Shown here one piece after another: positions 1 to 64,000 of a DNA stretch of 64,000 nt; the first letter of the stretch is position 1; each line of letters begins with the position of its first letter. Source of the DNA: Alphaproteobacteria bacterium GM7ARS4 (lineage in GTDB: Bacteria; Pseudomonadota; Alphaproteobacteria; GM7ARS4); the NCBI GenBank assembly GCA_014332745.1, contig JACONL010000003.1, forward strand, positions 38,207-102,206, read 5' to 3'. Under the pieces are notes generated by a model. It was not told the origin of the DNA and searched no databases. It worked only from the letters and a program-made list of their open reading frames with translations. The position numbers were made by a program, and so were the translations under genes.

Positions 1-3000
1 GTCCATGCCACATCTGTTGAGTCGAAAAATGACAATGTATCGTCAAGGGACGCCATGCCATCGCCAAAGGCGGTATGGAGATGCAAGCGGCCAAGGGCAT
101 CGAACAGCATGGTACCATCTTTGTCAGCGATTCGTTGATAATGGGAAGAACAGAGTCCGCCGCCTATAATGATACGAAGACCTTCGATGTTACAGAAGGC
201 GCTTCCTAAGACTCTTTCACCGATAGCCTCAGAGAGCTTTTGCTGGCCATCGTCATTGTTCTCTTGTGGCGCTGGTGGGCCACGTCCGCTACTATCTCTA
301 TCTCGCGGCGGCGTTGGATTGAGCATAGCGCATGCGACATGGGTTGAGCGGTCATTGCCGATAATAGTGCCTGATGCCGGCATCTGCCCACTAAAGAGGG
401 GCATACGTGTAAAGGGGCGTGATGCGCATGCTAAATCCAGCAATCCATGCCCATGCCGACGCATGGCGTAGTCGTTCCTGCGGTCGCCATCGAGATCAAA
501 GCGTTTGTCGGCCGTGAGGAGAATGCGTTCCACCAATTCGCGAGACTCTATTTGCACGCTTTCGGCGTTAAAGGCATCTTGTAGAATGGCAATGCCTCCC
601 GCCACCAACGCGGCGGCGGCATTGGCGGAGACAATGCTTTCACTGGAGAGACGATGTTCATAGCCTTGTGCGCCTTTCACGCGGTAGCGGTAGCGTCCGG
701 GGGCGGCGATACAGAATCCCTTTGCCACCGTGCCACAAGACGTCTGTCCGTCCTCTACGGCCACGACAGTGAGTGAGAGTGGGCGTATGGCCTCAGAGAA
801 GGCGGGAAGCCCTGCCATCAGCCCCACATCACTGGGCGCGCTTCCTCCTACCAATTGGTGAGGGTCTGATGCGGCGAAGACATAAATATCGTGTGTCGTG
901 GCGCGCCGGGCGCCAGCATGCGCATCATCTGTCAATCCCGCCTCTAATGCCTCGAGGATGTTATGCCTCCCGTGTCCATAGAGGGCATGCACAGCGTCCA
1001 AGCCTTCGTCTTCATCGCGCATAAACAAAGCGTGGTAATGGGCAAGATTGTTTTGCCTCTCATGGCGTATTGTATTCTCTAGGAGGACAATGTTGCGGGT
1101 CAGGTCTGGGAGACGTCTTGCGGTATCGATGCCTCGCGCCCGATAGATAAGGTCTATGGCATTAAAGGCGTCATTCCCTATGCGCGGTGTGGACAAGAAA
1201 CGCATCGATGCGCTCGGGGCGACGCCATGGATATTTGCTGCCAGCCTGTCATTGTCAGTGCTTCGGTGGGGGTCCATCAAGCCATTGACAAGGGCCAGCA
1301 TGCCCATATGTTGAGGCGTTGCCGCCTTGAGTGTTTGTGGTGCCAGCAATGCTGTGCTATCCCCTCTGTCATTCTGTCCTTGTAGGCTTGTGTCCGTATT
1401 CGTGACGATTTGGTAGGACTCGATATTGCCTTGTCCTTGTCCGTAGACTCTTCCTATGACATGGTAGGAAGAGGCGTCATCACCATGGGTGAGAAAAATA
1501 CGTCCTTGTGCCCGATATTCCCTTTGTCCTATGGTGGTGATATCCATCACCTCTCTTAGGATATTGAGGGATATATCGGACGTGTCACTGCCACTGAGAC
1601 GTTGGTAAAAGGCATCGAGAAAGGCTTGTCGCCTACGTCCAGCCACAGAAGCCACGTCGCCGCCAAGGAGGTCTTGCCTTGCCAATTGGTCTAGGGGCAT
1701 GGATGTGTCCTCTGTGCCGTCTGTATGGCGGAGGGCGAGGTTTATGGGGAGAGAGAAAAATCCTTGCGAGATAGCATCGGTGATGAATCCATCGTTATAA
1801 AAGACGACATGGTCCATGTGGTCGCCTGCGAACATGGTCTCTAGCAATTGAGACGCTGTTCTCTCTTGGTCGAGACGCACCATAAAGCGCGCTAATGTCT
1901 GGTAATCATCGGTATGGGCGCTACTGAATTCGGGGTGGGTCGGGTCAAAGAGATGGTTGCTGATAACGCTGATAGAGGCGCCTTTTCCTGTGTTGAATTG
2001 GAGCGCATCAATGGTCTCGCCAGTGACGCGGTCTGGATGGGCGCGCACATAGGCTTGGGCAACGCCAATTCTGGCGAAAGAGGGTGTATTTTGGTATTCC
2101 ACGCGCAATTTTTCTTGTAGACTGCTTGTTGCTGTCGTCATGCCTGTGGCGCCTGTGAAAAATTCTGTCCTTGTGGTGTCTTCGCTTGAAGACAACGTTC
2201 CTTGTGCCGATGACGTGCGTGTGACGGGAAGACAACGGCGCTCTCCTCCCTCATCATCATAGGTCAGCCCTGCCTCAAGGCATTGCTGTCTCGTTATGCA
2301 TTGTCCATGGGCGCGCTCACCGATGTTTTGGCCGCTACGATTGAGGGTTATCTCATCCCCCAGAGAGGTGCAGTCGCGCGCTGTGCCGCTTATGCCTCCT
2401 AACACACAGACGTCGCCAAAGGCTTTTCCCCTCGGTGCTGTCGATGCGATACCGTTATCTTGGAAACAGACGTCTCTATCGATGCATTGATATGTGGATG
2501 CCGTATTGAGGGCAATTTTTCCCGCTCCACAGGCGCTCGTGCTGTCGTTCTCGTCACTGACGATACAACGGGGCATATCACCTGTCTCATAGACTCGCGC
2601 CACACCATCAGAGGCGCAATGGCGCGCATCAGGCGTGAGACATCGGTTATTGGCGACAATCTCCCTATCACCACATGCGAGCACACAGGAAGAGCCTTGG
2701 CTGTCGAGCAATTGTCCTCCATCGTCATGACACGCCGCTGCGCGCTCATCGACAGTGTTTTCCTCATGCAAGACACATGCGCCAGCGACAACGGCGCGCC
2801 GTGACGTGGGAACGAGGCAATCAGCAATGGAGATACAATTGCCATGTGGGCGCGCGCCAATGGCTGAGCCTGTGGCGTTATAGACATACAAGCCCACCCC
2901 ATCACGTCTGTCCCTCGTTCCCGCGCATGTTGTGGCAGAGGCAGACACGCACCCTCTGTTCTCGACGCCATGGCCCGCGTCGACACAACGCTCGATAGGC

Positions 3001-4664
3001 ACACACACATTGTCATGTGTCCCTAAAATCCCACTACGGATATACCCAGCGGCACACGCCATGGCATCGGCAACACAGCGGGCATGGCCAATGCGCTCTT
3101 CAAACACTTGTCCGCCCCGATAGGCGCAGCTCGATGGTGACGCATCAGAACATCGCAAGAGCCTCCCATCATCGAGACTCAAGGGAGAAATCCCCTCACC
3201 AACGGCACAAGAAGCAACGCAACCATCGCCAGCTCTGTTCAAAAAATAATTGTCAGGGCATGCCGCAAGACGCGCTGCCGTCGATGTGTGTTGAGTCATA
3301 TGGAGACAACGGGCATCCTCAATGATAAAACCCGCCATGGTCTCACATGACAGACGTGTTTGGCAGCGGGACGCGCTATGGTCTAAGAGGCGCTTTAGCA
3401 TGCCACATTGCTGTTCCGTAGGCGCGTCAGAACATAGCCTCCTATCGGCATCATAGCCTTGAGCAACGGGACAGAGGAAGGCACTGACACAGCGATTATC
3501 GATGAGGGCATCGCCCATAGAGCATGCGCTGGCGAGACGTCTCTCTTCACATGCCGTCCCGCGCACCAAGAAGCCCGCCATGTCCGTGCATGCTGTTTGT
3601 GTGATACATTGTGGCATAGCGCTTTCCTCAAAACCCACCACATAGTCGGCATTGGTGCATGCAGAGCTCAGCACGCATTGCCCATCATCCCTATCGCCGA
3701 GACGCTCGCCAGTGCCATTATAAATTCCTCCCGTGCCAACGCATGATGTGGGCGATGCGGAGACACATTGACGCGATGCACGATCTACACCACGTCCCGC
3801 TATGGTGCGACAGGATTCTTGAGGCAAGCACACATGGGCAAGGTCGGCAAAATCGCCAACGCCAAGTCCCGTGCCACGAACAGAAGAGGGAGGGCACTGG
3901 TCAATGGTCGCCACACACCGCCCGCCTTCCCCTTGTCGGTCTAGGAGGCGCATGATAGATGCACATTGGCGCGCTGTGGGTGTTGAGACGCATGTTTTTG
4001 TGGCCTCATCATAGCCATAGGGATTGGGGCAATGTGTGGCGGCGTCTCGGCATTGCCCATCAAAGACAGCCTCGCTATCCCCGCATGCGGTAGCAGTGGC
4101 GACACATGATGTCCCGTTTTTATGGAGAATGCGTCCAATGGTGGTGCATTGTGTGGCGGTTGTGGGTGTTGAGACGCATGTTTTCGTGGCCTCATCATAG
4201 CCATAGGGGTTAGGGCAATGTGTAGCGGCGTCTCGGCATTGCCCGTCAAAGACAGCCTCGCCATGTCCACACTGAGTCCCGTGGGCGACACATGCTGTGC
4301 CTAGGTGATTGAGAATCCTGTGGATGGCGACACATTCATCAGTCGTCGGGCTTGCGGTGCAAAGCCGTGTTTCTTGCTGATACCCTTGGGCGGCGGGGCA
4401 GCGCGTTGCCTCTTGACATCGTCCTTCCATGAAGGCGTCGCCTTCCGCGCATGGGACATCGTTGCCTATCTCAACCTGTTCGCCCATATGCATCATCATC
4501 ATGCTGACATTGTCGGAGCATGCCACACAGAGCAGGAGGGGCATATAAAGAGACAAGCGCGTCAGCCTCTGGTGTCTTCTGGGGGCGGCTGTTCTTGTGG
4601 ATTTTTTCGTGAGTCTTGCTATGGTGAGGCGGTGGACATGGGGAAGAAAAAGACGTTGCAACAT
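1..4664 (-). CDS. Very large secreted cysteine-rich repeat protein with a C-terminal subtilase (peptidase S8)-like domain; the 3' end runs off the left edge (possible autotransporter passenger)
   Basis: Absent from the ORF track because no stop codon lies in the window. Hand translation of the minus frame (codon first bases = 2 mod 3) is open from ATG 4664 (alternative ATG 4544) down to position 1, and no other ORF in that frame is listed in 1-4600. The N-terminus is a basic stretch followed by LSLYMPLLLCVAC, which is signal/lipobox-like. About 2230-4500 holds ~18 four-Cys modules, e.g. GQCRDAATHCPNPYGYDEATKTCVSTPTTATQC. About 330-2000 holds S8-like blocks: TGKGASISVISNHLFDPTHPEF, FCIAAPG, SANAAAALVAGGIAIL, GHGLLDLACA. 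Confidence 0.65.
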   Translation of the reverse strand, partial: MLQRLFLPHVHRLTIARLTKKSTRTAAPRRHQRLTRLSLYMPLLLCVACSDNVSMMMMHMGEQVEIGNDVPCAEGDAFMEGRCQEATRCPAAQGYQQETRLCTASPTTDECVAIHRILNHLGTACVAHGTQCGHGEAVFDGQCRDAATHCPNPYGYDEATKTCVSTPTTATQCTTIGRILHKNGTSCVATATACGDSEAVFDGQCRDAATHCPNPYGYDEATKTCVSTPTARQCASIMRLLDRQGEGGRCVATIDQCPPSSVRGTGLGVGDFADLAHVCLPQESCRTIAGRGVDRASRQCVSASPTSCVGTGGIYNGTGERLGDRDDGQCVLSSACTNADYVVGFEESAMPQCITQTACTDMAGFLVRGTACEERRLASACSMGDALIDNRCVSAFLCPVAQGYDADRRLCSDAPTEQQCGMLKRLLDHSASRCQTRLSCETMAGFIIEDARCLHMTQHTSTAARLAACPDNYFLNRAGDGCVASCAVGEGISPLSLDDGRLLRCSDASPSSCAYRGGQVFEERIGHARCVADAMACAAGYIRSGILGTHDNVCVPIERCVDAGHGVENRGCVSASATTCAGTRDRRDGVGLYVYNATGSAIGARPHGNCISIADCLVPTSRRAVVAGACVLHEENTVDERAAACHDDGGQLLDSQGSSCVLACGDREIVANNRCLTPDARHCASDGVARVYETGDMPRCIVSDENDSTSACGAGKIALNTASTYQCIDRDVCFQDNGIASTAPRGKAFGDVCVLGGISGTARDCTSLGDEITLNRSGQNIGERAHGQCITRQQCLEAGLTYDDEGGERRCLPVTRTSSAQGTLSSSEDTTRTEFFTGATGMTTATSSLQEKLRVEYQNTPSFARIGVAQAYVRAHPDRVTGETIDALQFNTGKGASISVISNHLFDPTHPEFSSAHTDDYQTLARFMVRLDQERTASQLLETMFAGDHMDHVVFYNDGFITDAISQGFFSLPINLALRHTDGTEDTSMPLDQLARQDLLGGDVASVAGRRRQAFLDAFYQRLSGSDTSDISLNILREVMDITTIGQREYRAQGRIFLTHGDDASSYHVIGRVYGQGQGNIESYQIVTNTDTSLQGQNDRGDSTALLAPQTLKAATPQHMGMLALVNGLMDPHRSTDNDRLAANIHGVAPSASMRFLSTPRIGNDAFNAIDLIYRARGIDTARRLPDLTRNIVLLENTIRHERQNNLAHYHALFMRDEDEGLDAVHALYGHGRHNILEALEAGLTDDAHAGARRATTHDIYVFAASDPHQLVGGSAPSDVGLMAGLPAFSEAIRPLSLTVVAVEDGQTSCGTVAKGFCIAAPGRYRYRVKGAQGYEHRLSSESIVSANAAAALVAGGIAILQDAFNAESVQIESRELVERILLTADKRFDLDGDRRNDYAMRRHGHGLLDLACASRPFTRMPLFSGQMPASGTIIGNDRSTHVACAMLNPTPPRDRDSSGRGPPAPQENNDDGQQKLSEAIGERVLGSAFCNIEGLRIIIGGGLCSSHYQRIADKDGTMLFDALGRLHLHTAFGDGMASLDDTLSFFDSTDVAW
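3975..4259 (-). repeat. In-frame 186-bp tandem duplication inside the Cys-rich gene
   Basis: Near-identical ~99-bp cores at 3975-4073 and 4161-4259, offset by 186 nt. Both encode EAVFDGQCRDAATHCPNPYGYDEATKTCVSTPT. The out-of-frame track ORF 3941..4291 shows the same duplication (ARLSLTGNAETP / ARLSLMGNAETP). Confidence 0.85.
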
Positions 4665-4711
4665 GGTCGTAATTCTATAGTCTGTTCGTCTGAGATAGAG
4701 GCGTCGATAAA

Positions 4712-4792
<81 letters not shown>

Positions 4793-4795
4793 CTG

Positions 4796-4882
4796 GGAGA
4801 GGTGGCAGAGTGGTCGAATGCGCTGGTCTCGAAAACCGGTATGGGGGCAACCCCATCGAGGGTTCGAATCCCTCCCTCTCCG
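4796..4882 (+). tRNA. tRNA-Ser (anticodon CGA), long variable arm, CCA not encoded
   Basis: Acceptor ggagagg/cctctcc, anticodon stem ctggt/accgg with loop ctCGAaa, variable arm tatgggggcaaccccatc, T arm gaggg-ttcgaat-ccctc, discriminator g. Confidence 0.85.
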
Positions 4883-5013
4883 CACGAGACACACGCATGA
4901 TGCATGCGCCCCCTCCGCACCCATTTAGTGACGACTGCACCCCCTGTATGTCATAAAAAGACGAAGCGCGATGTTCTCGCTTGTCCTATCCCTCGTGCCA
5001 AGGGCGACACTGA

Positions 5014-7170
5014 CTACATGAGGTGATGTAGGCGGTATTTTTCTAGGTAAGGCTTCAGAGTGAAATAGGTCTCGCTATAATTCTCTGAGAGCTTGGCGAA
5101 TTCAGCGATTCGCCTTAGTTCTGCCTCTGCCAATTTTTTTCCATCACGGGAGGCATACCCGTCTCTTTCCTTCAGCATGACGCAAAAGTCATAGATGATG
5201 GCCTTTTCCTTATGCGGGCTTTTCCTGAGGATTCGTCCCCGTCTTTGGATGAATTGGCGGGAATTTCTCGTACTGGCGAGAATAAACGCTGTCTTACATG
5301 CGGGGATATCGACACCTTCATCTAAACATTTCATGGCCACCAAGGCATGGATGTCGCCATCCTTAAAATCATCCAAAATGCCCTCCCTTTCCTTTTTGTT
5401 TTGCGCCGCCGTGAATTGACTGGTTCGCCATCCATGCCTATGCGCTATCTTCTGTATGGCGCTAATGTGCTTGACATCGTCCTGTCCATCGTCCGCGCTC
5501 TCACCTTCTAACGTCCCTTCAGCACAATAAAACAGGGTGTATTTGATAGGTTTTTTTATGTCCCTGAGTATGTCTGCTAGTTTTGTTCTTTTGCTTTCTG
5601 CTCCATTGACGACCTGTGTTCGTTTCCTCAACAGCGTGTTGAGACGCATACGGGCCTGTTGACTGTTCCCCGTATCACCTGAATTTTCGAGGATGGCGTA
5701 TAGACGGGCTATCTCTTTTGAGAGGGTTATATAGTCCTCTGTTTCGGCATGGTTGAGTTCTGTGAGCATAGGATAATAGTCATAGGGCGTGAGCACGCCA
5801 TCATCGAGGGCATCTTTCAGGGAATATGTGGAGACGACTTTGCCATAATAGCGGTTGATACGATGGGCGCTTTCGTCCTCCTCATCTTGTTCCTCTCTCC
5901 GTGTCCCAGGGGTGGCGGACAATCCCATGCGAAATCGCGCCTTGGCGGGCAGAGATTGCGCTGTTCTGTCAGCGCCATGGTGATGGCACTCATCGCCAAT
6001 GAACAAGAAGGGGATGTTCTCCTTGAGCCTCTGTAGCTGGCCTAGAAATGTGCCCTTTGGCGATGTCAATGTGGCATTGACGACGATGGCAACACAGAGG
6101 TCAATATGACCCCGATGGAGGGCTGATATGTTCCTGTCTAACCTGTCGCGCCATGTCTTTTCACCGCCATAGCACATGATGGGATGGAGCTTGAAGAGCC
6201 GCATATTCTCTGCCCATTGCTCGGCAAGGTTCTGGTAAGGGACGGACACAACCACGAACAAACGTTTTTTCTCTTCATAGAGTTCTACAGCGCCATAAAT
6301 TGCGGTGATGGTTTTGCCAGAGCCTGTGGCATGCTCAAAGATCCCATGGTCATTGTTTCTTTTCCATGATTCCAAAGCGTCCCTTTGGTGCGGTCTTAGT
6401 TGGATACCCCCACGTCTCTTTTCTTGGTCTTGCGGGGGAGGGGGGGACTCGCCTGTATCATACCATGCCTGCCATAGAGCGATTTCGTCCTGTATGCTCG
6501 GGCGGTGAATGGATGATTGTGACAGCACGTTTTGCGCTATGGATGAAAAATCGATGACATGCGTGTCTTTCGCTCGGTTGTGCCATAGGTCATCGAAACT
6601 GGTGATATGTGGTTCATAGTGGTCTTTAAATTCATGACGCCAGCCCTTAAACACATTGATTGTTTCATAGTTGAACGGGAGTAAAGCACTGAGGGTTTCA
6701 TTGGCAGAGCCCTGAAAGACGATAAAATCGTCATGTGTATCCCTAAAGATACCAATTTTCTGGTGGTGTATGCCATGTCGTCTCAGGGCGATCTTGACAT
6801 CGAGGGCGCGTTCCCGCACCATCCATGTCAGCACATTGAGCTGATGTTTAAAGAGGTCTGAGTCGTCGCTTTGAACGATACGGCGAAAATCATGCTCTAG
6901 CCTCTCTTTGATGGGACGTACGTCATATCCCTTTTTGATGGCTTGGTATTCCTCCTCGCTGAGGGTGGCGCCACAGACAAGGCGCATGTACCCTCCGTTT
7001 TCGATAAAGACGGCAAGGCCACTGGCGGCGCTCGTCAGCATCTTGGCATCGAAATACCCAACGGCGCGGTCATAAGACACGGCATGGGAGAGGATGGGGA
7101 TGTAAAAGTCGGTGAGGATATTATCCTGTTCCGAATTATAGACGGCCTTGAGGGTGACGTCTCTCAGCAT
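5014..7170 (-). CDS. HKD (phospholipase-D family) nuclease domain fused to an SF2 ResIII/DEAH-type helicase; last gene of the candidate defence operon
   Basis: 718 aa. The N-terminal ~200 aa carry a single HKD motif, H136-Q-K138-IGIFR-D144 followed by GSAN (154-157), at nt 6700-6765. Helicase motifs are I HATGSGKT (K286), II DECH (393-396), III SATP and VI QRRGR (642-646). The ATG at 7170 lies 1 nt after the stop of the upstream gene. Confidence 0.85.
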   Translation of the reverse strand: MLRDVTLKAVYNSEQDNILTDFYIPILSHAVSYDRAVGYFDAKMLTSAASGLAVFIENGGYMRLVCGATLSEEEYQAIKKGYDVRPIKERLEHDFRRIVQSDDSDLFKHQLNVLTWMVRERALDVKIALRRHGIHHQKIGIFRDTHDDFIVFQGSANETLSALLPFNYETINVFKGWRHEFKDHYEPHITSFDDLWHNRAKDTHVIDFSSIAQNVLSQSSIHRPSIQDEIALWQAWYDTGESPPPPQDQEKRRGGIQLRPHQRDALESWKRNNDHGIFEHATGSGKTITAIYGAVELYEEKKRLFVVVSVPYQNLAEQWAENMRLFKLHPIMCYGGEKTWRDRLDRNISALHRGHIDLCVAIVVNATLTSPKGTFLGQLQRLKENIPFLFIGDECHHHGADRTAQSLPAKARFRMGLSATPGTRREEQDEEDESAHRINRYYGKVVSTYSLKDALDDGVLTPYDYYPMLTELNHAETEDYITLSKEIARLYAILENSGDTGNSQQARMRLNTLLRKRTQVVNGAESKRTKLADILRDIKKPIKYTLFYCAEGTLEGESADDGQDDVKHISAIQKIAHRHGWRTSQFTAAQNKKEREGILDDFKDGDIHALVAMKCLDEGVDIPACKTAFILASTRNSRQFIQRRGRILRKSPHKEKAIIYDFCVMLKERDGYASRDGKKLAEAELRRIAEFAKLSENYSETYFTLKPYLEKYRLHHLM

Positions 7171-7171
7171 C

Positions 7172-7714
7172 TTACGACTCTGCTGGTTTGTCGTCTGTGG
7201 ACTCTGTGGGTTTATCGTCTGTGTCCGTGGCGGGTTCTTCTTGCTTGGACGTCTCAGACAGATACCCGTCTTCTTTCAATCCTTTGATGATGGCGTGGGC
7301 AAGGGTGTCTCCATACCCTTTTTTCACCCATGTCGCTAAAATGTTGAGCCCTCGATGGGCATACTCCTCAAAAATTTGCTCCATACCTTTGTTCCTCTCC
7401 TGAGAGGCTTTCCCCTCGTCTGACGTGTCGTCGAGAATGGAGATGTCTTGCGTATCAGCCAGAGCAGTGATGAAGATGTAGTCATGGAGATCATCAGCGG
7501 CAAAATCATACCACTGTATTCTATCCTTTCCAGAGGAGTCGGCAGGCAGGGAGTCTGGTGGTACGCCGTCCTGATAGCCGAGGAGGGCGGCATAGCAGAG
7601 CAGCTCTCTATATGACTGGAAAATGGCGACCTTGCTTCCTCCTTGCTTCCTCGTCAATCCCTGCATGAGGGGTAGGTGTTTTTTATCAAAGTATATTGGA
7701 CGCATGACGGGCAC
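7172..7714 (-). CDS. Small protein of unknown function with an acidic tandem-repeat C-terminal tail; third gene of the candidate defence operon
   Basis: 180 aa. The core (FQSYRELLCYAALLGYQDG ... IFEEYAHRGLNIL) recalls, from memory only, small proteins annotated as Dnd system-associated. The tail is ATDTDDKPTESTDDKPAES. The gap to the upstream ATPase stop is 5 nt. Confidence 0.6.
   Translation of the reverse strand: MPVMRPIYFDKKHLPLMQGLTRKQGGSKVAIFQSYRELLCYAALLGYQDGVPPDSLPADSSGKDRIQWYDFAADDLHDYIFITALADTQDISILDDTSDEGKASQERNKGMEQIFEEYAHRGLNILATWVKKGYGDTLAHAIIKGLKEDGYLSETSKQEEPATDTDDKPTESTDDKPAES
7176..7223 (-). repeat. 24-bp tandem repeat (2 copies) encoding the acidic tail TDDKP(T/A)ES
   Basis: gactctgctggtttgtcgtctgtg (7176-7199) and gactctgtgggtttatcgtctgtg (7200-7223), 21/24 identical. 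Confidence 0.85.
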
Positions 7715-7719
7715 TCTCT

Positions 7720-9750
7720 TTATCTGATTTTCTCAATGCGTGTCATGTTTCTTTCGCAACCATAAAGGGTTGTTTTAATGCGCTTGCCATCTGGCAATAT
7801 AAGGATGTCATCGGGCTTATCGCCCTGTTCTCCTTTATTTTCAACAATGAGCGCATATTGAGCACCGATTCTTCCCTTGAGCGCGCCTAACACGTCCTCG
7901 TCGCCTTGGGAGCTAGAGACGAGGATGACGACCTGTTGGGCCATCTGAGGCAAAAATGTCGCCGTTGCCTTACGATAAGAAGGGTCGAGATTCCCAAAAG
8001 GCGAATCCAGGAAAAGGGGCGCCACCGTGCCGGGCTTGAGGAATGTGTCTGTATTGTCATGCCTATCCGCCGAGAATTTGACGAGGGCCGCCATGAATGC
8101 CAAACTGAGGAGTTGCTTCTCACCGCCACTCTTGCCGACTGGCGCGCCTGTGTCTTTTCTAAACATGCTCAATCTAAAGGACTCGTCTAGAGACGCCTCG
8201 TATTCTCGCCGCGCCGTCTCGTCAAGGATGGCATTGATGTCTTGGATGATGGTGTGACGTGATTCCTCACGATATGTCGTGAGTTCTGTGTTGAGGCGGG
8301 CGCATGCCGCCTCAATGAGGGCGACCCATGCGCATGCCATCACATACGCCCGGTCGTCCCTGCCTTTCCCCTTCTTTTTCGCCAGACTCTGGTTCGCGAA
8401 GGCTATATCCTTTTCAACATCGGCGCATTTCTGTTCCAACCTCCCAAGTTGTTTAAAGGTGCTTTTGATCCTGTCCTTGGTCTTCCGCAATTCATCTTCT
8501 TTTTTGGTAATCTCTTTATGACTCAAACCCCTTATCTTTTTGCCACATGCTTTAATTCCTCTTTCTATCTCGTCGATATCGCTGTCTAATAAGATCATTG
8601 CACCCGCTATCTTGTCATACGCAGATTGCGCTGACGAGCGTTTTTCTTTGAGCTCACCTGATCGCAGCTTTATTCGAAGCCAGCGGTCATTCATGGTTTT
8701 TGTCGCAGCATTCACGAGCAGTTCTCGAATTGCTTTCTCTTCATCTGAACCAGGCTCGAAGGGCCTGCCACAGATGCATACGCCCCGTTTAAGAATCTCT
8801 TTGACAAAAAATTCTGCAATGTCGCTCGGTAATTTCCCGTCGTCCTCGGCTTTCTTAGTGACTGTCTCGCACTCTTCCATAGCCCGTTGCGACAGCAAGG
8901 CAATGCTATAATCACTAATCCATGCAATTTCCTCACGCTCCTTGTGTGACCGTTCTTTTTTCTTGTCTTTCAGGTCCTTCTCAAGACGTTCTCTCTTTTC
9001 TTGGATGACTCTTACTTTATCGATGTCTTTCAGCTCCTGTTCGATGCTTTTTTGCTTATCTTCTTCAACCTTTAACTGTCCTTTCAAGCCAGCGATCTCT
9101 TCTGAAAGTTTCTTCCTCTGTTCCTTTAGGTCATTAATTTTTTTCTGGTCCTTTTTCGTTTTATCATCGTTCGCGTTGATTTCCGCAATCTCTCGCTCTT
9201 TCGTTTCAGCGATAGCCTTGAGGTTATCCTTGGCATGGTTGGCTTTATGACAGCCGAGCATGTGCTCGATGGCTTTCTTGACATGTTCTGTATTATCTTG
9301 ACTAGAGAAATATTCAGCATGTTCGCCATCAAAAAAGAAGTGGTTAGCCATCTCATCTGGTATGACAGCGTCAACGAGTGGCTGGGGGTACGGCATAACG
9401 TTACCATTGCCATCAGCAATGTCCCACGCCTTTAGCGTCATCTCCCCGCTATGGTCTATACGCCTCTTTACATCATAGTCCTTGTCTTTATGCTCAAAAG
9501 ACACGGTGACGGACGCATGCTCCGCCCCTTCCTCTCTCGCTTGGTCACAGATAATTCTCTCTTTGAATTCAGTGCGTGCCGTCATGCGCCCATGGAAGCA
9601 CCAGAGTAGGGCATTGAGCAGGGCGGTCTTGCCAACGCCATTCTCGGCATGAATGAGGGTGACATTCCTCTCCTCATCTGTGGACAGGGTGAACTCCTGT
9701 TCCCCGTAGAATTGCCTGAAGTTTTCTAAAGAAATGGTCTCTAACCGCAT
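7720..9750 (-). CDS. DndD/SMC/Rad50-like ABC ATPase with long coiled coils and a central CxC hook; second gene of the candidate defence operon
   Basis: 676 aa. The N-terminus is MRLETISLENFRQFYG, with Walker A ENGVGKT (K41, nt 9628-9630). Lys/Glu-rich coiled coils span about aa 170-300 and 395-460. KRGVCICGRPF (C325/C327, nt 8770-8778) sits between the arms. ABC signature SGGEKQ is at 541-546 and Walker B/D-loop PLFLDSPFGNLD at 578-589. Confidence 0.85.
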   Translation of the reverse strand: MRLETISLENFRQFYGEQEFTLSTDEERNVTLIHAENGVGKTALLNALLWCFHGRMTARTEFKERIICDQAREEGAEHASVTVSFEHKDKDYDVKRRIDHSGEMTLKAWDIADGNGNVMPYPQPLVDAVIPDEMANHFFFDGEHAEYFSSQDNTEHVKKAIEHMLGCHKANHAKDNLKAIAETKEREIAEINANDDKTKKDQKKINDLKEQRKKLSEEIAGLKGQLKVEEDKQKSIEQELKDIDKVRVIQEKRERLEKDLKDKKKERSHKEREEIAWISDYSIALLSQRAMEECETVTKKAEDDGKLPSDIAEFFVKEILKRGVCICGRPFEPGSDEEKAIRELLVNAATKTMNDRWLRIKLRSGELKEKRSSAQSAYDKIAGAMILLDSDIDEIERGIKACGKKIRGLSHKEITKKEDELRKTKDRIKSTFKQLGRLEQKCADVEKDIAFANQSLAKKKGKGRDDRAYVMACAWVALIEAACARLNTELTTYREESRHTIIQDINAILDETARREYEASLDESFRLSMFRKDTGAPVGKSGGEKQLLSLAFMAALVKFSADRHDNTDTFLKPGTVAPLFLDSPFGNLDPSYRKATATFLPQMAQQVVILVSSSQGDEDVLGALKGRIGAQYALIVENKGEQGDKPDDILILPDGKRIKTTLYGCERNMTRIEKIR

Positions 9751-9759
9751 GGTATAATC

Positions 9760-9984
9760 CTATTTGGACATCTCCTTATATGCCTGTGACACCACGAATT
9801 CGATCCGTTTTCTTATCTCCCTTAGTCTCACTGAGTCGCCAGTTCCGGGCTCATACGGCTCGTCCTCCAGCTTCATTATATGGGTCAGGAGGATTTCAAC
9901 CCACCCCTTACTTGTGACGCGTTCTATAAGGGCATTGAGCATGGAATTCTCGGGGTCTTGTGGCAAAGGTAAATCTTGTGACAT
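9760..9984 (-). CDS. Small hypothetical protein; first gene of the candidate defence operon
   Basis: 74 aa with no recognisable motif. GGGAGA Shine-Dalgarno about 7 nt upstream of the ATG at 9984. Its stop is 9 nt before the ATPase ATG. Confidence 0.5.
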   Translation of the reverse strand: MSQDLPLPQDPENSMLNALIERVTSKGWVEILLTHIMKLEDEPYEPGTGDSVRLREIRKRIEFVVSQAYKEMSK

Positions 9985-10060
9985 GGGCGCTCTCCCGTCT
10001 CTTGATGGTTGGCATGGCTGAGGCGCAATGCTCGCAAGGCACTCAACCTATGATAGCACA

Positions 10061-10089
10061 AGTGTAAAGAGGGGGTGACGTTGATTCAA
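10061..10089 (-). promoter_or_regulatory. Candidate sigma70-type promoter for the four-gene operon
   Basis: The minus strand reads TTGAAT (10089-10084), a 17-nt spacer, then TACACT (10066-10061). This lies about 75 nt upstream of ATG 9984. Confidence 0.4.
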
Positions 10090-10100
10090 CCATTTTTTCA

Positions 10101-10125
10101 TTGACCCTTTTGACCTTTTTGACCC
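10101..10125. repeat. Three direct TTGACC(C/T) repeats with 9-bp periodicity
   Basis: ttgaccc (10101), ttgacc (10110) and ttgaccc (10119) separated by T-runs. They lie between the candidate operon promoter and tRNA-Leu. Confidence 0.8.
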
Positions 10126-10207
10126 ATGAGCCCGCCTATTTTGATTTTGCTAAAATGCTGTCATGGCATTAGGATGGGGACACAAAGAGAGGGCGGGGCG
10201 TTATCAT

Positions 10208-10294
10208 GCCTCCGTGGCGGAATTGGTAGACGCGACGGACTCAAAATCCGTTTCTCGCAAGAGAGTGCCCGTTCGAGTCGGGCCGGAGGTACCA
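10208..10294 (+). tRNA. tRNA-Leu (anticodon CAA), CCA encoded
   Basis: Acceptor gcctccg/cggaggt (G1-U72 wobble), D arm gcgg-aattggtaga-cgcg region, anticodon loop ctCAAaa, long variable arm, T arm gcccg-ttcgagt-cgggc, then a-cca. Confidence 0.8.
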
Positions 10295-10371
10295 AACATC
10301 ATGCGCGCCACTTAGGCACACGCCAACCATAGAGACACCAACCAAAAATAGATAAGATACACAACATATAT

Positions 10372-11382
10372 ATGTCGTCCTTCCTTTCTCTCGTCATCGT
10401 CCAAGGGCTGTTCTTTGTCTATATGCTCAAGGGGGGTATACGCTTAGGCTATGCCTTGCTTCTACCCTTTACGAACATACACCTTGACCCTATTTATCCC
10501 GCCAGCACCAGCCTCTTCGAACAGCATAAAAAGGCCGATGAATTATGGCTTGTGCTTGCCTTTTTTGCTCTTCTCACCCTCAGTGACGCATGGCGTGGGC
10601 TTATGCCAATCCTCCAAGCTCCCCTCTTGTCGCTCCTCTTGTTTTTCTGTCTTCACTACGCCTTGTTATTGTTGGAAAGACAACAGAGAAAAACGACCCG
10701 TTTCCCCGTCATCGCCTGTTGTCTCGCCGCCAATGCCCTCGTCATCACATCCCTGCTGACATACATTGTCATCGTCGTGGCGGGATTAGAACGGGTGACA
10801 GATATTCCCGCCCATATCCTTGTCCTTGTGGCGCTTTTTCTCACGACACCATCCTTATGTATCATGCTCGCTGTCCAGAGATTGCCAAAATCGCCCTTCG
10901 TGGATCGCCTCTCCCTCGGCATTGTCTTGTTTCTCTGTATGCTCCTGCCTGTTATCAGCTTGCTCCCCATACAAAGCGCCGACACATTGTGGCATCAATT
11001 GCCTCTGGCTGTGCCTCTCGCCCTTATCCCTTTTTTCTTGTGCGTGAATGCTGTCGCCCTTGTGGCAAGCATCAAGGCAAGGCTCGCCCATCCACCCTAT
11101 CCGACTCTGTGCGCCCCTCCTTTCCTCGCCTATAGTTTCTCGCTTCTCACCTTTATCGGTCTCGGTATCACGCTACAAACACCCCATCATCACGCCATCG
11201 ACCAAGCCTCTCTTACGCCATCCTCAACCATATCCTTATGGGCGCTGCTGTTTATTATTGCCTCTGTCATCGTCCTCTTATGGTGGGAAGAGACATCGAG
11301 ACGCATGCGCCTCCTGCGCGTCTTCCACAGACTAGGCCTCACATCGCCCTTCCGCTTCCTATGGAAAGAAGGGAAGAGATAA
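10372..11382 (+). CDS. Polytopic integral membrane protein, function unknown
   Basis: 336 aa with about 9-10 hydrophobic segments and no recognisable motif. The 3' end overlaps the convergent gltS by 24 nt. Confidence 0.5.
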   Translation: MSSFLSLVIVQGLFFVYMLKGGIRLGYALLLPFTNIHLDPIYPASTSLFEQHKKADELWLVLAFFALLTLSDAWRGLMPILQAPLLSLLLFFCLHYALLLLERQQRKTTRFPVIACCLAANALVITSLLTYIVIVVAGLERVTDIPAHILVLVALFLTTPSLCIMLAVQRLPKSPFVDRLSLGIVLFLCMLLPVISLLPIQSADTLWHQLPLAVPLALIPFFLCVNAVALVASIKARLAHPPYPTLCAPPFLAYSFSLLTFIGLGITLQTPHHHAIDQASLTPSSTISLWALLFIIASVIVLLWWEETSRRMRLLRVFHRLGLTSPFRFLWKEGKR

Positions 11383-12636
11383 AAAGGACTGAATGACAGC
11401 GACATTAAGAATGTCGATAAAGAACGCGCCTACAAGAGGCACGATGAGAAAGGCTTGTTGAGACGCCCCGTAACGCTCGCTGAGCGCGCCCATGTTAGAG
11501 ACGGCTGTGGGCGTCGCCCCTAAACCAAAGCCACAATGACCGCCAGCGACAACAGCCGCATCATAATGCGTCGCCATCACCCGCCCCATGACACGATAGG
11601 TGATGACCTGAGCATAGACCGCCATCATGACGACTTGTCCCGCTAAAATAACGAGCATGGGAAGGGCGAGATGCACCAATTCGCCTACATTTAGCGCCAT
11701 AATGGCAGACGCCAGAAAAAGACCCAGAGAAACACGCGCAATAATATCGAGAATAGGAAGCTCAAGCACAGGGATATGGGCAATATCACAGCTGTTACGA
11801 ATGATAATGCCCGCCATAATGACCCACACAAACGTTGGAATTGTCAGCGTGCTGTCCGTCCCCTCCATCCACGTATCCATCCACCCCGCAAAGAGAACAC
11901 AGAGCAAAATAACAAACATATGCACTAAAAACCCTTGAATGCCCGGACTCGGCATCATCTCTCTGCTCGTAAAGAACATGGATGTCACGGACTGAGGTGA
12001 GTCGCGTGTGTCGCCTGTCTTCTCGGTCGTAGGCTTTAACCCGTGACGTTGGATGAGGCGTTGTGCCACAGGACCACCCAGCAAGCCTCCCGCCACCAAA
12101 CCAAAGGTTGCCGCCGCTAGTGAGATTTCTTTTGCCCCTTGCAAACCATATGTCTCCTCGAAAAGCGCGCTCCACGCTAATCCCGTCCCATGACCTCCAG
12201 AGAGTGTCACCGAGCCACCAATGAGACCAACGGCTGGATGGACGTCCATGAGCCATGCGAGGACAATACCCACGCTATTTTGCATCACTAAAAGCCCCGT
12301 GGCGATGAGGAGAAAAAGAGGAATATGCGAACCGCCTTGAAGTAAGAGCTTATAACTTGCGCCTAAACCCACTGTAGCGAAAAAACTCAGCATCAAGACA
12401 TCCTTGACGGATTCATCAAATGTTATCACCATGAGGCCCGACTGCACGAACGCACTCACCAAGAGAGATGCCATAAGACCGCCAGCAATGGCCGCGGGAA
12501 TGTTGTTCTCCCTCAGCCAAGGTATGCGCGCGACCAAAACCCTCCCCAAGAATAAAACGGGGAAAGCGAGCGTCAAAGTCTCTATAAAGGTGAATGCCAT
12601 AGACAAAGAGTGTAGAGGGGGAGCGTACAGGGTCAA
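11359..12636 (-). CDS. gltS: Sodium/glutamate symporter (GltS family)
   Basis: 425 aa. The polytopic profile and N-terminal region (LTLAFPVLFLGRVLVARIPWLRENNIPAAIAGGL) are typical of GltS. The true start may be the internal MAFTF. Confidence 0.7.
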   Translation of the reverse strand: MTLYAPPLHSLSMAFTFIETLTLAFPVLFLGRVLVARIPWLRENNIPAAIAGGLMASLLVSAFVQSGLMVITFDESVKDVLMLSFFATVGLGASYKLLLQGGSHIPLFLLIATGLLVMQNSVGIVLAWLMDVHPAVGLIGGSVTLSGGHGTGLAWSALFEETYGLQGAKEISLAAATFGLVAGGLLGGPVAQRLIQRHGLKPTTEKTGDTRDSPQSVTSMFFTSREMMPSPGIQGFLVHMFVILLCVLFAGWMDTWMEGTDSTLTIPTFVWVIMAGIIIRNSCDIAHIPVLELPILDIIARVSLGLFLASAIMALNVGELVHLALPMLVILAGQVVMMAVYAQVITYRVMGRVMATHYDAAVVAGGHCGFGLGATPTAVSNMGALSERYGASQQAFLIVPLVGAFFIDILNVAVIQSFLSLPFFP

Positions 12637-12684
12637 GAGAACATCTAACCTATATAATCGTTTCCTTGAAGAGGCAAGGATATC

Positions 12685-13968
12685 ATGGAAGAAAGCACGT
12701 CAACGGTCAAGACAACACGCCCCCATACAGGCGCATTGTCTGGTATGACCGTCCTTGACATGACACGCGTCCTCGCAGGACCTACATGCACGCAGATTCT
12801 TGGCGACCTTGGCGCTGACATTCTGAAAATAGAACGTCCCATCCATGGCGATGATTCTCGCGCCATGGGACCGCCCTATGCTGATGCCCATGCCGACAAT
12901 CCCCAAGAGAGCGCCTATTTTATCAGCGTCAATCGCAATAAACGTTCCCTTGCGCTCAATCTTACCCAACCCCAAGGACAGGCGATCGCCCGCCAACTCA
13001 TGGCGAAAAGCGATATTGTTGTCGAAAATTTCCGAAAAGGAGTCACCGAACGCTGGCAACTGGATTATAGCACGGCATGCCGTCATCACCCCCATATCAT
13101 CTATTGTTCGCTCAGTGGCTTTGGACGCACAGGACCCTATGCAGACCGAGGTGGCTATGATTTCCTCATACAAGCAATGGGAGGACTCATGAGTATCACT
13201 GGCGACGTCCATGGAACACCCATGAAAGCCAGCGGCGGACTCATCGATGTGCTCACAGGACTCTACGCATCGACAGCGATCCTTGCGGCTCTTCACCACC
13301 GCCAACGCACAGGACAAGGGCAACATATCGATATGGCGCTCTTTGATACCCAAATAGCCTATCTAGGATATATCGCCCAATCCTATCTCATGTCGAAGGA
13401 GATGCCACAACGCTACGGCAATAGCCATCCCACCATTGTGCCATACCAACTCTTTCACGCTCAAGACGAACCCATCATCCTTGCCATCGGTAGCGACCTC
13501 CAATTCCAGCGATTCTGTCATTATGCGCAATGTGACGCCCTCGCCCAAGACAAGCGATTCGCAACGAATGCAACGCGTGTCCAACATAGGCAAGAATTGA
13601 TAGGACAGCTCCAACATATCATAAAACAGCACAACGCCCAGTATTGGTGTGAAGGGCTCACACAATGCCACGTCCCATGCTCACATATACGGGCTATTCC
13701 CGATGTCCTCAAAGACCCGCAGGCACAGGCGCGCCATATGGTGCGCCATATGCCTTATCAACCATCGGGACATGCCAAACAAGAGACCTTGCCCTTTATC
13801 GCCTCGCCCATGACAATGGAGAAAACACCCATCCAATATCGACATCCTCCGCCCCGTTGTGGCGAACAGAGCAACGCCATCCTCAAAGAGTATCTTGGCA
13901 TGACGGATAAGGACATCACGCGCCTCATAGAGGACGGGATCGTCTCCTCGCCTTCACAGAAGAGATAA
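12685..13968 (+). CDS. CoA-transferase family III (CaiB/BaiF-type) protein
   Basis: 427 aa with the family-typical N-terminus LSGMTVLDMTRVLAGPTCTQILGDLGADILKIERP..GDDSR. Confidence 0.8.
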   Translation: MEESTSTVKTTRPHTGALSGMTVLDMTRVLAGPTCTQILGDLGADILKIERPIHGDDSRAMGPPYADAHADNPQESAYFISVNRNKRSLALNLTQPQGQAIARQLMAKSDIVVENFRKGVTERWQLDYSTACRHHPHIIYCSLSGFGRTGPYADRGGYDFLIQAMGGLMSITGDVHGTPMKASGGLIDVLTGLYASTAILAALHHRQRTGQGQHIDMALFDTQIAYLGYIAQSYLMSKEMPQRYGNSHPTIVPYQLFHAQDEPIILAIGSDLQFQRFCHYAQCDALAQDKRFATNATRVQHRQELIGQLQHIIKQHNAQYWCEGLTQCHVPCSHIRAIPDVLKDPQAQARHMVRHMPYQPSGHAKQETLPFIASPMTMEKTPIQYRHPPPRCGEQSNAILKEYLGMTDKDITRLIEDGIVSSPSQKR

Positions 13969-14002
13969 AGACAACGATAGGAACGATTTTTCCAAATTTC
14001 TG

Positions 14003-14031
14003 TTGACAGCCTCTCTCTTAAACTCTATCTA
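14003..14031 (+). promoter_or_regulatory. Near-consensus sigma70 promoter with no downstream protein gene
   Basis: TTGACA (14003-14008), a 17-nt spacer, then TATCTA (14026-14031). Confidence 0.5.
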
Positions 14032-14037
14032 TAGGAC

Positions 14038-14144
14038 ACACGGGGATGTTGCCGTCCGCAGTCGTGTGGCGCATCATGTGTTCCCCGTCATTATGCTCTC
14101 CGGGCCCACCCTGCCCCCCCCAGGGTCCGGGGGGCACTTTTTTT
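14038..14144 (+). ncRNA. Candidate small RNA (~105 nt), unclassified
   Basis: Bounded by the promoter above and an intrinsic terminator (C8/G6 stem plus T7). There is an internal hairpin acgggga...tccccgt. It lies between convergent genes, the CoA-transferase and dapD. Confidence 0.4.
14114..14144 (+). terminator. Rho-independent terminator
   Basis: A C-run (14114-14121) pairs with a G-run (14129-14134) around the loop agggtcc, followed by cac and TTTTTTT (14138-14144). Confidence 0.6.
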
Positions 14145-14166
14145 AAAGGCAAGGGCGGGAGGGGCT

Positions 14167-15093
14167 TTACGACTCTCGTAACAAGGCATTGAGGGATGTT
14201 TTGCGTCGAGTCTGCGCATCTACCTTCTTGACGATCACAGCCACATTGAGAGAGGGCAAACGCACATCGTCTGTGGAGGCGTGTGGCGCTGGCAAACTGC
14301 CCGGAACGATCACCGAATAGGGAGGCACTTCGCCATAGGTGATGTCGCCTGTTGCCCTATCGACAATCTTCGTCGATGCGCCCAGATAGACACCCATGGC
14401 AAGAACACTTCCCTGCCCCACACGGACGCCTTCCGCTATCTCACAGCGCGCACCAATAAAACAATCATCTTCGATAATAACGGGAGTCGCCTGTAAAGGC
14501 TCTAACACGCCACCAATCCCTGCCCCCCCTGATATATGGCAATTATTGCCAATGTGCGCACAAGAGCCCACTGTCGCCCATGTGTCCACCATCGTTCCCG
14601 TTCCCACATAGGCGCCGATATTGATAAAACATGGCATAAGAACAGCCTGACGCCCGATATAGGCGCCACGGCGAATGATAGAGCCCGGCACAGCGCGAAA
14701 TCCATGACGTCTCCATGTCGCCTCGTCCCAGCCACTTGTCTTGAGAGGCACTTTGTCGAACCACTGCCCTGCCACGCCACCGCCTCGAAGGTCATGGCCA
14801 AAGGACAGAACACGGCTCTCTTCTATGGTGAAAGAGAGGAGAATGGCTTTTTTCACCCATTGATGAACGCGCCAACCACCTTCCTCATGGGTTGCCACCC
14901 TGAGAACGCCTTCATCGAGGAGGTCAATGGTCTGACGCACCGCATCGACGGCGTCCTTGTCCAGCGAGGAAGAGGCATGGTCATAGGCGCGCTCTACCCG
15001 TCGTTGTATATCCCTATAGCGCTCACTCTTATGATGACTTGTGGCTGTCATGCTCCTGTCGTCATGGTATCGCTCGCCCCTTAGGGTGAGCAT
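14167..15093 (-). CDS. dapD: 2,3,4,5-tetrahydropyridine-2,6-dicarboxylate N-succinyltransferase
   Basis: 308 aa with hexapeptide-repeat left-handed beta-helix sequence ([59 protein letters not shown]). The start is probably an internal Met. Confidence 0.85.
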
Positions 15094-15995
15094 GGCGTGT
15101 GTTTGATAATGGTGCCCGCCCCATGTTCTGTGAAAATCTCCAATAAGAGGGCATGAGGCTTACGCCCATCCAAGATGACGGCAGCCTCTACCCCTTGTTC
15201 TACCGCACGGAGACACGTGTCGACTTTGGGAATCATCCCGCCATGGATTGTGCCATCTCGCATATAGGTTCGCGCCTGTTCGATATCGAGCGTTGGCATG
15301 ATCGCCCCTCCTTTATCCTTGATTCCTTGCACATCTGTCAACAGCATAAAACGTTTTGCCCTCAAAGCAACGGCAATGGCGCCAGCCGCCGTGTCAGCAT
15401 TGATATTATACGTAAGGCCATCATCGCCCGATGCAACGGGAGCAATGACGGGAATGACACCTTGTCCCCCCAATATCGTTAAAATATCAGGGTTGACATC
15501 GTGAGGCTCGCCCACAAAACCTAAATCCAAGACGTTCTCAATATGCGATTCATGGTCGCGCTTTTTATGTGTCACCTTTTTTGCTGTCATCAATCGCCCA
15601 TCTTTGCCAGATATGCCTATGACGTTCCCCCCCGCATGGTGAATGAGAGAAACAATCTCTTTGTTGATAGTACCCGCTAAAACCATCTCGACAATGAGCG
15701 CTGTCTCCTTGTCCGTGATACGCAAGCCATCGATGAACGCGCTCTTGATTTTGAGACGCTCTAACATCGCACCGATCTGCGGCCCGCCCCCATGCACGAT
15801 GAAAGGACAAATACCGATATGTTGGAGCAAAATAATGTCTGTGGCGAATGTATCCATGAGGTTCTTGTCGCCCATGACAGCACCCCCCAATTTGATGACA
15901 AAGTTCTTCCCTCGATGTAGACGCATGTAGGGAAGGGCTTTGGCAAGGATACGCGCCTCTTCATGGGGCGATACGGCTGACGGAGACGCTGGCAT
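15081..15995 (-). CDS. argB: Acetylglutamate kinase
   Basis: 304 aa with [23 protein letters not shown] and [11 protein letters not shown], typical of ArgB. Confidence 0.9.
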
Positions 15996-16004
15996 TGGCA
16001 GACC

Positions 16005-16742
16005 TCACATAGATAAAGCCCTTGGGGATGACGCCATCGGGGATGACGCCCTGATGGCAATCTGTCGCCTCAGAGTCGAGAGCCCCTCTTTGCTCTTCAC
16101 ACTGACGGCGCATATGGTCGTGAGGGGAGGCGCTGAGGAACGTATCGGGGACAGAGAGGAGCGCATCACATGCTGGTGTGTCTCGATAGACTTTTTGCAT
16201 GTGTCAAGGTCCTTTGCCTTATCACATTTCGTCATGACAATATGATAAGGAACAGCGTGTTCACACAGCCATGCGACAATCCCTTGGTCTGTCTTGTGTA
16301 TGCCATGACGCCCGTCCACAAGGAGAAAGAGACAGCATAATGTCTCACGCCTTAAGAGATAATGTTGCCCTAGCATGCTCAAGGCGCTGGCGTGTTTTTT
16401 CCCTATTCCTGCATACCCATAGCCCGGCATGTCCACGAGGCGCACATTCATGTGCGCATGCTCGTAAAAATGGAGAGCGCGGGTACATCCGGGCTTTGTC
16501 GATGTCGGCGCAAGAGTCTTCCTATAGAGCAACGCATTGAGCAAACTCGATTTTCCCACATTGGAACGCCCTAAAAAGGCTATTTCCCGATGACTGGGAT
16601 GGGGTGCCATCGACATATGGGTCGCCCGTCTCACCATCGTCCATGCATCCTTAGCAAAGAGAGAACGCACCGTCATAGACGGCGACGTGGGGAGAGGGGG
16701 ATGGCTTATGCGTATGGCATGCTGTTCCATCATGAGTCTCAT
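16005..16742 (-). CDS. engB: Ribosome-biogenesis GTPase YihA/EngB
   Basis: G1 motif GRSNVGKSSLLNAL. The track ORF extends to 17021, but that extension overlaps yidC. ATG 16742-16740 overlaps the yidC stop (ATGA), which suggests translational coupling. Confidence 0.8.
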   Translation of the reverse strand: MRLMMEQHAIRISHPPLPTSPSMTVRSLFAKDAWTMVRRATHMSMAPHPSHREIAFLGRSNVGKSSLLNALLYRKTLAPTSTKPGCTRALHFYEHAHMNVRLVDMPGYGYAGIGKKHASALSMLGQHYLLRRETLCCLFLLVDGRHGIHKTDQGIVAWLCEHAVPYHIVMTKCDKAKDLDTCKKSIETHQHVMRSSLSPIRSSAPPLTTICAVSVKSKEGLSTLRRQIAIRASSPMASSPRALSM

Positions 16743-18475
16743 GAGCTCTTTGTGACACGTCCCGCCATGGGTGTGTTCTTTTCGAGGCGACGATTCAACA
16801 TATATTGCTGAAGAATCGAGAGGATATTCGTCCATGCCCAATAAATCACCAAGCCTGCGGGAAAAGATGCGGTGAAAATCGTCACGAGGGGAGGAAGAAG
16901 AGCAAAGACTTTTTGTTGGATAGGGTCGGCAGGTTGAGGATTCATTTTTTGCTGAAGATACATGGTCACGCCCATGATGATAGGCCAAAGCCCGATATGA
17001 AACCATGTGGGTGGCTGCCATGGCAAGAGCCCGAAGAGCGTAAAGATATTCGTGGGGTCGCGCGCTGAGAGGTCATGCACCCACCCAAAAAATGGTTGAT
17101 GACGCATCTCGATAGAGACAAAAAGCACCTTGTAGAGGGCAAAAAAGATAGGCAACTGAACGAGCATAGGGAGACAGCCCGCTGCTGGTTGCAGTTGGCG
17201 TTTTTGGTACATGGCAACGAGCTCTTGATTCATCTTCACCTTGTCGGATGCGTAGCGTTCTCGAATTTTTTGGATCTCAGGTTGGGCAAGGCGCAAATCA
17301 TGCATGGCGCGGAAGGATTTGTTTGCCAACGGATAGAGAAGAAGACGCAACAGCACCGTGAAAAAGAGAATGGCAAGTCCAAAATTGTTGAACCATGCGT
17401 GAAAGATATTAAGGAGGTGAAAGGTTGGCTTTGTGAGGAAATAAAACCAGCCAAAATCCACCGCTAAATCAAAGTGGGTAATGTGTAATCTTTTTTCCAC
17501 AGACTCGATGATGTCCAATTCTTTGGCGCCAGCAAAGCCATAACTCTTATGGGAGACAGAGTCCCCCGGCGCCACCATGAGGGATGTGCCTACCATGTCG
17601 GCTTGATAACGTTGTGTCGGTTGGGGAAGGCTGAGAAAACGCGCATGGACTGTGTGGTCAGAAGCAGGAATCAAGGCGGTGAGCCAGTATTTATCTGTGA
17701 GTCCCATCCATCCCTGACGTCCTTCATAGGTGAGCGCCTGACGCTCGCGCATATCAGCATATCCCTCTTCGATGAGCTCACCATCGAGGTAGGCAACAGC
17801 GCCCTCATGGAGAATAAAGAAATCAAGGGTCGGCGGCGTCCCATGGCGCGATATAAGACTATAGGGAGCAACATGGAGAGGCTTGTCGCTTCTGTTATCA
17901 ATCTTTTGCGTGATGGTAAAGAGGTAGTCGTCATCCACCTCGATGATGTGGGTATAGTGGATATTGTCGGGACTCGTCCATGTGAGGGTGATGGGTTGGC
18001 TGTCGGTGAGGGTCGTGTCGTTGCTCTGCCAGAGAGTCGTATTGTCTGGGGCGCTAGAGGCATGGTGCGTGAGCCATCCATGCTCCATGTAATAGGGGTT
18101 GCGACTCTCGAGGGGGTGGAGAAGGGTGATGGGCGCGCTGTCTGCGGCTAAGGATGTCCTGTGGTCTTTCAGTTGAACATGGTCGATGATACCGCCACAG
18201 AGGGACACCCCGCCTGAGATTTTCTCTGTCTCGATGGGGATACGTTGCTCTGGGCGACATGGTGTCTGTGAGGGTGTCTGTGCCTGTGTCTGTTGCGTAG
18301 AGTCTTGCCTTTGGTCTGCTTGTTGGCGGGGGAGGGACGGGGCATTGTCGAGAGAGGGTTGTGGCTCTGGCGGCGGCACAACATCTCTTTTCTGCTGATT
18401 ATTGTAGATGTCAAAGGCGATCAAGATAAGGAAAGAGAGGATCGCTGCCAAAAGGAGGTTGGTTTGGTCGTTCAT
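16739..18475 (-). CDS. yidC: Membrane protein insertase YidC
   Basis: 578 aa with an N-terminal TM segment, a large periplasmic domain and the conserved C-terminal 5-TM core (LPMLVQLPIFFALYKVL). Confidence 0.95.
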   Translation of the reverse strand: MNDQTNLLLAAILSFLILIAFDIYNNQQKRDVVPPPEPQPSLDNAPSLPRQQADQRQDSTQQTQAQTPSQTPCRPEQRIPIETEKISGGVSLCGGIIDHVQLKDHRTSLAADSAPITLLHPLESRNPYYMEHGWLTHHASSAPDNTTLWQSNDTTLTDSQPITLTWTSPDNIHYTHIIEVDDDYLFTITQKIDNRSDKPLHVAPYSLISRHGTPPTLDFFILHEGAVAYLDGELIEEGYADMRERQALTYEGRQGWMGLTDKYWLTALIPASDHTVHARFLSLPQPTQRYQADMVGTSLMVAPGDSVSHKSYGFAGAKELDIIESVEKRLHITHFDLAVDFGWFYFLTKPTFHLLNIFHAWFNNFGLAILFFTVLLRLLLYPLANKSFRAMHDLRLAQPEIQKIRERYASDKVKMNQELVAMYQKRQLQPAAGCLPMLVQLPIFFALYKVLFVSIEMRHQPFFGWVHDLSARDPTNIFTLFGLLPWQPPTWFHIGLWPIIMGVTMYLQQKMNPQPADPIQQKVFALLPPLVTIFTASFPAGLVIYWAWTNILSILQQYMLNRRLEKNTPMAGRVTKSS

Positions 18476-18735
18476 TGTCGTGCTTTGGTCTTTTGGCGTG
18501 GGGGAAGGGGATCATACTGGTATCCGCATGTCGACGTTGTGAAAGGATGGCAACGTAGCACACGCCTCATGATGAGCGTCAGGGCTTTCCATGGGCCATG
18601 ATGGCGGATGGCGTCTTGCGCATAGTGAGAACATGACGGCACAAAACGACAATGAGAGCCTAAGAGAGGCGAGATAAAGCGTTGATACCACCCGATAATC
18701 CGTATCAAACAACGTGCAATGAAAGATGGCCGCAT
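18472..18735 (-). CDS. yidD: Membrane protein insertion efficiency factor YidD
   Basis: 87 aa with YQRFISPLLGSHCRFVPSCSHYAQDAI. Confidence 0.9.
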   Translation of the reverse strand: MRPSFIARCLIRIIGWYQRFISPLLGSHCRFVPSCSHYAQDAIRHHGPWKALTLIMRRVLRCHPFTTSTCGYQYDPLPPRQKTKARQ

Positions 18736-18739
18736 GGTG

Positions 18740-19186
18740 CTATGGCTGGCTGTCGGTTTTTGCCTGTTTTTGCCCGATAGGCCGCGCCCTATGACGCTGG
18801 CGGGGGTGCTGGCGGGACGTCTTATGGCGATGGGGTGTGTCTAGGAGGGTCGAGAGCGCCCTCTTGAAGTCGCGCTGCATATGATGAAAAGGGTGTGTGA
18901 GACAGGTTTTTCTGGCGATGAGGATAAGAGCGTAACGTTTTGTGGGTGCTCTATGATGGTGAAGTAAGGCGCGCAAACGTCTTTTTGCGCGGTTGCGTTG
19001 CACGGCGCCTCCTACCTTGCGGCTGGCAATGACCGCATAGTGGGCATAGGGGACGGGATAAGGCGGAGGAATCAGACAGAGTGCCACAAAAGCAGGCGTC
19101 ACGTGATTGACGCCATGCTTTTTGACGAGCGCGAAATGGCGCTGTCTTGTGATATGAGGAAGAGCCGCCATGGCATGGGTTGACAT
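18740..19186 (-). CDS. rnpA: Ribonuclease P protein component
   Basis: 148 aa with the RNR motif region (VGGAVQRNRAKRRLRA), positioned between rpmH and yidD. Confidence 0.85.
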   Translation of the reverse strand: MSTHAMAALPHITRQRHFALVKKHGVNHVTPAFVALCLIPPPYPVPYAHYAVIASRKVGGAVQRNRAKRRLRALLHHHRAPTKRYALILIARKTCLTHPFHHMQRDFKRALSTLLDTPHRHKTSRQHPRQRHRARPIGQKQAKTDSQP

Positions 19187-19189
19187 CGC

Positions 19190-19324
19190 TCAGGCGCTGA
19201 GGCGTTTGCGTCCTTTCTTCCTTCGTCTGGCGAGGATTTTGCGCCCATTGGCGTCCGCCATTCGTTTGCGGAATCCGTGTCGCCTCTTACGGACGAGACG
19301 CGATGGTTGAAAAGTCCGTTTCAT
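19190..19324 (-). CDS. rpmH: 50S ribosomal protein L34
   Basis: Below the track size cut-off. Hand translation gives [44 protein letters not shown]. Confidence 0.95.
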
Positions 19325-19453
19325 GATACAATCTATGCTATGCTGTCCGTCATATCGTCATATGCCGTGACGTTCGATTCACAATGTTGTTACGCTATAA
19401 ATGGTAGGGAGTCAAGAGGATGATAGGCCGTGTTGTTGAGAGAGTCGTGAGTC

Positions 19454-20890
19454 ATGCCCTTTGTCGATGATCATGGAGCGTATAGCCTAGCCTATGGTCT
19501 TGTGGGCGGTGCTGTTTTTCTTTGTGTCATTGTCTCCCTCTCTTTGTGGTGGCGTTCGCGGCGGTTTGTATTGCGTGCGTTAGCGTTGCAAGGCATTGAT
19601 TTATCACACAGAGACCTCAGGCGCGTTGATTTATCCCATTCGAACGTATGCGGGAGTCGTTTTGATAAGGCAAATTTACGTCATGCGGCCTTGTGCCATG
19701 TAGATGCCCGTGGCTGCATGCTCACAGGGGTTGATTTACGTCATGCCGATGTGCGCGGTGGCTGTTTTGTTGCTGCTGATGTGCGTGGCGCGTCTCTTCG
19801 TTCCATGAAATGCCAAGGGGCGCGTTTTCACTGGGCGCACATGCACGAGCTCGACTTGAGACGGGTTGATGTTCGTGGCGCTACCTTCCACCATGCCCAA
19901 TTGCATGGGGCGCACCTTCATCGCACATGTTGTGCTGGCGTCGACCTTTCTGACAGCAGAATGATCGGCTGTAATCTCAAACGCACGGATTTTCGCCAAG
20001 CCTGTTTGCATCGGTGTCATTTCCAGAGGGCAAATTTTAATAAGGCGATGCTCGATGGAGCAGATATGCGTGATGCGCAATGCGCTGATGCGCGCTTCCA
20101 CAGACTCACGGGCAAGAAGATGAAAGCGCAACGAGCAGACTTCACACGCGCCGTCTTCACGGAAGTGTCTTTTGAGGAATGCGCTCTTCACGAAGCCGTC
20201 TTGGTTGATGCTGATATGCGTGGCATATGTCTACGTGATAGCACCTTACAGGCAGCGCACCTGCGCAATGTCGACCTACGACAAGCTGACCTACGTGGCG
20301 CTGACCTACGGGGCTGTACCATCGAGGACAGCAAACTCCATGGCGCTGATTTGCGCCATGCCGACTTGCGGGGATGCAGGATCTTCAGGAGTCAGTGTCA
20401 TGGTGTGGATATGCGCATGGCGCAACTCGATATGAGCATGTGGCATGCCAGTGTTGTCGATATGGATGATGATATAGAGTTCGAATATGCTCTCATGCAG
20501 GGGCGTGTGAGTCGTCAAAAAATCAAGGAGATCATGGCGCTACGAGGAGGACGCGAAAGACTATGGTCTGTCCGCCCGTCGAGGATTTTCTGTGAAGAGG
20601 ACTTCATGCCTTTACGCTACGCGTGCGCGCCCTTGACGCTTGTGGATGTCTCTGAGCGCGATGCCTTCTGGCGTCCCATATGGGAGGCGATGATCGATGA
20701 ATGCCGCCGCGAAGAGCCGTCGCGCTTGCTCAGCGCTTCTGTGAAAGGATGGCTGGATATTCATGGACTCTATGGTCATGTGCCTTCTTGCGCTCGCGCC
20801 TTAGGCACCATCATCAAACAGCACTATCCCCTGTCCCTTCTCTCTCGTGAATTATCGCCACAACAGCGTTTATGGCTCAATGGTCCATGA
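19454..20890 (+). CDS. Membrane-anchored pentapeptide-repeat protein
   Basis: 478 aa. One N-terminal TM segment, about 290 aa of A(D/N)LXX repeats (DLRHADVRG, ADLRGADLRGC...), then a ~130-aa non-repeat C-terminal domain. Confidence 0.8.
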   Translation: MPFVDDHGAYSLAYGLVGGAVFLCVIVSLSLWWRSRRFVLRALALQGIDLSHRDLRRVDLSHSNVCGSRFDKANLRHAALCHVDARGCMLTGVDLRHADVRGGCFVAADVRGASLRSMKCQGARFHWAHMHELDLRRVDVRGATFHHAQLHGAHLHRTCCAGVDLSDSRMIGCNLKRTDFRQACLHRCHFQRANFNKAMLDGADMRDAQCADARFHRLTGKKMKAQRADFTRAVFTEVSFEECALHEAVLVDADMRGICLRDSTLQAAHLRNVDLRQADLRGADLRGCTIEDSKLHGADLRHADLRGCRIFRSQCHGVDMRMAQLDMSMWHASVVDMDDDIEFEYALMQGRVSRQKIKEIMALRGGRERLWSVRPSRIFCEEDFMPLRYACAPLTLVDVSERDAFWRPIWEAMIDECRREEPSRLLSASVKGWLDIHGLYGHVPSCARALGTIIKQHYPLSLLSRELSPQQRLWLNGP

Positions 20891-22326
20891 GGGAGCGTTC
20901 ATCGTCTATGGGATGGACAAGGGTTGTCTTATCTCGTTCATGGAGCGTGATGTGGGGTGTGGTGTGTTGTGCTTTATGGGCTTATGGCCTTTTTTTATCG
21001 GCATCCCCTTCCCTTGAGAGGATAGGATGGCCGTCCATTGTCGGCGGCGAAGGCGGTGGACTCTTTCTTATCCTCATGGGGAGTCTTCTGGCGTGCTGTG
21101 CCTATGGGGTGCGTCTGTTGGTCTCGAGACATGGATGGCGGCGTCTGCATGAACGTATGGGTGCTCTTTCGACTCGCCATGCCCATGCCCGCGCTGTCCC
21201 GTTTCTTGAGGAACGTCTTCGCCTCCTTGATGATGTCGCATGCTTAGCCTCCGTCTCCCGTCATGAGTCGGCGCGTCGCGCCATCCTCTCTTTACTCTGT
21301 CGTTATATCGGTGAGAATGCGCAGAAGACAGCGCAGAGTCACCCTGACCATGTGGAGAAACGCGCTTCTTGTGCGCCTGTGGGGGCGGATATCCATAGAG
21401 CCTTTGTTCTCCTGAAGGCGCTTTTTTCCCGCTGGTGCTGTCGTACAGAAACATTCTCTGGAACATTCTCTGGTCTTTCTCACGCTATGGCTATGCCGCG
21501 CCTTGCTCGAGAGGTTTGTTTCCTCCATGCTGATTTTCGCGTTCTTGACATGACATCCATTCCCTGGGTTGATGCGCCACGCCTCAGGTCTGCCCGTCTT
21601 CAGGGGGCGACTCTTTCCCATGCGCATCTTTCATCTGCCAATCTACAAGGGGCGCATCTACAGGGCGCATGTCTGTCCTATGCCAACCTCCAAGCCGCCA
21701 ATCTGGCAGGGGCTGATTTACGAGGGGCCAATCTACAAGGGGCGACTCTACAAGCCGCCAATTTGCAAGGCGCAAATCTACAAGGGGCGAATATCGAGGG
21801 GACAAATCTCGACTATAGTCTCTGGTATGGTGCGCGCCTTGCCATCACCCCAGACGATGTGGCGTCATGGCATAGCGAATTGACAGCGATGGGACTAGCG
21901 GAGAGCCTCTGTCGACAGATCATCGATGACGCCTCTCAGCGTTGCCATATAGCACAAAAAAGAAACGCTTGGCTTCCCCACGCCTTATACCGCGACATAC
22001 CGCTCTTTTTCCAGCGCAAAGGAGACGATGCCTTCGCCAAAGAGCGCAAGAAAAAACGCCGCGGGCGTCTTCGCTACCCCTTATCCCATCTCATCCCCCT
22101 TGATGTGACAGAAGAGCTGGCGCATTGGCGAGAGAGGTGGCAACAATTTTTCCATACGGCATGCGTGTCTCCCGCTTCTGCCTTGATGATGCTTGTCTTT
22201 CACGACCACGCCCATAGAGGCACGCCATGCGTCCATGCGTTGTGGCAGACGATGTGCGAGATGGCGGACGGCAAGGTGATAGAAAAGCACGTATCTCCCG
22301 AGATGCTGTCGAGGCTAAACCCGTAG
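20872..22326 (+). CDS. Membrane-anchored pentapeptide-repeat protein (paralog of the preceding gene)
   Basis: 484 aa. Two N-terminal TM segments, repeats ANLQGAHLQGACLSYANLQAANLAGADLRGANLQGATLQAANLQGANLQGANIEG, and a C-terminal domain similar to that of the upstream protein. The ORFs overlap by 19 nt, so the real start may be later. Confidence 0.75.
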   Translation: MAQWSMRERSSSMGWTRVVLSRSWSVMWGVVCCALWAYGLFLSASPSLERIGWPSIVGGEGGGLFLILMGSLLACCAYGVRLLVSRHGWRRLHERMGALSTRHAHARAVPFLEERLRLLDDVACLASVSRHESARRAILSLLCRYIGENAQKTAQSHPDHVEKRASCAPVGADIHRAFVLLKALFSRWCCRTETFSGTFSGLSHAMAMPRLAREVCFLHADFRVLDMTSIPWVDAPRLRSARLQGATLSHAHLSSANLQGAHLQGACLSYANLQAANLAGADLRGANLQGATLQAANLQGANLQGANIEGTNLDYSLWYGARLAITPDDVASWHSELTAMGLAESLCRQIIDDASQRCHIAQKRNAWLPHALYRDIPLFFQRKGDDAFAKERKKKRRGRLRYPLSHLIPLDVTEELAHWRERWQQFFHTACVSPASALMMLVFHDHAHRGTPCVHALWQTMCEMADGKVIEKHVSPEMLSRLNP

Positions 22327-22350
22327 CCATAGGCATAAGCCTATGGCATA

Positions 22351-22752
22351 ATGGGTGCTTTATGGCGAGATAAGATGATGGCGACATATAAGAAAAAGAT
22401 TGTAAAAATTCCTATCCCGATGACGTATCATGACGGCTCTCACCGCGCTCAGGTAGAGGGCGCGCTGAGGTTGATGATTAAAAATCCCCATTGGGTGATG
22501 GCGCACACCGTGCCTGTCAGCTTTAAGGGGTTAGCGCCATCGCAACGCGTGTCCGTCAAGGTCGAGCCGTATCTATGGGAGGGAGCAAAGAAGGCCATTG
22601 CCGAGATCGCGCCGATGGAGGCAGCGCGCTTAGGGTGTCGCGTTGCTGGCGTTTTGCAGTCCTTCCATCAAGTGGAGAGAGAGTGGCTCGACCATCGAGT
22701 CCCGACAGACCTTCCCCTTTTTCATTACGCCAAGCAACGTGAGGACAAGTGA
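22351..22752 (+). CDS. Hypothetical protein
   Basis: 133 aa with no recognisable motif. Its stop overlaps the GTG start of the downstream pseudouridine synthase (GTGA). Confidence 0.4.
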   Translation: MGALWRDKMMATYKKKIVKIPIPMTYHDGSHRAQVEGALRLMIKNPHWVMAHTVPVSFKGLAPSQRVSVKVEPYLWEGAKKAIAEIAPMEAARLGCRVAGVLQSFHQVEREWLDHRVPTDLPLFHYAKQREDK

Positions 22753-23681
22753 CATCCCATGAACCTTTCACAATCCTTTATCAGGATGACGACGTCATTG
22801 TCGTCCATAAGGAGGCAGGGATTGCCACCCACGGCGATGAACGCGCCACGCCCAACCCGCATGCCCCTTCATCGAGATGTCGCCATCGTCAAGAGCATCT
22901 CTCCTCCCTTCTTCATGCGCATTTTTCCTATCGTCTTCCCACAGAGGAGACGCGCTTAGAACGTCACGGCATCGTCCATCGTCTCGATAAGGGAAGCAGT
23001 GGCCTTCTTGTCGTTGCCCGCTCCATGCTTGCCCTCAAGGCGCTCAAAAAAGATTTTGCGCACCATCACGTCCTACGATATTACCACGCTATCGTCTATG
23101 GTGTGCCATCCGCCATGGCCGCCAGACTCAATGAGCCTCTTGGACAGGACAGGCATGACTTTCGCCGCCGTTGCGTGGACAGAGCCCATGGCAAGCCCGC
23201 CATCACCGACTATCGAGTCTTGCGTGTTTTGGGAAAAGAAAGCCTTGCGGCAAGCCTTGTGCTGTTGCGTTTGCACACGGGGAGGACGCACCAGATACGA
23301 GTCCACATGGCCCATCACCATCATCCCCTATGGAGCGACCCCCTCTATGCCTATCCCATGCCACAGGCAGGGACAAGGAGAGGGAGACGTCAAGGCGTTT
23401 CCCGTTATCATGCTGAGGCGTTGCGCAAGCTTAATAAGAGATTTCCTTATCAATTCAAGGCATTACAAGAAGAAGAGAAAAAAAGAGCAAAAAATCCCGC
23501 CTCTGCCACAGTTTTGCCACAAATCACCCCTAGAATGCAGCTAGGGAGGCAGGCACTTCATGCGTGTGTCTTAGGGTTTCACCATCCTGTGGATGGTCGG
23601 TTTTTGCGTTTTCATGCGCCCATGCCTGAGGACATGCGTCATCTTTTGCGTTTTTTTACGCGATTGGAGACAATACGCTAG
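22749..23681 (+). CDS. RluA-family 23S rRNA/tRNA pseudouridine synthase
   Basis: 310 aa with HRLDKGSSGLLVVAR (catalytic Asp motif) and GRTHQIRVHMAH. No N-terminal S4 domain is apparent. Confidence 0.8.
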   Translation: MTSHEPFTILYQDDDVIVVHKEAGIATHGDERATPNPHAPSSRCRHRQEHLSSLLHAHFSYRLPTEETRLERHGIVHRLDKGSSGLLVVARSMLALKALKKDFAHHHVLRYYHAIVYGVPSAMAARLNEPLGQDRHDFRRRCVDRAHGKPAITDYRVLRVLGKESLAASLVLLRLHTGRTHQIRVHMAHHHHPLWSDPLYAYPMPQAGTRRGRRQGVSRYHAEALRKLNKRFPYQFKALQEEEKKRAKNPASATVLPQITPRMQLGRQALHACVLGFHHPVDGRFLRFHAPMPEDMRHLLRFFTRLETIR

Positions 23682-23689
23682 GAGGTCTT

Positions 23690-24583
23690 ATGTCATTTGC
23701 CCAAAGGAATATATCGGCTGAAGGTGAGTCGTGGCGTTTCTATGTGAGGTCGGCACGACGCTATCCTCTGCTTGATAGGGAGGAGGAACAGGCTCTTATT
23801 CGAGCATGGCAAGACCATGAGGATCAAGGGGCGCTCAATCGCCTTGTGGGGAGTCATATGCGCATGGCTGTGCGTCTTGCCTTGCAATATCGTGGTTATC
23901 ACCTTCCTGTGGAGGATCTCATTGCTCAGAGCAATATGGGACTCGTCCAAGCCATCCAGCATTATGACGCCCGTTTTGGCTGTCGCCTCTCGACGTATGC
24001 CGTGTGGTGGATGAAGGCTGCCATTCAGGACTATGTCCTGAAGTCTTGGTCGATGGTGAGGATTGGGACGACAAGCAAGCAAAAACGTCTCTTCTTTAAT
24101 TTACGCGGAGAGAAGGCGATGCGCTCCATGGGGTTGCATGGTGAGAGCATGACGCCTCAGGATGCTCAGACGATCGCCGACCATTTTTGCGTGTCCAGCG
24201 ATGATATTATGATGATGGACGAGCGTCTCCATGCCCGTGATATGTCCCTCAATGCCCCTCGTCATGAGCAGAATGACGAAGAGTGGATCGACTCGTTGTT
24301 CGATGGTGATGAAGGGTATGAAGGGGCGCCAGAGAGGGACTATCAAGAAAAAGAAGAAAAACAATATCGCCTTCATCTCCTTCAGCGCGCCATGGGATGT
24401 TTGTCCCATAGGGAGAAGCATATCGTTCGCGCAAGGCTTTTATCATCACAGCACGTGACGTTAGAGACACTCGGGGCCGATTTAGGCTTATCCCGTGAAC
24501 GTGTGCGACAAATCGAGAGCCACGCCATCCGCAAATTAAGGCGGTTTGTCCTCCAACGCCATAGGGAGCATGTCTATTCCTAA
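23690..24583 (+). CDS. rpoH: RNA polymerase sigma-32 (heat-shock sigma factor)
   Basis: 297 aa. Sigma70 regions 2 and 4 are present, plus an RpoH-box-like segment IGTTSKQKRLFFNLR. Confidence 0.9.
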   Translation: MSFAQRNISAEGESWRFYVRSARRYPLLDREEEQALIRAWQDHEDQGALNRLVGSHMRMAVRLALQYRGYHLPVEDLIAQSNMGLVQAIQHYDARFGCRLSTYAVWWMKAAIQDYVLKSWSMVRIGTTSKQKRLFFNLRGEKAMRSMGLHGESMTPQDAQTIADHFCVSSDDIMMMDERLHARDMSLNAPRHEQNDEEWIDSLFDGDEGYEGAPERDYQEKEEKQYRLHLLQRAMGCLSHREKHIVRARLLSSQHVTLETLGADLGLSRERVRQIESHAIRKLRRFVLQRHREHVYS

Positions 24584-24605
24584 AGGATGACGTCCGTGTT
24601 ATGGG

Positions 24606-25016
24606 ATGTTTGCATGGGAGGGGCGCGTTATGGTATGGAAAGGCATGGATGATGTTTTACTTTCTCACTGGAAAAGGCCGCGGGCGTTACGTGTGGCATC
24701 AACGTTGAAACGTTGCCTGTCCGACTATATGGTGCGTGGCGCGTTTCTCGAGCGCCATCTCTGTGGCAGAGAGTGCACCATCACGCGCGTTGAACTCTCA
24801 AAGGATATGAGGAGAGCAACGATTTACGTCATTCCCTTCATGGAGGAGTCGGACGTCCCTGTGTCGCCGCGGGCGTTGGTCCATGCGCTTAATCAATTGG
24901 TGCCTATGGTGCGTCGCCATCTTGGGCGACAGCTCTCTCTCAAGCGTGTTCCTCTGTTGTTTTTCAAGCATGATGCCGCCTATGAACGCATGTGGCATGA
25001 CACACATGTCGGTTGA
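24606..25016 (+). CDS. rbfA: Ribosome-binding factor A
   Basis: 136 aa in the rbfA-truB-rpsO-pnp context. The start is probably an internal Met. Confidence 0.75.
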   Translation: MFAWEGRVMVWKGMDDVLLSHWKRPRALRVASTLKRCLSDYMVRGAFLERHLCGRECTITRVELSKDMRRATIYVIPFMEESDVPVSPRALVHALNQLVPMVRRHLGRQLSLKRVPLLFFKHDAAYERMWHDTHVG

Positions 25017-25780
25017 GTCTTATCCCGACGATTGAGGGCATGATGGCAAGGGGACGTGTGGCGAAGGGGTGTGACATCGATGGGTGGATTGTTTTTGACA
25101 AGCCTGTCTCTATGCGTTCCATGCAGGCGACATCTTTTGTGCGGTCAGTGCTCAATGCGAGAAAGGCGGGGCATGCTGGTACACTAGACCCCCTTGCCTC
25201 TGGCGTCCTTCCCATTGCGTTAGGACGGGCAACGCGCGCCATCGCTCCCCTCATCGCTCAGAAAAAGACATATCGTTTTACCGTGCGTTGGGGCGTCATC
25301 ACAGATACCTTGGATGCTGATGGGTGCGTGACGCATGTCATGGCACGCCGCCCCAGCATGGGCGCGATCAAGGCGATGATTCCTGAATTTGTTGGCGCGC
25401 TCATGCAAAGACCGCCTCTTTATTCGGCATTGCGTGTGCAAGGGAAGCGCGCCTATCAATGGGCGCGCGCCCATAAGCTGGTGGAATTGATGCCGCGCCC
25501 TGTCCATGTCTATTCTCTTCGTTTGGCGGCGCGCCTTTGTGAGGATGAAGCTGTTTTCGAGTGCTGTTGCGGGCAAGGCACATATGTGCGTTCATTGGCG
25601 CGTGACATGGCACAGCGTTTAGGGACATGCGGGCATATTTGCGCGTTGAGGCGCTTGAGTGTGGGGCCGTTCCTTGCCGACGACGCCGTCTCTTACGATG
25701 TCTTGCGGCGCGCATGTGAGGAAGGCAAAGGACGTTCTTTTCTCAAGCCTGTAGAGGTTAACACCGCCCTTCCACTATAA
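25013..25780 (+). CDS. truB: tRNA pseudouridine-55 synthase
   Basis: 255 aa with GWIVFDKP...KAGHAGTLDPLASGVLPIALGRATR (catalytic Asp motif). Confidence 0.9.
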   Translation: MSLIPTIEGMMARGRVAKGCDIDGWIVFDKPVSMRSMQATSFVRSVLNARKAGHAGTLDPLASGVLPIALGRATRAIAPLIAQKKTYRFTVRWGVITDTLDADGCVTHVMARRPSMGAIKAMIPEFVGALMQRPPLYSALRVQGKRAYQWARAHKLVELMPRPVHVYSLRLAARLCEDEAVFECCCGQGTYVRSLARDMAQRLGTCGHICALRRLSVGPFLADDAVSYDVLRRACEEGKGRSFLKPVEVNTALPL

Positions 25781-25851
25781 AATGCTTGCATGCATGAAAA
25801 AATAGTCTACACTGACGACTGACAAGGGATTATGGTGATGAAGGGTTATCA

Positions 25852-26118
25852 ATGATGGAGATGCCTCCGAAACAAGATGTCATAAAGAAGTATGCCACGT
25901 CGAAAGGCGATACGGGCTCGGCCCATGTGCAGGTTGCTCTCTTGACGTCGAGAATCAACTGGCTCACGGAACATCTTAAAGTGCATAAGAAGGACCACCA
26001 TTGTCGGCGTGGCTTGTTAAAGATGGTGGGGCGTCGTCGGCGTTTGTTGGATTATCTCAAGGCGCGTCGCGCTGAGGACTATGCCTCTTTGGTTAAATCT
26101 CTTGGTTTAAGGCGTTAG
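25852..26118 (+). CDS. rpsO: 30S ribosomal protein S15
   Basis: 88 aa with [50 protein letters not shown]. Confidence 0.95.
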
Positions 26119-26146
26119 GGCGTTTCTGCGATGTTTTTCTCATTAT

Positions 26147-28288
26147 GTGCCGTCATGCCTCCATGTTTCATCCATAAGGGCTATGTTTTCCATCAATAAA
26201 AAAGAGCTGACGTGGGGGGGTGTTCCATTGTCTTTTGAGACGGGGCGTATTGCGCGCCAAGCTGACGGGTCTGTCTTGGCGTTTCTAGGGGAGAGTTGTG
26301 TTCTTGCGACGGTTGTGGCGGACACAGAGCCCAAGTTGGATATTGATTTTGTGCCGCTATCGGTCAATTACATGGAGAAGGGGTATGCGGCGGGGAGGAT
26401 TCCGGGTGGTTTTTTCAAGCGTGAGGGGCGTCCCAGCGAGCGTGAGACTCTTATCTCTCGTCTCATTGATAGGCCTATCCGCCCTTTATTCCCTTCTCAT
26501 TATCGCTATGAAACGCAAGTCATATGCACGGTTATGAGCTTTGACCAAAAGCATGATACCGATGTGTTATCTATCAATGCGGCGTCCTGTGCCTTGACTC
26601 TCGCTGGCTTGTTGGCAAAGGAGCGTATCGTTGCCGCCTCGAAGGTCGGGTATATCGATAAGAAATTTGTGCTTAATCCGTCTCTCGAGCATATGGAGAA
26701 TTCATCATTGGAGCTCGTTGTGGCGGGGACAAAGGATGGTGTTCTCATGGTCGAATCGGAAGCGTCTCAATTGTCCGAGCAGTTGATGTTGGATGCTGTG
26801 ATGTTTGGCCATGAGCAGATGATTCCCGTTATTGATATGATAAGCACGATGGCCGCATCGAGCGGCGCGCCACAATGTGAGGCTGTGCCGCCAACGCCCG
26901 AGATGGAGGCGTTGCGCCTTGAGATAGAGTCTTATGAAACAGCTATGTTGGCACAAGCCTATCAAACGAAAGATAAACAAGAGAGGCGTGATAGCGTCGC
27001 TGCCTATCGCCAATCGGTTATCACCATGCTCCAAGAGAAACATCCCGACATGGCGTCGGAGACGCGTTGGCTTTCATCTGTCAAATCCCTCTTGAAAGAG
27101 AAGGAACGGCATGTCGTAAGGGAGCAAATTCTCAAAAAAGGGGAGCGCATTGATGGGCGTCAGCGCAATGACGTGCGTCCTATTGTCTGTGAGACAGGGA
27201 TTTTCCCCCGCACGCATGGCTCGTCACTCTTCACGCGTGGTGAGACACAGGCGATCGCCGTCACGACTCTTGGTTCGGGGACGGACGAACAAATCATTGA
27301 CGGGATGACAGGGGGGACGCGTGAATCCTTCATGATGCACTATAACTTCCCGCCTTATTCTGTGGGTGAAACGGGGCGTGTCGGATTCACGGGACGGAGG
27401 GAGGTCGGTCATGGCAAATTGGCATGGCGAGCGCTCCATCCTGTGATGCCGTCGAAGGAGGATTTTCCCTACACATTGCGTATCGTGTCTGAGATTACAG
27501 AGTCCAATGGCTCGAGCTCTATGGCGACGGTGTGCGCGTCTTCTTTGTCGCTTATGGATGCTGGCGTCCCGCTTGCCCATCCTGTCGCTGGTATTGCGAT
27601 GGGGCTTATCAAGGAGGGCGATGATTTTGTCGTCTTGTCCGATATTCTTGGTGATGAAGACCATCTTGGCGACATGGATTTTAAAGTCGCTGGCACGGAA
27701 CAAGGGATCACCTCTCTGCAAATGGATATTAAAGTGACGAGCATTCATCGGGATATTATGCAACAGGCGTTGGCACAAGCCCGCGAAGGCCGTCTACATA
27801 TTCTCACCATTATGAACGATGTCCTCAGCCATGCGCGGAAAGAATTGAGTGTCCATGCTCCACAGATCCAGACGATGCAGATCGCCACCGACAAAATACG
27901 TGATGTCATTGGGAGTGGGGGTAAGGTTATCCGCGAGATATGCCAAGTGTCTGAGGCAAAAGTCGACATCAATGATGAGGGTGTCATCACCATTGCGGCT
28001 GTGGGCGCTGACTCTATGCGTAAGGCAAAGGATATGATCGAGAGCATCGTGGCTGACCCCGAAGTCGGGCGTATTTATCGGGGGAAGGTTGTCAAATGCC
28101 TCGATTTTGGGGCGTTCGTCAATTTCATGACGGGGCGTGATGGCCTTGTCCATATCAGCGAATTGGTGCCAAGGCGTGTTGAGAAGGTGACAGACATCGT
28201 GCGTGAAGGTGATGAGGTGAATGTGAAGGTGTTAGAGATAGATAATCGGGGCAAGATACGTTTGACGATGAAGGACATTCAGCAATAA
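26147..28288 (+). CDS. pnp: Polyribonucleotide nucleotidyltransferase (PNPase)
   Basis: 713 aa with two RNase PH domains plus KH and S1 (GRIYRGKVVKCLDFGAFVNF). The likely true start is MFSINKKE. Confidence 0.95.
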   Translation: MPSCLHVSSIRAMFSINKKELTWGGVPLSFETGRIARQADGSVLAFLGESCVLATVVADTEPKLDIDFVPLSVNYMEKGYAAGRIPGGFFKREGRPSERETLISRLIDRPIRPLFPSHYRYETQVICTVMSFDQKHDTDVLSINAASCALTLAGLLAKERIVAASKVGYIDKKFVLNPSLEHMENSSLELVVAGTKDGVLMVESEASQLSEQLMLDAVMFGHEQMIPVIDMISTMAASSGAPQCEAVPPTPEMEALRLEIESYETAMLAQAYQTKDKQERRDSVAAYRQSVITMLQEKHPDMASETRWLSSVKSLLKEKERHVVREQILKKGERIDGRQRNDVRPIVCETGIFPRTHGSSLFTRGETQAIAVTTLGSGTDEQIIDGMTGGTRESFMMHYNFPPYSVGETGRVGFTGRREVGHGKLAWRALHPVMPSKEDFPYTLRIVSEITESNGSSSMATVCASSLSLMDAGVPLAHPVAGIAMGLIKEGDDFVVLSDILGDEDHLGDMDFKVAGTEQGITSLQMDIKVTSIHRDIMQQALAQAREGRLHILTIMNDVLSHARKELSVHAPQIQTMQIATDKIRDVIGSGGKVIREICQVSEAKVDINDEGVITIAAVGADSMRKAKDMIESIVADPEVGRIYRGKVVKCLDFGAFVNFMTGRDGLVHISELVPRRVEKVTDIVREGDEVNVKVLEIDNRGKIRLTMKDIQQ

Positions 28289-28306
28289 CGTCCTTCACGG
28301 CATGGT

Positions 28307-28333
28307 GTATGCGGGGGGGCGTATGCGGGGGGT
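28307..28333. repeat. Short G-run tandem motif (gtatgcgggggg x2) downstream of pnp
   Basis: gtatgcgggggggc followed by gtatgcggggggt. It is related to the motif at 44971-45006. Confidence 0.7.
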
Positions 28334-28364
28334 GTGACATGCTGATGTCTTGGGAGAATGAAGT

Positions 28365-29768
28365 GTGATGCGTGCGATACGTCCCCTAATGTTATCTGGC
28401 AAGGAGGTTCTTCCTCTTATTGAGGGTGGTAAGGGCATCTCTATCAGTGATGGCTTGTCATGCGGCGCGTGGGCGCGTGCGGGCGGTGTGGGGACATTCT
28501 CTGGTGCTAATGCGTCAGATTATGATGAAGAGGGGCGCGTTATCCCTTATGTTTATCAAAGCAAGACGAGGCGTGAGCGTCACAGGGAGCTGGTGGAGCT
28601 ATCGGTGCGTGGCGCTATTGCTCAAGCCCGTAAAGCCTATGATATTGCTGGCGGGCATGGACGTATACATATGAACATTTTGTGGGAGATGGGCGCTGCC
28701 GAAGAAGTGCTTCGCAAGACGCTAGAGGGGGCGCGTGGTCTTATTCATGGTGTGACATGTGGGGCGGGGATGCCGTATCGTTTGGCGGAGATATGTGCTC
28801 AATTTGGCGTTTTTTATTATCCCATCATTTCGTCGGCGCGCGCCTTTAGCGCGCTATGGCGGCGGGCATACCATAAGTTTCGCGATATGTTGGGGGCGGT
28901 TGTCTATGAGGACCCATGGTTGGCGGGCGGGCATAACGGCTTGTCCAATAAGGAGGACTATGACAAACCTGAACCGCCTCTTCCTCGTGTTGTAGCATTG
29001 CGCCAGATGATGAATGGGTTCGGTTTGCATGAGACGCCTATCGTCATGGCTGGAGGCGTATGGTATTTGCGCGAATGGGAAGAGTGGCTTGACAACCCTC
29101 AGCTGGCGCCGATGGCGTTTCAATTTGGCACGCGCCCTCTCTTGACAAAAGAAAGTCCTATCTCTGATGCGTGGAAGGCGTCATTGTTCAAGCTCAACAA
29201 GGGCGATGTTCTCCTCCACCGCTTTAGTCCTACGGGTTTTTACTCTTCTGCCGTGAGAAATCAATTCATACGGGATTTAGAGGAACGCTCGAAACGACAA
29301 ATCCCCTACCGTCGCCATAGGGAAGAAGCGTTTGATACGGCTCTTGCCATCGGCACGCGCAAACGCAACGTTTATGTCCGTCAATGTGACATGCCGTCTA
29401 TACAGGCTTGGCACAAGGAGGGGCAGAGTGAGGCATTACGCACCCCTGAGTCGACTCTCGTTTTCGTCACGCCAGAAAAGGCAGACACCATTCACAGAGA
29501 CCAAGTGGCGTGCATGGGATGTCTGTCCGCATGCCTGTTCAGCAACTGGTCGCAAGATGCCTCTGGCACAACGGGACGTAAGGTGGACCCGCGTTCCTTC
29601 TGTATCCAAAAGACATTGCAGACCATCATTCACCAAGGGGACGACATAGACAATGAACTTGTCTTTGCTGGCCATGGGGCATACCGCTTTGCCTATGACC
29701 CCTTTTACAAGAATGGTTTCATCCCCACCGTTCAGCAGCTGGTCGAGCGTATCCTCACGGGGGACTAG
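28365..29768 (+). CDS. Nitronate monooxygenase / 2-nitropropane dioxygenase-family TIM-barrel flavoprotein (long form)
   Basis: 467 aa. The N-terminal PLIEGGKGISIS..GAWARAGGVGTFS and GVTCGAGMPY resemble NMO-family proteins. Assigned by eye only. Confidence 0.5.
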   Translation: MMRAIRPLMLSGKEVLPLIEGGKGISISDGLSCGAWARAGGVGTFSGANASDYDEEGRVIPYVYQSKTRRERHRELVELSVRGAIAQARKAYDIAGGHGRIHMNILWEMGAAEEVLRKTLEGARGLIHGVTCGAGMPYRLAEICAQFGVFYYPIISSARAFSALWRRAYHKFRDMLGAVVYEDPWLAGGHNGLSNKEDYDKPEPPLPRVVALRQMMNGFGLHETPIVMAGGVWYLREWEEWLDNPQLAPMAFQFGTRPLLTKESPISDAWKASLFKLNKGDVLLHRFSPTGFYSSAVRNQFIRDLEERSKRQIPYRRHREEAFDTALAIGTRKRNVYVRQCDMPSIQAWHKEGQSEALRTPESTLVFVTPEKADTIHRDQVACMGCLSACLFSNWSQDASGTTGRKVDPRSFCIQKTLQTIIHQGDDIDNELVFAGHGAYRFAYDPFYKNGFIPTVQQLVERILTGD

Positions 29769-29811
29769 TCCCCCCGTTGTTTATGAGGAGGCGACGTCTA
29801 GGCTGTCTGTC

Positions 29812-30195
29812 CTAACGCAAGCTCTTGAGATAGGCGATGACGTCTTGGCGTTGCTCTTCCTTACGTAAGCCCACAAACAACATTTTGGTATCTTTGATGA
29901 GATCCTTTGGCTTTTTGAGCCATATGTCTAGGGTCGCATCGTCCCATGTGACGTTGGCATCGAGGAACGCTTTAGAGTATTTGTATCCCTCTTTCTGTCC
30001 TGCCGCCTTGCCGTAGGTATCCCACAGATTAGGGCCTATCTTGTGTTTTCCTCCTTCATCCACCGTGTGGCATGCGGAGCATTTTTTGAAGATGGATTTA
30101 CCGGACTCTGGGTCGCCAGCAGCGTTGCTGGGTGACGCGTTGAGAACCAAGAAGGTAAGAATGACAGAGAAAACGTAAAGCATGTGTCTTTTCAT
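29812..30195 (-). CDS. Class I cytochrome c (c2/c550-like), periplasmic
   Basis: 127 aa with a signal peptide, haem motif CSACH, GPNL, and a distal Met in TKMLFVG. Confidence 0.85.
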
Positions 30196-30308
30196 GGTAG
30201 AATACCCTTATATATTTCTTGTGCGTTCGTGGCATGGTGTTTGTCATGATGTTTTTCATGATGTTTCTCAGGGACAACGATGCCGTCAGTGATAGGGTGT
30301 AAAGTAGT

Positions 30309-31559
30309 GTGGTTGTGCGTGATAATCAAGTATTGATTATAGGGGGTGGTTTGAGCGGTTTGAGTCTTGCGTCTGCTTTGGGCTGTCGTGGCGTCGGTGT
30401 GACGTTGATAGAGGCGGGTCGGTATGCGCCACAGGACACGGCGGGCGATACGGATTTGCGTCATACGGCTGTTTCTTATGGTTCACAGCGTCTTATGGAG
30501 AGGTGGGGCGTATGGGATGAGGTGAAGGCGTATGCGTCTCCTATCATGCATGTCTGTGTTGCCGATGGCGAGTCAGGGGCGTTTCAGGACAATAGGCTCA
30601 CATTTTCGGCGTCCCATATGGCCGGCGTTGACAGGTTAGGCTCTATCATTGGCAATGATGTCTTGCGGCGGTGCATGTATTCTAGGGCGCGCTCTTATCA
30701 GTCTGTGTGCTGTGTTGAGGGCGTTGCTGTTGCGAGGCGTCGGGTGAGTCGTGATGGAGTCGTCCTTGACTTATCTGATGGCAGGGAGGTCAGGGGCATG
30801 GTGGTGGCGGTTGCCGATGGGCGTTTCTCTCGTTACGGACGGGAGTCTGGTATCGGGTATCGTCACTATGATTATGAGCAGAAGGCTGTTGTGGCTCTTC
30901 TTCGCCATGAGAGGCCCCATCATGGGGTTGCTGTGGAGTTTTTTTGGCAACAAGGGACGGTGGCGTTGTTACCGATGACGGATGACGAAGAGGGGCGTCC
31001 TCGCTCTTCCCTCGTTTGGAGTCTCAGTCAGAGGAGTGCTGAGGCGATGGTGTCGTGCGCGTCCTCTCTTTTTGCCTCCCATGTGGAACGTTATAGTCAT
31101 CGTATCTTTGGCAAGATGACACTGATAAGTGAACGACAGGCGTGGCGTGTGTCCCTTGTGCGCGCCCAGAATTTTGTCGCCGAGCGTATGGCGTTGGTCG
31201 GTGATGCATGTCGCGCCCTTCATCCTTTAGCGGGACAGGGCATTAATTTAGGGTGGCGTGACGTGGAGGTGTTTGCGCAATTGGTGCAAGACTACCAAGC
31301 ATGTGGTTTAGATTGTGGGAGTTCCACCTTATTGCGGACCTATGGGCAGAGGCGGGTGCGTGACTCCCAAGCCTTGATGATGGTAACCCATAGCCTTCAG
31401 CGTCTTTTCACGAGAGGACATCCCGCTCTTATTGCCATGAGGCGTCGTGGTTTGCGCATGGTGGAGTCGAGCCCGCGTGCGCGTCAATTTTTTATGCGCC
31501 ATGCCATGGGTCTGGGGCTAGGGCTAGGGCGGGGTCTGTCGGTGGATGGCGCATGGTGA
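30309..31559 (+). CDS. UbiH/UbiF/Coq6-family FAD-dependent monooxygenase
   Basis: 416 aa with dinucleotide fold VLIIGGGLSGLSLASAL and the motif ALVGDACRALHPLAGQGINLG. Confidence 0.8.
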   Translation: MVVRDNQVLIIGGGLSGLSLASALGCRGVGVTLIEAGRYAPQDTAGDTDLRHTAVSYGSQRLMERWGVWDEVKAYASPIMHVCVADGESGAFQDNRLTFSASHMAGVDRLGSIIGNDVLRRCMYSRARSYQSVCCVEGVAVARRRVSRDGVVLDLSDGREVRGMVVAVADGRFSRYGRESGIGYRHYDYEQKAVVALLRHERPHHGVAVEFFWQQGTVALLPMTDDEEGRPRSSLVWSLSQRSAEAMVSCASSLFASHVERYSHRIFGKMTLISERQAWRVSLVRAQNFVAERMALVGDACRALHPLAGQGINLGWRDVEVFAQLVQDYQACGLDCGSSTLLRTYGQRRVRDSQALMMVTHSLQRLFTRGHPALIAMRRRGLRMVESSPRARQFFMRHAMGLGLGLGRGLSVDGAW

Positions 31560-33922
31560 GGGAGCAGGTGACGTGGGATAGGGTGTGGGGCGTGTCATGG
31601 TGGGTGGGGACGATGGCGCTTGCCTGCGTGTTTTTTTCCTTTTCGCCAGACGATAGGTCGTTGAATGTGGCGGGGGATATGCCTGTTCAGCATGTGTTTG
31701 GTATTGTTGGTGCTTATGGCGCTGATATATTACGGCAGAGTTTTGGGTATGCTGTTGTGACGGCCATGCTTGTCTTTGCTCTATGGGGGGTAAAATATGC
31801 GGTGCATAGGCCGCCATGTTTTCTCAAGAGGCGTCTGTTTGCCCTTCTCTGTGCCTGTATTTTTGTGGCGAGCAGTTTGCATGCCATTGCGATGCTTCAT
31901 ACGGGCGTTCCCTCTTGGGCATTATGGGGAGGTATGATTGGCAAAGCCCTCTATCATGTGGCGGGTGCTACCTTTTCTTTTATCGGCATGACTGTACCGA
32001 TTTTATTGGCGTTGAGTCTGGCGAGTCTTGCTGGTGTTGCCTCTATGCTCTATGCATGTGGTTTGACGTCAGAAGAGTGGCGGTGGCTGGCCATGCAGAC
32101 GAGGCGCATGATGGGGGTCGCCATGCGCTTTCTTCTGACATGTATTGCGTTGCTAGGACAAGCTGCTCTCCAATTGTGGCATGGTATCAAGGGAGATTTG
32201 GATAAGCGCACGTCCTTTATGGCGTGGGGTCCCCGTCGCCGAGACTGGCATGACGTGGCGGTAGAGCGCCCCGACAAAAGCTATGACAAAAACGATATTG
32301 AAGGGACGAGGGAGACGCCGCTTGCGATTTCTAGTCCGCGCGCGTCCCTTCACCATGTGGCAGAATCCGCCCAAGCTCTTCCTTCAATCGATGTTTTGCA
32401 CAAAGAGCGTGAGGCGCATGACCATGCTGGCGTTCGCTCGTCTCTTGAGGAGCAAGCTGCGCTTCTTGTATCGTCTCTACAAGATTTCGGTATCAAGGGG
32501 CGTGTTTTGCGTATTGAGCCCGGTCCTGTGGTGACGCTCTATGCCTTTGAGCCAGCAGCGGGTGTGAAGACATCGTCCATTATTGCTCTCAGCCATGACC
32601 TTGCCCGCGCCCTCAGCGCCTTATCGGTGCGTGTCGCCTTGATGCCGGGGCATAATGTCATAGGGATCGAAGTGCCTCGTTCGCGCCGTCGTCATGTGTT
32701 TTTACATAGCCTCCTATCATCCATCGGTGATAAGGCACAGCATGCCAGTCTTCCCCTTGCCCTTGGCACGACCATTGGTGGCGATGCTGTGATGGCTGAC
32801 TTGAGCGCCATGCCACACCTTCTTGTGGCGGGGACGACAGGCTCTGGCAAATCGGTCGCGCTCAATGGGATGATCTTGACGTTGCTTTTCCATCTGCCAG
32901 CGTCTCTCTGTCGTTTTTTGATGATCGACCCGAAGCGTCTCGAATTGTCGGCCTATGATGGTATACCCCATCTTTTGACGCCCGTCATCACAGAGCCAGA
33001 ACAAGCGCTCTCGGCCTTCAAGTGGCTGGTGAAAGAAATGGAAAGGCGTTATGGCGTCATGTCGGCCTTTGGCGTCCGTCACATTGATGGCTACAATAAA
33101 AAATGCTTACGTCTTGCCCAACAGAATCGCCATGATGTTTTATCTCCTTCCGCCGTTCTTCATGCTGGTGAAAGCCAAGCGCCCCATCTCATGCCGTTTA
33201 TTGTGGCGATCGTGGATGAAGTGGCTGACCTCATGCTCGTTTCAGGACGCCATATCGAAGGCTCTATCCAGCGTCTGGCACAGATGGCGCGAGCCGCTGG
33301 CATACATATCATCCTGGCGACCCAACGCCCCTCTGTGGATGTCCTCACAGGCACGATCAAGGCGAATTTCCCGACACGTATCAGTTTCCAAGTGACGACA
33401 AAAATCGACTCCCGCACCATATTGGGTGAACAAGGGGCAGAGCAATTGTTAGGACAAGGCGACATGCTGTTGATGCAGCCGGGCAAGCCGTTGCAACGCC
33501 TTCACGCCCCTTTTGTCAGCGACGACGAGGTGGAGCATGTCGTCCAATTTCTCAAAGCGCGCCACCATGCTGTCCATGACGCATGTCATCCCGCCATGGA
33601 TGGCGAGACGCCAGCGCATGCCTCCCATAGCGCCCATGCTTCTTCCCCCCATGCCTCCCATAACCATGTCCCCCATAGCCATGGTCCTGTGCGCGGGACA
33701 GCGCCTTTCGTTCTTGATGAAGAGGAAAGTGAGGACGATAAACTCTATGGTCATGCCGTGACGTTGGTGCGTGAACATGGGCGCGCCTCTATCAGTTTTA
33801 TCCAGCGTCACTTACAAATTGGCTATAATAGGGCGGCGCGTCTCATGGAGCGGATGGAACAAGAGAGCATTGTCTCTCCAGCTGACCATGCGGGTAGACG
33901 CACCATCATACGTTCGCCCTGA
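31553..33922 (+). CDS. ftsK: DNA translocase FtsK
   Basis: 789 aa. N-terminal TM segments, motor domain with Walker A GTTGSGKS, IVDEVADLM, RAAGIHIILATQRPS, and a C-terminal gamma domain (ISFIQRHLQIGYNRAARLME). Confidence 0.95.
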   Translation: MVREQVTWDRVWGVSWWVGTMALACVFFSFSPDDRSLNVAGDMPVQHVFGIVGAYGADILRQSFGYAVVTAMLVFALWGVKYAVHRPPCFLKRRLFALLCACIFVASSLHAIAMLHTGVPSWALWGGMIGKALYHVAGATFSFIGMTVPILLALSLASLAGVASMLYACGLTSEEWRWLAMQTRRMMGVAMRFLLTCIALLGQAALQLWHGIKGDLDKRTSFMAWGPRRRDWHDVAVERPDKSYDKNDIEGTRETPLAISSPRASLHHVAESAQALPSIDVLHKEREAHDHAGVRSSLEEQAALLVSSLQDFGIKGRVLRIEPGPVVTLYAFEPAAGVKTSSIIALSHDLARALSALSVRVALMPGHNVIGIEVPRSRRRHVFLHSLLSSIGDKAQHASLPLALGTTIGGDAVMADLSAMPHLLVAGTTGSGKSVALNGMILTLLFHLPASLCRFLMIDPKRLELSAYDGIPHLLTPVITEPEQALSAFKWLVKEMERRYGVMSAFGVRHIDGYNKKCLRLAQQNRHDVLSPSAVLHAGESQAPHLMPFIVAIVDEVADLMLVSGRHIEGSIQRLAQMARAAGIHIILATQRPSVDVLTGTIKANFPTRISFQVTTKIDSRTILGEQGAEQLLGQGDMLLMQPGKPLQRLHAPFVSDDEVEHVVQFLKARHHAVHDACHPAMDGETPAHASHSAHASSPHASHNHVPHSHGPVRGTAPFVLDEEESEDDKLYGHAVTLVREHGRASISFIQRHLQIGYNRAARLMERMEQESIVSPADHAGRRTIIRSP

Positions 33923-33939
33923 GAGCACACGGACATCCC

Positions 33940-34650
33940 ATGACCATGACGTCAAGACGATATTTAAGAGCATGGAGAGGGGCGATGGTGTCAGCGTCAG
34001 TGTTGTGTGCTGTCTGTTTTTTGATGGAGAGCGATGTCATGGCGGCTGATGCGCATCGTGAGTCTGAGCGTGCTGTTGTGCCGATGGAGAGTGGCGCTCA
34101 TGTTTTGGTTTTGTCGCGGATACGTCATTATTTGAATAGCCTTCACCAATTCACAGCGCGTTTTTCCCAATTCACTGAGGATGGCGGATTTGCCAGAGGA
34201 CGTATCTCTGTGTGGCGTCCGGGCAGGATGCGGGTTGACTATGACCCTCCCGTTTCTCTCGAGATTATTGCCGATGGGCGTCATGTCTTTTTTCATGACC
34301 GTGCACGCGACACGGTTAACAGCACATCCCTTGGCAATTTCCCTGCTGGTTTTCTCTTAGAGCGTTATATCGACTTTGGCGGACGTTTTGACGTTACCGC
34401 TGTCGAGGTGAGTCAGAATGACATTCTGGTCAATGTCCTCGACAAGGATCACAGAGATATTGGCGACATTGAGCTCTTGTTTCACGACCGCCCGCTACGT
34501 TTAGCGCAATGGGTTATCCGCGACATGCGTGGCGCATCGACACAGGTGCGTTTGAGCGACATACGCAAGGTGAATTCTTTTGACCGTGACACATTTCAAT
34601 TTCGGCGTCCCGCGCAGAGTCCTTTTTCGCCTTCTAGGTCAAGGCGATGA
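33940..34650 (+). CDS. lolA: LolA-like outer-membrane lipoprotein carrier protein
   Basis: 236 aa with a signal peptide and FTARFSQFTEDGGFARGRISVWRPGRMRVDYDPP, in the position after ftsK that is typical of proteobacteria. Confidence 0.65.
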   Translation: MTMTSRRYLRAWRGAMVSASVLCAVCFLMESDVMAADAHRESERAVVPMESGAHVLVLSRIRHYLNSLHQFTARFSQFTEDGGFARGRISVWRPGRMRVDYDPPVSLEIIADGRHVFFHDRARDTVNSTSLGNFPAGFLLERYIDFGGRFDVTAVEVSQNDILVNVLDKDHRDIGDIELLFHDRPLRLAQWVIRDMRGASTQVRLSDIRKVNSFDRDTFQFRRPAQSPFSPSRSRR

Positions 34651-35393
34651 CGTTATCGTCTTCCATGCTTCCCCTTCGAGGAGCAGACACGTCCTTCATG
34701 GTGCGCGCTATTTATGGTGTGGGGCAGAACTACCATGCCCATGCCCAAGAGATGGGTATTGATAGTCATAAGGAGACACCTGTCTTTTTTATGAAAGACA
34801 TTCATACGATGGTCACAACGGGCACATCCATTCCTTATCCCCCTTCGACCCGTCTGTTGCATTATGAGGTGGAGTGGGTCATTGCCGTTGGACGCCATAC
34901 GGGCTATAGGGGGGATTCTCTTCACCATCAAGGGCGTGTCGTGGCGCCGCTTCCGATGCGCATGTCGAAGGAGGAAGCCACAGCGTCTATCGTTGGCTTT
35001 GGCATTGGCATCGACCTCACCCGCCGTGACATGCAGGAGGAGGCGCGCAAGAAAGGCATGCCATGGTTTTTAGCGAAGAATTTTCCGGGGGCGTGTCCAT
35101 GCTCTCCGTTGATAGCAAGAGCGTTGGTAGAGGATGAAGACGCATGCCATATCATTCTCGAATGCGATGGCGCATGCGTTCAGCATGGGTATCTCTATAA
35201 GCGCTTGTGGAATTCTGTCGATATTCTGTGCGAGCTCTCGAAGCATATCGCCATTCCCGATGGGACGTTGATTTATACAGGCACGCCAGAGGGCGTCGGT
35301 GTCGTTGACTCTGGCCGTTCTGTGCGTCTCCATGCGTTCTGCCCGCAATATGATGCTATGGATCTTGTTCTCACGGTGGGACGAGAGGCGTGA
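34647..35393 (+). CDS. Fumarylacetoacetate hydrolase (FAH)-family protein
   Basis: 248 aa with IYGVGQNYHAHAQEMG, YEVEWVIAVG and IYTGTPEGVG. Confidence 0.75.
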   Translation: MTLSSSMLPLRGADTSFMVRAIYGVGQNYHAHAQEMGIDSHKETPVFFMKDIHTMVTTGTSIPYPPSTRLLHYEVEWVIAVGRHTGYRGDSLHHQGRVVAPLPMRMSKEEATASIVGFGIGIDLTRRDMQEEARKKGMPWFLAKNFPGACPCSPLIARALVEDEDACHIILECDGACVQHGYLYKRLWNSVDILCELSKHIAIPDGTLIYTGTPEGVGVVDSGRSVRLHAFCPQYDAMDLVLTVGREA

Positions 35394-36211
35394 TGTCGCA
35401 GCGTTCTTTACGCGTTGTGACGTGGAATATCAATTCGGTGCGTTCGCGTGTTGATATGATGATGGGATGGCTTCGTCAGATGGACGCCGACATTGTGTGC
35501 TTGCAAGAGACAAAGGCGCGTCCGTGCGTTTTTCCCACACAGCTATGCGCCGCGCATGGCTATGCCTATCACCATATCGATGGAATCAAGCGCTATAATG
35601 GCGTTGCCATGGTATCTCGCCTTCCCCTTGTGGATAAGGCGAAACACATATGGTGTGGGCGTGATGATGCGCGCCATATTTCAGCATCTGTGCGTTGGCA
35701 TGGGCGAGACCTTCTTATCCATAATCTCTATGTGCCGGCAGGGGGGGATGTGGCGGATGTGGCATGCAATCCGAAATTTGCCCATAAGTTAGCGTTCATT
35801 GAGGAAGCGGGAGCGTTTCTTGCGAAGACGTGCCAGACATATCCCCATGCTGTCGTTGTGGGTGACTTGAATATCGCGCCTCTCCCGTGTGACGTATGGT
35901 CGCACGAGCAATTGCTCCGTGTGGTGTCGCACACGCCTATAGAGACACGCAGCTTATGCCACATGCAAGAGAGAGGACGCTGGGTTGATGCGGTGCGCCA
36001 TGTGTTTCCGCCGCCACAAAAACTTTATACATGGTGGAGCTATCGGGCGCGCCATGTGATGGCGAGCGACAGAGGGAGGCGTCTCGACCATATATGGGTA
36101 TCACGCGCTCTCTGTCCCCATATCCGCACGGCGCGCATTTTTCGCCATGCGCGCACGGATGTTCGTCCCTCTGACCATGTGCCGGTGCTGTTAGAGCTTG
36201 CTCCTTCCTAA
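35390..36211 (+). CDS. xthA: Exodeoxyribonuclease III
   Basis: 273 aa with LRVVTWNINSVRSR, CLQETK and a C-terminal SDHVPV. Confidence 0.9.
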   Translation: MMSQRSLRVVTWNINSVRSRVDMMMGWLRQMDADIVCLQETKARPCVFPTQLCAAHGYAYHHIDGIKRYNGVAMVSRLPLVDKAKHIWCGRDDARHISASVRWHGRDLLIHNLYVPAGGDVADVACNPKFAHKLAFIEEAGAFLAKTCQTYPHAVVVGDLNIAPLPCDVWSHEQLLRVVSHTPIETRSLCHMQERGRWVDAVRHVFPPPQKLYTWWSYRARHVMASDRGRRLDHIWVSRALCPHIRTARIFRHARTDVRPSDHVPVLLELAPS

Positions 36212-37353
36212 CGGGGTGTTGTCATGCGTTGCCTTATCTGTTCATAGAGGCTATCGAAGCGTTTGTTGATGATACTTTGGCGTATTTTTGCCATAAGGCT
36301 TTGATAAAAGAAGAGGTTATGGAGGGTGAGGAGTGTGGCAGCGAGGATTTCTTTCTTTTTAAAGAGGTGATGTAGATAGCTCTTCGAGTAATGTGTGCAG
36401 AGGGGGCATGGGCATGTTGGGTCGAGAGGGGATGTGTCATATCGGTGGCATGCATTCATCATGTTGATTTCGCCATCCCATGTGAATGCTTTGGCTGTGC
36501 GTCCACAGCGTGTTGGCAGGACGCAATCGACCATGTCGATACCGCGTTTGACGGCATCGAGGATATCGAGGGGTCGTCCCACGCCCATGAGATAGCGAGG
36601 TTTCTCTTGGGGCATGAAGGCTATTGTCGCATCGAGGGTGCGATTGCGTTGTGTGGCATGTTCGCCCACTGAGAGTCCTCCTATGGCATAGCCATGGAAA
36701 GGAGAGGTCGCGAGGGTTTCGGCACAGCGGCGACGTAAGTTCTCATCGAGGCCGCCTTGGATGATGGCAAAAAGACCGTAGCCATGTCGTTGCTGATAAT
36801 GTTCTAGGCTAGATGACGCCCAGCGGCATGTCCTGTGGACGCTTTGCTCTAAGAGAGCGGTATCACTATCCCATGGCACGCACATATCGAGGACCATGGA
36901 GATGGTGCTATTGAACAGATATTGCGCCTCGATGACGGATTGTGGTGTGAGGCGTCTCTTATGTCCGTCAATGGGCGAGCGGAAGGATGCTCCATGGTCA
37001 TCCACGTCACACAAGCGAGCGAGAGACCATATTTGGAAGCCTCCCGAGTCCGTCAAGATGGGTTTATGCCATTGCATGAAGTTGTGTAGCCCGAGGTGGC
37101 GTTCTATAACGTCGCAACCGGGACGTTCTATAAGGTGATATGTATTGGCGAGGATGATGTGTGTGCCTGTGCTTGTGACGGATGTGCTCTCCACGCCTTT
37201 GATGGATGCATAGGTGCCGACGGGCATAAAGCATGGTGTGTCGATGGTGCCGTGGGCGGTTGTGATGTGTCCGCACCGCGCATGGCGGTCTTGGGCGAGG
37301 ATGTGGAAGTCTACCATGGAGAAGGGCGTCTTGGCATGTGTGGGAGCAAGCAT
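36208..37353 (-). CDS. tgt: tRNA-guanine transglycosylase (queuine tRNA-ribosyltransferase)
   Basis: 381 aa with TPCFMPVGT, DSGGFQ and the zinc site CPCPLCTHYS..YLHHL. Confidence 0.95.
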   Translation of the reverse strand: MLAPTHAKTPFSMVDFHILAQDRHARCGHITTAHGTIDTPCFMPVGTYASIKGVESTSVTSTGTHIILANTYHLIERPGCDVIERHLGLHNFMQWHKPILTDSGGFQIWSLARLCDVDDHGASFRSPIDGHKRRLTPQSVIEAQYLFNSTISMVLDMCVPWDSDTALLEQSVHRTCRWASSSLEHYQQRHGYGLFAIIQGGLDENLRRRCAETLATSPFHGYAIGGLSVGEHATQRNRTLDATIAFMPQEKPRYLMGVGRPLDILDAVKRGIDMVDCVLPTRCGRTAKAFTWDGEINMMNACHRYDTSPLDPTCPCPLCTHYSKSYLHHLFKKKEILAATLLTLHNLFFYQSLMAKIRQSIINKRFDSLYEQIRQRMTTPR

Positions 37354-38441
37354 GCGTCGCCATAGGAATAAAATCGGTATCCGGTGCGGATGGCATGACG
37401 ATAGAGCCTGTGCATCGTTGTGTAGCCACTAAAGGCGCAGACGAGCATAAAGAGGGTTGTGCGTGGTTGATGGAAGTTCGTCAAGAGATAGTCGGCACAG
37501 CGGAATCGGTATCGAGGCGTGATGAAGAGTTTTGTGATGCCTTGCCATGGGGTGATATATCCCTGTCGTGAGGCGCATGTTTCGAGCATGCGTAAGCTCG
37601 TTGTGCCGACGGCGATGATGCGTCCTCCTTGTTGCTTTGTGCGATTGATGAGTCGCGCTGTGGTGTTTGGCATGAGGCCATACTCGCCATGCATGGGATG
37701 CTGTTCGATATGGTCGTGGCGTATGGGCTGGAATGTGCCAGCGCCTACATAGAGCGTCAGGGGGGCAATAGAGATGGCATGGCGTTTGAGGGCATAGAGG
37801 ATACGGGGCGTGAAATGGAGTCCAGCTGTAGGGCTAGCGATAGCGCTATGTGTCTGGTCTTGTGGTGCTCGATGTGCCTGTGTGGAGAAAATTGTCTGAT
37901 AGTCTTGTTCGTCGCGTCTGTCGCTGGTTCGTTTTTTTTCGATATAAGGGGGAAGGGGCATGACACCAAAACGTTCGAGGGCATGGCGCAATTGTTCCCA
38001 TGAACATGGGAAAGACACAATGGATGTGCCATCTTCGTGATGTTGTTCCACTGTGGCTGTCGGTATATCTTTGATGATAATGGATGTTTTTGGCGGGATT
38101 TTTTTTCGAGGTTTCACCATAGCGCGCCATGCGTGGCCTATACCATCTGGGGTGTGCTGTTCTTGTGGCAGAGGATGGCAGAGGAGGATGTCGCATGGCC
38201 GATTGTTATGGCGCGTGCGCCCTTTGAGGCGCGCTTTTATGACTTTGACGTTGTTGATGACGAGGGTATCGCCAGCTTTTAGGATAGCGGGGAGTTGGTC
38301 GATTCGTGCGTGCTGATGAGGCGTTTTATGGTGGAGGCGGGAGTCGTTGAGGATAAGGAGACGCGCTTTATCTCTTATGGGGTGTGGTCGCAAGGCGATG
38401 CGCACCCCATGGCAAGGATAGGTGAAAAGGGCTGTTTTCAT
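37311..38441 (-). CDS. queA: S-adenosylmethionine:tRNA ribosyltransferase-isomerase
   Basis: 376 aa with LPPYI, AGLHFT, VGAGTFQP and VGTTSLRMLE. The listed ORF overlaps the tgt ORF, so the tgt start is probably internal. Confidence 0.9.
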   Translation of the reverse strand: MKTALFTYPCHGVRIALRPHPIRDKARLLILNDSRLHHKTPHQHARIDQLPAILKAGDTLVINNVKVIKARLKGRTRHNNRPCDILLCHPLPQEQHTPDGIGHAWRAMVKPRKKIPPKTSIIIKDIPTATVEQHHEDGTSIVSFPCSWEQLRHALERFGVMPLPPYIEKKRTSDRRDEQDYQTIFSTQAHRAPQDQTHSAIASPTAGLHFTPRILYALKRHAISIAPLTLYVGAGTFQPIRHDHIEQHPMHGEYGLMPNTTARLINRTKQQGGRIIAVGTTSLRMLETCASRQGYITPWQGITKLFITPRYRFRCADYLLTNFHQPRTTLFMLVCAFSGYTTMHRLYRHAIRTGYRFYSYGDACLLPHMPRRPSPW

Positions 38442-38565
38442 GGTGTTTGTCTATAGAAATGTTTTCGATATGTCGATATGTATGGTATAGAGTATGTGTT
38501 CTTACGGGGCGTGTGGGGAGAATGATGGGATGATAGGCAGTGTGATAGGGAGGTGAGGGCGAGAG

Positions 38566-40329
38566 ATGTCTTTTGAGCGTGATGAGTCGCGTGGTCGTCG
38601 GTCTGGACGTAAGAAGATAGGCTTATGGCGTGCGTTCATCGATTTCTGCTGGGCCTTATATGATTCGTGCGTGAGTCTTGTGCGCGTGACGGTTCAGAGG
38701 GTTATCCTGCCCCTTGCGCGTGGCAAATGGCGTGTTTTGCTGTGGTTATCGCGTCAATTATTCTATGCCAGCAAGCATGGTCTTATCATGGTGTGGGCGG
38801 TTGTTTGGCGTTATCCTATCAGTTTGCTCGTTGTGCCGGGGGTTGTGCTGTTGAGTGTGTATTCTATCCCTAAGATGATTGATTGGTCGTCACTTTATGG
38901 TGAGCGTATACAGCGCTATGTGGAACAGAGCGTTGAGCGTTCTTTTTCTTTTCAGGACATAGCGTTTGCGATTTTACCGACGCCGCGTCTTGTTTTGTAT
39001 GATGTTGTGTTGAGGAATATCAAGGGTGGCGGGTTTGACGATAGTCTGTATGCGCGGCGTCTCAGCATGACGTTCAAATGGTGGAGTTTGTTGCGTGGGT
39101 CGTTTGATGTGCAAAACATTGATATGCATCAGGGGGTTCTCTATCTAGAGACATTGCAGAAGGGCGTTCATAATTGGGACTTTGCCGAATTGGAGCATCA
39201 GGGGCGCGAGGCGTCGCGTCGTCAGACGAAGAAGGGGGATGGCCGTCCTGCTGTGGCGGAGGCGTCTGTGGCTGAGGAGGAGAGCGTTCCCTTCCATGCC
39301 CTTGGGGTGTCTGAGTCGGTGATTGTGTGGCGGCGTGCCCACAGGCCGTGTTACGAGGGGATGGAAGACGTTTTTCGGGATACGGTCGTTTCTCTCCATC
39401 CGTCTTTTGTCGTGAAGAAGGGTTTATGCGCCCATGTCGTGTCAGTGGTGCGTGACGTGGATATTTATATCGATAGGCACGGAGACGATAAGCGCGGTGT
39501 GGCTGTCGCGGGTGATGACGTAGACTTTTCCTTCCTCTATCGCCATGAGCTCCATGTGGAGGGTCGTGTCGAGAGCATCATATGGCAAGGCTGGTCGTTA
39601 AGTGATGGGTATGTGGATTTTTCTATGGGGGATGGGGAATTGGTCTTGGATGACATGTCTGGTGGTATCAACGACGGGTTTATTGATGCGCGTGGCTTTA
39701 TCGAGCATACCCATGGGGATGGTGGGAATTCGTCTTTATCCTATGGCTTGGACTTAGCGTGCGAGGGGGTTGCCTTTCCAGATGGTGAATGGCTTACGGA
39801 TTGGAATCATAACGTTGTGCGCGGCCATTCATCCATTGACATTGAGGTGGAAGGCGATGTGCCGAGCATGTCAATGGATGACATCAAGGCGTCGCTACAG
39901 GGGGAGGCGCGTTTTCTTCTCAAGGAAGCGTATGTGCGTGGTCCTTATGCGCGTGGCATTATGCAGTTGCTAGAAGCCCGTCACGGGACGGGATTTTTAG
40001 GTGTGTTGGCGGAGGCTGTGCTTGGTAGTTCATTAGCGCCTATTTCGTCGGGGCGTTTTGATGTCGCCATACGTGATGGCGTCATTAAGAGCGATAATAT
40101 CCAGCTCAATGTGGGTCACTTCGCGCCTGCGTCTCAAGAAGAGCTGGAGGAGTCGAGACGTTCGACTCAGTTGCGTGGTTGGCTCGAGGCGAGTATTCCT
40201 CGCAATTTCATTGAGTCGCGCCTCAATATCTATACGCCAGACGGAGGCTTATTCGCTGATGTCGGGTTGGACATCATGGGGAGTCTTGATGCGCCGACTG
40301 TGTCCCTTCATGGCATTGGTGGTTTCTAG
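38566..40329 (+). CDS. AsmA-family outer-membrane biogenesis protein
   Basis: 587 aa with an N-terminal TM anchor and the AsmA-like segment FSFQDIAFAILPTPRLVLYDVVLRN. Assigned by eye. Confidence 0.5.
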   Translation: MSFERDESRGRRSGRKKIGLWRAFIDFCWALYDSCVSLVRVTVQRVILPLARGKWRVLLWLSRQLFYASKHGLIMVWAVVWRYPISLLVVPGVVLLSVYSIPKMIDWSSLYGERIQRYVEQSVERSFSFQDIAFAILPTPRLVLYDVVLRNIKGGGFDDSLYARRLSMTFKWWSLLRGSFDVQNIDMHQGVLYLETLQKGVHNWDFAELEHQGREASRRQTKKGDGRPAVAEASVAEEESVPFHALGVSESVIVWRRAHRPCYEGMEDVFRDTVVSLHPSFVVKKGLCAHVVSVVRDVDIYIDRHGDDKRGVAVAGDDVDFSFLYRHELHVEGRVESIIWQGWSLSDGYVDFSMGDGELVLDDMSGGINDGFIDARGFIEHTHGDGGNSSLSYGLDLACEGVAFPDGEWLTDWNHNVVRGHSSIDIEVEGDVPSMSMDDIKASLQGEARFLLKEAYVRGPYARGIMQLLEARHGTGFLGVLAEAVLGSSLAPISSGRFDVAIRDGVIKSDNIQLNVGHFAPASQEELEESRRSTQLRGWLEASIPRNFIESRLNIYTPDGGLFADVGLDIMGSLDAPTVSLHGIGGF

Positions 40330-40382
40330 GGCGTGAGGGGTGTGTGGCGTGACGTAGGGCGGGGTGGGGGTATGGGCGCTAT

Positions 40383-41846
40383 TTATGGCGCTTTTTTGAG
40401 TTTTTCTTGTAAGAGGGCATTGACTTTTTGTGGGTGCGCCTTTCCTTTCGTTTCGCGCATGATTTCGCCGACGAAGAAGCCGAGCAGTCGCGTTTTTCCT
40501 TGTTGGTATGCTGTTACTTTATCGGGGTGTGCTTGGAGGAGGGCGTGAATTTTTGCGTTGAGGACGTTATCGTCGCTTATTTGTGCGAGATTTTCTTGTT
40601 GGATGATGTCCCGTGCGGTTTTTCCGCTTGTAGCCATGGTGATAAGGACATCTTTTGCTGTGCGCTCTGAGAGAGTTCCGTCCTCGACAGCGTCAATGAG
40701 GGCGCTGAGGCGTTGGGGGCTAATGGGTGAGTCTTGTATGGGGGTTTGGCGTTTATTGAGGAGGGCGAAGAGGGGGCCTATGACCCAGCGGGCGGCTTGG
40801 ACGGGGTTCGTTGTGCGCGCCGTTTCTTCGAAGAATTGCGCGATGTCGCGCTCGGCAACGAGGAGGGCGACATCGTCTTTTTTGAGGCCATAGTCTTTGA
40901 GGAAACGTTGATATTTTTCTCTTGGGCGTTCGGGCAATTGCTCTTTGAGTTTTTGTATGCGCGCTGGGTCAAGGACGAGGGGCGGCAGGTCTGGGTCGGG
41001 GAAATAGCGGTAATCATGGGCTTCTTCCTTCGAGCGCATGGCATAGGTGCGTTGGGTGTTGGTATTGAAGAGGCGTGTTTGTTGGGTGATGGTCTGTCCT
41101 TTTTCTCTGAGGCTGATGTGGCGTTGCGCTTCATAGTCGATGGCTTGTTGGATGAATCGCATGGAGTTGAGATTTTTGATTTCACAGCGTGTGCCAAGGG
41201 GTTCATGGGGTTGGCGCACTGAGACATTGACGTCGGCGCGTAGGTTGCCTGCTTCCATGTTGCCGTCGCATGTGCCGAGATAGCGTAAGAGTTGGCGTAT
41301 GGCGTGCATGAGGGAGACAGCTTCGCCGCTAGAGCGCAAGCTGGGTTCGAAGACGATCTCCATGAGTCCGACACCGCTACGGTTGAGGTCAATGGCGGTG
41401 GCGTGGGGGAAGAGGTCGTGGAGACTTTTACCGGCGTCTTGTTCGATATGGAGGCGGGTGAGGGGAATATCTTTAGGCTGTCCCTTATCGTCATCGATGG
41501 TGATATGTCCGCCTAAGGCGATGGGCTTGTGATATTGGGAGATTTGGTAGCCTTGAGGCAAGTCGGGATAAAAATAATGTTTGCGGTCGAAGAGGGAGAC
41601 ATGTTGGATGTCGGCATCGAAGGCGAGGGCGGTGGTGATAGCTTGGTCGATGCACTTTTGGTTGGGTATGGGGAGCATGCCGGGCATGGCGGCATCGATG
41701 AGGCTCACAGAGCTATTGGCGTCGGCAAAGGGCTGGGTGCTGGTGCGCGAGAAGAGTTTTGATGTGCTGGCAATTTGGGCATGGACTTCTAACCCGATAA
41801 CGATGTCCCATGACGTTGATGGGGCGGATGATGGGGTGCGAGGCAT
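40383..41846 (-). CDS. gatB: Asp-tRNA(Asn)/Glu-tRNA(Gln) amidotransferase subunit B
   Basis: 487 aa with WDIVIGLEVHAQI, RKHYFYPDLPQGYQISQ and a C-terminal YqeY-like domain. Confidence 0.95.
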   Translation of the reverse strand: MPRTPSSAPSTSWDIVIGLEVHAQIASTSKLFSRTSTQPFADANSSVSLIDAAMPGMLPIPNQKCIDQAITTALAFDADIQHVSLFDRKHYFYPDLPQGYQISQYHKPIALGGHITIDDDKGQPKDIPLTRLHIEQDAGKSLHDLFPHATAIDLNRSGVGLMEIVFEPSLRSSGEAVSLMHAIRQLLRYLGTCDGNMEAGNLRADVNVSVRQPHEPLGTRCEIKNLNSMRFIQQAIDYEAQRHISLREKGQTITQQTRLFNTNTQRTYAMRSKEEAHDYRYFPDPDLPPLVLDPARIQKLKEQLPERPREKYQRFLKDYGLKKDDVALLVAERDIAQFFEETARTTNPVQAARWVIGPLFALLNKRQTPIQDSPISPQRLSALIDAVEDGTLSERTAKDVLITMATSGKTARDIIQQENLAQISDDNVLNAKIHALLQAHPDKVTAYQQGKTRLLGFFVGEIMRETKGKAHPQKVNALLQEKLKKAP

Positions 41847-42008
41847 AGGGCGTGTCCTACGATGGTCTTGACGAGGGGCTCAGCACCCCATACTATAGGC
41901 TTTCATCCCCCATGTCTATCTTATGGCGTAGGTTTCCTCATGCCATCCATTCGAGCCTTGTTTCTCACGAGAGTTTGTCCTCTTAAGGAAAGGGTATTCA
42001 TGGCCATG

Positions 42009-42082
42009 TCGGAGTGAGAGGATTTGAACCTCCGACCCCTACGTCCCGAACGTAGTGCTCTACCAAGCTGAGCTACACTCCG
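42009..42082 (-). tRNA. tRNA-Pro (anticodon CGG), CCA not encoded
   Basis: The reverse complement folds with acceptor cggagtg/cactccg, D arm gctc-agcttggta-gagc, anticodon stem ctacg/cgtag with loop ttCGGga, and T arm ggagg-ttcaaat-cctct. Confidence 0.85.
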
Positions 42083-42155
42083 TCTTTCCCTTATAGCCTA
42101 AAAAGGGCGGGTTGCCATCGCCTACGTTCGTGCCTGTCATGCATAATATATGTCA

Positions 42156-42965
42156 TCATGCTTGACGCGCCGTCATGGCATACAAGGCAATGCCAGCGCT
42201 GACAGAGACATTGAGGGATGTCTCTGGCAAACAAGCGTCTCTCTCTCCATCTTTCCCCGCACCCGCATATGTCTCTCCACGGGCATACGGAATAGAGACG
42301 AGGTTATCACAATGGGCGCGGGTGAGGTGACGCAACCCTCTTCCCTCCTGTCCCATGACGAGCACGCGCTGTGACGGCATGGAACAAGCGCACACGGCAG
42401 GCAACGTTGTCTTGCCATGGGCATCGAGGCCAAAAATATGAAAGCCTTGTGTCTTAAGGAAGAGGAGAGCGTGATGGACGTTGCTGATAGGGAGAAGCGG
42501 GACATGCTCTATGCCGCCGCATGCGGTTTTGGCGATGACACCATTGAGAGGCGGGCTATGGCGCGCCGTTGTCAGCACGCCATCGACTCCAAACACCCAT
42601 GCCGAGCGGATGATAGCGCCGATATTATGCGGGTCTTGTATGTGATCCAGTATGACGAGCATGGTTTTATCGCGACAATACGTCTTCCATGGAGGACAAG
42701 CGAGGGGCGAGACATGCGCTGCCACGCCTTGGTGGACGGCATGGGGTGGCAAGACCGACTCCAATTGTCGTTGGGGGACGATATGGAGATGCCCCTCTTG
42801 TTGTCCTTGTCTGTGGGCTTGGGCGATGGCGTAGAGAGGATGATGTGCGCCATCTTTGCGTTCTTGTATCCATATCCTATGGACGTGTCTGTGGCGATTG
42901 AGAAGCGCCTCCCGCACAGCATGGATGCCATAGAGCCATGGATGTTTGTCGATATTTTTTTTCAT
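42156..42965 (-). CDS. rlmB: SpoU/TrmH-family 23S rRNA (guanosine-2'-O)-methyltransferase RlmB
   Basis: 269 aa with LYGIHAVREALLN and ILDHIQDPHNIGAIIRSA. Confidence 0.85.
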   Translation of the reverse strand: MKKNIDKHPWLYGIHAVREALLNRHRHVHRIWIQERKDGAHHPLYAIAQAHRQGQQEGHLHIVPQRQLESVLPPHAVHQGVAAHVSPLACPPWKTYCRDKTMLVILDHIQDPHNIGAIIRSAWVFGVDGVLTTARHSPPLNGVIAKTACGGIEHVPLLPISNVHHALLFLKTQGFHIFGLDAHGKTTLPAVCACSMPSQRVLVMGQEGRGLRHLTRAHCDNLVSIPYARGETYAGAGKDGERDACLPETSLNVSVSAGIALYAMTARQA

Positions 42966-43360
42966 GGATTCTTGAAGATGCCCGTGGTTTTCATATTACG
43001 ATCACAGGAAAGCAGATGGATGTGGGAGAGAGTTTACGCCGCTATACCCAAGAGCATATGGAACATATGGCGTCTAAGTATTTTGACCATCCCATTGAGG
43101 GCACAGTGCATTTCTATCACGAGCGCAATCGCTTTGGCTGTGAGATGTCCATCCATGTGGGACAGCATATCCATTGTGAGAGTCATGCCGAATCGCATGA
43201 CCCTTATCGTTCAGCGCGTCAATCTTTAGACCGTATCGAGAAGCAGTTACGCCGTTCTAAAAGAAAATTGCGCGACCACCATCAGAAAGAGCGTGTTGCC
43301 TTTCGCTGGCGGGAGGCGTTCTCTCCCCTGTTCAGCTGGCGCAAGAAAAAAAGGCTCTAG
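42938..43360 (+). CDS. hpf: Ribosome hibernation promoting factor (sigma-54 modulation protein family)
   Basis: 140 aa as listed. The HPF core begins at HITITGKQMDVGESLRRY. There is no ATG/GTG/TTG near that point, so the listed start overlaps the divergent rlmB start by 28 nt. Confidence 0.75.
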   Translation: MDVCRYFFSWILEDARGFHITITGKQMDVGESLRRYTQEHMEHMASKYFDHPIEGTVHFYHERNRFGCEMSIHVGQHIHCESHAESHDPYRSARQSLDRIEKQLRRSKRKLRDHHQKERVAFRWREAFSPLFSWRKKKRL

Positions 43361-43362
43361 GC

Positions 43363-43809
43363 ATGGCATTGGCGTCCCTTATTCCAGCAGAACAGGTTTT
43401 CTCTCAGGTGAGGGTGGCGAGTAAAAAGCAGCTCTTCGATGAAGTCGCTTTGAGGATGGCGTCTTATATGGGATGTGCGGAGCAGACCATTCTCGATGTT
43501 CTTCTTGAAAGGGAGAGGCTTGGTTCTACCAGTGTCGGCAATGGCATGGCCATTCCCCATGGGAAAATTGACGGGATAGAACGTATCTATGGGTTATTAA
43601 TGACGCTAGAGCATGCCATTGATTTCGATGCCCATGACGGACAGCATGTGGATATTGTCTGTGCGCTCATTGCTCCCGCCGACGAGGGAGGCGACCATCT
43701 CAGGGCGCTCTCTGTCGTCTCGAGGTTTTTGCGTGATAAAAACACGAGCATGCACCTACGCAACGCTAAGAGCCACCATGATATTATCGCTCTTCTTGGG
43801 TCCTCTTAA
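43363..43809 (+). CDS. ptsN: PTS IIA-like nitrogen regulatory protein PtsN (EIIA-Ntr)
   Basis: 148 aa with the phosphorylation-site region ERERLGSTSVGNGMAIPHGK. Confidence 0.85.
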   Translation: MALASLIPAEQVFSQVRVASKKQLFDEVALRMASYMGCAEQTILDVLLERERLGSTSVGNGMAIPHGKIDGIERIYGLLMTLEHAIDFDAHDGQHVDIVCALIAPADEGGDHLRALSVVSRFLRDKNTSMHLRNAKSHHDIIALLGSS

Positions 43810-43998
43810 AGGAAAGAATTGGTTATATCGGTAGGTGCGTAAAAATTCCACAGCGCGTTCTGTGTTGCACTCTGTGCAGATGTAATTCGAGTCGGCGTCA
43901 TAGATTTCACAACGATGGTCTTTGTCTTCTGAAAGAATAAGAATCCACGCAAACGGGGATGGCGGGAGTTTTCCTTGATAAAAGGGTGGTGCTGTCAT
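43756..43998 (-). CDS. Small hypothetical protein downstream of hsp20 (possibly DUF1150-like)
   Basis: 80 aa. Its position after hsp20 and its size recall DUF1150 proteins. The 3' end overlaps the convergent ptsN by 54 nt. Weak assignment. Confidence 0.35.
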   Translation of the reverse strand: MTAPPFYQGKLPPSPFAWILILSEDKDHRCEIYDADSNYICTECNTERAVEFLRTYRYNQFFPLRGPKKSDNIMVALSVA

Positions 43999-44228
43999 GC
44001 TGTTCTCCTGTCGAGGTGTTCATGCTCTTGTCTCCCCATATGGCGACGCCCATATCCGCTGGGCGCTTGTGGCGTGTGGTTGGTGCGAGTCGAGAGATGT
44101 CGCAACCCCATTGCACGTTTTACTACGTGTGCAGCACAGCACTTTTGTGTGATAATTCTTTTTGCAGAACATGGTGTGCGCCCCCCCCATGCCCCCCCTT
44201 ATGCCCCACACGGCACGCGCCTGTGACG

Positions 44229-44753
44229 TTAGGCGTCTACTTTTTGTGCCGTTTTATCGCCTTTGGTGGCGATGAGGGTTGGCGCTTCGCCATGCCTGAC
44301 GGCAATATGCTGGGCGCGTTTCTCGAGGGATGGACGCACCACGTCGATGGACAAAAGCCCCTCACGCATGGATGCATCACGCACCTCCATGCCTTCCGCC
44401 AGAGCAAAGACACGCTTAAAGGCGCGGTTGGCAATGCCCTTATGGATGAAGGCACAGGACGTGTTCTCCTCTGTGTCCGTGGCGTCATCGGATGACACCA
44501 TGTCGTGATGGTTGCCTTCCACGTGCAATTGGTTGTCGTGGACCCACACCTTGACATTCTCGGGAGAGAAGCCAGCGACAGCGAGGGTAATGCGGAACGC
44601 ATCATCCTTGTCATCGGTCTTGACTCGCTCGATGTTGAAGGGAGGATAACCAACACCCGAGCCCCCCATGGGATAGCGGTGGGTGAAATCCTCTAGCATG
44701 GACTCCAGATGGTCGAAGCCCAGCATGAGCGGATGATTGAAGAAACTATTCAT
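44229..44753 (-). CDS. Small heat-shock protein (Hsp20/alpha-crystallin family)
   Basis: Alpha-crystallin domain (FNIERVKTDDKDDAFRITLAVAGFSPENVKVWVHDNQLHVEG ... GLLSIDVVR). I chose ATG 44753 (MNSFFNHPLMLGF) because GAGGAGG lies 6 nt upstream; the track ORF starts at 44810. Confidence 0.85.
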   Translation of the reverse strand: MNSFFNHPLMLGFDHLESMLEDFTHRYPMGGSGVGYPPFNIERVKTDDKDDAFRITLAVAGFSPENVKVWVHDNQLHVEGNHHDMVSSDDATDTEENTSCAFIHKGIANRAFKRVFALAEGMEVRDASMREGLLSIDVVRPSLEKRAQHIAVRHGEAPTLIATKGDKTAQKVDA

Positions 44754-44780
44754 AACAAACCTCCTCGTTAGCGTTTGTTG
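44754..44780 (-). promoter_or_regulatory. AU-rich hairpin enclosing the hsp20 Shine-Dalgarno (candidate RNA thermometer element)
   Basis: The minus strand reads AACAAAC-gctaacGAGGAG-GTTTGTT immediately before the ATG. An upstream 8-bp hairpin (gctgtctg...cggacagc) is also present. Confidence 0.3.
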
Positions 44781-44970
44781 ATGCTGTCCGTTGTATCTCT
44801 CACGAATCACAAGCAGACAGCCGATGATGATAGATGATCCACGGGCACGGGATATGTCACCTCTGTACGAGCATGCATGCGTCCCGAGGACTACTCAATA
44901 GGTAGGAAGGACATGTCTTCCTGTCAAGGGCGTCACGATAAAAATCTGGTGACATCCATGAGGTATGCAT

Positions 44971-45006
44971 GGGGGGTATGCCTGGGGGTATGTGTGGGGG
45001 TATGCG
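44971..45006. repeat. 12-bp tandem repeat x3 (G-run + TATG)
   Basis: ggggggtatgcc / tgggggtatgtg / tgggggtatgcg, intergenic between the 75-aa ORF stop (45011) and the hsp20 upstream region. Confidence 0.85.
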
Positions 45007-45010
45007 CAGT

Positions 45011-45238
45011 CTAGTAGGGTGTCTCTTCCTTCTCTTCTTCGATGTTACGGGCTAATGAGCGGACATCTTCATCAATATCGAGGACGATCGACTCGATAAT
45101 GTCGAGACGTTCTGTCACGCTCTCTTGAATATCGATATTTTGAATGAGAACGGTGATGTGGAGCGTGAGCAACATGACCAGCAAACCCAAGATAAGGACA
45201 ATGGGAGGATTCATATCTTGCATAGTAACAACGGGCAT
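45011..45238 (-). CDS. Small single-pass membrane protein with an acidic C-terminus
   Basis: 75 aa. It directly abuts the stop of the CDP-alcohol phosphatidyltransferase gene. TM segment PPIVLILGLLVMLLTLHITVLI. Confidence 0.45.
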   Translation of the reverse strand: MPVVTMQDMNPPIVLILGLLVMLLTLHITVLIQNIDIQESVTERLDIIESIVLDIDEDVRSLARNIEEEKEETPY

Positions 45239-45874
45239 TTATGGTTGACGGGATGCAATGCGTGAGAGGATGAACCACCTCACAGCGGCGATGACGGCGA
45301 AGACAGGCGCGCCGATGTATGCGCTGAGTAACAACACATCGAGGCAGTCCAGCCATGCCACTATACCAAAAAAGTAGGGGATGTCATCTAAATCCATGGG
45401 GCCATCGCCTTGCCATGCTTTTGCGTCTCCCGGCAGGAGGGGGTTTGTCCATTGGGAGAAAAGAAACGCCGCGGCGACGCTCACGCCAGCGATGAGCCCC
45501 ATACTGAAGGGCGAGAGCGCGTAGAGACTGTCGGGTATGAAGGATGGTTGTGGCACATCGGTGGCGGCGTAGCCGATAGCGACAAAGAACAACACGGTGG
45601 CGACAGCATCGCTCATATAGTCATAGACATGGCCATAGTGGCTTGTCATGTTCCATTGGCGCGCCAACGTGCCGTCCACCCTATCGAGGAAGCACCCTAG
45701 GGTCCAAACGATGCCAGCGATAATATCGAACAGGCGTGTGCCATAGGCAAAGAGGGCGCATGCTATGACGCCGGTGATGAGTCGCCATGTCGTGATGGTA
45801 TTGGGTGTCACCTTACCACGAAGGGGTTTCTCGAGGTAGCGTTGGGTGAAGAGGCGTGTGAGCTTTGTCGTCAC
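45239..45874 (-). CDS. CDP-alcohol phosphatidyltransferase family protein
   Basis: 211 aa with the motif DRVDGTLAR-x8-G-x3-D-x3-D (DGTLARQWNMTSHYGHVYDYMSD). Confidence 0.8.
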   Translation of the reverse strand: MTTKLTRLFTQRYLEKPLRGKVTPNTITTWRLITGVIACALFAYGTRLFDIIAGIVWTLGCFLDRVDGTLARQWNMTSHYGHVYDYMSDAVATVLFFVAIGYAATDVPQPSFIPDSLYALSPFSMGLIAGVSVAAAFLFSQWTNPLLPGDAKAWQGDGPMDLDDIPYFFGIVAWLDCLDVLLLSAYIGAPVFAVIAAVRWFILSRIASRQP

Positions 45875-45926
45875 GGGATATGAACGTGAGGGGATAAGAT
45901 GACGTTACTATAGATATTTTTGTCGT

Positions 45927-47009
45927 CTATGTTAAGGAATTTTGGGCGTGTGTGTTTCGTCGTAGGCGATGGCTTTCCAGCATATGCCACCAGAGGAGAG
46001 ATGGAATACCTTGCAGGAGATGTCGTCCCCTTGTCATGAGGGAGGCGAGCAGAGCCGTTTCTCCACCGATACCGAGGGCGCTTCCGACCAAAATGAAAGC
46101 GCCTTCTTGCACGCCAATGGCGGCGGGAACGATGAAGGCGGCGCTCTTGATGGCTTGCACGAGGGCTTCTAAGATCAAACTTTGGGTGAACGTGATGGGG
46201 GCGTCTATCAGCCAGAAGATAAGCCATAATTCAGTCCCACTGACAACCCATGCGATGAGATGGGTTGTGAAACTCTTAAAGAGGGGCGAGGGGCGTTCAT
46301 AGAGGGCTTTGAGTGAGGCATGGAGACCCATGAGAGATGGCGCTGACGACCCTTGCGATGTTTGTGACGCGCGTCCTGAGGACTCTTTGAGGGCTAATAA
46401 AGGCTTGCTGATGGCGAGGATGGCGTTATCGATAAGGTGCAGGAGTCCATAACGTTGGGCGATGACAAAGGCGCAGAGGACAAAAAACGCCAGCACCCAG
46501 CCGATGAGAAAGGCGGTGATGATATGGGCCATGGCGTGTTCGCTATAAAAGAACGCCAGAGAGATAATGGCGAGTCCTATGAAGAGGAACAAGCTGACAA
46601 TTTCGAGGGTAATATCGCCAACCGTCGCGGTAATCACAGGGGTCGCCTTGCCGCCACGCAAGATCAAGAGGCGCATGCCGATCATATCACCGCCAATTTG
46701 GGCAAGGGGCAAGAGCAATTTTGCTGACTCGCGCACCGTGCGCGCCTCAAAAAAGGCGAGGAAGGGAAGGGAGGGATGGAGATACCACCATGCCAGAGCC
46801 GACAGGGCGACCGTCACCATATGATAGAGGACGATCGTCATATAGCCATGGACGCCCACATGTCCCCATTGTGCCATGATGGCGTGCATGTCATAATCAT
46901 CGATGAGCCATATGAGCAAACCGAGACCAGCGATGGTTGTGGCAAGATAAAAGAGGACGGTGAGCAGCTTCTTGAGCATCGTGAAAGGATTGTTGAGAGA
47001 GCCTATCAT
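45927..47009 (-). CDS. UPF0104 / lysylphosphatidylglycerol-synthase TM-region-like (flippase-like) membrane protein
   Basis: 360 aa, polytopic. Overall architecture and co-operonic lipid-synthesis context; assigned by eye. Confidence 0.5.
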   Translation of the reverse strand: MIGSLNNPFTMLKKLLTVLFYLATTIAGLGLLIWLIDDYDMHAIMAQWGHVGVHGYMTIVLYHMVTVALSALAWWYLHPSLPFLAFFEARTVRESAKLLLPLAQIGGDMIGMRLLILRGGKATPVITATVGDITLEIVSLFLFIGLAIISLAFFYSEHAMAHIITAFLIGWVLAFFVLCAFVIAQRYGLLHLIDNAILAISKPLLALKESSGRASQTSQGSSAPSLMGLHASLKALYERPSPLFKSFTTHLIAWVVSGTELWLIFWLIDAPITFTQSLILEALVQAIKSAAFIVPAAIGVQEGAFILVGSALGIGGETALLASLMTRGRHLLQGIPSLLWWHMLESHRLRRNTHAQNSLT

Positions 47010-47131
47010 CTTGTCATCATCTTATCATCATCTTATCATGGGAGGCATGAATACATAGGATAGTGGCAACGTGCGACAGATTGTCCATGCCTATTTTCGC
47101 ATGGCGGGGGATAAAGATTCTGTGAGGGGAT

Positions 47132-48358
47132 ATGTCTATTTTTCACCAGTTCGCCATTCTTTCATCCCATAAGGGGTATGAGGGTTATGAAGCTGCTCTC
47201 GATGGGGTGAAGGCTATCAACAAGGATGTGGACGGACTCTTCTTAGATGCCCTCAGCGCTTCTATGATGCAGACCATCAAGGATAAGGTGCGTTCTCTTC
47301 AGGCGCGCTACGCCCGTGTGATTGTTTTTGGGGCTGGCGCTTCCTTGTCGTGCGGACATATATACAGCGCATGGGCGTTGCCTCTCTATGGTGGTATGGT
47401 GGGCGCATGGGGGGGGCAGTCTCTTGTCCTCTGTGACAGCATTGACCGCGTTTCGTTGCGTTGCCTGATGGAGGATGGGCAATATGGGGTGGCGTCCACC
47501 TGTTATGTCTTTATTTCTCGTAGTGGCGAGACGCTCGAGACGATTTGGCAGTGGCGTTATGTTTCGACATGGTTGCGTTCTCAGGGTGTCTTATTATCAC
47601 AGCATGGCATGGTGGTGCTCGGTGAGCGGGACAGCGCGCTTGGTGCGATGGCGTTGCGGGAGGGTGTCGACCTTGTGTGCTTCGATGAGCGCGTGTCAGG
47701 GCGTTTCTCGCCTTTGCGTGAAGTGGGTGTGCTGATAGGCTTACTTGCTGGCGTCGATATGGATGCTGTATGTCGTGCTGGGCAAGCCCATGCGCAATGG
47801 GCTGTGTGGGGAGAAGGGCAAGGGGTGCTTCGAGACCATGTGTTGTGGCATGACGCACAGAGACGTCAAGGGCGACATATCAGCGTGTGCATGGGGTATG
47901 GCGACAGGCTCTATGGCTTGTTGCGTTGGTATCGGCAGCTGTGGGCAGAGAGTCTTGGTAAGGCGGGACAAGGCTTGACGCCTTTCGAGGCGATGGGGCC
48001 CAGAGACCAGCATAGTCAGTTGCAATTATGGTTGGAGGGCGAGGACGACAAGACCTATACCGTGATAGGACAGCGAGAGCAGAAAGAGGCGGCGCACGCC
48101 TTATGCGCCCTCCAGCAAGATTGTCGCCTTGGCACACAAGACGCTTTATTATCACGAGGAAGGCCTGTGCGCGTCATCACCTATGATACACTAGGGGAGG
48201 ATGTTTTAGGGGCGTTGATTGTTCAGTGCATGGTCGAGACATATACCTTGTGTCGCCTATGGGGTATCAATCCTTTTGACCAGCCAGCCGTTGCTGACGG
48301 CAAATTGCGCACGACAATCCGTTTCAACGGGCGTGGCATAACGATAGAGGGACTCTGA
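47132..48358 (+). CDS. pgi: Glucose-6-phosphate isomerase (short SIS-domain type)
   Basis: 408 aa with FISRSGETLET and a PGI signature-like DERVSGRFSPL. Confidence 0.65.
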   Translation: MSIFHQFAILSSHKGYEGYEAALDGVKAINKDVDGLFLDALSASMMQTIKDKVRSLQARYARVIVFGAGASLSCGHIYSAWALPLYGGMVGAWGGQSLVLCDSIDRVSLRCLMEDGQYGVASTCYVFISRSGETLETIWQWRYVSTWLRSQGVLLSQHGMVVLGERDSALGAMALREGVDLVCFDERVSGRFSPLREVGVLIGLLAGVDMDAVCRAGQAHAQWAVWGEGQGVLRDHVLWHDAQRRQGRHISVCMGYGDRLYGLLRWYRQLWAESLGKAGQGLTPFEAMGPRDQHSQLQLWLEGEDDKTYTVIGQREQKEAAHALCALQQDCRLGTQDALLSRGRPVRVITYDTLGEDVLGALIVQCMVETYTLCRLWGINPFDQPAVADGKLRTTIRFNGRGITIEGL

Positions 48359-50313
48359 TGGGAGAAAGCACAGAAGCGCCAAAGACAGCGACGATACGTG
48401 TCTTGCCTGAGCATATTGTCAATCAGATATCGGCTGGTGAAGTCATCGAACGTCCGGCATCGGCATTGCGCGAGTTGGTAGAGAATAGTTTAGACGCCCA
48501 TGCCACCTCCATTGATATTGTCGTGCGTGGTGGTGGCACTGTGCTGATACAAGTGGCTGATAATGGCGTTGGGATGGGGCGTTCAGACATGTCCTTGGCG
48601 GTGAAGAGGCATGCGACATCGAAATTGGAGGGTGATACCCTTCAAGCCCGCACACTTGGCTTTCGGGGGGAGGCGCTTCCATCTATGGCCTCTGTGGGTG
48701 TCTTGACGATGCACTCGAGAGCGCGAGGGGCGACACAGGGGTATGGGCTCACCATTGACTATGGCACACAAAAGGGTGATGTGTTTGCGTCCGACGTGCG
48801 GGAAGGGACAAAGATATGCCTCGAAGAATTGTTTGGTCGCGTGCCCGCTCGCCTCAAGTTCCTTAAGTCGATGGCAACGGAATATGCCTATATCCAAGAT
48901 GTTTTGACGAGGCTTGTCCTTGCCTACCCCTCTGTGCGTTTTGTGTGGCGTTTTGACGAGAAGAAGCCTCATCTGTATGCGGCCTATGGCGAGGACACGG
49001 CGTTCTTGGACGCTGTCTTGGGGCGGGCGATACGCCTTTTAGGCGCTGACCTGATGGATAACGCCATCCCTATAGCGAGGGAGAACGACCCTATGCTCGA
49101 TGTCGAGGGATATTGCGGGCTTCCCACCTTGCATGAGCGCCATGGCAGGAAAATCTTTCTCTTCGTTAATGGGCGTCCCGTGCAAGACAAGGTTATTTAT
49201 GGGGCGGTGCGCGCCGCCTACCAAGATTATGTCCCCCATGGCCGTTTTCCCGTGGCTTTGTTGTTCGTGCATTGCGCATGGGAGGATGTGGATATGAATG
49301 TTCATCCAGCAAAGGCGGAGGTGCGTTTCCGTGATGTCAGGGCATTACGTTCGATGCTCATGCGCCGTATCCACGAGACCTTAGCCACAGCAAAGCACAA
49401 GACATCGAGCCATTTGGCGCGCGCCTTTGTCGGGCGTGCTGGTCAGGGAGGCGACGCGCGCCATGGGCATGTCCAGAGGCAGCTCGCCCAAGAGCATAAA
49501 GAGTCCGTCCTCGACACGAACGACCCAGGACGCGCCTTCGGCCCTCTCAGCGCCTTCCATGATGACACGCGCCCGCCTCCCCACCATGTGCCTCCTCACC
49601 ATGCGCCTCCCCACCATGCACATGACGGGCATGGACGTCACCACGGGACAGCGCCCCTATCGTCACAAACAAGCGAGGCGTCATTGACGGGCTCTCTTGT
49701 AGAGGATGTGGGGGCTTTAGGGGTTGCCCAATGCCAGCTCCATGGGTGCTACATTATTTCTCAAACGGTCGATGGGCTTGCCATTATCGACCAGCATGCG
49801 GCCCATGAGCGTCTCGTCTATGAGCGTCTCAAGGCGCAGGCATCAGAGAAGACGATCAAGCGTCAGCGTTTGCTTGTTCCTGATATTATCGAGATGGAGG
49901 AGTCTATGGTTGATGTTCTCTTAGAGCATGCGTCTCTTTTGGCGTCATCGGGTCTTGTCCTCGAGCGTTTTGGCAAGGGGGTTTTGGTGCGTGAAGTGCC
50001 GTCCATGTTAGGGCATGCTGATTACAAAGGCCTTGTGAGCGCGTTAGCGGAGTCTTTCATGGGTGGCGGGGGTGAGGGGCAATCCCACGAGGCGCTCCTC
50101 GAGACGCCCATGGAGAGGACCATGGAGCGGATATGGGCAAAAATGGCATGCTATGGGTCTATACGCGCTGGTCGTGTGCTCTCTTTGGAGGAGATGAATC
50201 ATTTATTGCGTTCTATGGAGCGGACTCCTTTTTCTGGTCAGTGCAATCACGGGCGTCCTACCCATGTGACGTTGCGTAAAGCCGATATCGAGTCCCTTTT
50301 TGAGAGGCGTTAG
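48358..50313 (+). CDS. mutL: DNA mismatch repair protein MutL
   Basis: 651 aa with an N-terminal GHKL ATPase (IRVLPEHIVNQISAGEVIERPASALRELVENSLDA), a C-terminal dimerisation domain and a His/Pro-rich linker. Confidence 0.95.
   Translation: MGESTEAPKTATIRVLPEHIVNQISAGEVIERPASALRELVENSLDAHATSIDIVVRGGGTVLIQVADNGVGMGRSDMSLAVKRHATSKLEGDTLQARTLGFRGEALPSMASVGVLTMHSRARGATQGYGLTIDYGTQKGDVFASDVREGTKICLEELFGRVPARLKFLKSMATEYAYIQDVLTRLVLAYPSVRFVWRFDEKKPHLYAAYGEDTAFLDAVLGRAIRLLGADLMDNAIPIARENDPMLDVEGYCGLPTLHERHGRKIFLFVNGRPVQDKVIYGAVRAAYQDYVPHGRFPVALLFVHCAWEDVDMNVHPAKAEVRFRDVRALRSMLMRRIHETLATAKHKTSSHLARAFVGRAGQGGDARHGHVQRQLAQEHKESVLDTNDPGRAFGPLSAFHDDTRPPPHHVPPHHAPPHHAHDGHGRHHGTAPLSSQTSEASLTGSLVEDVGALGVAQCQLHGCYIISQTVDGLAIIDQHAAHERLVYERLKAQASEKTIKRQRLLVPDIIEMEESMVDVLLEHASLLASSGLVLERFGKGVLVREVPSMLGHADYKGLVSALAESFMGGGGEGQSHEALLETPMERTMERIWAKMACYGSIRAGRVLSLEEMNHLLRSMERTPFSGQCNHGRPTHVTLRKADIESLFERR
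49576..49620 (+). repeat. 15-bp in-frame tandem repeat x3 in the mutL linker (PPHH(V/A) units)
   Basis: cctccccaccatgtg / cctcctcaccatgcg / cctccccaccatgca. Confidence 0.85.
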
Positions 50314-50606
50314 GGAGCGTGTCTTGGTGTGTTAGTGGAACATAAAATCTTTCATAAAAAAAGTTGACGATGGGTGCAAAAAATCGCATATAGTCAAGTG
50401 GTCTGTTCCACCGCTCCGTCTTTCTTCGGTCTTTTGCCGTTGTGGAGACGGGAGGGAGCAGGCTAAAGAGGGCCCTCTCGACATTGGCGGGGTTGTGATG
50501 GTGGGTATTGAGAGGGGGTTCTTGTATGATAGTGGTAGGGACATGTGATGGGGTGTATGTCCTGTCTCTTTGGCCCTACTCAACCCATGAATACGGGAGA
50601 TAATCG

Positions 50607-52454
50607 ATGAATCGTATTGTCAAGTTATCTCTGGTTGCTTTGGTGTTATCGGTCGTTCCTGGGCTTTCCCATGCGAATGACTGGTTGCTGAAGAATCAGG
50701 ACGATCCCAAGCAATGGGTCATGCCAACAGGTAACTATGCAGCACACCGTTATTCTCGTTTGACTCAGATCAATCGTGGTAATGTCGGTCGCATCAAGAT
50801 GGCGTGGAATTTTTCCACGGGCGTTCTTCGTGGTCACGAGGGTGGCCCCTTGGTGGTCGGCAACGTGTTGTATATCCACACCCCCATTCCAAACAAAGTG
50901 TTTGCGCTTGATTTGGATGATGATGCGCGGATTATATGGGAATATAATCCCGTGAAGGGCGGTAAGTATCCTAGTGGCGAGACCATGGATCGTGTGATCA
51001 GCGTTATGTGTTGCGATAATGTGAATCGTGGCGTGGCGTATGCGGAAGGTGAAGGTGCTGGTGACGGCACGATTTTCTTGCATGCTGCGGACACGACTCT
51101 TATTGCGTTAGACGCAGAGAACGGACGCGAGAAGTGGAAAGTGACCAACATGCATTCTGGTGTGGGCAAGCGCGGTGTATCTGCGTCCACAGGCACGGGT
51201 GTTCCCTTCATCATCAAGGATAAGGTTGGTATTGGTTGTTCGGGTGCCGAGTTTGGTGTCCGTTGTAACTGGACCATGTATTCCATGAAGGATGGTTCTC
51301 GTGTATGGCGTGCCTATGCGACGGGTCCTGACGAGGAAATGCTCGTAGACCCTGAGCGCACCACGGAGCTCCGCAAGCCTATTGGCGCTAATTCCAGCCT
51401 CAACACTTGGAAAGGCGACCAGTGGGAGACGGGCGGTGGCTCTATCTGGGGATGGTATGCTTGGGATCCTGATGCTGACCTTCTCTACTATGGGACAGGC
51501 AATCCGAGCACGTGGAATCCTGTTGTTCGCCCCGGCGACAACAAGTGGACGATGACGATCAATGCTCGTAATCCTGACACAGGGATGGCGAAGTGGCTCT
51601 ATCAGATGACCCCTTATGACGAGTGGGACTATGATGGCGTCAACGAGATGATTCTTGCTGACATTACCGTGAAAGGTAAGAGACGCAGGGCTCTTGTTCA
51701 CTTCGATCGTAATGGCTTTGCCTATACGATGGACCGTGTGACGGGTGAGCTTCTCGTGGCAGAGAAGTATGATCCCACTGTCAACTGGGCAACCCATGTT
51801 GATATGAAGACGGGACGTCCTCAAGTCGTCAGCCGCTACTCCACGGCGCAAAATGGTGAAGATGTCAATACGACAGGGATTTGCCCTGCCGCTCTTGGCA
51901 CGAAGGACCAACAGCCGGCTTCTTTCTCACCTAAGACTGGTATCTTCTACGTGCCCACAAATCATGTGTGCATGGATTACGAGCCGTTTAAGGTCGACTA
52001 TGTGGCTGGTAACGCCTATGTGGGTGCGACATTGAGCATGTATCCTGCTCCTGGCGGGACTCATCTCGGCAACTTCATCGCGTGGGATGCTGGCGAAGGA
52101 AAGATTTTATGGTCTATTCCTGAGCCCTTCTCAGTCTGGTCTGGCGCTCTTGCCACAGCAGGCGATGTTGTCTTCTATGGCACCCTTGAAGGGTTTCTAA
52201 AAGCCGTTGATTCGAAGTCTGGTAAGGAACTCTTCAGGTTCAAGACCGCTTCGGGTATCATCGGTAATACGAATACCTGGATGCATGATGGCAAACAATA
52301 TATCGGCGTTCTTTCTGGTGTCGGTGGTTGGGCTGGTATCGGCCTTGCTGCTGGACTGACGGAGGATACAGCTGGTTTGGGTGCTGTCGGTGCTTACAAG
52401 GCACTCCACAACTACACGAAACTGGGAGGCGTCTTGAACGTCTTCTCTCTCTAA
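50607..52454 (+). CDS. xoxF: PQQ-dependent methanol/ethanol dehydrogenase, XoxF (lanthanide-dependent) type
   Basis: 615 aa with a signal peptide, vicinal Cys pair (VMCCDN), and [13 protein letters not shown]. The DYDG (Asp) version is characteristic of XoxF, in contrast to the MxaF DFAG. Confidence 0.85.
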
Positions 52455-52508
52455 CGATAGAGAGATGTCTCGGTCACACGAGACTCGTGTGGGGTGGTCC
52501 CCAAGGAG

Positions 52509-52533
52509 GGGAGGCACACTTTGTGTGTCTCCC
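52509..52533 (+). terminator. Intercistronic hairpin between xoxF and xoxG (attenuator or mRNA-stabilising element)
   Basis: gggaggcacac-ttt-gtgtgtctccc (11-bp stem with one mismatch) followed by a T-rich tract. It is preceded by a second hairpin, cacacga-gac-tcgtgtg, at about 52477-52493. Confidence 0.4.
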
Positions 52534-52574
52534 TTCCTGTCCTTTTCCCGATGTCGTGGCGTTGATGTCTTGAG

Positions 52575-53201
52575 GTGAGTTGTTTTTTTGGGGCGCGTTT
52601 CGACAAGGGTATGCATGTTTTTTGGGTAAAATCTTATAATTGGGTAGGAAGAATTCTTATGATATATCGCTGTTTTTTTGTTTTCTCTATGGTGATGCTG
52701 TGGTCTATTGCCTCTGTGCCTGTTGCCTTTGCCACTTCACCAGTGCCAGAGGGGGTGCCGGCTCAGTATGATGATGATGACGTCCCAACATATTATTATG
52801 TCCTAGGCGATAGCGGAAACGCCCTGTACTACGAGGGGAGCGGCGAGGATGCGAAGCCTGTCTATGGTTGGATGGATTTTTCTACGTATCGCGGGTGGCG
52901 TATCTATCATGCGGAATGCCATGTGTGCCATGGGCCTGATGGCATGGGCAGTACTTACGCGCCAGCGCTGAAGGACTCCCTCGACTATCTTGATTATGAG
53001 GGATTTATCGATGTCACCGTGAATGGGAAAAACGAGGAACAAGGTGCACAGAAGGGTAATGTGATGCCCGCCTTCGGCACGAATCCCAACGTCATACGCG
53101 ACCTAGACAATATCTACCGCTATTTAAGCATGCGTCATGATGGCAAGTTGCGTCGAGGTCCTCGCCCTCCCAAACTTCCTAAGATTGTTGAAGAGGAGTA
53201 G
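52575..53201 (+). CDS. xoxG: Cytochrome c (cL-like electron acceptor, XoxG)
   Basis: 208 aa as listed, with haem motif CHVCH. The probable real start is MIYRCFFVF (about 52659), which gives a signal peptide. Confidence 0.75.
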   Translation: MSCFFGARFDKGMHVFWVKSYNWVGRILMIYRCFFVFSMVMLWSIASVPVAFATSPVPEGVPAQYDDDDVPTYYYVLGDSGNALYYEGSGEDAKPVYGWMDFSTYRGWRIYHAECHVCHGPDGMGSTYAPALKDSLDYLDYEGFIDVTVNGKNEEQGAQKGNVMPAFGTNPNVIRDLDNIYRYLSMRHDGKLRRGPRPPKLPKIVEEE

Positions 53202-53252
53202 GGGGCGCGTGATCGCCCGAGATGCCTGAGATGATGTGAGGAGGCATAGAGG

Positions 53253-54116
53253 ATGGAGAGCTGTCGTCAGGGTGACGTCGTCACGTACGGGGTGTGTTGT
53301 CTTCTCTCTGTATTTTTTGCCTGTGCGCTCTTGGTGTTTCCTCGTGCGGGTGAGGCGCGTGGCATCAGTATCGATGCTGTGGATCAGGAGAATCTTCGCG
53401 TCTGTGCTGACCCGTCTAACCTGCCTTTTTCCAATGATAAGGGGGAAGGTTTTGAGAATGAGATAGCGTCCATGTTGGCAGAGTGGCTTGACCGTCGCCT
53501 TGTCTATGAATGGTTTCCGCAAGTGATAGGCTTTGTGCGCAACACGCTCACCAAGAAGAAGTGTGACGTCATCATTGGCACGACCAGTGGCGATGACTTG
53601 GTGCTGAACACCAATCCTTATTATCGGTGGGGCTATGTTATGATGTATCTGAAGGACTCTGGTATTGTCGTAGACCGCCCTGACCATCCCCAATTAGCAA
53701 CATTGCGTATTGGCACTGTGGCTGGCACGCCAACCAATTTTGTCATTCATCGTTACAACCTCATGTCCCGTGTGCGTCCCTACAACCTTTTTTTTGATAC
53801 GCGCAAAGAGTCGGTGGGGCGTGATATGGTGCGTGACTTAAAAAATGGTTTGACGGACATTGTGTATATGTCGGGTCCCGTTGCCGCTTACTATGCCAAA
53901 CAGGAAGCTATCGATGTTGAGATGATTCCTTTAGAATCGACAGACCAAGGTCATGGCAAGATGGACTTTCTTATGACGATGGGTGTGCGCGCTGGTGAGA
54001 ATGATTGGAAGCGCACCCTGAATGTGTTTTTACGCGAGAAAAGAGACGAGATCGGCATGGTCTTACAAAAGCATGGTGTGCCTACCCTTCCTTTGCGTCC
54101 CACGTTAAGGCGCTAA
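53253..54116 (+). CDS. xoxJ: MxaJ/XoxJ-like periplasmic solute-binding-fold protein associated with quinoprotein dehydrogenases
   Basis: 287 aa with LRVCADPSNLPFSNDKGEGFENEIA, located immediately after xoxF-xoxG. Confidence 0.75.
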   Translation: MESCRQGDVVTYGVCCLLSVFFACALLVFPRAGEARGISIDAVDQENLRVCADPSNLPFSNDKGEGFENEIASMLAEWLDRRLVYEWFPQVIGFVRNTLTKKKCDVIIGTTSGDDLVLNTNPYYRWGYVMMYLKDSGIVVDRPDHPQLATLRIGTVAGTPTNFVIHRYNLMSRVRPYNLFFDTRKESVGRDMVRDLKNGLTDIVYMSGPVAAYYAKQEAIDVEMIPLESTDQGHGKMDFLMTMGVRAGENDWKRTLNVFLREKRDEIGMVLQKHGVPTLPLRPTLRR

Positions 54117-54140
54117 AAGTATCACGTGTGTTGCATCGTC

Positions 54141-55145
54141 TTATGGGGTGCTATGGGATGGGCGTGTTAATTTGATAAAGACATCTTCGAGGTCGCTCTG
54201 TCTTGTTGTGATATCGCGGATACGGATATGTTCTTTTTGGAGGGCTTCTATCAATGGTTGGAGGGCGGTTTTTCTTGGCGCATAAGAAAATCGTAGTTGG
54301 TGTGGTGTGTTCTGGCACAGGTCATAATGTTTGAGGCTGGCGGGGATGTTCTGTAGAGGCTCTTCAATGGTGATAACGACTTCTTTTTTTTCAATATGGG
54401 CGAGAAGGTTGTCGGTCTTATCATTGGCGATAATTTTTCCTTTGTCGATAATGGCAATATCTTTGCAGAGTTCTTCGGCTTCGTTGAGATAATGGGTTGT
54501 GAGGACGACGGTCACGCCTCGCGCATTAAGGGTGCGGATTTGCTTCCAGAGATGTTGTCGTAATTCGATATCGACACCTGCTGTTGGTTCGTCAAGGACA
54601 AGAATGGGTGGTGTGTGGACCATGGCTTTTGCCATCATCAGTCGTCTTCTCATACCGCCAGAGAGGGTGCGGGCATAGGCGTCGCTCTTATGGCTCAATC
54701 CTACCGTTTCGAGGAGGGCGTCTGTCTGTCTTTTCGCACGGGGGATACCATAGAGGCCAGCGTGGAGGTCGAGCATTTCTCTTGGTGTGAAAAAGGGGTC
54801 GAGGTTGAGTTCCTGTGGCACGACACCAATATACATTTTCGCCTCTCGGTGATTGGTATCGATGTCCACATTCCAGATGGTGATGGTGCCCGATGTCTTA
54901 CGCACAATGCCGGCAAGGATATTGATAAAGGTCGATTTGCCGGCGCCGTTGGGCCCTAGCAACCCGAATAACGAGCCTCGAGGGATTGTCAGAGAAAAAT
55001 TCTCTAGGGCGTAGGGAGGATGATGCTTTTTCGTTTTGTACTGCTTATAGACAGCGTCTGCTTTGATAGCGGCATCGGGTGTTTGGTGATTGTTGTTTGT
55101 GCTCTGTGTCATGGTGGGATGATTTATGGTGGTGTCTCGAGCCAT
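54141..55145 (-). CDS. ABC transporter ATP-binding protein (ABC-2 type), no adjacent permease
   Basis: 334 aa with Walker A GPNGAGKST, signature LSGGMRRR and Walker B ILVLDEP. Confidence 0.85.
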   Translation of the reverse strand: MARDTTINHPTMTQSTNNNHQTPDAAIKADAVYKQYKTKKHHPPYALENFSLTIPRGSLFGLLGPNGAGKSTFINILAGIVRKTSGTITIWNVDIDTNHREAKMYIGVVPQELNLDPFFTPREMLDLHAGLYGIPRAKRQTDALLETVGLSHKSDAYARTLSGGMRRRLMMAKAMVHTPPILVLDEPTAGVDIELRQHLWKQIRTLNARGVTVVLTTHYLNEAEELCKDIAIIDKGKIIANDKTDNLLAHIEKKEVVITIEEPLQNIPASLKHYDLCQNTPHQLRFSYAPRKTALQPLIEALQKEHIRIRDITTRQSDLEDVFIKLTRPSHSTP

Positions 55146-55510
55146 GTGCGCGCATGCTCTAATTCTTTCAAGGCATCTTGCAGGGATTGGCGTAGCAAGG
55201 CGCGAGGCGATGAGAGAGGGAAGGGTTGTTGGGAGAGCGCATCAAGGTCTGGCGGCGTTTTCCCGTTCAAGAGACGGCATGCCCCTTTGATCGTATAGCC
55301 CTCGGTGTGGAGGAATCGTTTGATGACTTTAAGGAGGGCGACATCTTCTTGACGGTAGTAGCGTCTTTTATCGGATTTTTTGAGGGGCCTAAGATGGATG
55401 AATTGGGTTTCCCAGTAGCGTAAGACATGAGGCGGTAGGTTGAGACTCTGTGCCACATCGCCTATGGGCAGAAGCTGTTCCTGTGTTTTTTGCGAGGGCT
55501 CTTTTATCAT
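55124..55510 (-). CDS. MerR-family transcriptional regulator
   Basis: 128 aa with the HTH IGDVAQSLNLPPHVLRYWETQF, paired with ihfA as in many alphaproteobacteria. Confidence 0.8.
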   Translation of the reverse strand: MIKEPSQKTQEQLLPIGDVAQSLNLPPHVLRYWETQFIHLRPLKKSDKRRYYRQEDVALLKVIKRFLHTEGYTIKGACRLLNGKTPPDLDALSQQPFPLSSPRALLRQSLQDALKELEHARTWLETPP

Positions 55511-55824
55511 AGCATTTTTTTATATCGATGTTCTTGTTCGCCATTGATATGGGCGCGTAGGTAGGATGAGGGGCGTAGGCTGACGACACGCCGTGCGGCA
55601 ATCATGGCCTTTTCTTGCGTTTTGGGATTGCGTCCCGTCCGTTCTTTTTTATGGAGGATTCGAAATGTACCGAAGGAGGATATTTTCACATGCTGTCCTT
55701 TTTGTAGATGGCACGCCATGACGTCGAACATATCATAGACAAAAGAGAGGGCGGCTTTGCGGGGCATGCAAAATTTCTCTTCCAATTGGGCAGCTATGCC
55801 CGCCCGAGTCAAAGATTTTTTCAT
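55507..55824 (-). CDS. ihfA: Integration host factor subunit alpha
   Basis: 105 aa with SSFGTFRILHKKERTGRNPKTQEKAMIAARRVVSLRPS. Confidence 0.9.
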   Translation of the reverse strand: MKKSLTRAGIAAQLEEKFCMPRKAALSFVYDMFDVMACHLQKGQHVKISSFGTFRILHKKERTGRNPKTQEKAMIAARRVVSLRPSSYLRAHINGEQEHRYKKML

Positions 55825-55918
55825 GAGAATCCTCTATCGTTTTGCCTCTATCACCTTGCATGTGCGCCCATGTGGAACAGGGCAAGCATAGCCGATAGCG
55901 TCCATCGAGGGAAGTGTA

Positions 55919-56704
55919 TTATGACGTGTGTCTATAGCCAAGATGTTGTCCTCCGTCGACGGCGATGGTTTGTCCTGTGACGGAGGAGGCTTCTGTGAGG
56001 AATTGGGCGGCGTGGCATATATCTTTGAGGTCTCCTCCTTGTTGTAGGGGCATGGCGAGGCACTGGCGACGAAATGCCTCGTCGGTTTGGGTTGAGTCGG
56101 GCATGACGGGGCCCGGCGCGATGGCGTTGACGCGCACATGGGGTGCTAACGCCAGTGCTGCCGTGTGGGTCAAGGTATGGAGAGCAGATTTACTGAGCGT
56201 GTAGCTCATGAAGTAGGGCGTAGGATTGAGGACTCTTTGGTCTGTGATATTGATGACGCATGATGGTGTGTGGCGAGGGCGATGTATGTGGAAGGAGCGT
56301 ATGAGCTGCATGGGGGCATGGAGATTGACAAGGATATTCTCATGCCAATGGTCGGGCTGTTCTTTCCGTAAGCTATCTTTTAAGAAGACGGAGGCGTTAT
56401 TGATAAGGCATTGAGGCGCTGTTCCCATGCGTTTTATGATGTTCGGGATGAGGGTGGAACGCTCACCTGTTGTGCGAAAATCGGCAAAAAACACGAGGGC
56501 GATACCTCCTTTCTGTGCTAATTGGCGGGAGAGCGTCTGTATATCGTCATTGTCTTGGCGCGCATGGAGTGCTAATTGCCAGTGGGGAGAAAAAAATCTG
56601 GCCAGTGTCGCGCCGATACGTCGTGATGCGCCGGTGATGACCATGAGGGGTTTATCTTTCTGTGTGTGTTGTGTTGTCACGGGATGGGCGTTTTTGTGTA
56701 TCAC
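55919..56704 (-). CDS. Short-chain dehydrogenase/reductase (SDR) family oxidoreductase
   Basis: 261 aa with the cofactor motif ITGASRRIGATLA and the YxxxK region YTLSK. Confidence 0.8.
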   Translation of the reverse strand: MIHKNAHPVTTQHTQKDKPLMVITGASRRIGATLARFFSPHWQLALHARQDNDDIQTLSRQLAQKGGIALVFFADFRTTGERSTLIPNIIKRMGTAPQCLINNASVFLKDSLRKEQPDHWHENILVNLHAPMQLIRSFHIHRPRHTPSCVINITDQRVLNPTPYFMSYTLSKSALHTLTHTAALALAPHVRVNAIAPGPVMPDSTQTDEAFRRQCLAMPLQQGGDLKDICHAAQFLTEASSVTGQTIAVDGGQHLGYRHTS

Positions 56705-58773
56705 GCTGTTGTTTTTGCCTGTGTTTTGGCGAGGGGCATGATGTCTTCATGCTCTAATTGCCTGAGCGTATCGCGTAGGAGGGCGGCGCGTTCGAAGTCT
56801 AGGTTGTCAGCGGCGTCAAGCATCTCTTTTTTCAGGCGCTCTCTTTCTTCGCGTGTCTCTTTTCTGTCGTGTGCGGGACGATGTTGTCCGTTCTCTGTTC
56901 TTGTGGTGGCGTGGGTTGGCTGTTCTGTATCGATGGTGAGGTAATCTTTATCAAAGGGCGTATAGGCATCGTTATGCATGGTTTTGACAATGGTTTGTGG
57001 CGTGATATTGTGCTCTTTATTGAAGGCTTCTTGTTTTTCTCGACGCCTTGTACTTTCCGAGATGGCGTATTGCATGCTTGCCGTGATGGTATCGGCATAG
57101 AGGATAGCGCGTCCTTCTATGTTGCGCGCGGCGCGTCCTATGGTTTGTATGAGTGACGTTTTTGAGCGTAGAAAGCCTTGTTTATCGGCATCGAGGATGG
57201 CGACGAGGGCGCATTCTGGAATATCGAGCCCTTCGCGTAGTAAGTTAATGCCCACAAGGACATCGATTGTTCCTTGTCGTAGTTGGCGTATGATGTCGAT
57301 ACGTTCGAGGGTATCAATATCGGAGTGCATATAGCGGACTTTTATATCCAGTTCGAGCAGATAGTCGCTGAGCATTTCAGCCATACGTTTGGTGAGGGTT
57401 GTGACGAGGACACGTTGTCCTTTCTTGATGACGGCGCGACATTCTTTGATGAGGTCATCGACTTGATGGTCGGCAGGGCGGACGATACAGGGAGGGTCAG
57501 CGAGTCCTGTGGGGCGAACGATTTGTTCTATGACAGCGCCTTGCGTGCGCTCTAACTCCCAAGAGCCCGGTGTTGCCGAGACGAAAATCGTTTGCGGGCG
57601 CATGGCGTCCCATTCTTCGAAGGTCAGCGGGCGATTATCGACACATGACGGCAAGCGAAATCCGTATTGTGCCAGTGTGGATTTACGTTTGTAATCCCCT
57701 CGATACATCCCGCCTAATTGTGGCACGGTGACGTGGGATTCGTCGATAACAAGCAAGGCATTGTCTGGAAGATATTCAAACAAGGTTGGCGGTGGCTTGC
57801 CCGGCGCGCGCCCTGTCAGGTGGCGTGAGTAGTTCTCGATGCCTTGACAACTTCCTGTGGCGGCCATCATCTCTAAGTCGAATTGGGTGCGTTGTTCTAT
57901 ACGTTGTGCTTCCAATAATTTATTCTCTTGGAGAAAACGCTTTTTCTGTTCAAGGAGTTCTTGGCGTATGGATGTCATGGCTCTCGTCAGGGCGGGTTTT
58001 GTCGTGACATAGTGGCTATTGCTGTAGATGTGAATATGGTCTCTGTGGGCTGAGAGAGCCCCTGTGAGGGGGTCGAATTCACTGATTGTCTCTATGACAT
58101 CGTCATCGAAGGCGATACGCCATGCTTTATCCTCGTAATGGGAGGGAAAGAGCTCGATATTGTCGCCTCGCACGCGAAATGTGCCGCGGTGGAAATGGGT
58201 ATCGTTGCGTTTGTAGTGCAGTGCTACAATGTGACGCAAGAGTGTCGTTTGCTCCCATGTTTGTCCTTTGCGCAGAGAGATTGTCATACGGCCATAGGTG
58301 TCCTTATCACCAATGCCGTAGATACAGGAGACGCTGGCGACGACGATGACGTCTTTGCGTTCCAGAAGGGCGCGCGTGGCGGCGTGGCGCATGCGGTCGA
58401 TATGTTCGTTGGTGGTGGATTCTTTTTCGATATAGAGGTCTCGTCCGGGGACATAGGCTTCAGGTTGATAGTAGTCGTAATAGGAGACAAAATAATTGAC
58501 AGCATTATGGGGAAAAAAGCCTCTCATTTCTTCGAACAGCTGGGCGGCGAGTGTCTTATTGGGGGCAATGATAAGGGTAGGACGTTGGAGTTTCTCTATC
58601 GTATGGGCGATGGTGAACGTCTTGCCAGAGCCTGTGACACCCAAGAGGACAAGGTTTTTTTCATGCTGGGCAATGGCGTGGGTCAGCTGGGCGCAAGCCG
58701 ATGGTTGGTCTCCTGCCAGTGAAAAGTCGGAGACTAAGCGAAAGGGTTTCTCTGTTGGTGATGATGTGACCAT
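56701..58773 (-). CDS. uvrB: Excinuclease ABC subunit B
   Basis: 690 aa with GVTGSGKT, helicase motifs and a C-terminal UVR domain (LDFERAALLRD). Confidence 0.95.
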   Translation of the reverse strand: MVTSSPTEKPFRLVSDFSLAGDQPSACAQLTHAIAQHEKNLVLLGVTGSGKTFTIAHTIEKLQRPTLIIAPNKTLAAQLFEEMRGFFPHNAVNYFVSYYDYYQPEAYVPGRDLYIEKESTTNEHIDRMRHAATRALLERKDVIVVASVSCIYGIGDKDTYGRMTISLRKGQTWEQTTLLRHIVALHYKRNDTHFHRGTFRVRGDNIELFPSHYEDKAWRIAFDDDVIETISEFDPLTGALSAHRDHIHIYSNSHYVTTKPALTRAMTSIRQELLEQKKRFLQENKLLEAQRIEQRTQFDLEMMAATGSCQGIENYSRHLTGRAPGKPPPTLFEYLPDNALLVIDESHVTVPQLGGMYRGDYKRKSTLAQYGFRLPSCVDNRPLTFEEWDAMRPQTIFVSATPGSWELERTQGAVIEQIVRPTGLADPPCIVRPADHQVDDLIKECRAVIKKGQRVLVTTLTKRMAEMLSDYLLELDIKVRYMHSDIDTLERIDIIRQLRQGTIDVLVGINLLREGLDIPECALVAILDADKQGFLRSKTSLIQTIGRAARNIEGRAILYADTITASMQYAISESTRRREKQEAFNKEHNITPQTIVKTMHNDAYTPFDKDYLTIDTEQPTHATTRTENGQHRPAHDRKETREERERLKKEMLDAADNLDFERAALLRDTLRQLEHEDIMPLAKTQAKTTA

Positions 58774-58797
58774 GAAATGGAGCTTTTTTAGTGTTGC

Positions 58798-60051
58798 TTG
58801 GGACTACTATACTATAGACTATGGGGGGTGCATAACGATAAGAGACGTATCTCCATGTCATCGATTCTTTCCAAGCGGATGGCCCATATCAAGCCGTCAC
58901 CGACTCTTGCCGTGACGAAAAAGGCGGCATCCATGGCAGCACAAGGTGCTCATGTGATCAGTTTGGGCGCTGGCGAGCCAGACTTTCCCACCCCCGACAG
59001 TGTCAAAGAGGCAGGCATCGATGCCATACGTAGCGATATGACACGTTATACGGCAGTGGCTGGCACGGCTGAATTAAAAGAGGCGATACGCCATAAATTC
59101 AAGCGCGACAATAATCTGACATATACCGATGATGAAGTCATCGTCGGCGTTGGTGGCAAGCAAGTTTTGTATAATGCCTTTATGGCAACGTTGGATGTAG
59201 GCGACGAGGTCATCATTCCCGCGCCTTACTGGGTCTCCTATCCCGATATGGTGAAATTGGCGGGTGGCACGCCTGTCATTGTGTCATGTGGTGAAGAGCA
59301 GGGTTTCAAGCTCTCTCCCGCCATGGTGCGTCAAGCCATGACAGAGCGGACGAAATGGCTGGTGCTCAATTCACCGGGCAATCCGAGCGGCGCCGTCTAT
59401 AGTCGGCAAGAGTTGCAGGCTCTTGCCAACGTTTTAAAAGATGCTCCCCATGTTTGGGTGATGAGCGATGATATGTATGAGCATATCGTCTATGCGTCCG
59501 ATGTTTTTGCGACGATGGCGTCCGTTGACCCCGCCATGAAGCCACGTGTTTTGACTGTCAATGGTGTCTCGAAAGCCTATTCGATGACGGGATGGCGCAT
59601 TGGCTTTGCTGGTGGTGATCGTCATGTGATCGGGGCGATGGCGAAGATTCAGTCTCAGAGCACGTCTAATCCCTGTTCCATTAGTCAGCATGCGGCGGCT
59701 CAGGCGCTCTTAGGTGAGCAACATTTTCTTGTCGAACGGAACGAGCGTTTTCGTGAGAGGCGTGACTATGTTGTGAATTTTTTGAATGATGTGGAGGGAC
59801 TATCATGTCGTATGCCTGAGGGGGCGTTCTATGTGTTTGTGTGCTGTCGTCCTCTTTTAGGCAAGGGAGGGATAAAGAGCGATATCGATTTTGCTGACTA
59901 TATTTTATCGGAGGAGAAAGTCGCGCTGGTTGCTGGCACGGCCTTTGGTTGTGAGGGATATTTTCGCGTGTCCTATGCCACCTCTCTCGAGTTGCTCCAA
60001 GAGGCGTGTCGTCGTATCAAGCGCGCTTGCGAGCGTTTACGTAAAGCGTGA
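58798..60051 (+). CDS. Class I/II pyridoxal-phosphate-dependent aminotransferase (aspartate aminotransferase-like)
   Basis: 417 aa as listed; the probable start is MSSILSKRM (58852). Motifs are SLGAGEPDFPTP and the SKAYSMTGWRIG PLP-Lys region. Confidence 0.85.
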   Translation: MGLLYYRLWGVHNDKRRISMSSILSKRMAHIKPSPTLAVTKKAASMAAQGAHVISLGAGEPDFPTPDSVKEAGIDAIRSDMTRYTAVAGTAELKEAIRHKFKRDNNLTYTDDEVIVGVGGKQVLYNAFMATLDVGDEVIIPAPYWVSYPDMVKLAGGTPVIVSCGEEQGFKLSPAMVRQAMTERTKWLVLNSPGNPSGAVYSRQELQALANVLKDAPHVWVMSDDMYEHIVYASDVFATMASVDPAMKPRVLTVNGVSKAYSMTGWRIGFAGGDRHVIGAMAKIQSQSTSNPCSISQHAAAQALLGEQHFLVERNERFRERRDYVVNFLNDVEGLSCRMPEGAFYVFVCCRPLLGKGGIKSDIDFADYILSEEKVALVAGTAFGCEGYFRVSYATSLELLQEACRRIKRACERLRKA

Positions 60052-60907
60052 CGACACCATATTGTATGGCACTGGTGAGGGCGATCACAGCAGCGGCGTT
60101 GAGCGAGGTGATGACGGCGATGGTGTAGCCACAGAAGACGGCAAGCAGTGATAGAAGAATGGCAAGCACCATTTGTGGGATAAGGCGCATAGAGAGGAGC
60201 GATGCCGTGAGGATAGGACAGGTGAGAAGTGTGATAATAAGGACCGCCCCGACAGCCTGAAAGGCAGACACAAGTGTCAGAGCGAGAATAAAGGCAAAAC
60301 CATAGCGAAGAAACGGCGCGTTATAGCCGATGCTTTTGGCATAGTCCTCATCGAAGCACAGGAGAGCCAACTCCTTACGAAAAGTGAAGACGAAGGACGC
60401 CACACACAGAAAAGAGAACGCAAGAAAACGTATGGGGAGAGAGAGCATGTCAGTCCATCGGGCAAGAGTCATACCTGTCCCTTCCATCCATGTTGGGGCG
60501 ATGATGGCCGACAGATTGCCAAAGAGCGCATGTTGAATATCGATGTGGAGACCACTGAGGTCGAGACGTTCTAACAAGGTGACACCTAAGGCGAACATGC
60601 TTGTTAAGATGATCGCCATAAGACTATGGGTGGAGAGGGGGGTGATGTGGTCGAGCCATGTGATAAGCCAAACGGTGATAAGGGCTGCTATCAGTGCGCC
60701 AGTGACCATCATAGGAGGGGACACCATGTGCGTGATGGCAAAGCTGATAACAATCCCCGGCAGGACGCTATGGGAGAGCGCGTCGCCCATCAACAGCACG
60801 CGTCTATAGTGCAAGATAGCACCGACCATGCTCGCACTCATCCCACAGAGGCTGGCGGCAAGCAAGGCGGGCATATCGATGGCAAGAAAAGAGTGAAGGG
60901 ATGTCAT
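60017..60907 (-). CDS. Metal ABC transporter permease (ABC-3 family; SitD/MntD-like)
   Basis: 296 aa, polytopic, fourth gene of the SBP-ATPase-permease-permease operon. Confidence 0.8.
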   Translation of the reverse strand: MTSLHSFLAIDMPALLAASLCGMSASMVGAILHYRRVLLMGDALSHSVLPGIVISFAITHMVSPPMMVTGALIAALITVWLITWLDHITPLSTHSLMAIILTSMFALGVTLLERLDLSGLHIDIQHALFGNLSAIIAPTWMEGTGMTLARWTDMLSLPIRFLAFSFLCVASFVFTFRKELALLCFDEDYAKSIGYNAPFLRYGFAFILALTLVSAFQAVGAVLIITLLTCPILTASLLSMRLIPQMVLAILLSLLAVFCGYTIAVITSLNAAAVIALTSAIQYGVVTLYVNARKRA

Positions 60908-60910
60908 GGC

Positions 60911-61834
60911 TTATGTCGTTTTATAGCGGTGATACAAGAGAGCGAGGAAGAACTGGCTTGTGAGGATAAGGACGATCAGCGCGCCGCTAGGCCAATGGGG
61001 ATAGAGATAAGAGAGACTTCCTCCCACAAGGCATGCGCTGCTTCCTAACAGCATAGAGACAATAAGCAATTGGCGAAAAGAACGGGTGACGAGCCATGCG
61101 CTGGCGGCAGGCGTGATGAGGAGGGCGATCAAGAGAATAAGTCCTATGGTTTGTAGTCCTATGACGGTGGCAAGAAGGATAAGGGTGAGGATCATTGTCT
61201 GTCCCCAGCCACGGTCTATATGGTGGGCGTGGCAGAAATCCTCATCGAAACAAAAGGCAAAGAGCTCTTTTTTCCATACAAGGAGGAGAACAGAGAGGGC
61301 GATGGCGAGAAGTGATGTCGTGAGCGCTTCATCCAATGTCATGGTTGCTACAGAGCCCAAGAGGAATCGGTCCAGTCCCGCCTGTCCAGCGATGGGAAGG
61401 GTCTGAATATAGCTCAGGAGAACAACGCCGAGGGGAAAGAAGACACTGATTATTGTAGCGATGGCGGCATCTGTGCTGAGTTCATGATGGTGGTTGAGCC
61501 ATGTCATCAGCCCGATAGCACAGAGGCTTGACCATGTCGCGCCTATGAGGAGCCATAGATAAGGCGCGGAATGGGCTTGTGCGGGAAAGACAACGGCAAA
61601 GAGGATAAAGGCACAGGCAATGCCGGGCAATGTGGCGTGGGCGAGGGCGTCGCTGAGCATGGCTTGTTTTCTCATCAAGGCAAGGACGCCGATCATGCCT
61701 AATGTTGCGCCGCTGAGGGCTGTCGTGATAAGGACGAGGAGGGCATTATAGTGATGTTGGATAAAGGTCGATAACATCGATGATGTCGTCCCTATGTGGG
61801 CAGATAGGCTTTTTGTAACGTAGCGGGTGTGCAA
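60911..61834 (-). CDS. Metal ABC transporter permease (ABC-3 family; SitC/MntC-like)
   Basis: 307 aa, polytopic, a paralog of the downstream permease. Confidence 0.8.
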   Translation of the reverse strand: MHTRYVTKSLSAHIGTTSSMLSTFIQHHYNALLVLITTALSGATLGMIGVLALMRKQAMLSDALAHATLPGIACAFILFAVVFPAQAHSAPYLWLLIGATWSSLCAIGLMTWLNHHHELSTDAAIATIISVFFPLGVVLLSYIQTLPIAGQAGLDRFLLGSVATMTLDEALTTSLLAIALSVLLLVWKKELFAFCFDEDFCHAHHIDRGWGQTMILTLILLATVIGLQTIGLILLIALLITPAASAWLVTRSFRQLLIVSMLLGSSACLVGGSLSYLYPHWPSGALIVLILTSQFFLALLYHRYKTT

Positions 61835-62613
61835 ATCTCTTGTGTCTTGCCTGAGGCGATGATGGTCTTATTGAGGAGCATGACATAGGGGAAATGTTTC
61901 TTGACGGCGTCGAGATGGTGATGGACGCAAAAAATGGCTACATGCTTGTCGATAAGGGAGTCCATGACGTCGAGGATAATTTTTTCACCTTGGGCGTCGA
62001 TGGCAGAGAACGGTTCGTCCATGAGATAGAGACGCGCTTTGGAGGCGAGGGCGCGGGCGATGAAGAGCCTCTGACGTTGCCCGCCAGAGAGATGTTTGAG
62101 AGGTGTGTGATGATGTTCTTGTAGCTGGACTTGTTTCAGATAGTGCATGGCTTCTTGTCGATGATGTTCTTTGATAGGACGTCCAAAGCCGATACGTGGA
62201 TACATGCCCATCAAGGCGACATCGAGGACATGGGCTGGAAATGACCAATCGACGCTATGCTGTTGTGGCACATAGGCGCACATGGGGGGACATACAGGGG
62301 TATTGTCAGCGCGATGTTTTTGTAGATGATAAGGGCGTCTCTTCATGGTATGGGATGGCATCGATGCTTGGGCGATGGTGTCTCCGTTGAGGAGGATACG
62401 TCCCGCACATAAGGGGGTAAGCCCGAGGATGGCTTTGAGGAGTGTCGATTTTCCCGCCCCATTAGGCCCTATAATTGCCACACTTCCTTTCTTAGGCCAT
62501 GGCGAATGATACGAGACATCTTGCAAGGCATGAGATGTGCTGTGATGGTAGGAGACAGAGACATGCTGTAACACGAGCCGTGGCTGGTCATGGGTGGCCC
62601 CGTCTATGGTCAT
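61792..62613 (-). CDS. Metal ABC transporter ATP-binding protein (SitB/ZnuC-like)
   Basis: 273 aa with GPNGAGKSTLLKAILGL, LSGGQRQR and LYLMDEP. Confidence 0.85.
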   Translation of the reverse strand: MTIDGATHDQPRLVLQHVSVSYHHSTSHALQDVSYHSPWPKKGSVAIIGPNGAGKSTLLKAILGLTPLCAGRILLNGDTIAQASMPSHTMKRRPYHLQKHRADNTPVCPPMCAYVPQQHSVDWSFPAHVLDVALMGMYPRIGFGRPIKEHHRQEAMHYLKQVQLQEHHHTPLKHLSGGQRQRLFIARALASKARLYLMDEPFSAIDAQGEKIILDVMDSLIDKHVAIFCVHHHLDAVKKHFPYVMLLNKTIIASGKTQEICTPATLQKAYLPT

Positions 62614-63587
62614 GGAAGAGGAGGCTTCGGGATGGTTTGAACAAGATGTGTGCTGTTGAGGGCTTTGCTTATGGTCACGACATTATGGAGCATCATGCCG
62701 TTGAACGTGCCTTCAGGTGAGGCGGGATGTCCCATGGAGTCGGCGAAGAGTTTTCCTCCTTGCTGTAGTGGATAGTCGCGCATTCTTGCTCCTTCTATCA
62801 GCGCGTTTATATGGCGGGGACTGACGGACGCTTCGGCAAATATGGCGGGGACACGCTTCTCTATGATGAGGTCTATCAAGGAAGCTATGCGTTGCAAGCC
62901 TGCCTCCGATTCCGTGCTCATGCCTTGAATGCCTTCGACTCGCATGCCATAGCGTCTGCCAAAATAGCCAAAGGCATCATGGGCTGTGATGAGAATACGG
63001 GCGTTGTGGGGGATGGTGCTGATAAGGGTATGAATCTGCTGGTCTAGCACTGCCAACCGTTGTTGAAACATGGTGAGACGTTGGCGATAGGTAGGCGCAT
63101 GGAGGGGAGCATGGTCGATGATGGCGTCTATGCTTGTCCCTATCACGTTTGACCAGAGGACGGGGTCCATCCATATATGGGGGTCGGCGCTCTTGCCTTT
63201 GGCATTGAGGCGTTCCTCTTCTGGCACAAAGTCCATGAGGGTGAGGATGAGCTTTTGGGTTTTTTCTAAAGCGCGTATGGGACGTGCGAGTTGTGCTTCT
63301 AGGTCAGCGCCCGTCCATAGGATCACATCGGCCGCCATGAGAGTCGCCATATCGTCGCGCCTTGGGCGGTACAGATGGGGGTCTGTCCCCTCCCCCATGA
63401 GGGTCGTCACATGGGCTGTGTCGCCTAAAATATCCTGCATGGCTGTGCCGATAAAGGCTGTGCTTGCGACAACACGCATCTTCTGAGACGAGAAGGCCAT
63501 GTCTGTCATCAGCCCCAGCATGAGCATGCTCGAGGCAAGGTTCAGAAAGAACGTGCGGAGAGACGTTGTGTCTTGTTGTCTATGCAT
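62610..63587 (-). CDS. Periplasmic metal-binding protein (TroA/ZnuA/SitA family)
   Basis: 325 aa with a signal peptide and cluster-9 SBP features (DPHLY, DPHIWMDP, ITAHDAFGYF). Confidence 0.8.
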   Translation of the reverse strand: MHRQQDTTSLRTFFLNLASSMLMLGLMTDMAFSSQKMRVVASTAFIGTAMQDILGDTAHVTTLMGEGTDPHLYRPRRDDMATLMAADVILWTGADLEAQLARPIRALEKTQKLILTLMDFVPEEERLNAKGKSADPHIWMDPVLWSNVIGTSIDAIIDHAPLHAPTYRQRLTMFQQRLAVLDQQIHTLISTIPHNARILITAHDAFGYFGRRYGMRVEGIQGMSTESEAGLQRIASLIDLIIEKRVPAIFAEASVSPRHINALIEGARMRDYPLQQGGKLFADSMGHPASPEGTFNGMMLHNVVTISKALNSTHLVQTIPKPPLP

Positions 63588-63612
63588 GGCGTACTATCAT
63601 TTCTCCTTTGCT

Positions 63613-63650
63613 AGCCTGTGTCAGCTTGTGTCAGCTTGTGTCAGCCTGCC
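63613..63650. repeat. 10-bp tandem repeat (about 3.8 copies) in the predicted 5' UTR of the metal-uptake operon
   Basis: agcctgtgtc / agcttgtgtc / agcttgtgtc / agcctgcc. On the coding strand this reads CTGACACAAG x3, just upstream of the AAGGAG RBS. Confidence 0.85.
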
Positions 63651-63696
63651 TTTAAAATCCCATCCCGCGCCACCCGCCCCTATCCCTTATGGCTGT

Positions 63697-63748
63697 ATTA
63701 TAGGGGATATGACTCCTTATTGCAAATGAAACTTAATAAGATTAGCAA
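63697..63748 (-). promoter_or_regulatory. Candidate promoter with an overlapping Fur/Mur-type operator for the metal-uptake operon
   Basis: The minus strand reads ATTGCTAAT-N13-ATTTGCAAT (inverted repeat, 8/9 match). TTGCAA (63725-63720) serves as the -35, followed by a 17-nt spacer and a perfect TATAAT (63702-63697). Confidence 0.5.
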
Positions 63749-63764
63749 TATGGTGCGAAAAAAA

Positions 63765-64000
63765 CTAGAGGAAGTCCTTCAGTTGGCGTCCATTTCTGGG
63801 GATGTTAATGGCGCGACCAGAGGGGTAAGGGTTTGACTCGGCATAATCATTGATAAGGACACGTTGTCCGTGGGGCAATCCCATGAGGAGGCGATGATAG
63901 GGGATGTTGTGTTTCTTCAGTTCTTTTTCTGTGGTGGCACGCGCCCATTCAGGGCGACTCGTTGTGAGGACGATGTAGTAGCGTCCCTCTTCATAGCGTT
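63765..64000 (-). CDS. C-terminal fragment of a HAD-like phosphatase-type protein (5' end outside the window)
   Basis: Not in the track because it is truncated at the edge. Hand translation gives ..RYYIVLTTSRPEWARATTEKELKKHNIPYHRLLMGLPHGQRVLINDYAESNPYPSGRAINIPRNGRQLKDFL*, with the stop at 63765-63767. The family assignment is weak. Confidence 0.35.
   Translation of the reverse strand, partial: RYEEGRYYIVLTTSRPEWARATTEKELKKHNIPYHRLLMGLPHGQRVLINDYAESNPYPSGRAINIPRNGRQLKDFL

Follow-up and report, generated by a model that had tools for sequence, protein, structure and literature searches.

The left end of a 64,000-nucleotide stretch of DNA (the window) encodes a protein in which dozens of cysteines precede a subtilase-like domain. 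This combination raises two questions: whether the domain can still act as a protease, and what such a protein would do for the bacterium that makes it.

The open frame and the limits of the gene

On the minus strand, a single frame runs without a stop codon from position 4985 to position 3 (1,661 codons) and exits at the left edge, in line with the original prediction of one minus-strand frame over the left 4.6 kb that is missing from the ORF track. The 5′-most 107 codons of this frame overlap two tRNA genes, and the coding sequence therefore starts at 4664 or further in.

3-4664, minus strand: coding sequence, 3′ end beyond the window; 1,554 aa if read from ATG 4664
4712-4789, plus strand: tRNA-Pro, overlapping the upstream part of the frame of the Cys-rich protein
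4796-4883, plus strand: tRNA-Ser, overlapping the upstream part of the same frame
3975-4316, no strand assigned: 186-nt tandem duplication in the DNA, copies 3975-4130 and 4161-4316, 83% identical

Besides ATG 4664, the candidate start codons are TTG 4556, which has AGAGG 9 nt upstream, and ATG 4544. The 1,554 residues contain 72 cysteines, which bears out the predicted count of more than 70. The gene is missing from the ORF list only because its frame runs past the end of the window.

A colinear ORF with a complete end, from the MAG GM202ARS2, has Cys units, a single dead S8 domain, a linker, a C-terminal module and a terminal F. It aligns with residues 656-1554 of the window protein, right to the window edge, at 31% identity and then runs on for 394 aa. 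Judged from this ORF, approximately 395 more residues are expected past position 1, and the complete protein would have about 1,950 aa. None of the genome and metagenome collections searched contains an exact copy of a 54-mer from the start of the window, and a protein-based metagenome scan for the continuation of the protein gave no match. One Logan contig reaches 442 nt past the window edge. A JGI contig, located via neighbouring genes, stops at window position 4096, within the repeat. None of the RNA runs checked for the region contain it.

The repeat region is tangled in the assemblies: at the 186-nt duplication the JGI contig breaks off, as does the Logan unitig graph, and the depth is 3-20 times that of the flanks. 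Together with the many database relatives that are fragments or split into ORFs, these breaks could point to a decaying pseudogene or an assembly chimera without function. Such an origin is extremely improbable. A stop-free frame of 4.98 kb cannot arise by chance, about 60 positions are invariant across copies of the subtilase-like domain that have 35-40% identity, and the architecture is colinear with that in independent MAGs. Moreover, most of the region is covered by Logan contigs, none of which has more than two mismatches outside the repeat.

The subtilase-like domain and its active site

The domain and the motifs within it are placed as follows.

411-2114, minus strand: pseudo-subtilase (S8-like) domain, residues 851-1418, ~570 aa (profile comparison with true S8 enzymes)
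1923-1988, minus strand: Asp-motif equivalent GKGASISVISNHLFDPTHPEFS, with Ser902 (1959-1961) at the position of the catalytic Asp
1335-1922, minus strand: insert of ~196 aa, residues 915-1110, from the Asp motif to the His-motif helix (hhalign; no Pfam match)
1308-1310, minus strand: His1119 in QHMGMLALVNG, at the catalytic His position by motif order
864-866, minus strand: Asp1267 in VFAASD, at the position of the oxyanion-hole Asn (AAGN in true S8 enzymes)
696-737, minus strand: CGTVAKGFCIAAPG, Cys pair and APG motif (hhalign)
594-632, minus strand: Ser-motif equivalent VSANAAAALVAGG, with Asn1348 (621-623) at the nucleophile position

Pfam does not recognize the domain. PF00082 scores 12.1 bits on the whole protein and 14.9 bits on the domain alone, below its gathering cut-off of 21.8, and only two of 11 family copies match it at E ≤ 1. 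The S8 homology claimed by the original prediction nevertheless holds: an hhalign comparison of the family with 15 true S8 domains gives a probability of 99.7% and an E-value of 5e-26 over domain residues 326-598. Among 1.84 billion representatives searched, 65 gave a match, and HMMER reaches true S8 enzymes with E-values down to 7e-14. All 20 weak-tail matches checked (by Pfam and by a seed HMM built from four of them; P0087 and P0088 are also among those checked) are true Peptidase_S8 proteins, and the window scores 67.9 bits with the S8 seed HMM. With the whole protein as query, a word-indexed homologue search gave no match, whereas the exhaustive representative search did find homologues. 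PDB sequence searches with a single C-terminal sequence and with the family profile gave nothing significant. An AlphaFold model of the S8-like domain from an 11-sequence alignment had a pLDDT of 45 and meaningless Foldseek matches, and was discarded. On these profile comparisons, the C-terminal part is a genuine subtilase homologue, though invisible to Pfam. The ~196-aa insert is without counterpart in ordinary S8 domains. No second family member was found elsewhere in the window.

The five S8 landmarks first picked out by eye are all present. VISNH, FCIAAPG, SANAAAALVAGG and GHGLLDLACA are placed on S8 motifs by profile comparison, while QHMGML is placed by motif order and spacing only. The Asp motif is located by a second, local hhalign match to GGGVIIGFID-SGINKQHEAFA (E 7e-4, probability 27%), in the context G.G..I.VI...FD..HPEF. 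In the global hhalign alignment the S8 Asp strand falls on HVGRVYG..GNI.SYQ, at zero confidence, and the local match ISVISN...FDPTHPEF was preferred. All 21 copies have T, S or M in the Asp column, with Ser in the window protein and Thr in most others, so the predicted replacement of the catalytic Asp extends to the other copies. The His described as kept is indeed there as His1119. It is not a family feature, however: other copies have E, Q, D, V, S or R in this column, and the alignment at this residue has no statistical support, the significant hhalign block beginning only at HGVAP (1215-1229).

The Ser and oxyanion positions are uniform across the family. Hhalign sets Asn1348 opposite the Ser of GTSfAAP, and each of the 21 family copies has Asn here; the catalytic Ser, previously called ambiguous or lost, is thus replaced. 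The oxyanion position is likewise Asp in 21 of 21 copies. The motif CGTVAKGFCIAAPG is common to the window domain and its nearest true S8 enzymes (CGiAa.fCIAAPG). Profile alignment, the proposed check for an intact D-H-S triad, therefore finds both the Ser and the Asp positions substituted. With Ser changed to Asn, the oxyanion Asn to Asp and the catalytic Asp to Ser, the domain cannot work as a serine protease, and on its sequence it is a catalytically dead subtilase homologue.

It is conceivable, though very unlikely, that the domain is still enzymatic through a non-canonical site, either sedolisin-like or based on an Asn reaction. Sedolisin chemistry uses Glu/His with Asp, and many copies of the domain pair a Glu at the His position with the Asp at the oxyanion position; the strict conservation of the altered Asn and Asp would also fit a retained activity. 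The family has, however, no conserved nucleophilic Ser or Thr at or beside the nucleophile position, its His column is highly variable (E/Q/D/V/S/R/H), and its Asp position is Thr, Ser or Met. For want of a conserved nucleophile, a sedolisin-like active site was dismissed.

The cysteine array and the two ends of the protein

The catalytically dead domain is preceded by the cysteine array and an N-terminal signal, and followed by a linker and a C-terminal module.

4518-4556, minus strand: hydrophobic segment and lipobox-like motif LSLYMPLLLCVAC, then SDN (sequence; relatives' lipoboxes)
2232-4451, minus strand: Cys-rich array, residues 72-811, with 64 Cys as 32 two-Cys units
3906-4451, minus strand: three well-kept supermodules, residues 72-253 (profile E 1e-21 to 1e-26)
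3357-3524, minus strand: fourth clear supermodule, residues 381-436 (profile E 6e-20)
2115-2231, minus strand: Ser/Thr-rich linker, residues 812-850 (sequence)
204-410, minus strand: Pro/acidic low-complexity linker, residues 1419-1487 (sequence; equivalent linkers in relatives)
3-203, minus strand: first 67 aa of a C-terminal module of ~455 aa, including the invariant Cys pair CNIEGLRIIIGGGLC

The array holds 64 of the 72 cysteines within 740 aa. The repeat had been described as approximately 18 four-Cys modules of 35-45 aa, which is roughly right; a closer count gives 32 two-Cys units in succession, each of the form C-x11-30-C followed by a spacer of 3-15 residues that usually begins with V or I. 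In the best-preserved stretches, the units combine into a 62-aa six-Cys supermodule with the motifs CGxxEAxxDGxC (A), CPxxxGYDxxTxxC (B) and CxxIxRILxxxGxxC (C). Four supermodules are clear (residues 72-130, 132-193, 194-253 and 381-436; profile E approximately 6e-20 to 1e-26), and the array beyond them consists of degenerate copies. The same supermodule occurs in 7-50 copies in relatives. The array is a module separate from the subtilase domain, contrary to the proposal that it was built on a subtilase scaffold.

Comparison of the array with Pfam, NCBIfam and PDB sequences gave no match, a scan of three Cys arrays against Pfam at E up to 10 gave no credible one, and a profile of the Cys module found nothing significant among PDB sequences. 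The repeat module is thus new in having no sequence match among solved structures. The disulfide-stapled rods of eukaryotes (furin-like, TNFR-type and ephrin-receptor-like ‘CPxGxY...C’ repeats) are made of short hairpins with regular Cys and a CP..GY motif. The array recalls these repeats in its CP..GY motif and regularly spaced Cys, a likeness that may serve as a lead only, and differs from them in lacking CxxC pairs. The furin-like, TNFR-type and ephrin-receptor-like Pfam models did not match it at E up to 10.

At the N-terminus, a basic extension of 36 residues (4557-4664, if translation begins at ATG 4664) precedes the hydrophobic segment. The proposed lipidation site is Cys49 (4518-4520), in LLLCVAC|SDN. 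Compared with the consensus [LVI][ASTVI][GAS]C, the motif LSLYMPLLLCVAC|SDN fits at -1 (Ala) and -2 (Val) and is atypical at -3 (Cys), with an ambiguous start codon. Relatives have a canonical lipobox at the same place, followed by Ser or Asn: ..GGVSSC|SSG in P0001, ..FVASC|SS in P0002 and P0007, and ..LLGC|NSG in P0005. In the true S8 relatives the N-terminal motif is ..ASCGGG. The lipoprotein signal suggested for the window protein resembles these signals of its relatives. PRRHQRL was also considered as a Tat signal and dismissed as a poor fit to the consensus S/T-RRxFLK.

At the other end, the tail of the window protein aligns with the start of the C-terminal module of relatives, keeping 15 of 15 invariant columns (alignment A3), and the module HMM scores 94 bits. 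In six full-length relatives the module ends in F, an aromatic last residue as in the beta-signal of classical autotransporters, and its last 180-260 aa are common to true S8 lipoproteins, which end in W or F. The AlphaFold model of the module of relative P0070 shows short helices and then 12 strands (pLDDT 60-85 there, mean 54). When this model was compared with the PDB by Foldseek, all 50 best matches were outer-membrane barrels (E 2e-5 to 3e-4); these were porin-type barrels of 14-18 strands, with no autotransporter translocators among them. Full-length C-terminal modules of relatives did not match the Pfam (PF03797) and NCBIfam barrel models, and two profiles of the module found nothing significant among PDB sequences. 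The original prediction of an autotransporter barrel past the window therefore stands in part. Going by the modelled module of relatives, a beta-barrel part is very probably encoded there, but the classical autotransporter models, PF03797 and those of NCBIfam, remain unmatched.

The family, its sponge habitat and a possible binding role

The relatives are true homologues at 31-41% identity, with the same kinds of part as the window protein: dead S8-like domain, Cys supermodule, a lipobox where the window protein has a lipobox-like motif, and C-terminal module. Those with names are MBC6444927.1/GDA50_05755 plus GDA50_05760, and MBC6444098.1/GDA50_01515, of Alphaproteobacteria bacterium GM202ARS2, and GDA54_00735 of GM7ARS4. 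The others are metagenome proteins from ENA, and all members are without annotation. Most relatives have 2,100-5,900 aa, with two to six or more dead domains that alternate with Cys arrays and up to 50 Cys supermodules. In relatives, the dead subtilase domain is thus a repeat in its own right, with six or more copies per protein, whereas the window protein has one. The window protein has the features that mark a new family, namely colinear Cys supermodules, a dead S8 domain with the Asn/Asp site and the CNIEGLR..C junction module. Indeed, this family escapes standard annotation: its members have no Pfam or NCBIfam match and are labelled ‘hypothetical protein’. The named relatives all come from Lamellodysidea sponge MAGs of ‘Ca. 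Methylospongiales’, and the window is present in a sponge metagenome run. The bacterium is Gram-negative, sponge-associated and probably ‘Ca. Methylospongiales’-like, and lipoproteins of the Cys-array, dead-S8 and C-terminal-module type appear, from the sequences searched, to occur almost only in one small group of sponge symbionts so far.

The closest known parallels to this layout are NalP of Neisseria meningitidis and SphB1 of Bordetella pertussis, which are established lipidated subtilisin autotransporters (PMC9289746). These two and the group 15 autotransporters (EprS, Ssp, fusolisin) have a like order of lipoprotein signal, S8 domain and C-terminal outer-membrane barrel. The window domain's closest active relatives match the models for EprS and fusolisin, two autotransporter peptidases that they resemble. 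For Ssp, a Cys pair is described at the junction of passenger and barrel, as with the invariant Cys pair of the window family. The known proteins, however, are proteolytically active, their D-H-S triad is intact, and they have a PF03797 translocator and hardly any Cys, whereas in the window protein the triad is lost, PF03797 is undetected, the S8 domain carries the ~196-aa insert and the array has 64 Cys.

We consider it reasonably probable that the protein is a large cell-envelope lipoprotein derived from lipidated subtilisin autotransporters of the NalP/SphB1 type, and now a non-catalytic, disulfide-stapled surface binding protein. After export by Sec it would be acylated at Cys49, and the C-terminal barrel would anchor it in the outer membrane and carry the N-terminal part to the surface. 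Neighbouring Cys would form disulfides, giving a stiff, protease-resistant stalk of Cys units. The dead subtilase domain, for which the structure model reached a pLDDT of only 45, may keep its substrate-binding cleft and serve as a non-catalytic binding module. The ligand, a peptide or a protein, might come from the sponge host, its matrix or another microbe. The multiplication of both modules in the family fits a putative multivalent surface adhesin or receptor. For a dead subtilase in a binding role, CspC and CspA of Clostridioides difficile provide a precedent; these subtilisin-fold pseudoproteases have lost catalytic residues and serve as receptors or regulators without catalysis (PMC7200643). 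They differ in being Gram-positive spore proteins without lipid anchor, barrel or Cys repeats, and have only the S8 superfamily in common with the window family, with no specific sequence relationship.

Counting against an autotransporter route are the 64-Cys passenger, the missing PF03797 match and the porin-type barrels that make up the 50 best fold matches. Passengers of autotransporters are usually devoid of Cys or have just one Cys pair (PMC9769942), and by this comparison a 64-Cys passenger would be exceptional for type Va secretion. One alternative is that the protein stays inside the envelope, with lipid anchor and barrel in the outer membrane and the Cys and dead-S8 parts in the periplasm as a structural or tethering element. 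The 64 Cys imply oxidation by a DsbA-type system in the periplasm, autotransporters carry disulfide-bonded folds poorly (PMC9769942), and the fold matches are to general porin-like barrels, with no classical translocator signature found. We regard this arrangement as unlikely, because the nearest true enzymes with the same lipobox and barrel layout resemble surface autotransporter peptidases, and a length of 2,000-6,000 aa together with multiplied modules is typical of surface adhesins. The short Cys spacing (11-30 residues within units and 3-15 between them) would also permit small loops able to pass the barrel.

Display at the surface might alternatively be temporary, the passenger then being shed, like NalP and SphB1, to act on sponge cells as a soluble exoprotein or effector rich in Cys. 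Subtilisin autotransporters are commonly freed after temporary lipid anchoring (PMC9289746), and the long Pro/acidic linker ahead of the C-terminal module could suit such release. A dead protease domain has no self-processing activity, though, and neither a cleavage motif nor a partner protease was identified, making release quite unlikely.

Our preferred reading, a surface-retained binding protein, can be taken further, if only tentatively: the family may be a new class of giant, disulfide-stapled surface lipoproteins specific to sponge symbionts, in which a subtilase autotransporter has been turned into a multivalent non-catalytic receptor, with the altered site binding a host ligand and export performed by a divergent barrel that copes with an extremely Cys-rich passenger. 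If so, the family would widen the pseudoenzyme concept and push back the known limits on type V secretion cargo, and the protein would be a candidate host-recognition molecule in an uncultured lineage, symbiotic or parasitic, with a 1.6-1.8-Mb genome. Should the autotransporter route hold, the family would be a natural test of dozens of disulfide-forming Cys crossing the outer membrane. It also provides a probable surface pseudo-protease from bacteria whose altered active site is conserved, and a concrete candidate for studies of recognition between sponge host and symbiont. Genomes of ‘Ca. Methylospongiales’ have 1.6-1.8 Mb (PMC7313196). They nevertheless carry several genes of the family, each of up to 18 kb, a large investment for a genome of this size, which points to a central role inside the sponge.

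The giant gene and its cysteine array

The minus strand is open from 4985 to 3 (1,661 codons), and this frame exits at the left edge of the window; it is absent from the ORF listing because ORFs running off an end are not listed. Since its first 107 codons overlap two plus-strand tRNA genes, the giant gene probably starts at ATG 4664:

4712-4789, plus strand, tRNA-Pro(GGG), transcribed away from the giant gene
4796-4883, plus strand, tRNA-Ser(CGA), transcribed away from the giant gene

Other possible starts are ATG 4544 and TTG 4556, the latter preceded by AGAGG at a distance of nine bases. From ATG 4664 the product has 1,554 aa, in agreement with the original prediction of a minus-strand protein of more than 1550 aa. 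In the 150-bp divergent region, the minus strand shows no sigma-70-like promoter. The coordinates of all parts of the protein were checked by translation:

Signal region, minus strand, ...RRHQRLTRLSLYMPLLLCVAC followed by SDN: basic stretch, hydrophobic stretch, lipobox-like VAC
Residues 72-811, minus strand: Cys array of 32 consecutive units C-x11-30-C
Between array and subtilase-like domain, minus strand: Ser/Thr-rich linker
Residues 851-1418, minus strand: subtilase-like domain, ~570 aa
After that domain, minus strand: Pro/acidic linker
Window edge, minus strand: first 67 residues of a conserved C-terminal module, SAFCNIEGLRIIIGGGLCSS...FFDSTDVAW

More than 70 cysteines had been predicted and 72 were counted, of which residues 72-811 contain 64; two others belong to the signal region, and the last 743 residues have six. 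The proposed 18 or so four-Cys modules of 35-45 aa stand as Cys-rich repeats, the precise form being two-Cys units and 62-aa supermodules. Each unit is followed by a spacer of 3-15 residues, usually with V or I first. The best-kept part of the array is an A-B-C supermodule with six Cys (CGxxEAxxDGxC / CPxxxGYDxxTxxC / CxxIxRILxxxGxxC), found by module profile at residues 72-130, 132-193, 194-253 and 381-436 (E 1e-20 to 1e-26); the other units are degenerate. A single recent duplication is seen in the DNA of the array (3975-4130 versus 4161-4316, 83% identical).

In the sponge run containing the window, the summed unitig depth is 25-150 over 3976-4261 versus 7.5 in the flanks (3-20x), and the graph there is broken into many 54-66-nt variants. 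An independent JGI contig, 100% identical to window 4096-17170, ends at 4096. The array of 186-nt modules may have been collapsed in assembly, the real gene then having more supermodules, or the module may be common to paralogues or strains. Such depth anomalies could suggest that the whole gene is an assembly artefact or a pseudogene, which is scarcely credible for a frame open throughout.

Subtilase homology and the altered active site

Pfam Peptidase_S8 matches the window protein with 12.1 bits (E 0.12), below the cut-off of 21.8, and NCBIfam, PDB sequences and a word-indexed protein search gave zero matches. An exhaustive HMMER search with the last 743 aa against 1.84 billion cluster representatives returned 65 proteins. 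The strong matches (E 1e-273 to 1e-30) share the same ~595-aa domain, often in several copies, and all 20 weak-tail matches checked are true S8 peptidases (five by Pfam, E 1e-30 to 1e-60; two by the database's precomputed Pfam annotation; most of the remainder by a seed HMM made with four members of the same tail). Against the HMM of four true S8 enzymes the window protein scores 67.9 bits. Profile-profile comparison of 21 family copies with 15 true S8 domains gave 99.7% probability (E 5e-26) over domain residues 326-598, and a second local match places GKGASISVISNHLFDPTHPEFS opposite GGGVIIGFID-SGINKQHEAFA (E 7e-4). Together, the seed-HMM score and the profile matches identify the domain, at the level of sequence comparison, as a real S8 homologue in which an insert of ~196 aa separates the Asp strand from the His helix, so that the predicted subtilase likeness holds despite the sub-threshold Pfam score.

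True S8 relatives retain D[ST]G, HGT, [AS]GN and GTSxAAP. In the family, the nucleophile Ser column holds Asn and the oxyanion Asn column holds Asp in 21 of 21 copies, while the catalytic Asp column has Ser in the window protein and Thr or Met in the others. The triad is thus not intact, as suspected when the Asp was called replaced and the Ser ambiguous or lost. The His then thought to be kept is present here; across the family it is not retained (E/Q/D/V/S/R in other copies), and this position lies outside the significant alignment. Judged from these columns, the domain is a pseudo-protease whose altered site is conserved, not decayed; the window protein is no ordinary protease and belongs to no annotated family. 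Conserved columns might also be expected of an enzyme with a non-canonical site, a very unlikely reading with both Ser and Asp replaced.

Relatives, C-terminal module and predicted surface display

The strong matches are proteins of 2,100-5,900 aa in which 2 to 6 or more dead S8 domains alternate with Cys arrays built of the window's supermodule (50 copies in relative P0003, 32 in P0001, 26 in P0002, 21 in P0008). Relatives with the N-terminus present have canonical lipoprotein signals followed by Ser/Asn (..GGVSSC then SSG, ..FVASC then SS, ..LLGC then NSG). A C-terminal module of ~455 aa, beginning CNIEGLRIILSGDLCS and ending ...FGIMSFRREF, ...MMSLNLSF, ...FLSLKRVF or ...GILSFQQTF, is present in six full-length sequences. 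The window's last 67 aa align with its start (15 of 15 invariant columns kept; module HMM 94 bits). Its last 180-260 aa are common to true S8 lipoproteins, which start with ..ASCGGG lipoboxes and end ...WRxxF/W; in NCBIfam, these S8 enzymes are similar to EprS and fusolisin, both autotransporter peptidases.

The module has zero matches in Pfam, NCBIfam and PDB sequences. AlphaFold modelling of a 357-aa relative (13-sequence alignment; mean pLDDT 54, pTM 0.55) gave, from residue 118 (pLDDT 60-85), two short helices and then 12 strands. Every one of the 50 best hits of Foldseek in the PDB is an outer-membrane beta-barrel (porins, OmpG, AlgE; E 2e-5 to 3e-4, TM 0.3-0.5), with no autotransporter translocators among these 50. 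Of the autotransporter barrel proposed beyond the window, the module start and a predicted barrel in relatives are found; a Pfam or NCBIfam match is not. An ORF on GM202ARS2 contig JACONH010000017 has the parts of the window protein in identical order (Cys units, then one dead S8 domain, a linker and the module, with Phe last) and is colinear with it from residue 656 to residue 1554, where the window ends (31% identity, E 4e-93). Because it continues 394 residues further, the complete window protein is expected to have about 1,950 aa.

In layout, the family follows NalP and SphB1, which are subtilisin autotransporters with a lipid anchor (PMC9289746), relatives having the lipobox and the predicted barrel module; the window protein is a variation on this theme, catalytically dead and fused to a novel Cys-repeat array. 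It would be exported by Sec and acylated at Cys49, its C-terminal barrel would insert in the outer membrane, and the Cys stalk and dead domain would be shown on the cell surface, where the domain may bind a host or environmental ligand without cleavage. CspC and CspA, dead subtilases serving as receptors (PMC7200643), are a precedent for such a putative role. The main difficulty is the Cys load, as autotransporter passengers usually have one Cys pair at most (PMC9769942). The short Cys spacings would, we argue, allow small local loops, and an invariant pair at the passenger/module junction (C-x13-C) arguably resembles the pair found C-terminally in the passenger of Ssp. A periplasm-facing tether would sit easily with the Cys load and is unlikely, the nearest true S8 enzymes having the lipobox and barrel layout and resembling surface autotransporter peptidases; a released exoprotein is slightly less likely again, since a dead protease domain could not process itself.

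Many database relatives are fragments. P0001 (GDA50_05755) and P0069 (GDA50_05760) are neighbouring genes on GM202ARS2 contig JACONH010000012; P0001, of 5,935 aa, ends ...DEDGVNDYGTDATKHGG and the next product, P0069, begins ...DEDGVNDYGTDATKHGQGLMDLACA, and they appear to be one ~6,400-aa gene divided through a frameshift or an error in sequencing. P0019, a GM7ARS4-type relative, lies at a contig end (ENA scaffold L006, AGAR17-1_SAMN04939365 scaffold_33, 1-3761), and the 471-aa ORF that directly precedes it, in the same orientation, probably represents the broken-off 5' part of its gene.

Distribution and neighbouring genes

Relatives with a named source come from Alphaproteobacteria bacterium GM202ARS2 and GM7ARS4 and are annotated as hypothetical proteins. 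Among the matches listed from a domain-profile scan of 185,579 species genomes, GM202ARS2 alone was confirmed (at least 4 loci), and a public 'sponge metagenome' run contains 86% of sampled words from window 1-3000. So far, among the matches listed, the family is restricted to sponge-associated Alphaproteobacteria. The GM202ARS2 and GM7ARS4 MAGs, from Lamellodysidea herbacea, define 'Ca. Methylospongiales'; their genomes, of 1.6-1.8 Mb and 52-53% GC, encode a type III secretion system and have genes for methylotrophy (PMC7313196). At 50-56% GC, the window contains ordinary chromosomal genes and encodes a PQQ-dependent methanol/ethanol-family dehydrogenase (50607-52454, plus strand; 683 bits, above cut-off), which is consistent with the reported methylotrophy; together these features are consistent with, not proof of, that lineage.

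Adjoining the giant gene, in the slot between tRNA-Pro/Ser (4712-4883) and tRNA-Leu (10208-10294), a three-gene cassette (5014-9750, minus strand) resembles DNA-phosphorothioation-linked defence; no dndA-E modification genes were seen nearby:

7720-9750, minus strand, DndD-like SMC ATPase, below curated NCBIfam cut-off
7172-7714, minus strand, dnd_assoc_4-like protein, below curated NCBIfam cut-off
5014-7170, minus strand, dnd_restrict_1-like PLD/helicase protein, below curated NCBIfam cut-off

Two further plus-strand ORFs (28365-29768, 467 aa; 38566-40329, 587 aa) have zero NCBIfam matches at E<=1e-10. Adjacent, slightly overlapping plus-strand ORFs (19454-20890 and 20872-22326) encode two pentapeptide-repeat proteins (478 and 484 aa) that are similar to Alr5209/HetL and to the repeats of PipB and PipB2, which are type III effectors, a pair of ORFs of note as related MAGs have a type III secretion system.

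Follow-up and report, generated by a model that had tools for sequence, protein, structure and literature searches.

The locus at 5014-9984 of the window, by which is meant the whole 64,000-nucleotide stretch of DNA from Alphaproteobacteria bacterium GM7ARS4 that was analysed, raises the question of whether it encodes a new immune system or a member of one already described. Four uninterrupted open reading frames (ORFs) lie there on the minus strand, with tRNA genes on both sides. The initial annotation, matching this gene set and order to none of the systems it considered, had proposed that the system was previously undescribed. This proposal does not survive the PADLOC assignment of two of the products as PbeA and PbeC. 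The best explanation is that the operon is, very probably, a complete and intact restriction module of the PbeABCD type, with a likely mechanism read across from the family. This type of module is already named, as the ‘CxC ABC-ATPase - DndE - small protein - HKD/SF2’ system. The module is called intact because PbeA keeps its invariant catalytic residues, PbeC keeps its Walker A, Walker B and signature motifs, and the four ORFs are uninterrupted.

Table 1. Features of the Pbe-type cassette and its boundaries (positions in the window)
Feature	Position	Strand	Start codon	Assignment or source	Remark
PbeB-position small protein, 74 aa	9760..9984	-	ATG		First operon gene, 9 nt upstream of PbeC
PbeC, CxC-hook coiled-coil ABC ATPase, 676 aa	7720..9750	-	ATG	PADLOC PbeC
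PbeD, ‘DNA phosphorothioation-associated protein 4’, 177 aa (180 aa if GTG 7714)	7172..7705	-	ATG (likely)	PF27807	180-aa ORF is 7714..7172
PbeA, single-HKD nuclease + SF2 ResIII/DEAH helicase, 718 aa	5014..7170	-	ATG	PADLOC PbeA
tRNA-Pro(GGG)	4712-4789	+		ARAGORN, Rfam	Downstream cassette boundary
tRNA-Ser(CGA)	4796-4883	+		ARAGORN, Rfam	Downstream cassette boundary
tRNA-Leu(CAA)	10208..10294	+		ARAGORN	Upstream cassette boundary

The ORF listing confirmed the four packed ORFs, and ARAGORN confirmed the flanking tRNA genes (Table 1). At the junctions the spacing is 9 nt between the small protein and PbeC, 14 or 5 nt between PbeC and PbeD, and 1 nt between PbeD and PbeA. The middle value depends on the start of pbeD. 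The codon at 7714, annotated initially as ATG, is GTG; the positional PbeD homologues all align from residue 4 of the 180-aa ORF (MRPIY... versus MRSIY...), and the metagenome annotation of this ORF gives 177 aa. From this alignment and annotation the ATG at 7705 is the likely start, so that the gap of 5 nt first given is probably 14 nt, and those of 9 and 1 nt stand. With the order pbeB-like, pbeC, pbeD, pbeA on one strand and gaps of this size, the four genes are predicted to form one transcription unit, as had been proposed, and a sequence scan of the cassette shows no conspicuous promoter or terminator inside it. The 223-nt stretch at 9985-10207 is presumed to be the promoter region. Around the cassette no convincing consensus sigma-70 promoter or intrinsic terminator was found, nor any att-like direct repeats or integrase.

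The AT-richer character reported for the locus is real but modest. The GC content of the cassette is 0.491, compared with 0.528 +/- 0.010 in 5-kb windows elsewhere (minimum 0.506), but at third codon positions its GC (0.55-0.57) is the same as in the housekeeping genes (0.53-0.58), so composition gives no strong sign of recent transfer. The neighbours of the cassette are housekeeping genes. The host is without a close relative among species representatives, and neither PbeA nor the glutamate symporter of a neighbouring gene gave a match in reference-genome scans. To judge from stop-codon counts, positions 1-4700 of the window are spanned on the minus strand by a single giant open frame.

The nuclease-helicase fusion is assigned to PbeA. 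The PADLOC PbeA model matches at 6e-231, over residues 2-700 of the protein and positions 1-680 of 682 of the model, and TIGR04095 (dnd_restrict_1) matches at 2.5e-135. In Pfam, ResIII (6e-21) and Helicase_C (3e-15) are found, together with a weak PLDc_2 match (4e-4) that falls under the gathering score. The translation contains H136-x-K138 ... GSANE, GSGKT, DECH, SAT and QRRGR, which include all the motifs previously read there, and the residues H136, K138, N157, E158, K286, D393, E394, R643 and R646, invariant across 35 PbeA homologues, are present here. The protein is divergent: no known PbeA is more than 59% identical to it, and identity to its nearest relatives is 42-59%. A sequence search returned no solved structure for any Pbe component. 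The AF2 model of PbeA (pLDDT 84) has as its best PDB fold match SauUSI (7clg; E 2e-21, about 700 columns), an ATP-dependent restriction enzyme with a PLD nuclease and an SF2 helicase; matches to XPB and to Type ISP enzymes likewise point to a nuclease-translocase architecture.

The ATPase is recognised over its whole model by PADLOC PbeC (1.9e-172; residues 1-632, model positions 1-629 of 629). The DndD family TIGR03185 also matches (5.8e-45) but under its cut-off, and identity is 36-42% to the positional orthologues against only 22% to DndD. The translation contains the motifs GVGKT, C325-I-C327, SGGEKQ and FLDSP, all as first noted. All 79 PbeC sequences compared carry a CxC and none of 38 DndD sequences does; the Lys of Walker A and the Asp of Walker B do not vary. 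The initial reading of a DndD/SMC-like ATPase was right as to the domain. By its sequence PbeC is placed in a CxC-hook sister clade of DndD, and strictly speaking it does not count as SMC-like; with 676 aa in total, its coiled coil must be far shorter than the 800-1000 residues given for SMC proteins (PMC10853773). The exclusion of Wadjet and Lamassu holds, since the 25 PADLOC matches listed were all to PbeC or DndD models and a CxC hook takes the place of a hinge; no KleisinWHD/JetD-type or Lamassu effector partners were found in the window.

The two small proteins are harder to place. Word-indexed homology searches with the 177-aa PbeD and with the 74-aa protein each returned only the query itself, and positional counterparts were then extracted from related loci. 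For PbeD, which lies directly after PbeC, BLASTP against these counterparts gave 3e-11 to 6e-27. A precomputed Pfam assignment places it in PF27807, and TIGR04062 (dnd_assoc_4) matches at 1.6e-13 with 51 bits, below its 74-bit cut-off. When the PbeD profile was aligned with that of DndE (hhalign), the two matched end to end over 102 columns (P 3.4e-4, probability 38%). A DndE (two-RHH) fold for PbeD is thus weakly supported at the level of sequence profiles; the single-sequence AlphaFold model (pLDDT 41) was unusable for fold comparison. The acidic tail noted earlier is real. It stems from a tandem duplication of 24 bp (7176-7223) and is private to the window's copy. This copy is also the only one to lack the C-terminal Phe motif of the clade (...(D/E)VEF in the PbeD of the nearest relatives).

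The 74-aa ORF has no match in Pfam, PADLOC or NCBIfam. Nearly every related locus has a small ORF (35-95 aa) ahead of PbeC, and by its position and size the 74-aa ORF is provisionally classed as PbeB-like. The profile scores are not significant: with the clade profile it is the best of 1485 background segments but has an E-value of only 0.09, and with one built from the five nearest relatives the E-value is 2.4, a score that 17 of 5000 shuffled sequences reach.

Pbe modules are a very large family, numbering over 4000 proteins and present in 573 or more species genomes, patchily distributed across phyla and found on plasmids also. In RefSeq the homologues are named ‘DNA phosphorothioation system restriction enzyme’ and ‘DNA phosphorothioation-associated protein 4’. 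The archetype is PbeABCD of Haloterrigena jeotgali A29, shown by experiment in 2019 to be antiviral as part of dndCDEA-pbeABCD (Xiong et al. 2019, Nat Commun, PMC6459918). This locus blocks viral DNA replication and cuts SNJ1 plaquing about 10^4-fold; protection requires all four pbe genes and the phosphorothioate (PT) modification itself, and PbeABCD without PT is neither protective nor toxic (PMC6459918). No cleavage of viral DNA was seen in that study (PMC6459918). Contrary to it, a reappraisal in NAR in 2024, which re-annotated the roles of the Pbe/CxC components computationally, argued that the conserved HKD domain implies cleavage (PMC10853773), and a 2025 review still calls the restriction mechanism ‘obscure’.

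The archetype shares with the window's cassette a PbeA with PLD, ResIII and helicase-C domains, a small PbeB (~66 aa), a coiled-coil ATPase PbeC and a PbeD of ~152 aa, all co-oriented. Its genes are in the order A-B-C-D, of which the B-C-D-A order of the window is a cyclic permutation. The window's version differs also in being bacterial, in having no adjacent dndCDEA and in the private tail of PbeD. From the systems anchored on a CxC ABC ATPase (PMC10853773, with the earlier classification of ABC ATPases that it cites) nothing substantive distinguishes it: the set of CxC ATPase, cognate DndE, fast-evolving small protein and HKD endoDNase-SF2 helicase is the same, and only the optional cytosine methylases and MTaX1 of some members are missing. 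Other likenesses are more partial. SauUSI, an ATP-dependent Type IV restriction endonuclease, has in common with PbeA an N-terminal PLD-family nuclease joined to an SF2 helicase, but it is a single polypeptide of 953 aa that attacks modified DNA and carries its own C-terminal target-recognition domain, whereas PbeA, at about 14-15% identity, has no such domain and has PbeC and PbeD as partners. Similarly, PbeC and PbeD form an ABC-ATPase and small DNA-binding-protein pair paralogous to DndD-DndE of DndABCDE; the Pbe pair is associated with a nuclease-helicase, whilst DndD-DndE, in which DndD has no CxC, is associated with the sulfur-insertion enzymes DndA and DndC.

The A-B-C-D order is found in 61 of 79 classified loci. 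The order seen in the window (small protein-C-D-A) is that of its closest relatives and occurs in loci L002-L016, L021, L023 and L086-L090. The nearest relatives are alphaproteobacterial cassettes in which Pbe is combined with SspABCD-like genes, on the Rhizobium indigoferae plasmid pRinCIP108029a, in Cohaesibacter and on the metagenomic contigs L087-L090. In these the gene order is identical and the proteins are of the same sizes, but pbeA is followed immediately by a convergent block, consisting of a gene for a ~850-aa sigma70-r4/RNAP-alphaCTD protein and then SspD-, SspC-, SspB- and SspA-like genes. Where these relatives hold the Ssp/Dnd block, the window has tRNA-Ser and tRNA-Pro.

A Dnd/Ssp-type module adjoins the cassette in all 20 loci of this kind examined (15 genome loci with the B-C-D-A order and the five further nearest), and it is SspABCD-like in nine of the 15 and in all the nearest relatives. 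In the window, none of the 55 ORFs is a Dnd, Ssp or methyltransferase gene, so that the absence of such genes, noted initially, holds for the whole 64 kb, and tblastn with Dnd and Ssp seeds revealed no remnant of decayed modification genes. In published work a modification module next door is no defining feature of these cassettes. The window-wide scan did return a PADLOC ‘SspH’ match (4.7e-55), which was rejected as a PT-sensing system because it is the motor domain of the housekeeping FtsK. A weak second ‘PbeA’ match and an ‘MzaA’ match were domain-level only, and mad3 and AriA matches were also returned.

If the components work as in the rest of the family, PbeC would dimerise through a CxC Zn-hook and through its ATPase heads, and together with a DndE-like, DNA-binding PbeD it may scan or loop DNA, reading specific sites and their modification state. 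PbeA, in which a single-HKD nuclease is joined to an SF2 translocase driven by ATP, and which is probably active as a dimer, as are other single-HKD nucleases, would be directed to unmarked foreign DNA, where nicking, cleavage or stalling would stop viral DNA replication. The small, fast-evolving PbeB may be a regulatory or stabilising subunit. Since the archetype needs host PT marks and the window has no modification genes within 64 kb, the cassette most likely depends on modification genes located in another part of the genome. Otherwise it would be a recently orphaned restriction half that is currently idle.

If a neighbouring SspABCD-like or Dnd module was lost, whether deleted or rearranged away beside the tRNA genes, the cassette would be a remnant, silent or non-functional and awaiting decay. 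The module beside PbeA in the 20 relatives, with tRNA genes there in the window, fits such a loss, as may the tail duplication and lost Phe of PbeD if these reflect relaxed constraint, and an orphan that is harmless without PT (PMC6459918) could persist. But none of the four ORFs is broken, no invariant catalytic residue has been lost, the third-position GC at host values suggests long residence without decay and no modification-gene remnants are detectable in the window, and this outcome, though plausible, is unlikely. Defence without any self-marking is rather unlikely. Strict PT dependence was the result of the sole experiment on the family (PMC6459918), and most cassettes of the present survey that would pass for ‘solitary’ by a dndCD criterion are linked to a PT module once Ssp is counted. 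Such defence might be of a sensor or abortive-infection kind, in which the small protein restrains the HKD nuclease until a phage factor removes it, as has been suggested for CxC systems; these occur apart from DndD-centred modules in ‘numerous bacterial taxa’ (PMC10853773), and 320 of 553 Pbe cassettes were reported to have no Dnd module beside them (PMC6459918). Six related loci with full 10-kb flanks are also without any module, the HKD residues are invariant and the small protein evolves fast, as expected of an interface with phage factors.

The remaining possibilities concern the nature of the complex itself. That the immune system is previously undescribed now seems scarcely credible. 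Nothing speaks for it beyond the two small proteins without PADLOC models; against it are the full-length matches to the named PbeA and PbeC, those to dnd_assoc_4 and dnd_restrict_1, and the identical four-gene architecture, in print in 2019 and 2024, whose co-occurrence the search of related genomes confirmed in dozens of loci. A housekeeping complex for DNA repair or chromosome maintenance, with a Rad50/SbcC-like ATPase and a helicase-nuclease, might be imagined from the housekeeping neighbours and from the weak Rad50, SMC and RecF matches to the ATPase heads of PbeC. The defence families, however, match better by more than 100 orders of magnitude, and the patchy distribution across phyla, plasmids included, the tight linkage to PT modules elsewhere, the lower GC and the tRNA-bounded placement make this extremely improbable. 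The assignment of the locus to defence stands.

The analysis adds no new defence system, but a divergent bacterial member of a known one is gained. If modules of the Ssp type are counted beside Dnd, most related Pbe cassettes adjoin a PT module (within 10 kb in 68 of the 83 related genome loci sampled), and the B-C-D-A clade is consistently joined to one, most often SspABCD-like. The window's copy, the only one among 20 clade relatives with neither Ssp nor Dnd beside it, is intact and has a remodelled PbeD C-terminus. It is conceivable, but distinctly improbable, that this ‘unplugged’ Pbe may work without PT marks. If so, the C-terminal Phe motif of PbeD would couple the Pbe machine to the modification module, and the window's copy would be a handle on self/non-self discrimination by Pbe. 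Being an orphan that is intact but has a remodelled PbeD tail, the copy offers a reasonable natural case in which to test the need of Pbe for PT marks.

The four minus-strand genes form an intact PbeABCD module, a new, divergent and orphan member of a known, named system. PADLOC identifies the 718-aa protein as PbeA (6e-231, model positions 1-680 of 682) and the 676-aa protein as PbeC (1.9e-172, all 629 model positions, with DndD models ranking far lower), and the helicase half of the 718-aa protein matches the NCBIfam family TIGR04095, 'DNA phosphorothioation system restriction enzyme' (2.5e-135). The 180-aa protein matches TIGR04062, 'DNA phosphorothioation-associated protein 4', at 1.6e-13, which is under the curated cut-off, and has a precomputed Pfam assignment to PF27807. 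The pbeABCD genes were named, and shown to be antiviral, in Haloterrigena jeotgali, where PbeA combines PLD, ResIII and helicase-C domains, PbeB has 66 aa, PbeC is an AAA_23 ATPase and PbeD has 152 aa (PMC6459918). In a later re-annotation, PbeA is a fusion of an HKD endoDNase with an SF2 helicase, PbeB a small, rapidly evolving protein, PbeC an ABC ATPase with a CxC hook, from a sister clade of DndD and not an SMC protein, and PbeD a DndE cognate (PMC10853773). The initial annotation got the four proteins and their domains right without recognising the system; its 'previously undescribed immune system' is refuted by the assignment by PADLOC to the named PbeA and PbeC, an outcome that it had itself named as refuting the idea.

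The four ORFs lie exactly where the initial annotation placed them, and every sequence motif that it listed is present in the translations. The first junction has a gap of 9 nt, the C-D junction reads TAA-AGAGA-GTG-CCC-GTC-ATG, and the gap before PbeA is 1 nt; the codon at 7714, previously taken for ATG, is GTG. The start of PbeD is most likely the ATG at 7705, since all its positional homologues align from residue 4 of the 180-aa version and the metagenome gene call for this protein is 177 aa; the C-D gap would then be 14 nt.

Coordinates of the cassette genes and of two neighbouring open frames in the window
Feature	Position	Strand	Remark
PbeB-position ORF, 74 aa	9984..9760	-	ORF listing
PbeC, 676 aa	9750..7720	-	ORF listing
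PbeD, 180 aa as listed	7714..7172	-	ORF listing
PbeA, 718 aa	7170..5014	-	ORF listing
336-aa ORF	10372-11382	+	directly after tRNA-Leu
Giant open frame, at least 1554-1661 codons without stop	1-4985, likely start ATG 4664	-	runs off left edge

In PbeA, the HKD residues H136, K138, N157 and E158 are invariant across 35 homologues of 44-60% identity, as are K286 (Walker A), D393/E394 (DECH), S418-T420 and R643/R646. The top PDB match of an AlphaFold model built on this alignment (pLDDT 84) is the ATP-dependent restriction endonuclease SauUSI, which shares its layout of PLD nuclease and SF2 parts; next come XPB helicases and further SF2 translocases, the Type ISP enzyme LlaBIII among them. The CxC motif, C325-I-C327 in the window, is found in 79/79 PbeC but 0/38 DndD sequences aligned from the related loci. 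PbeD matches its positional counterparts by BLASTP at 3e-11 to 6e-27, and a profile of 63 PbeD sequences aligns end-to-end with a profile of 32 DndE sequences (P 3.4e-4, probability 38%), so that its standing as a DndE cognate is supported, though not settled, by profile comparison. Almost all related loci have a small ORF ahead of PbeC, and the 74-aa ORF aligns in register with these counterparts (VEILLTHIMKLEDEPY versus VEKFLTRVIEIEESPV), at non-significant scores: E is 0.09 against the clade profile, whereas a profile built from the five nearest relatives gives 2.4, a score matched or exceeded by 17 of 5000 shuffled sequences. Its membership of PbeB thus rests on position and size. No solved structure was found for any Pbe component.

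The PbeA family is very large, with more than 4000 proteins at E <= 1e-20 among the candidates examined, and its members occur in at least 573 species genomes from many bacterial phyla and archaea, as well as on 27 plasmids. No other sequence is more than 59% identical to the window PbeA, and no close relative of the host was found among reference species. The initial annotation had raised the question of whether homologues of the four genes co-occur, and they do: when ORFs from 84 related genome loci were scored with seed profiles, the same sets recurred in two gene orders. The archetypal A-B-C-D order is found in 61 loci, which are more distant from the window, whilst B-C-D-A is found in 18 entries, a count in which the window and its duplicates are included, and these are its closest relatives. 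A Rhizobium plasmid copy is annotated in RefSeq, in order, as hypothetical, AAA ATPase, DNA phosphorothioation-associated protein 4 and DEAD-DEAH helicase.

Pbe genes are usually accompanied by genes for phosphorothioate (PT) modification. A module is present in the flanks of 68 of 83 related loci (Dnd in 41, Ssp-like in 27); of the loci whose flanks extend the full 10 kb, only six lack one. All 15 genome loci sharing the gene order of the window carry one (6 Dnd, 9 Ssp-like). The Ssp-linked loci (27/83) are L002, L003/L006, L007, L011-L016, L021, L086-L090 and others. In each of the nearest relatives, among them a Rhizobium indigoferae plasmid and a Cohaesibacter locus, a convergent block begins only a few bases from the stop codon of pbeA, encoding a protein of ~840-900 aa, with RNA_pol_A_CTD and Sigma70_r4 matches and a faint HARE-HTH match, followed by SspD-, SspC-, SspB- and SspA-like genes. 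Together with Pbe this makes a conserved block of nine genes, which in some cases lies on a conjugative plasmid; a non-exhaustive literature search found no description of the Pbe-Ssp pairing. In the window, by contrast, pbeA is followed by tRNA-Ser, tRNA-Pro and the unrelated giant ORF. The absence of dnd and ssp genes noted initially is borne out by a PADLOC scan of the 55 window ORFs and by tblastn with Dnd and Ssp seeds, which detected no remnants across the window.

The surroundings of the cassette are no defence island. Its neighbours are housekeeping genes, including those for YidC, an amino-acid kinase, a CoA-transferase, a glutamate symporter, GatB, Tgt, QueA and MutL. Three further PADLOC matches are partial and represent no defence system: SspH/mad8 at 31553-33919 (+) is an FtsK resembling the FtsK-like end of SspH, PbeA/DinG/DpdF at 56704-58773 (-) is a housekeeping-type helicase matching the PbeA C-domain, and MzaA at 23690-24580 (+) is a domain-level match from a 297-aa protein. 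Matches to mad3 and AriA also appear at the level of the whole scan. Three tRNA genes bound the cassette, in line with the tRNA-flanked setting first described, and the AT-richer context is only modestly so (GC 0.491, against 0.528 +/- 0.010 in 5-kb windows elsewhere). At third codon positions the GC content cannot be told apart from that of housekeeping genes, so composition provides no strong evidence for recent acquisition. No att site, integrase, clear promoter or terminator was found around the cassette; the 336-aa ORF matches nothing in Pfam, PADLOC or NCBIfam and is no integrase by these libraries. GC skew changes sign at about 15500-19500, with a cumulative minimum near 16 kb, adjoining yidC (16739-18475), and this region may be the chromosomal replication origin.

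The giant frame contains Cys-rich repeats of ~62 aa, encoded by a 156-nt direct repeat (3975-4130 / 4161-4316), and then a non-repeat part of ~720 aa. Pfam, PADLOC, NCBIfam and PDB-sequence searches gave no match to it, and when 1.84 billion representatives were searched exhaustively only 67 relatives emerged, the best being proteins of 2100-5935 aa that match it in up to 8 separate stretches. It belongs to a rare giant-protein family without a recognisable domain. Window 4096-17170 is matched at 100% identity by a 28-kb contig from a public metagenome (JGI Ga0189854_1000194, sample 3300017830), whose end at 4096 lies inside the 156-nt repeat, so the assembly probably broke there. The cassette proteins are also encoded on a 151-kb contig represented in the protein collection.

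The cassette stands alone over at least 64 kb. This is not in itself new, since solitary cassettes were reported in 320 of 553 cases, by the criterion of dndCD within 10 kb only (PMC6459918), and in 'numerous bacterial taxa' (PMC10853773); within the B-C-D-A clade, the solitary state is exceptional. Because protection by Pbe needs the PT mark itself (PMC6459918), we favour the reading that the cassette would depend on a modification module at another site in the genome. The same study found Pbe without PT to be neither protective nor toxic, and a recently orphaned, idle copy is a live alternative. So too is a modification-independent mode of action, as suggested for CxC systems (PMC10853773), in which the cassette would work as it stands.

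The remodelled terminus of PbeD (7172-7223) may also bear on the choice between these readings. The protein ends in an acidic tail with a TDDKPxES repeat, derived from a 24-bp tandem duplication, and is the sole copy, among the clade and nearest relatives compared, without the C-terminal Phe motif (...FDEVEF, ...ISF) found in 14 of 15 clade PbeD proteins and all nearest relatives. The cassette adds no undescribed defence system, but a divergent orphan copy of PbeABCD.
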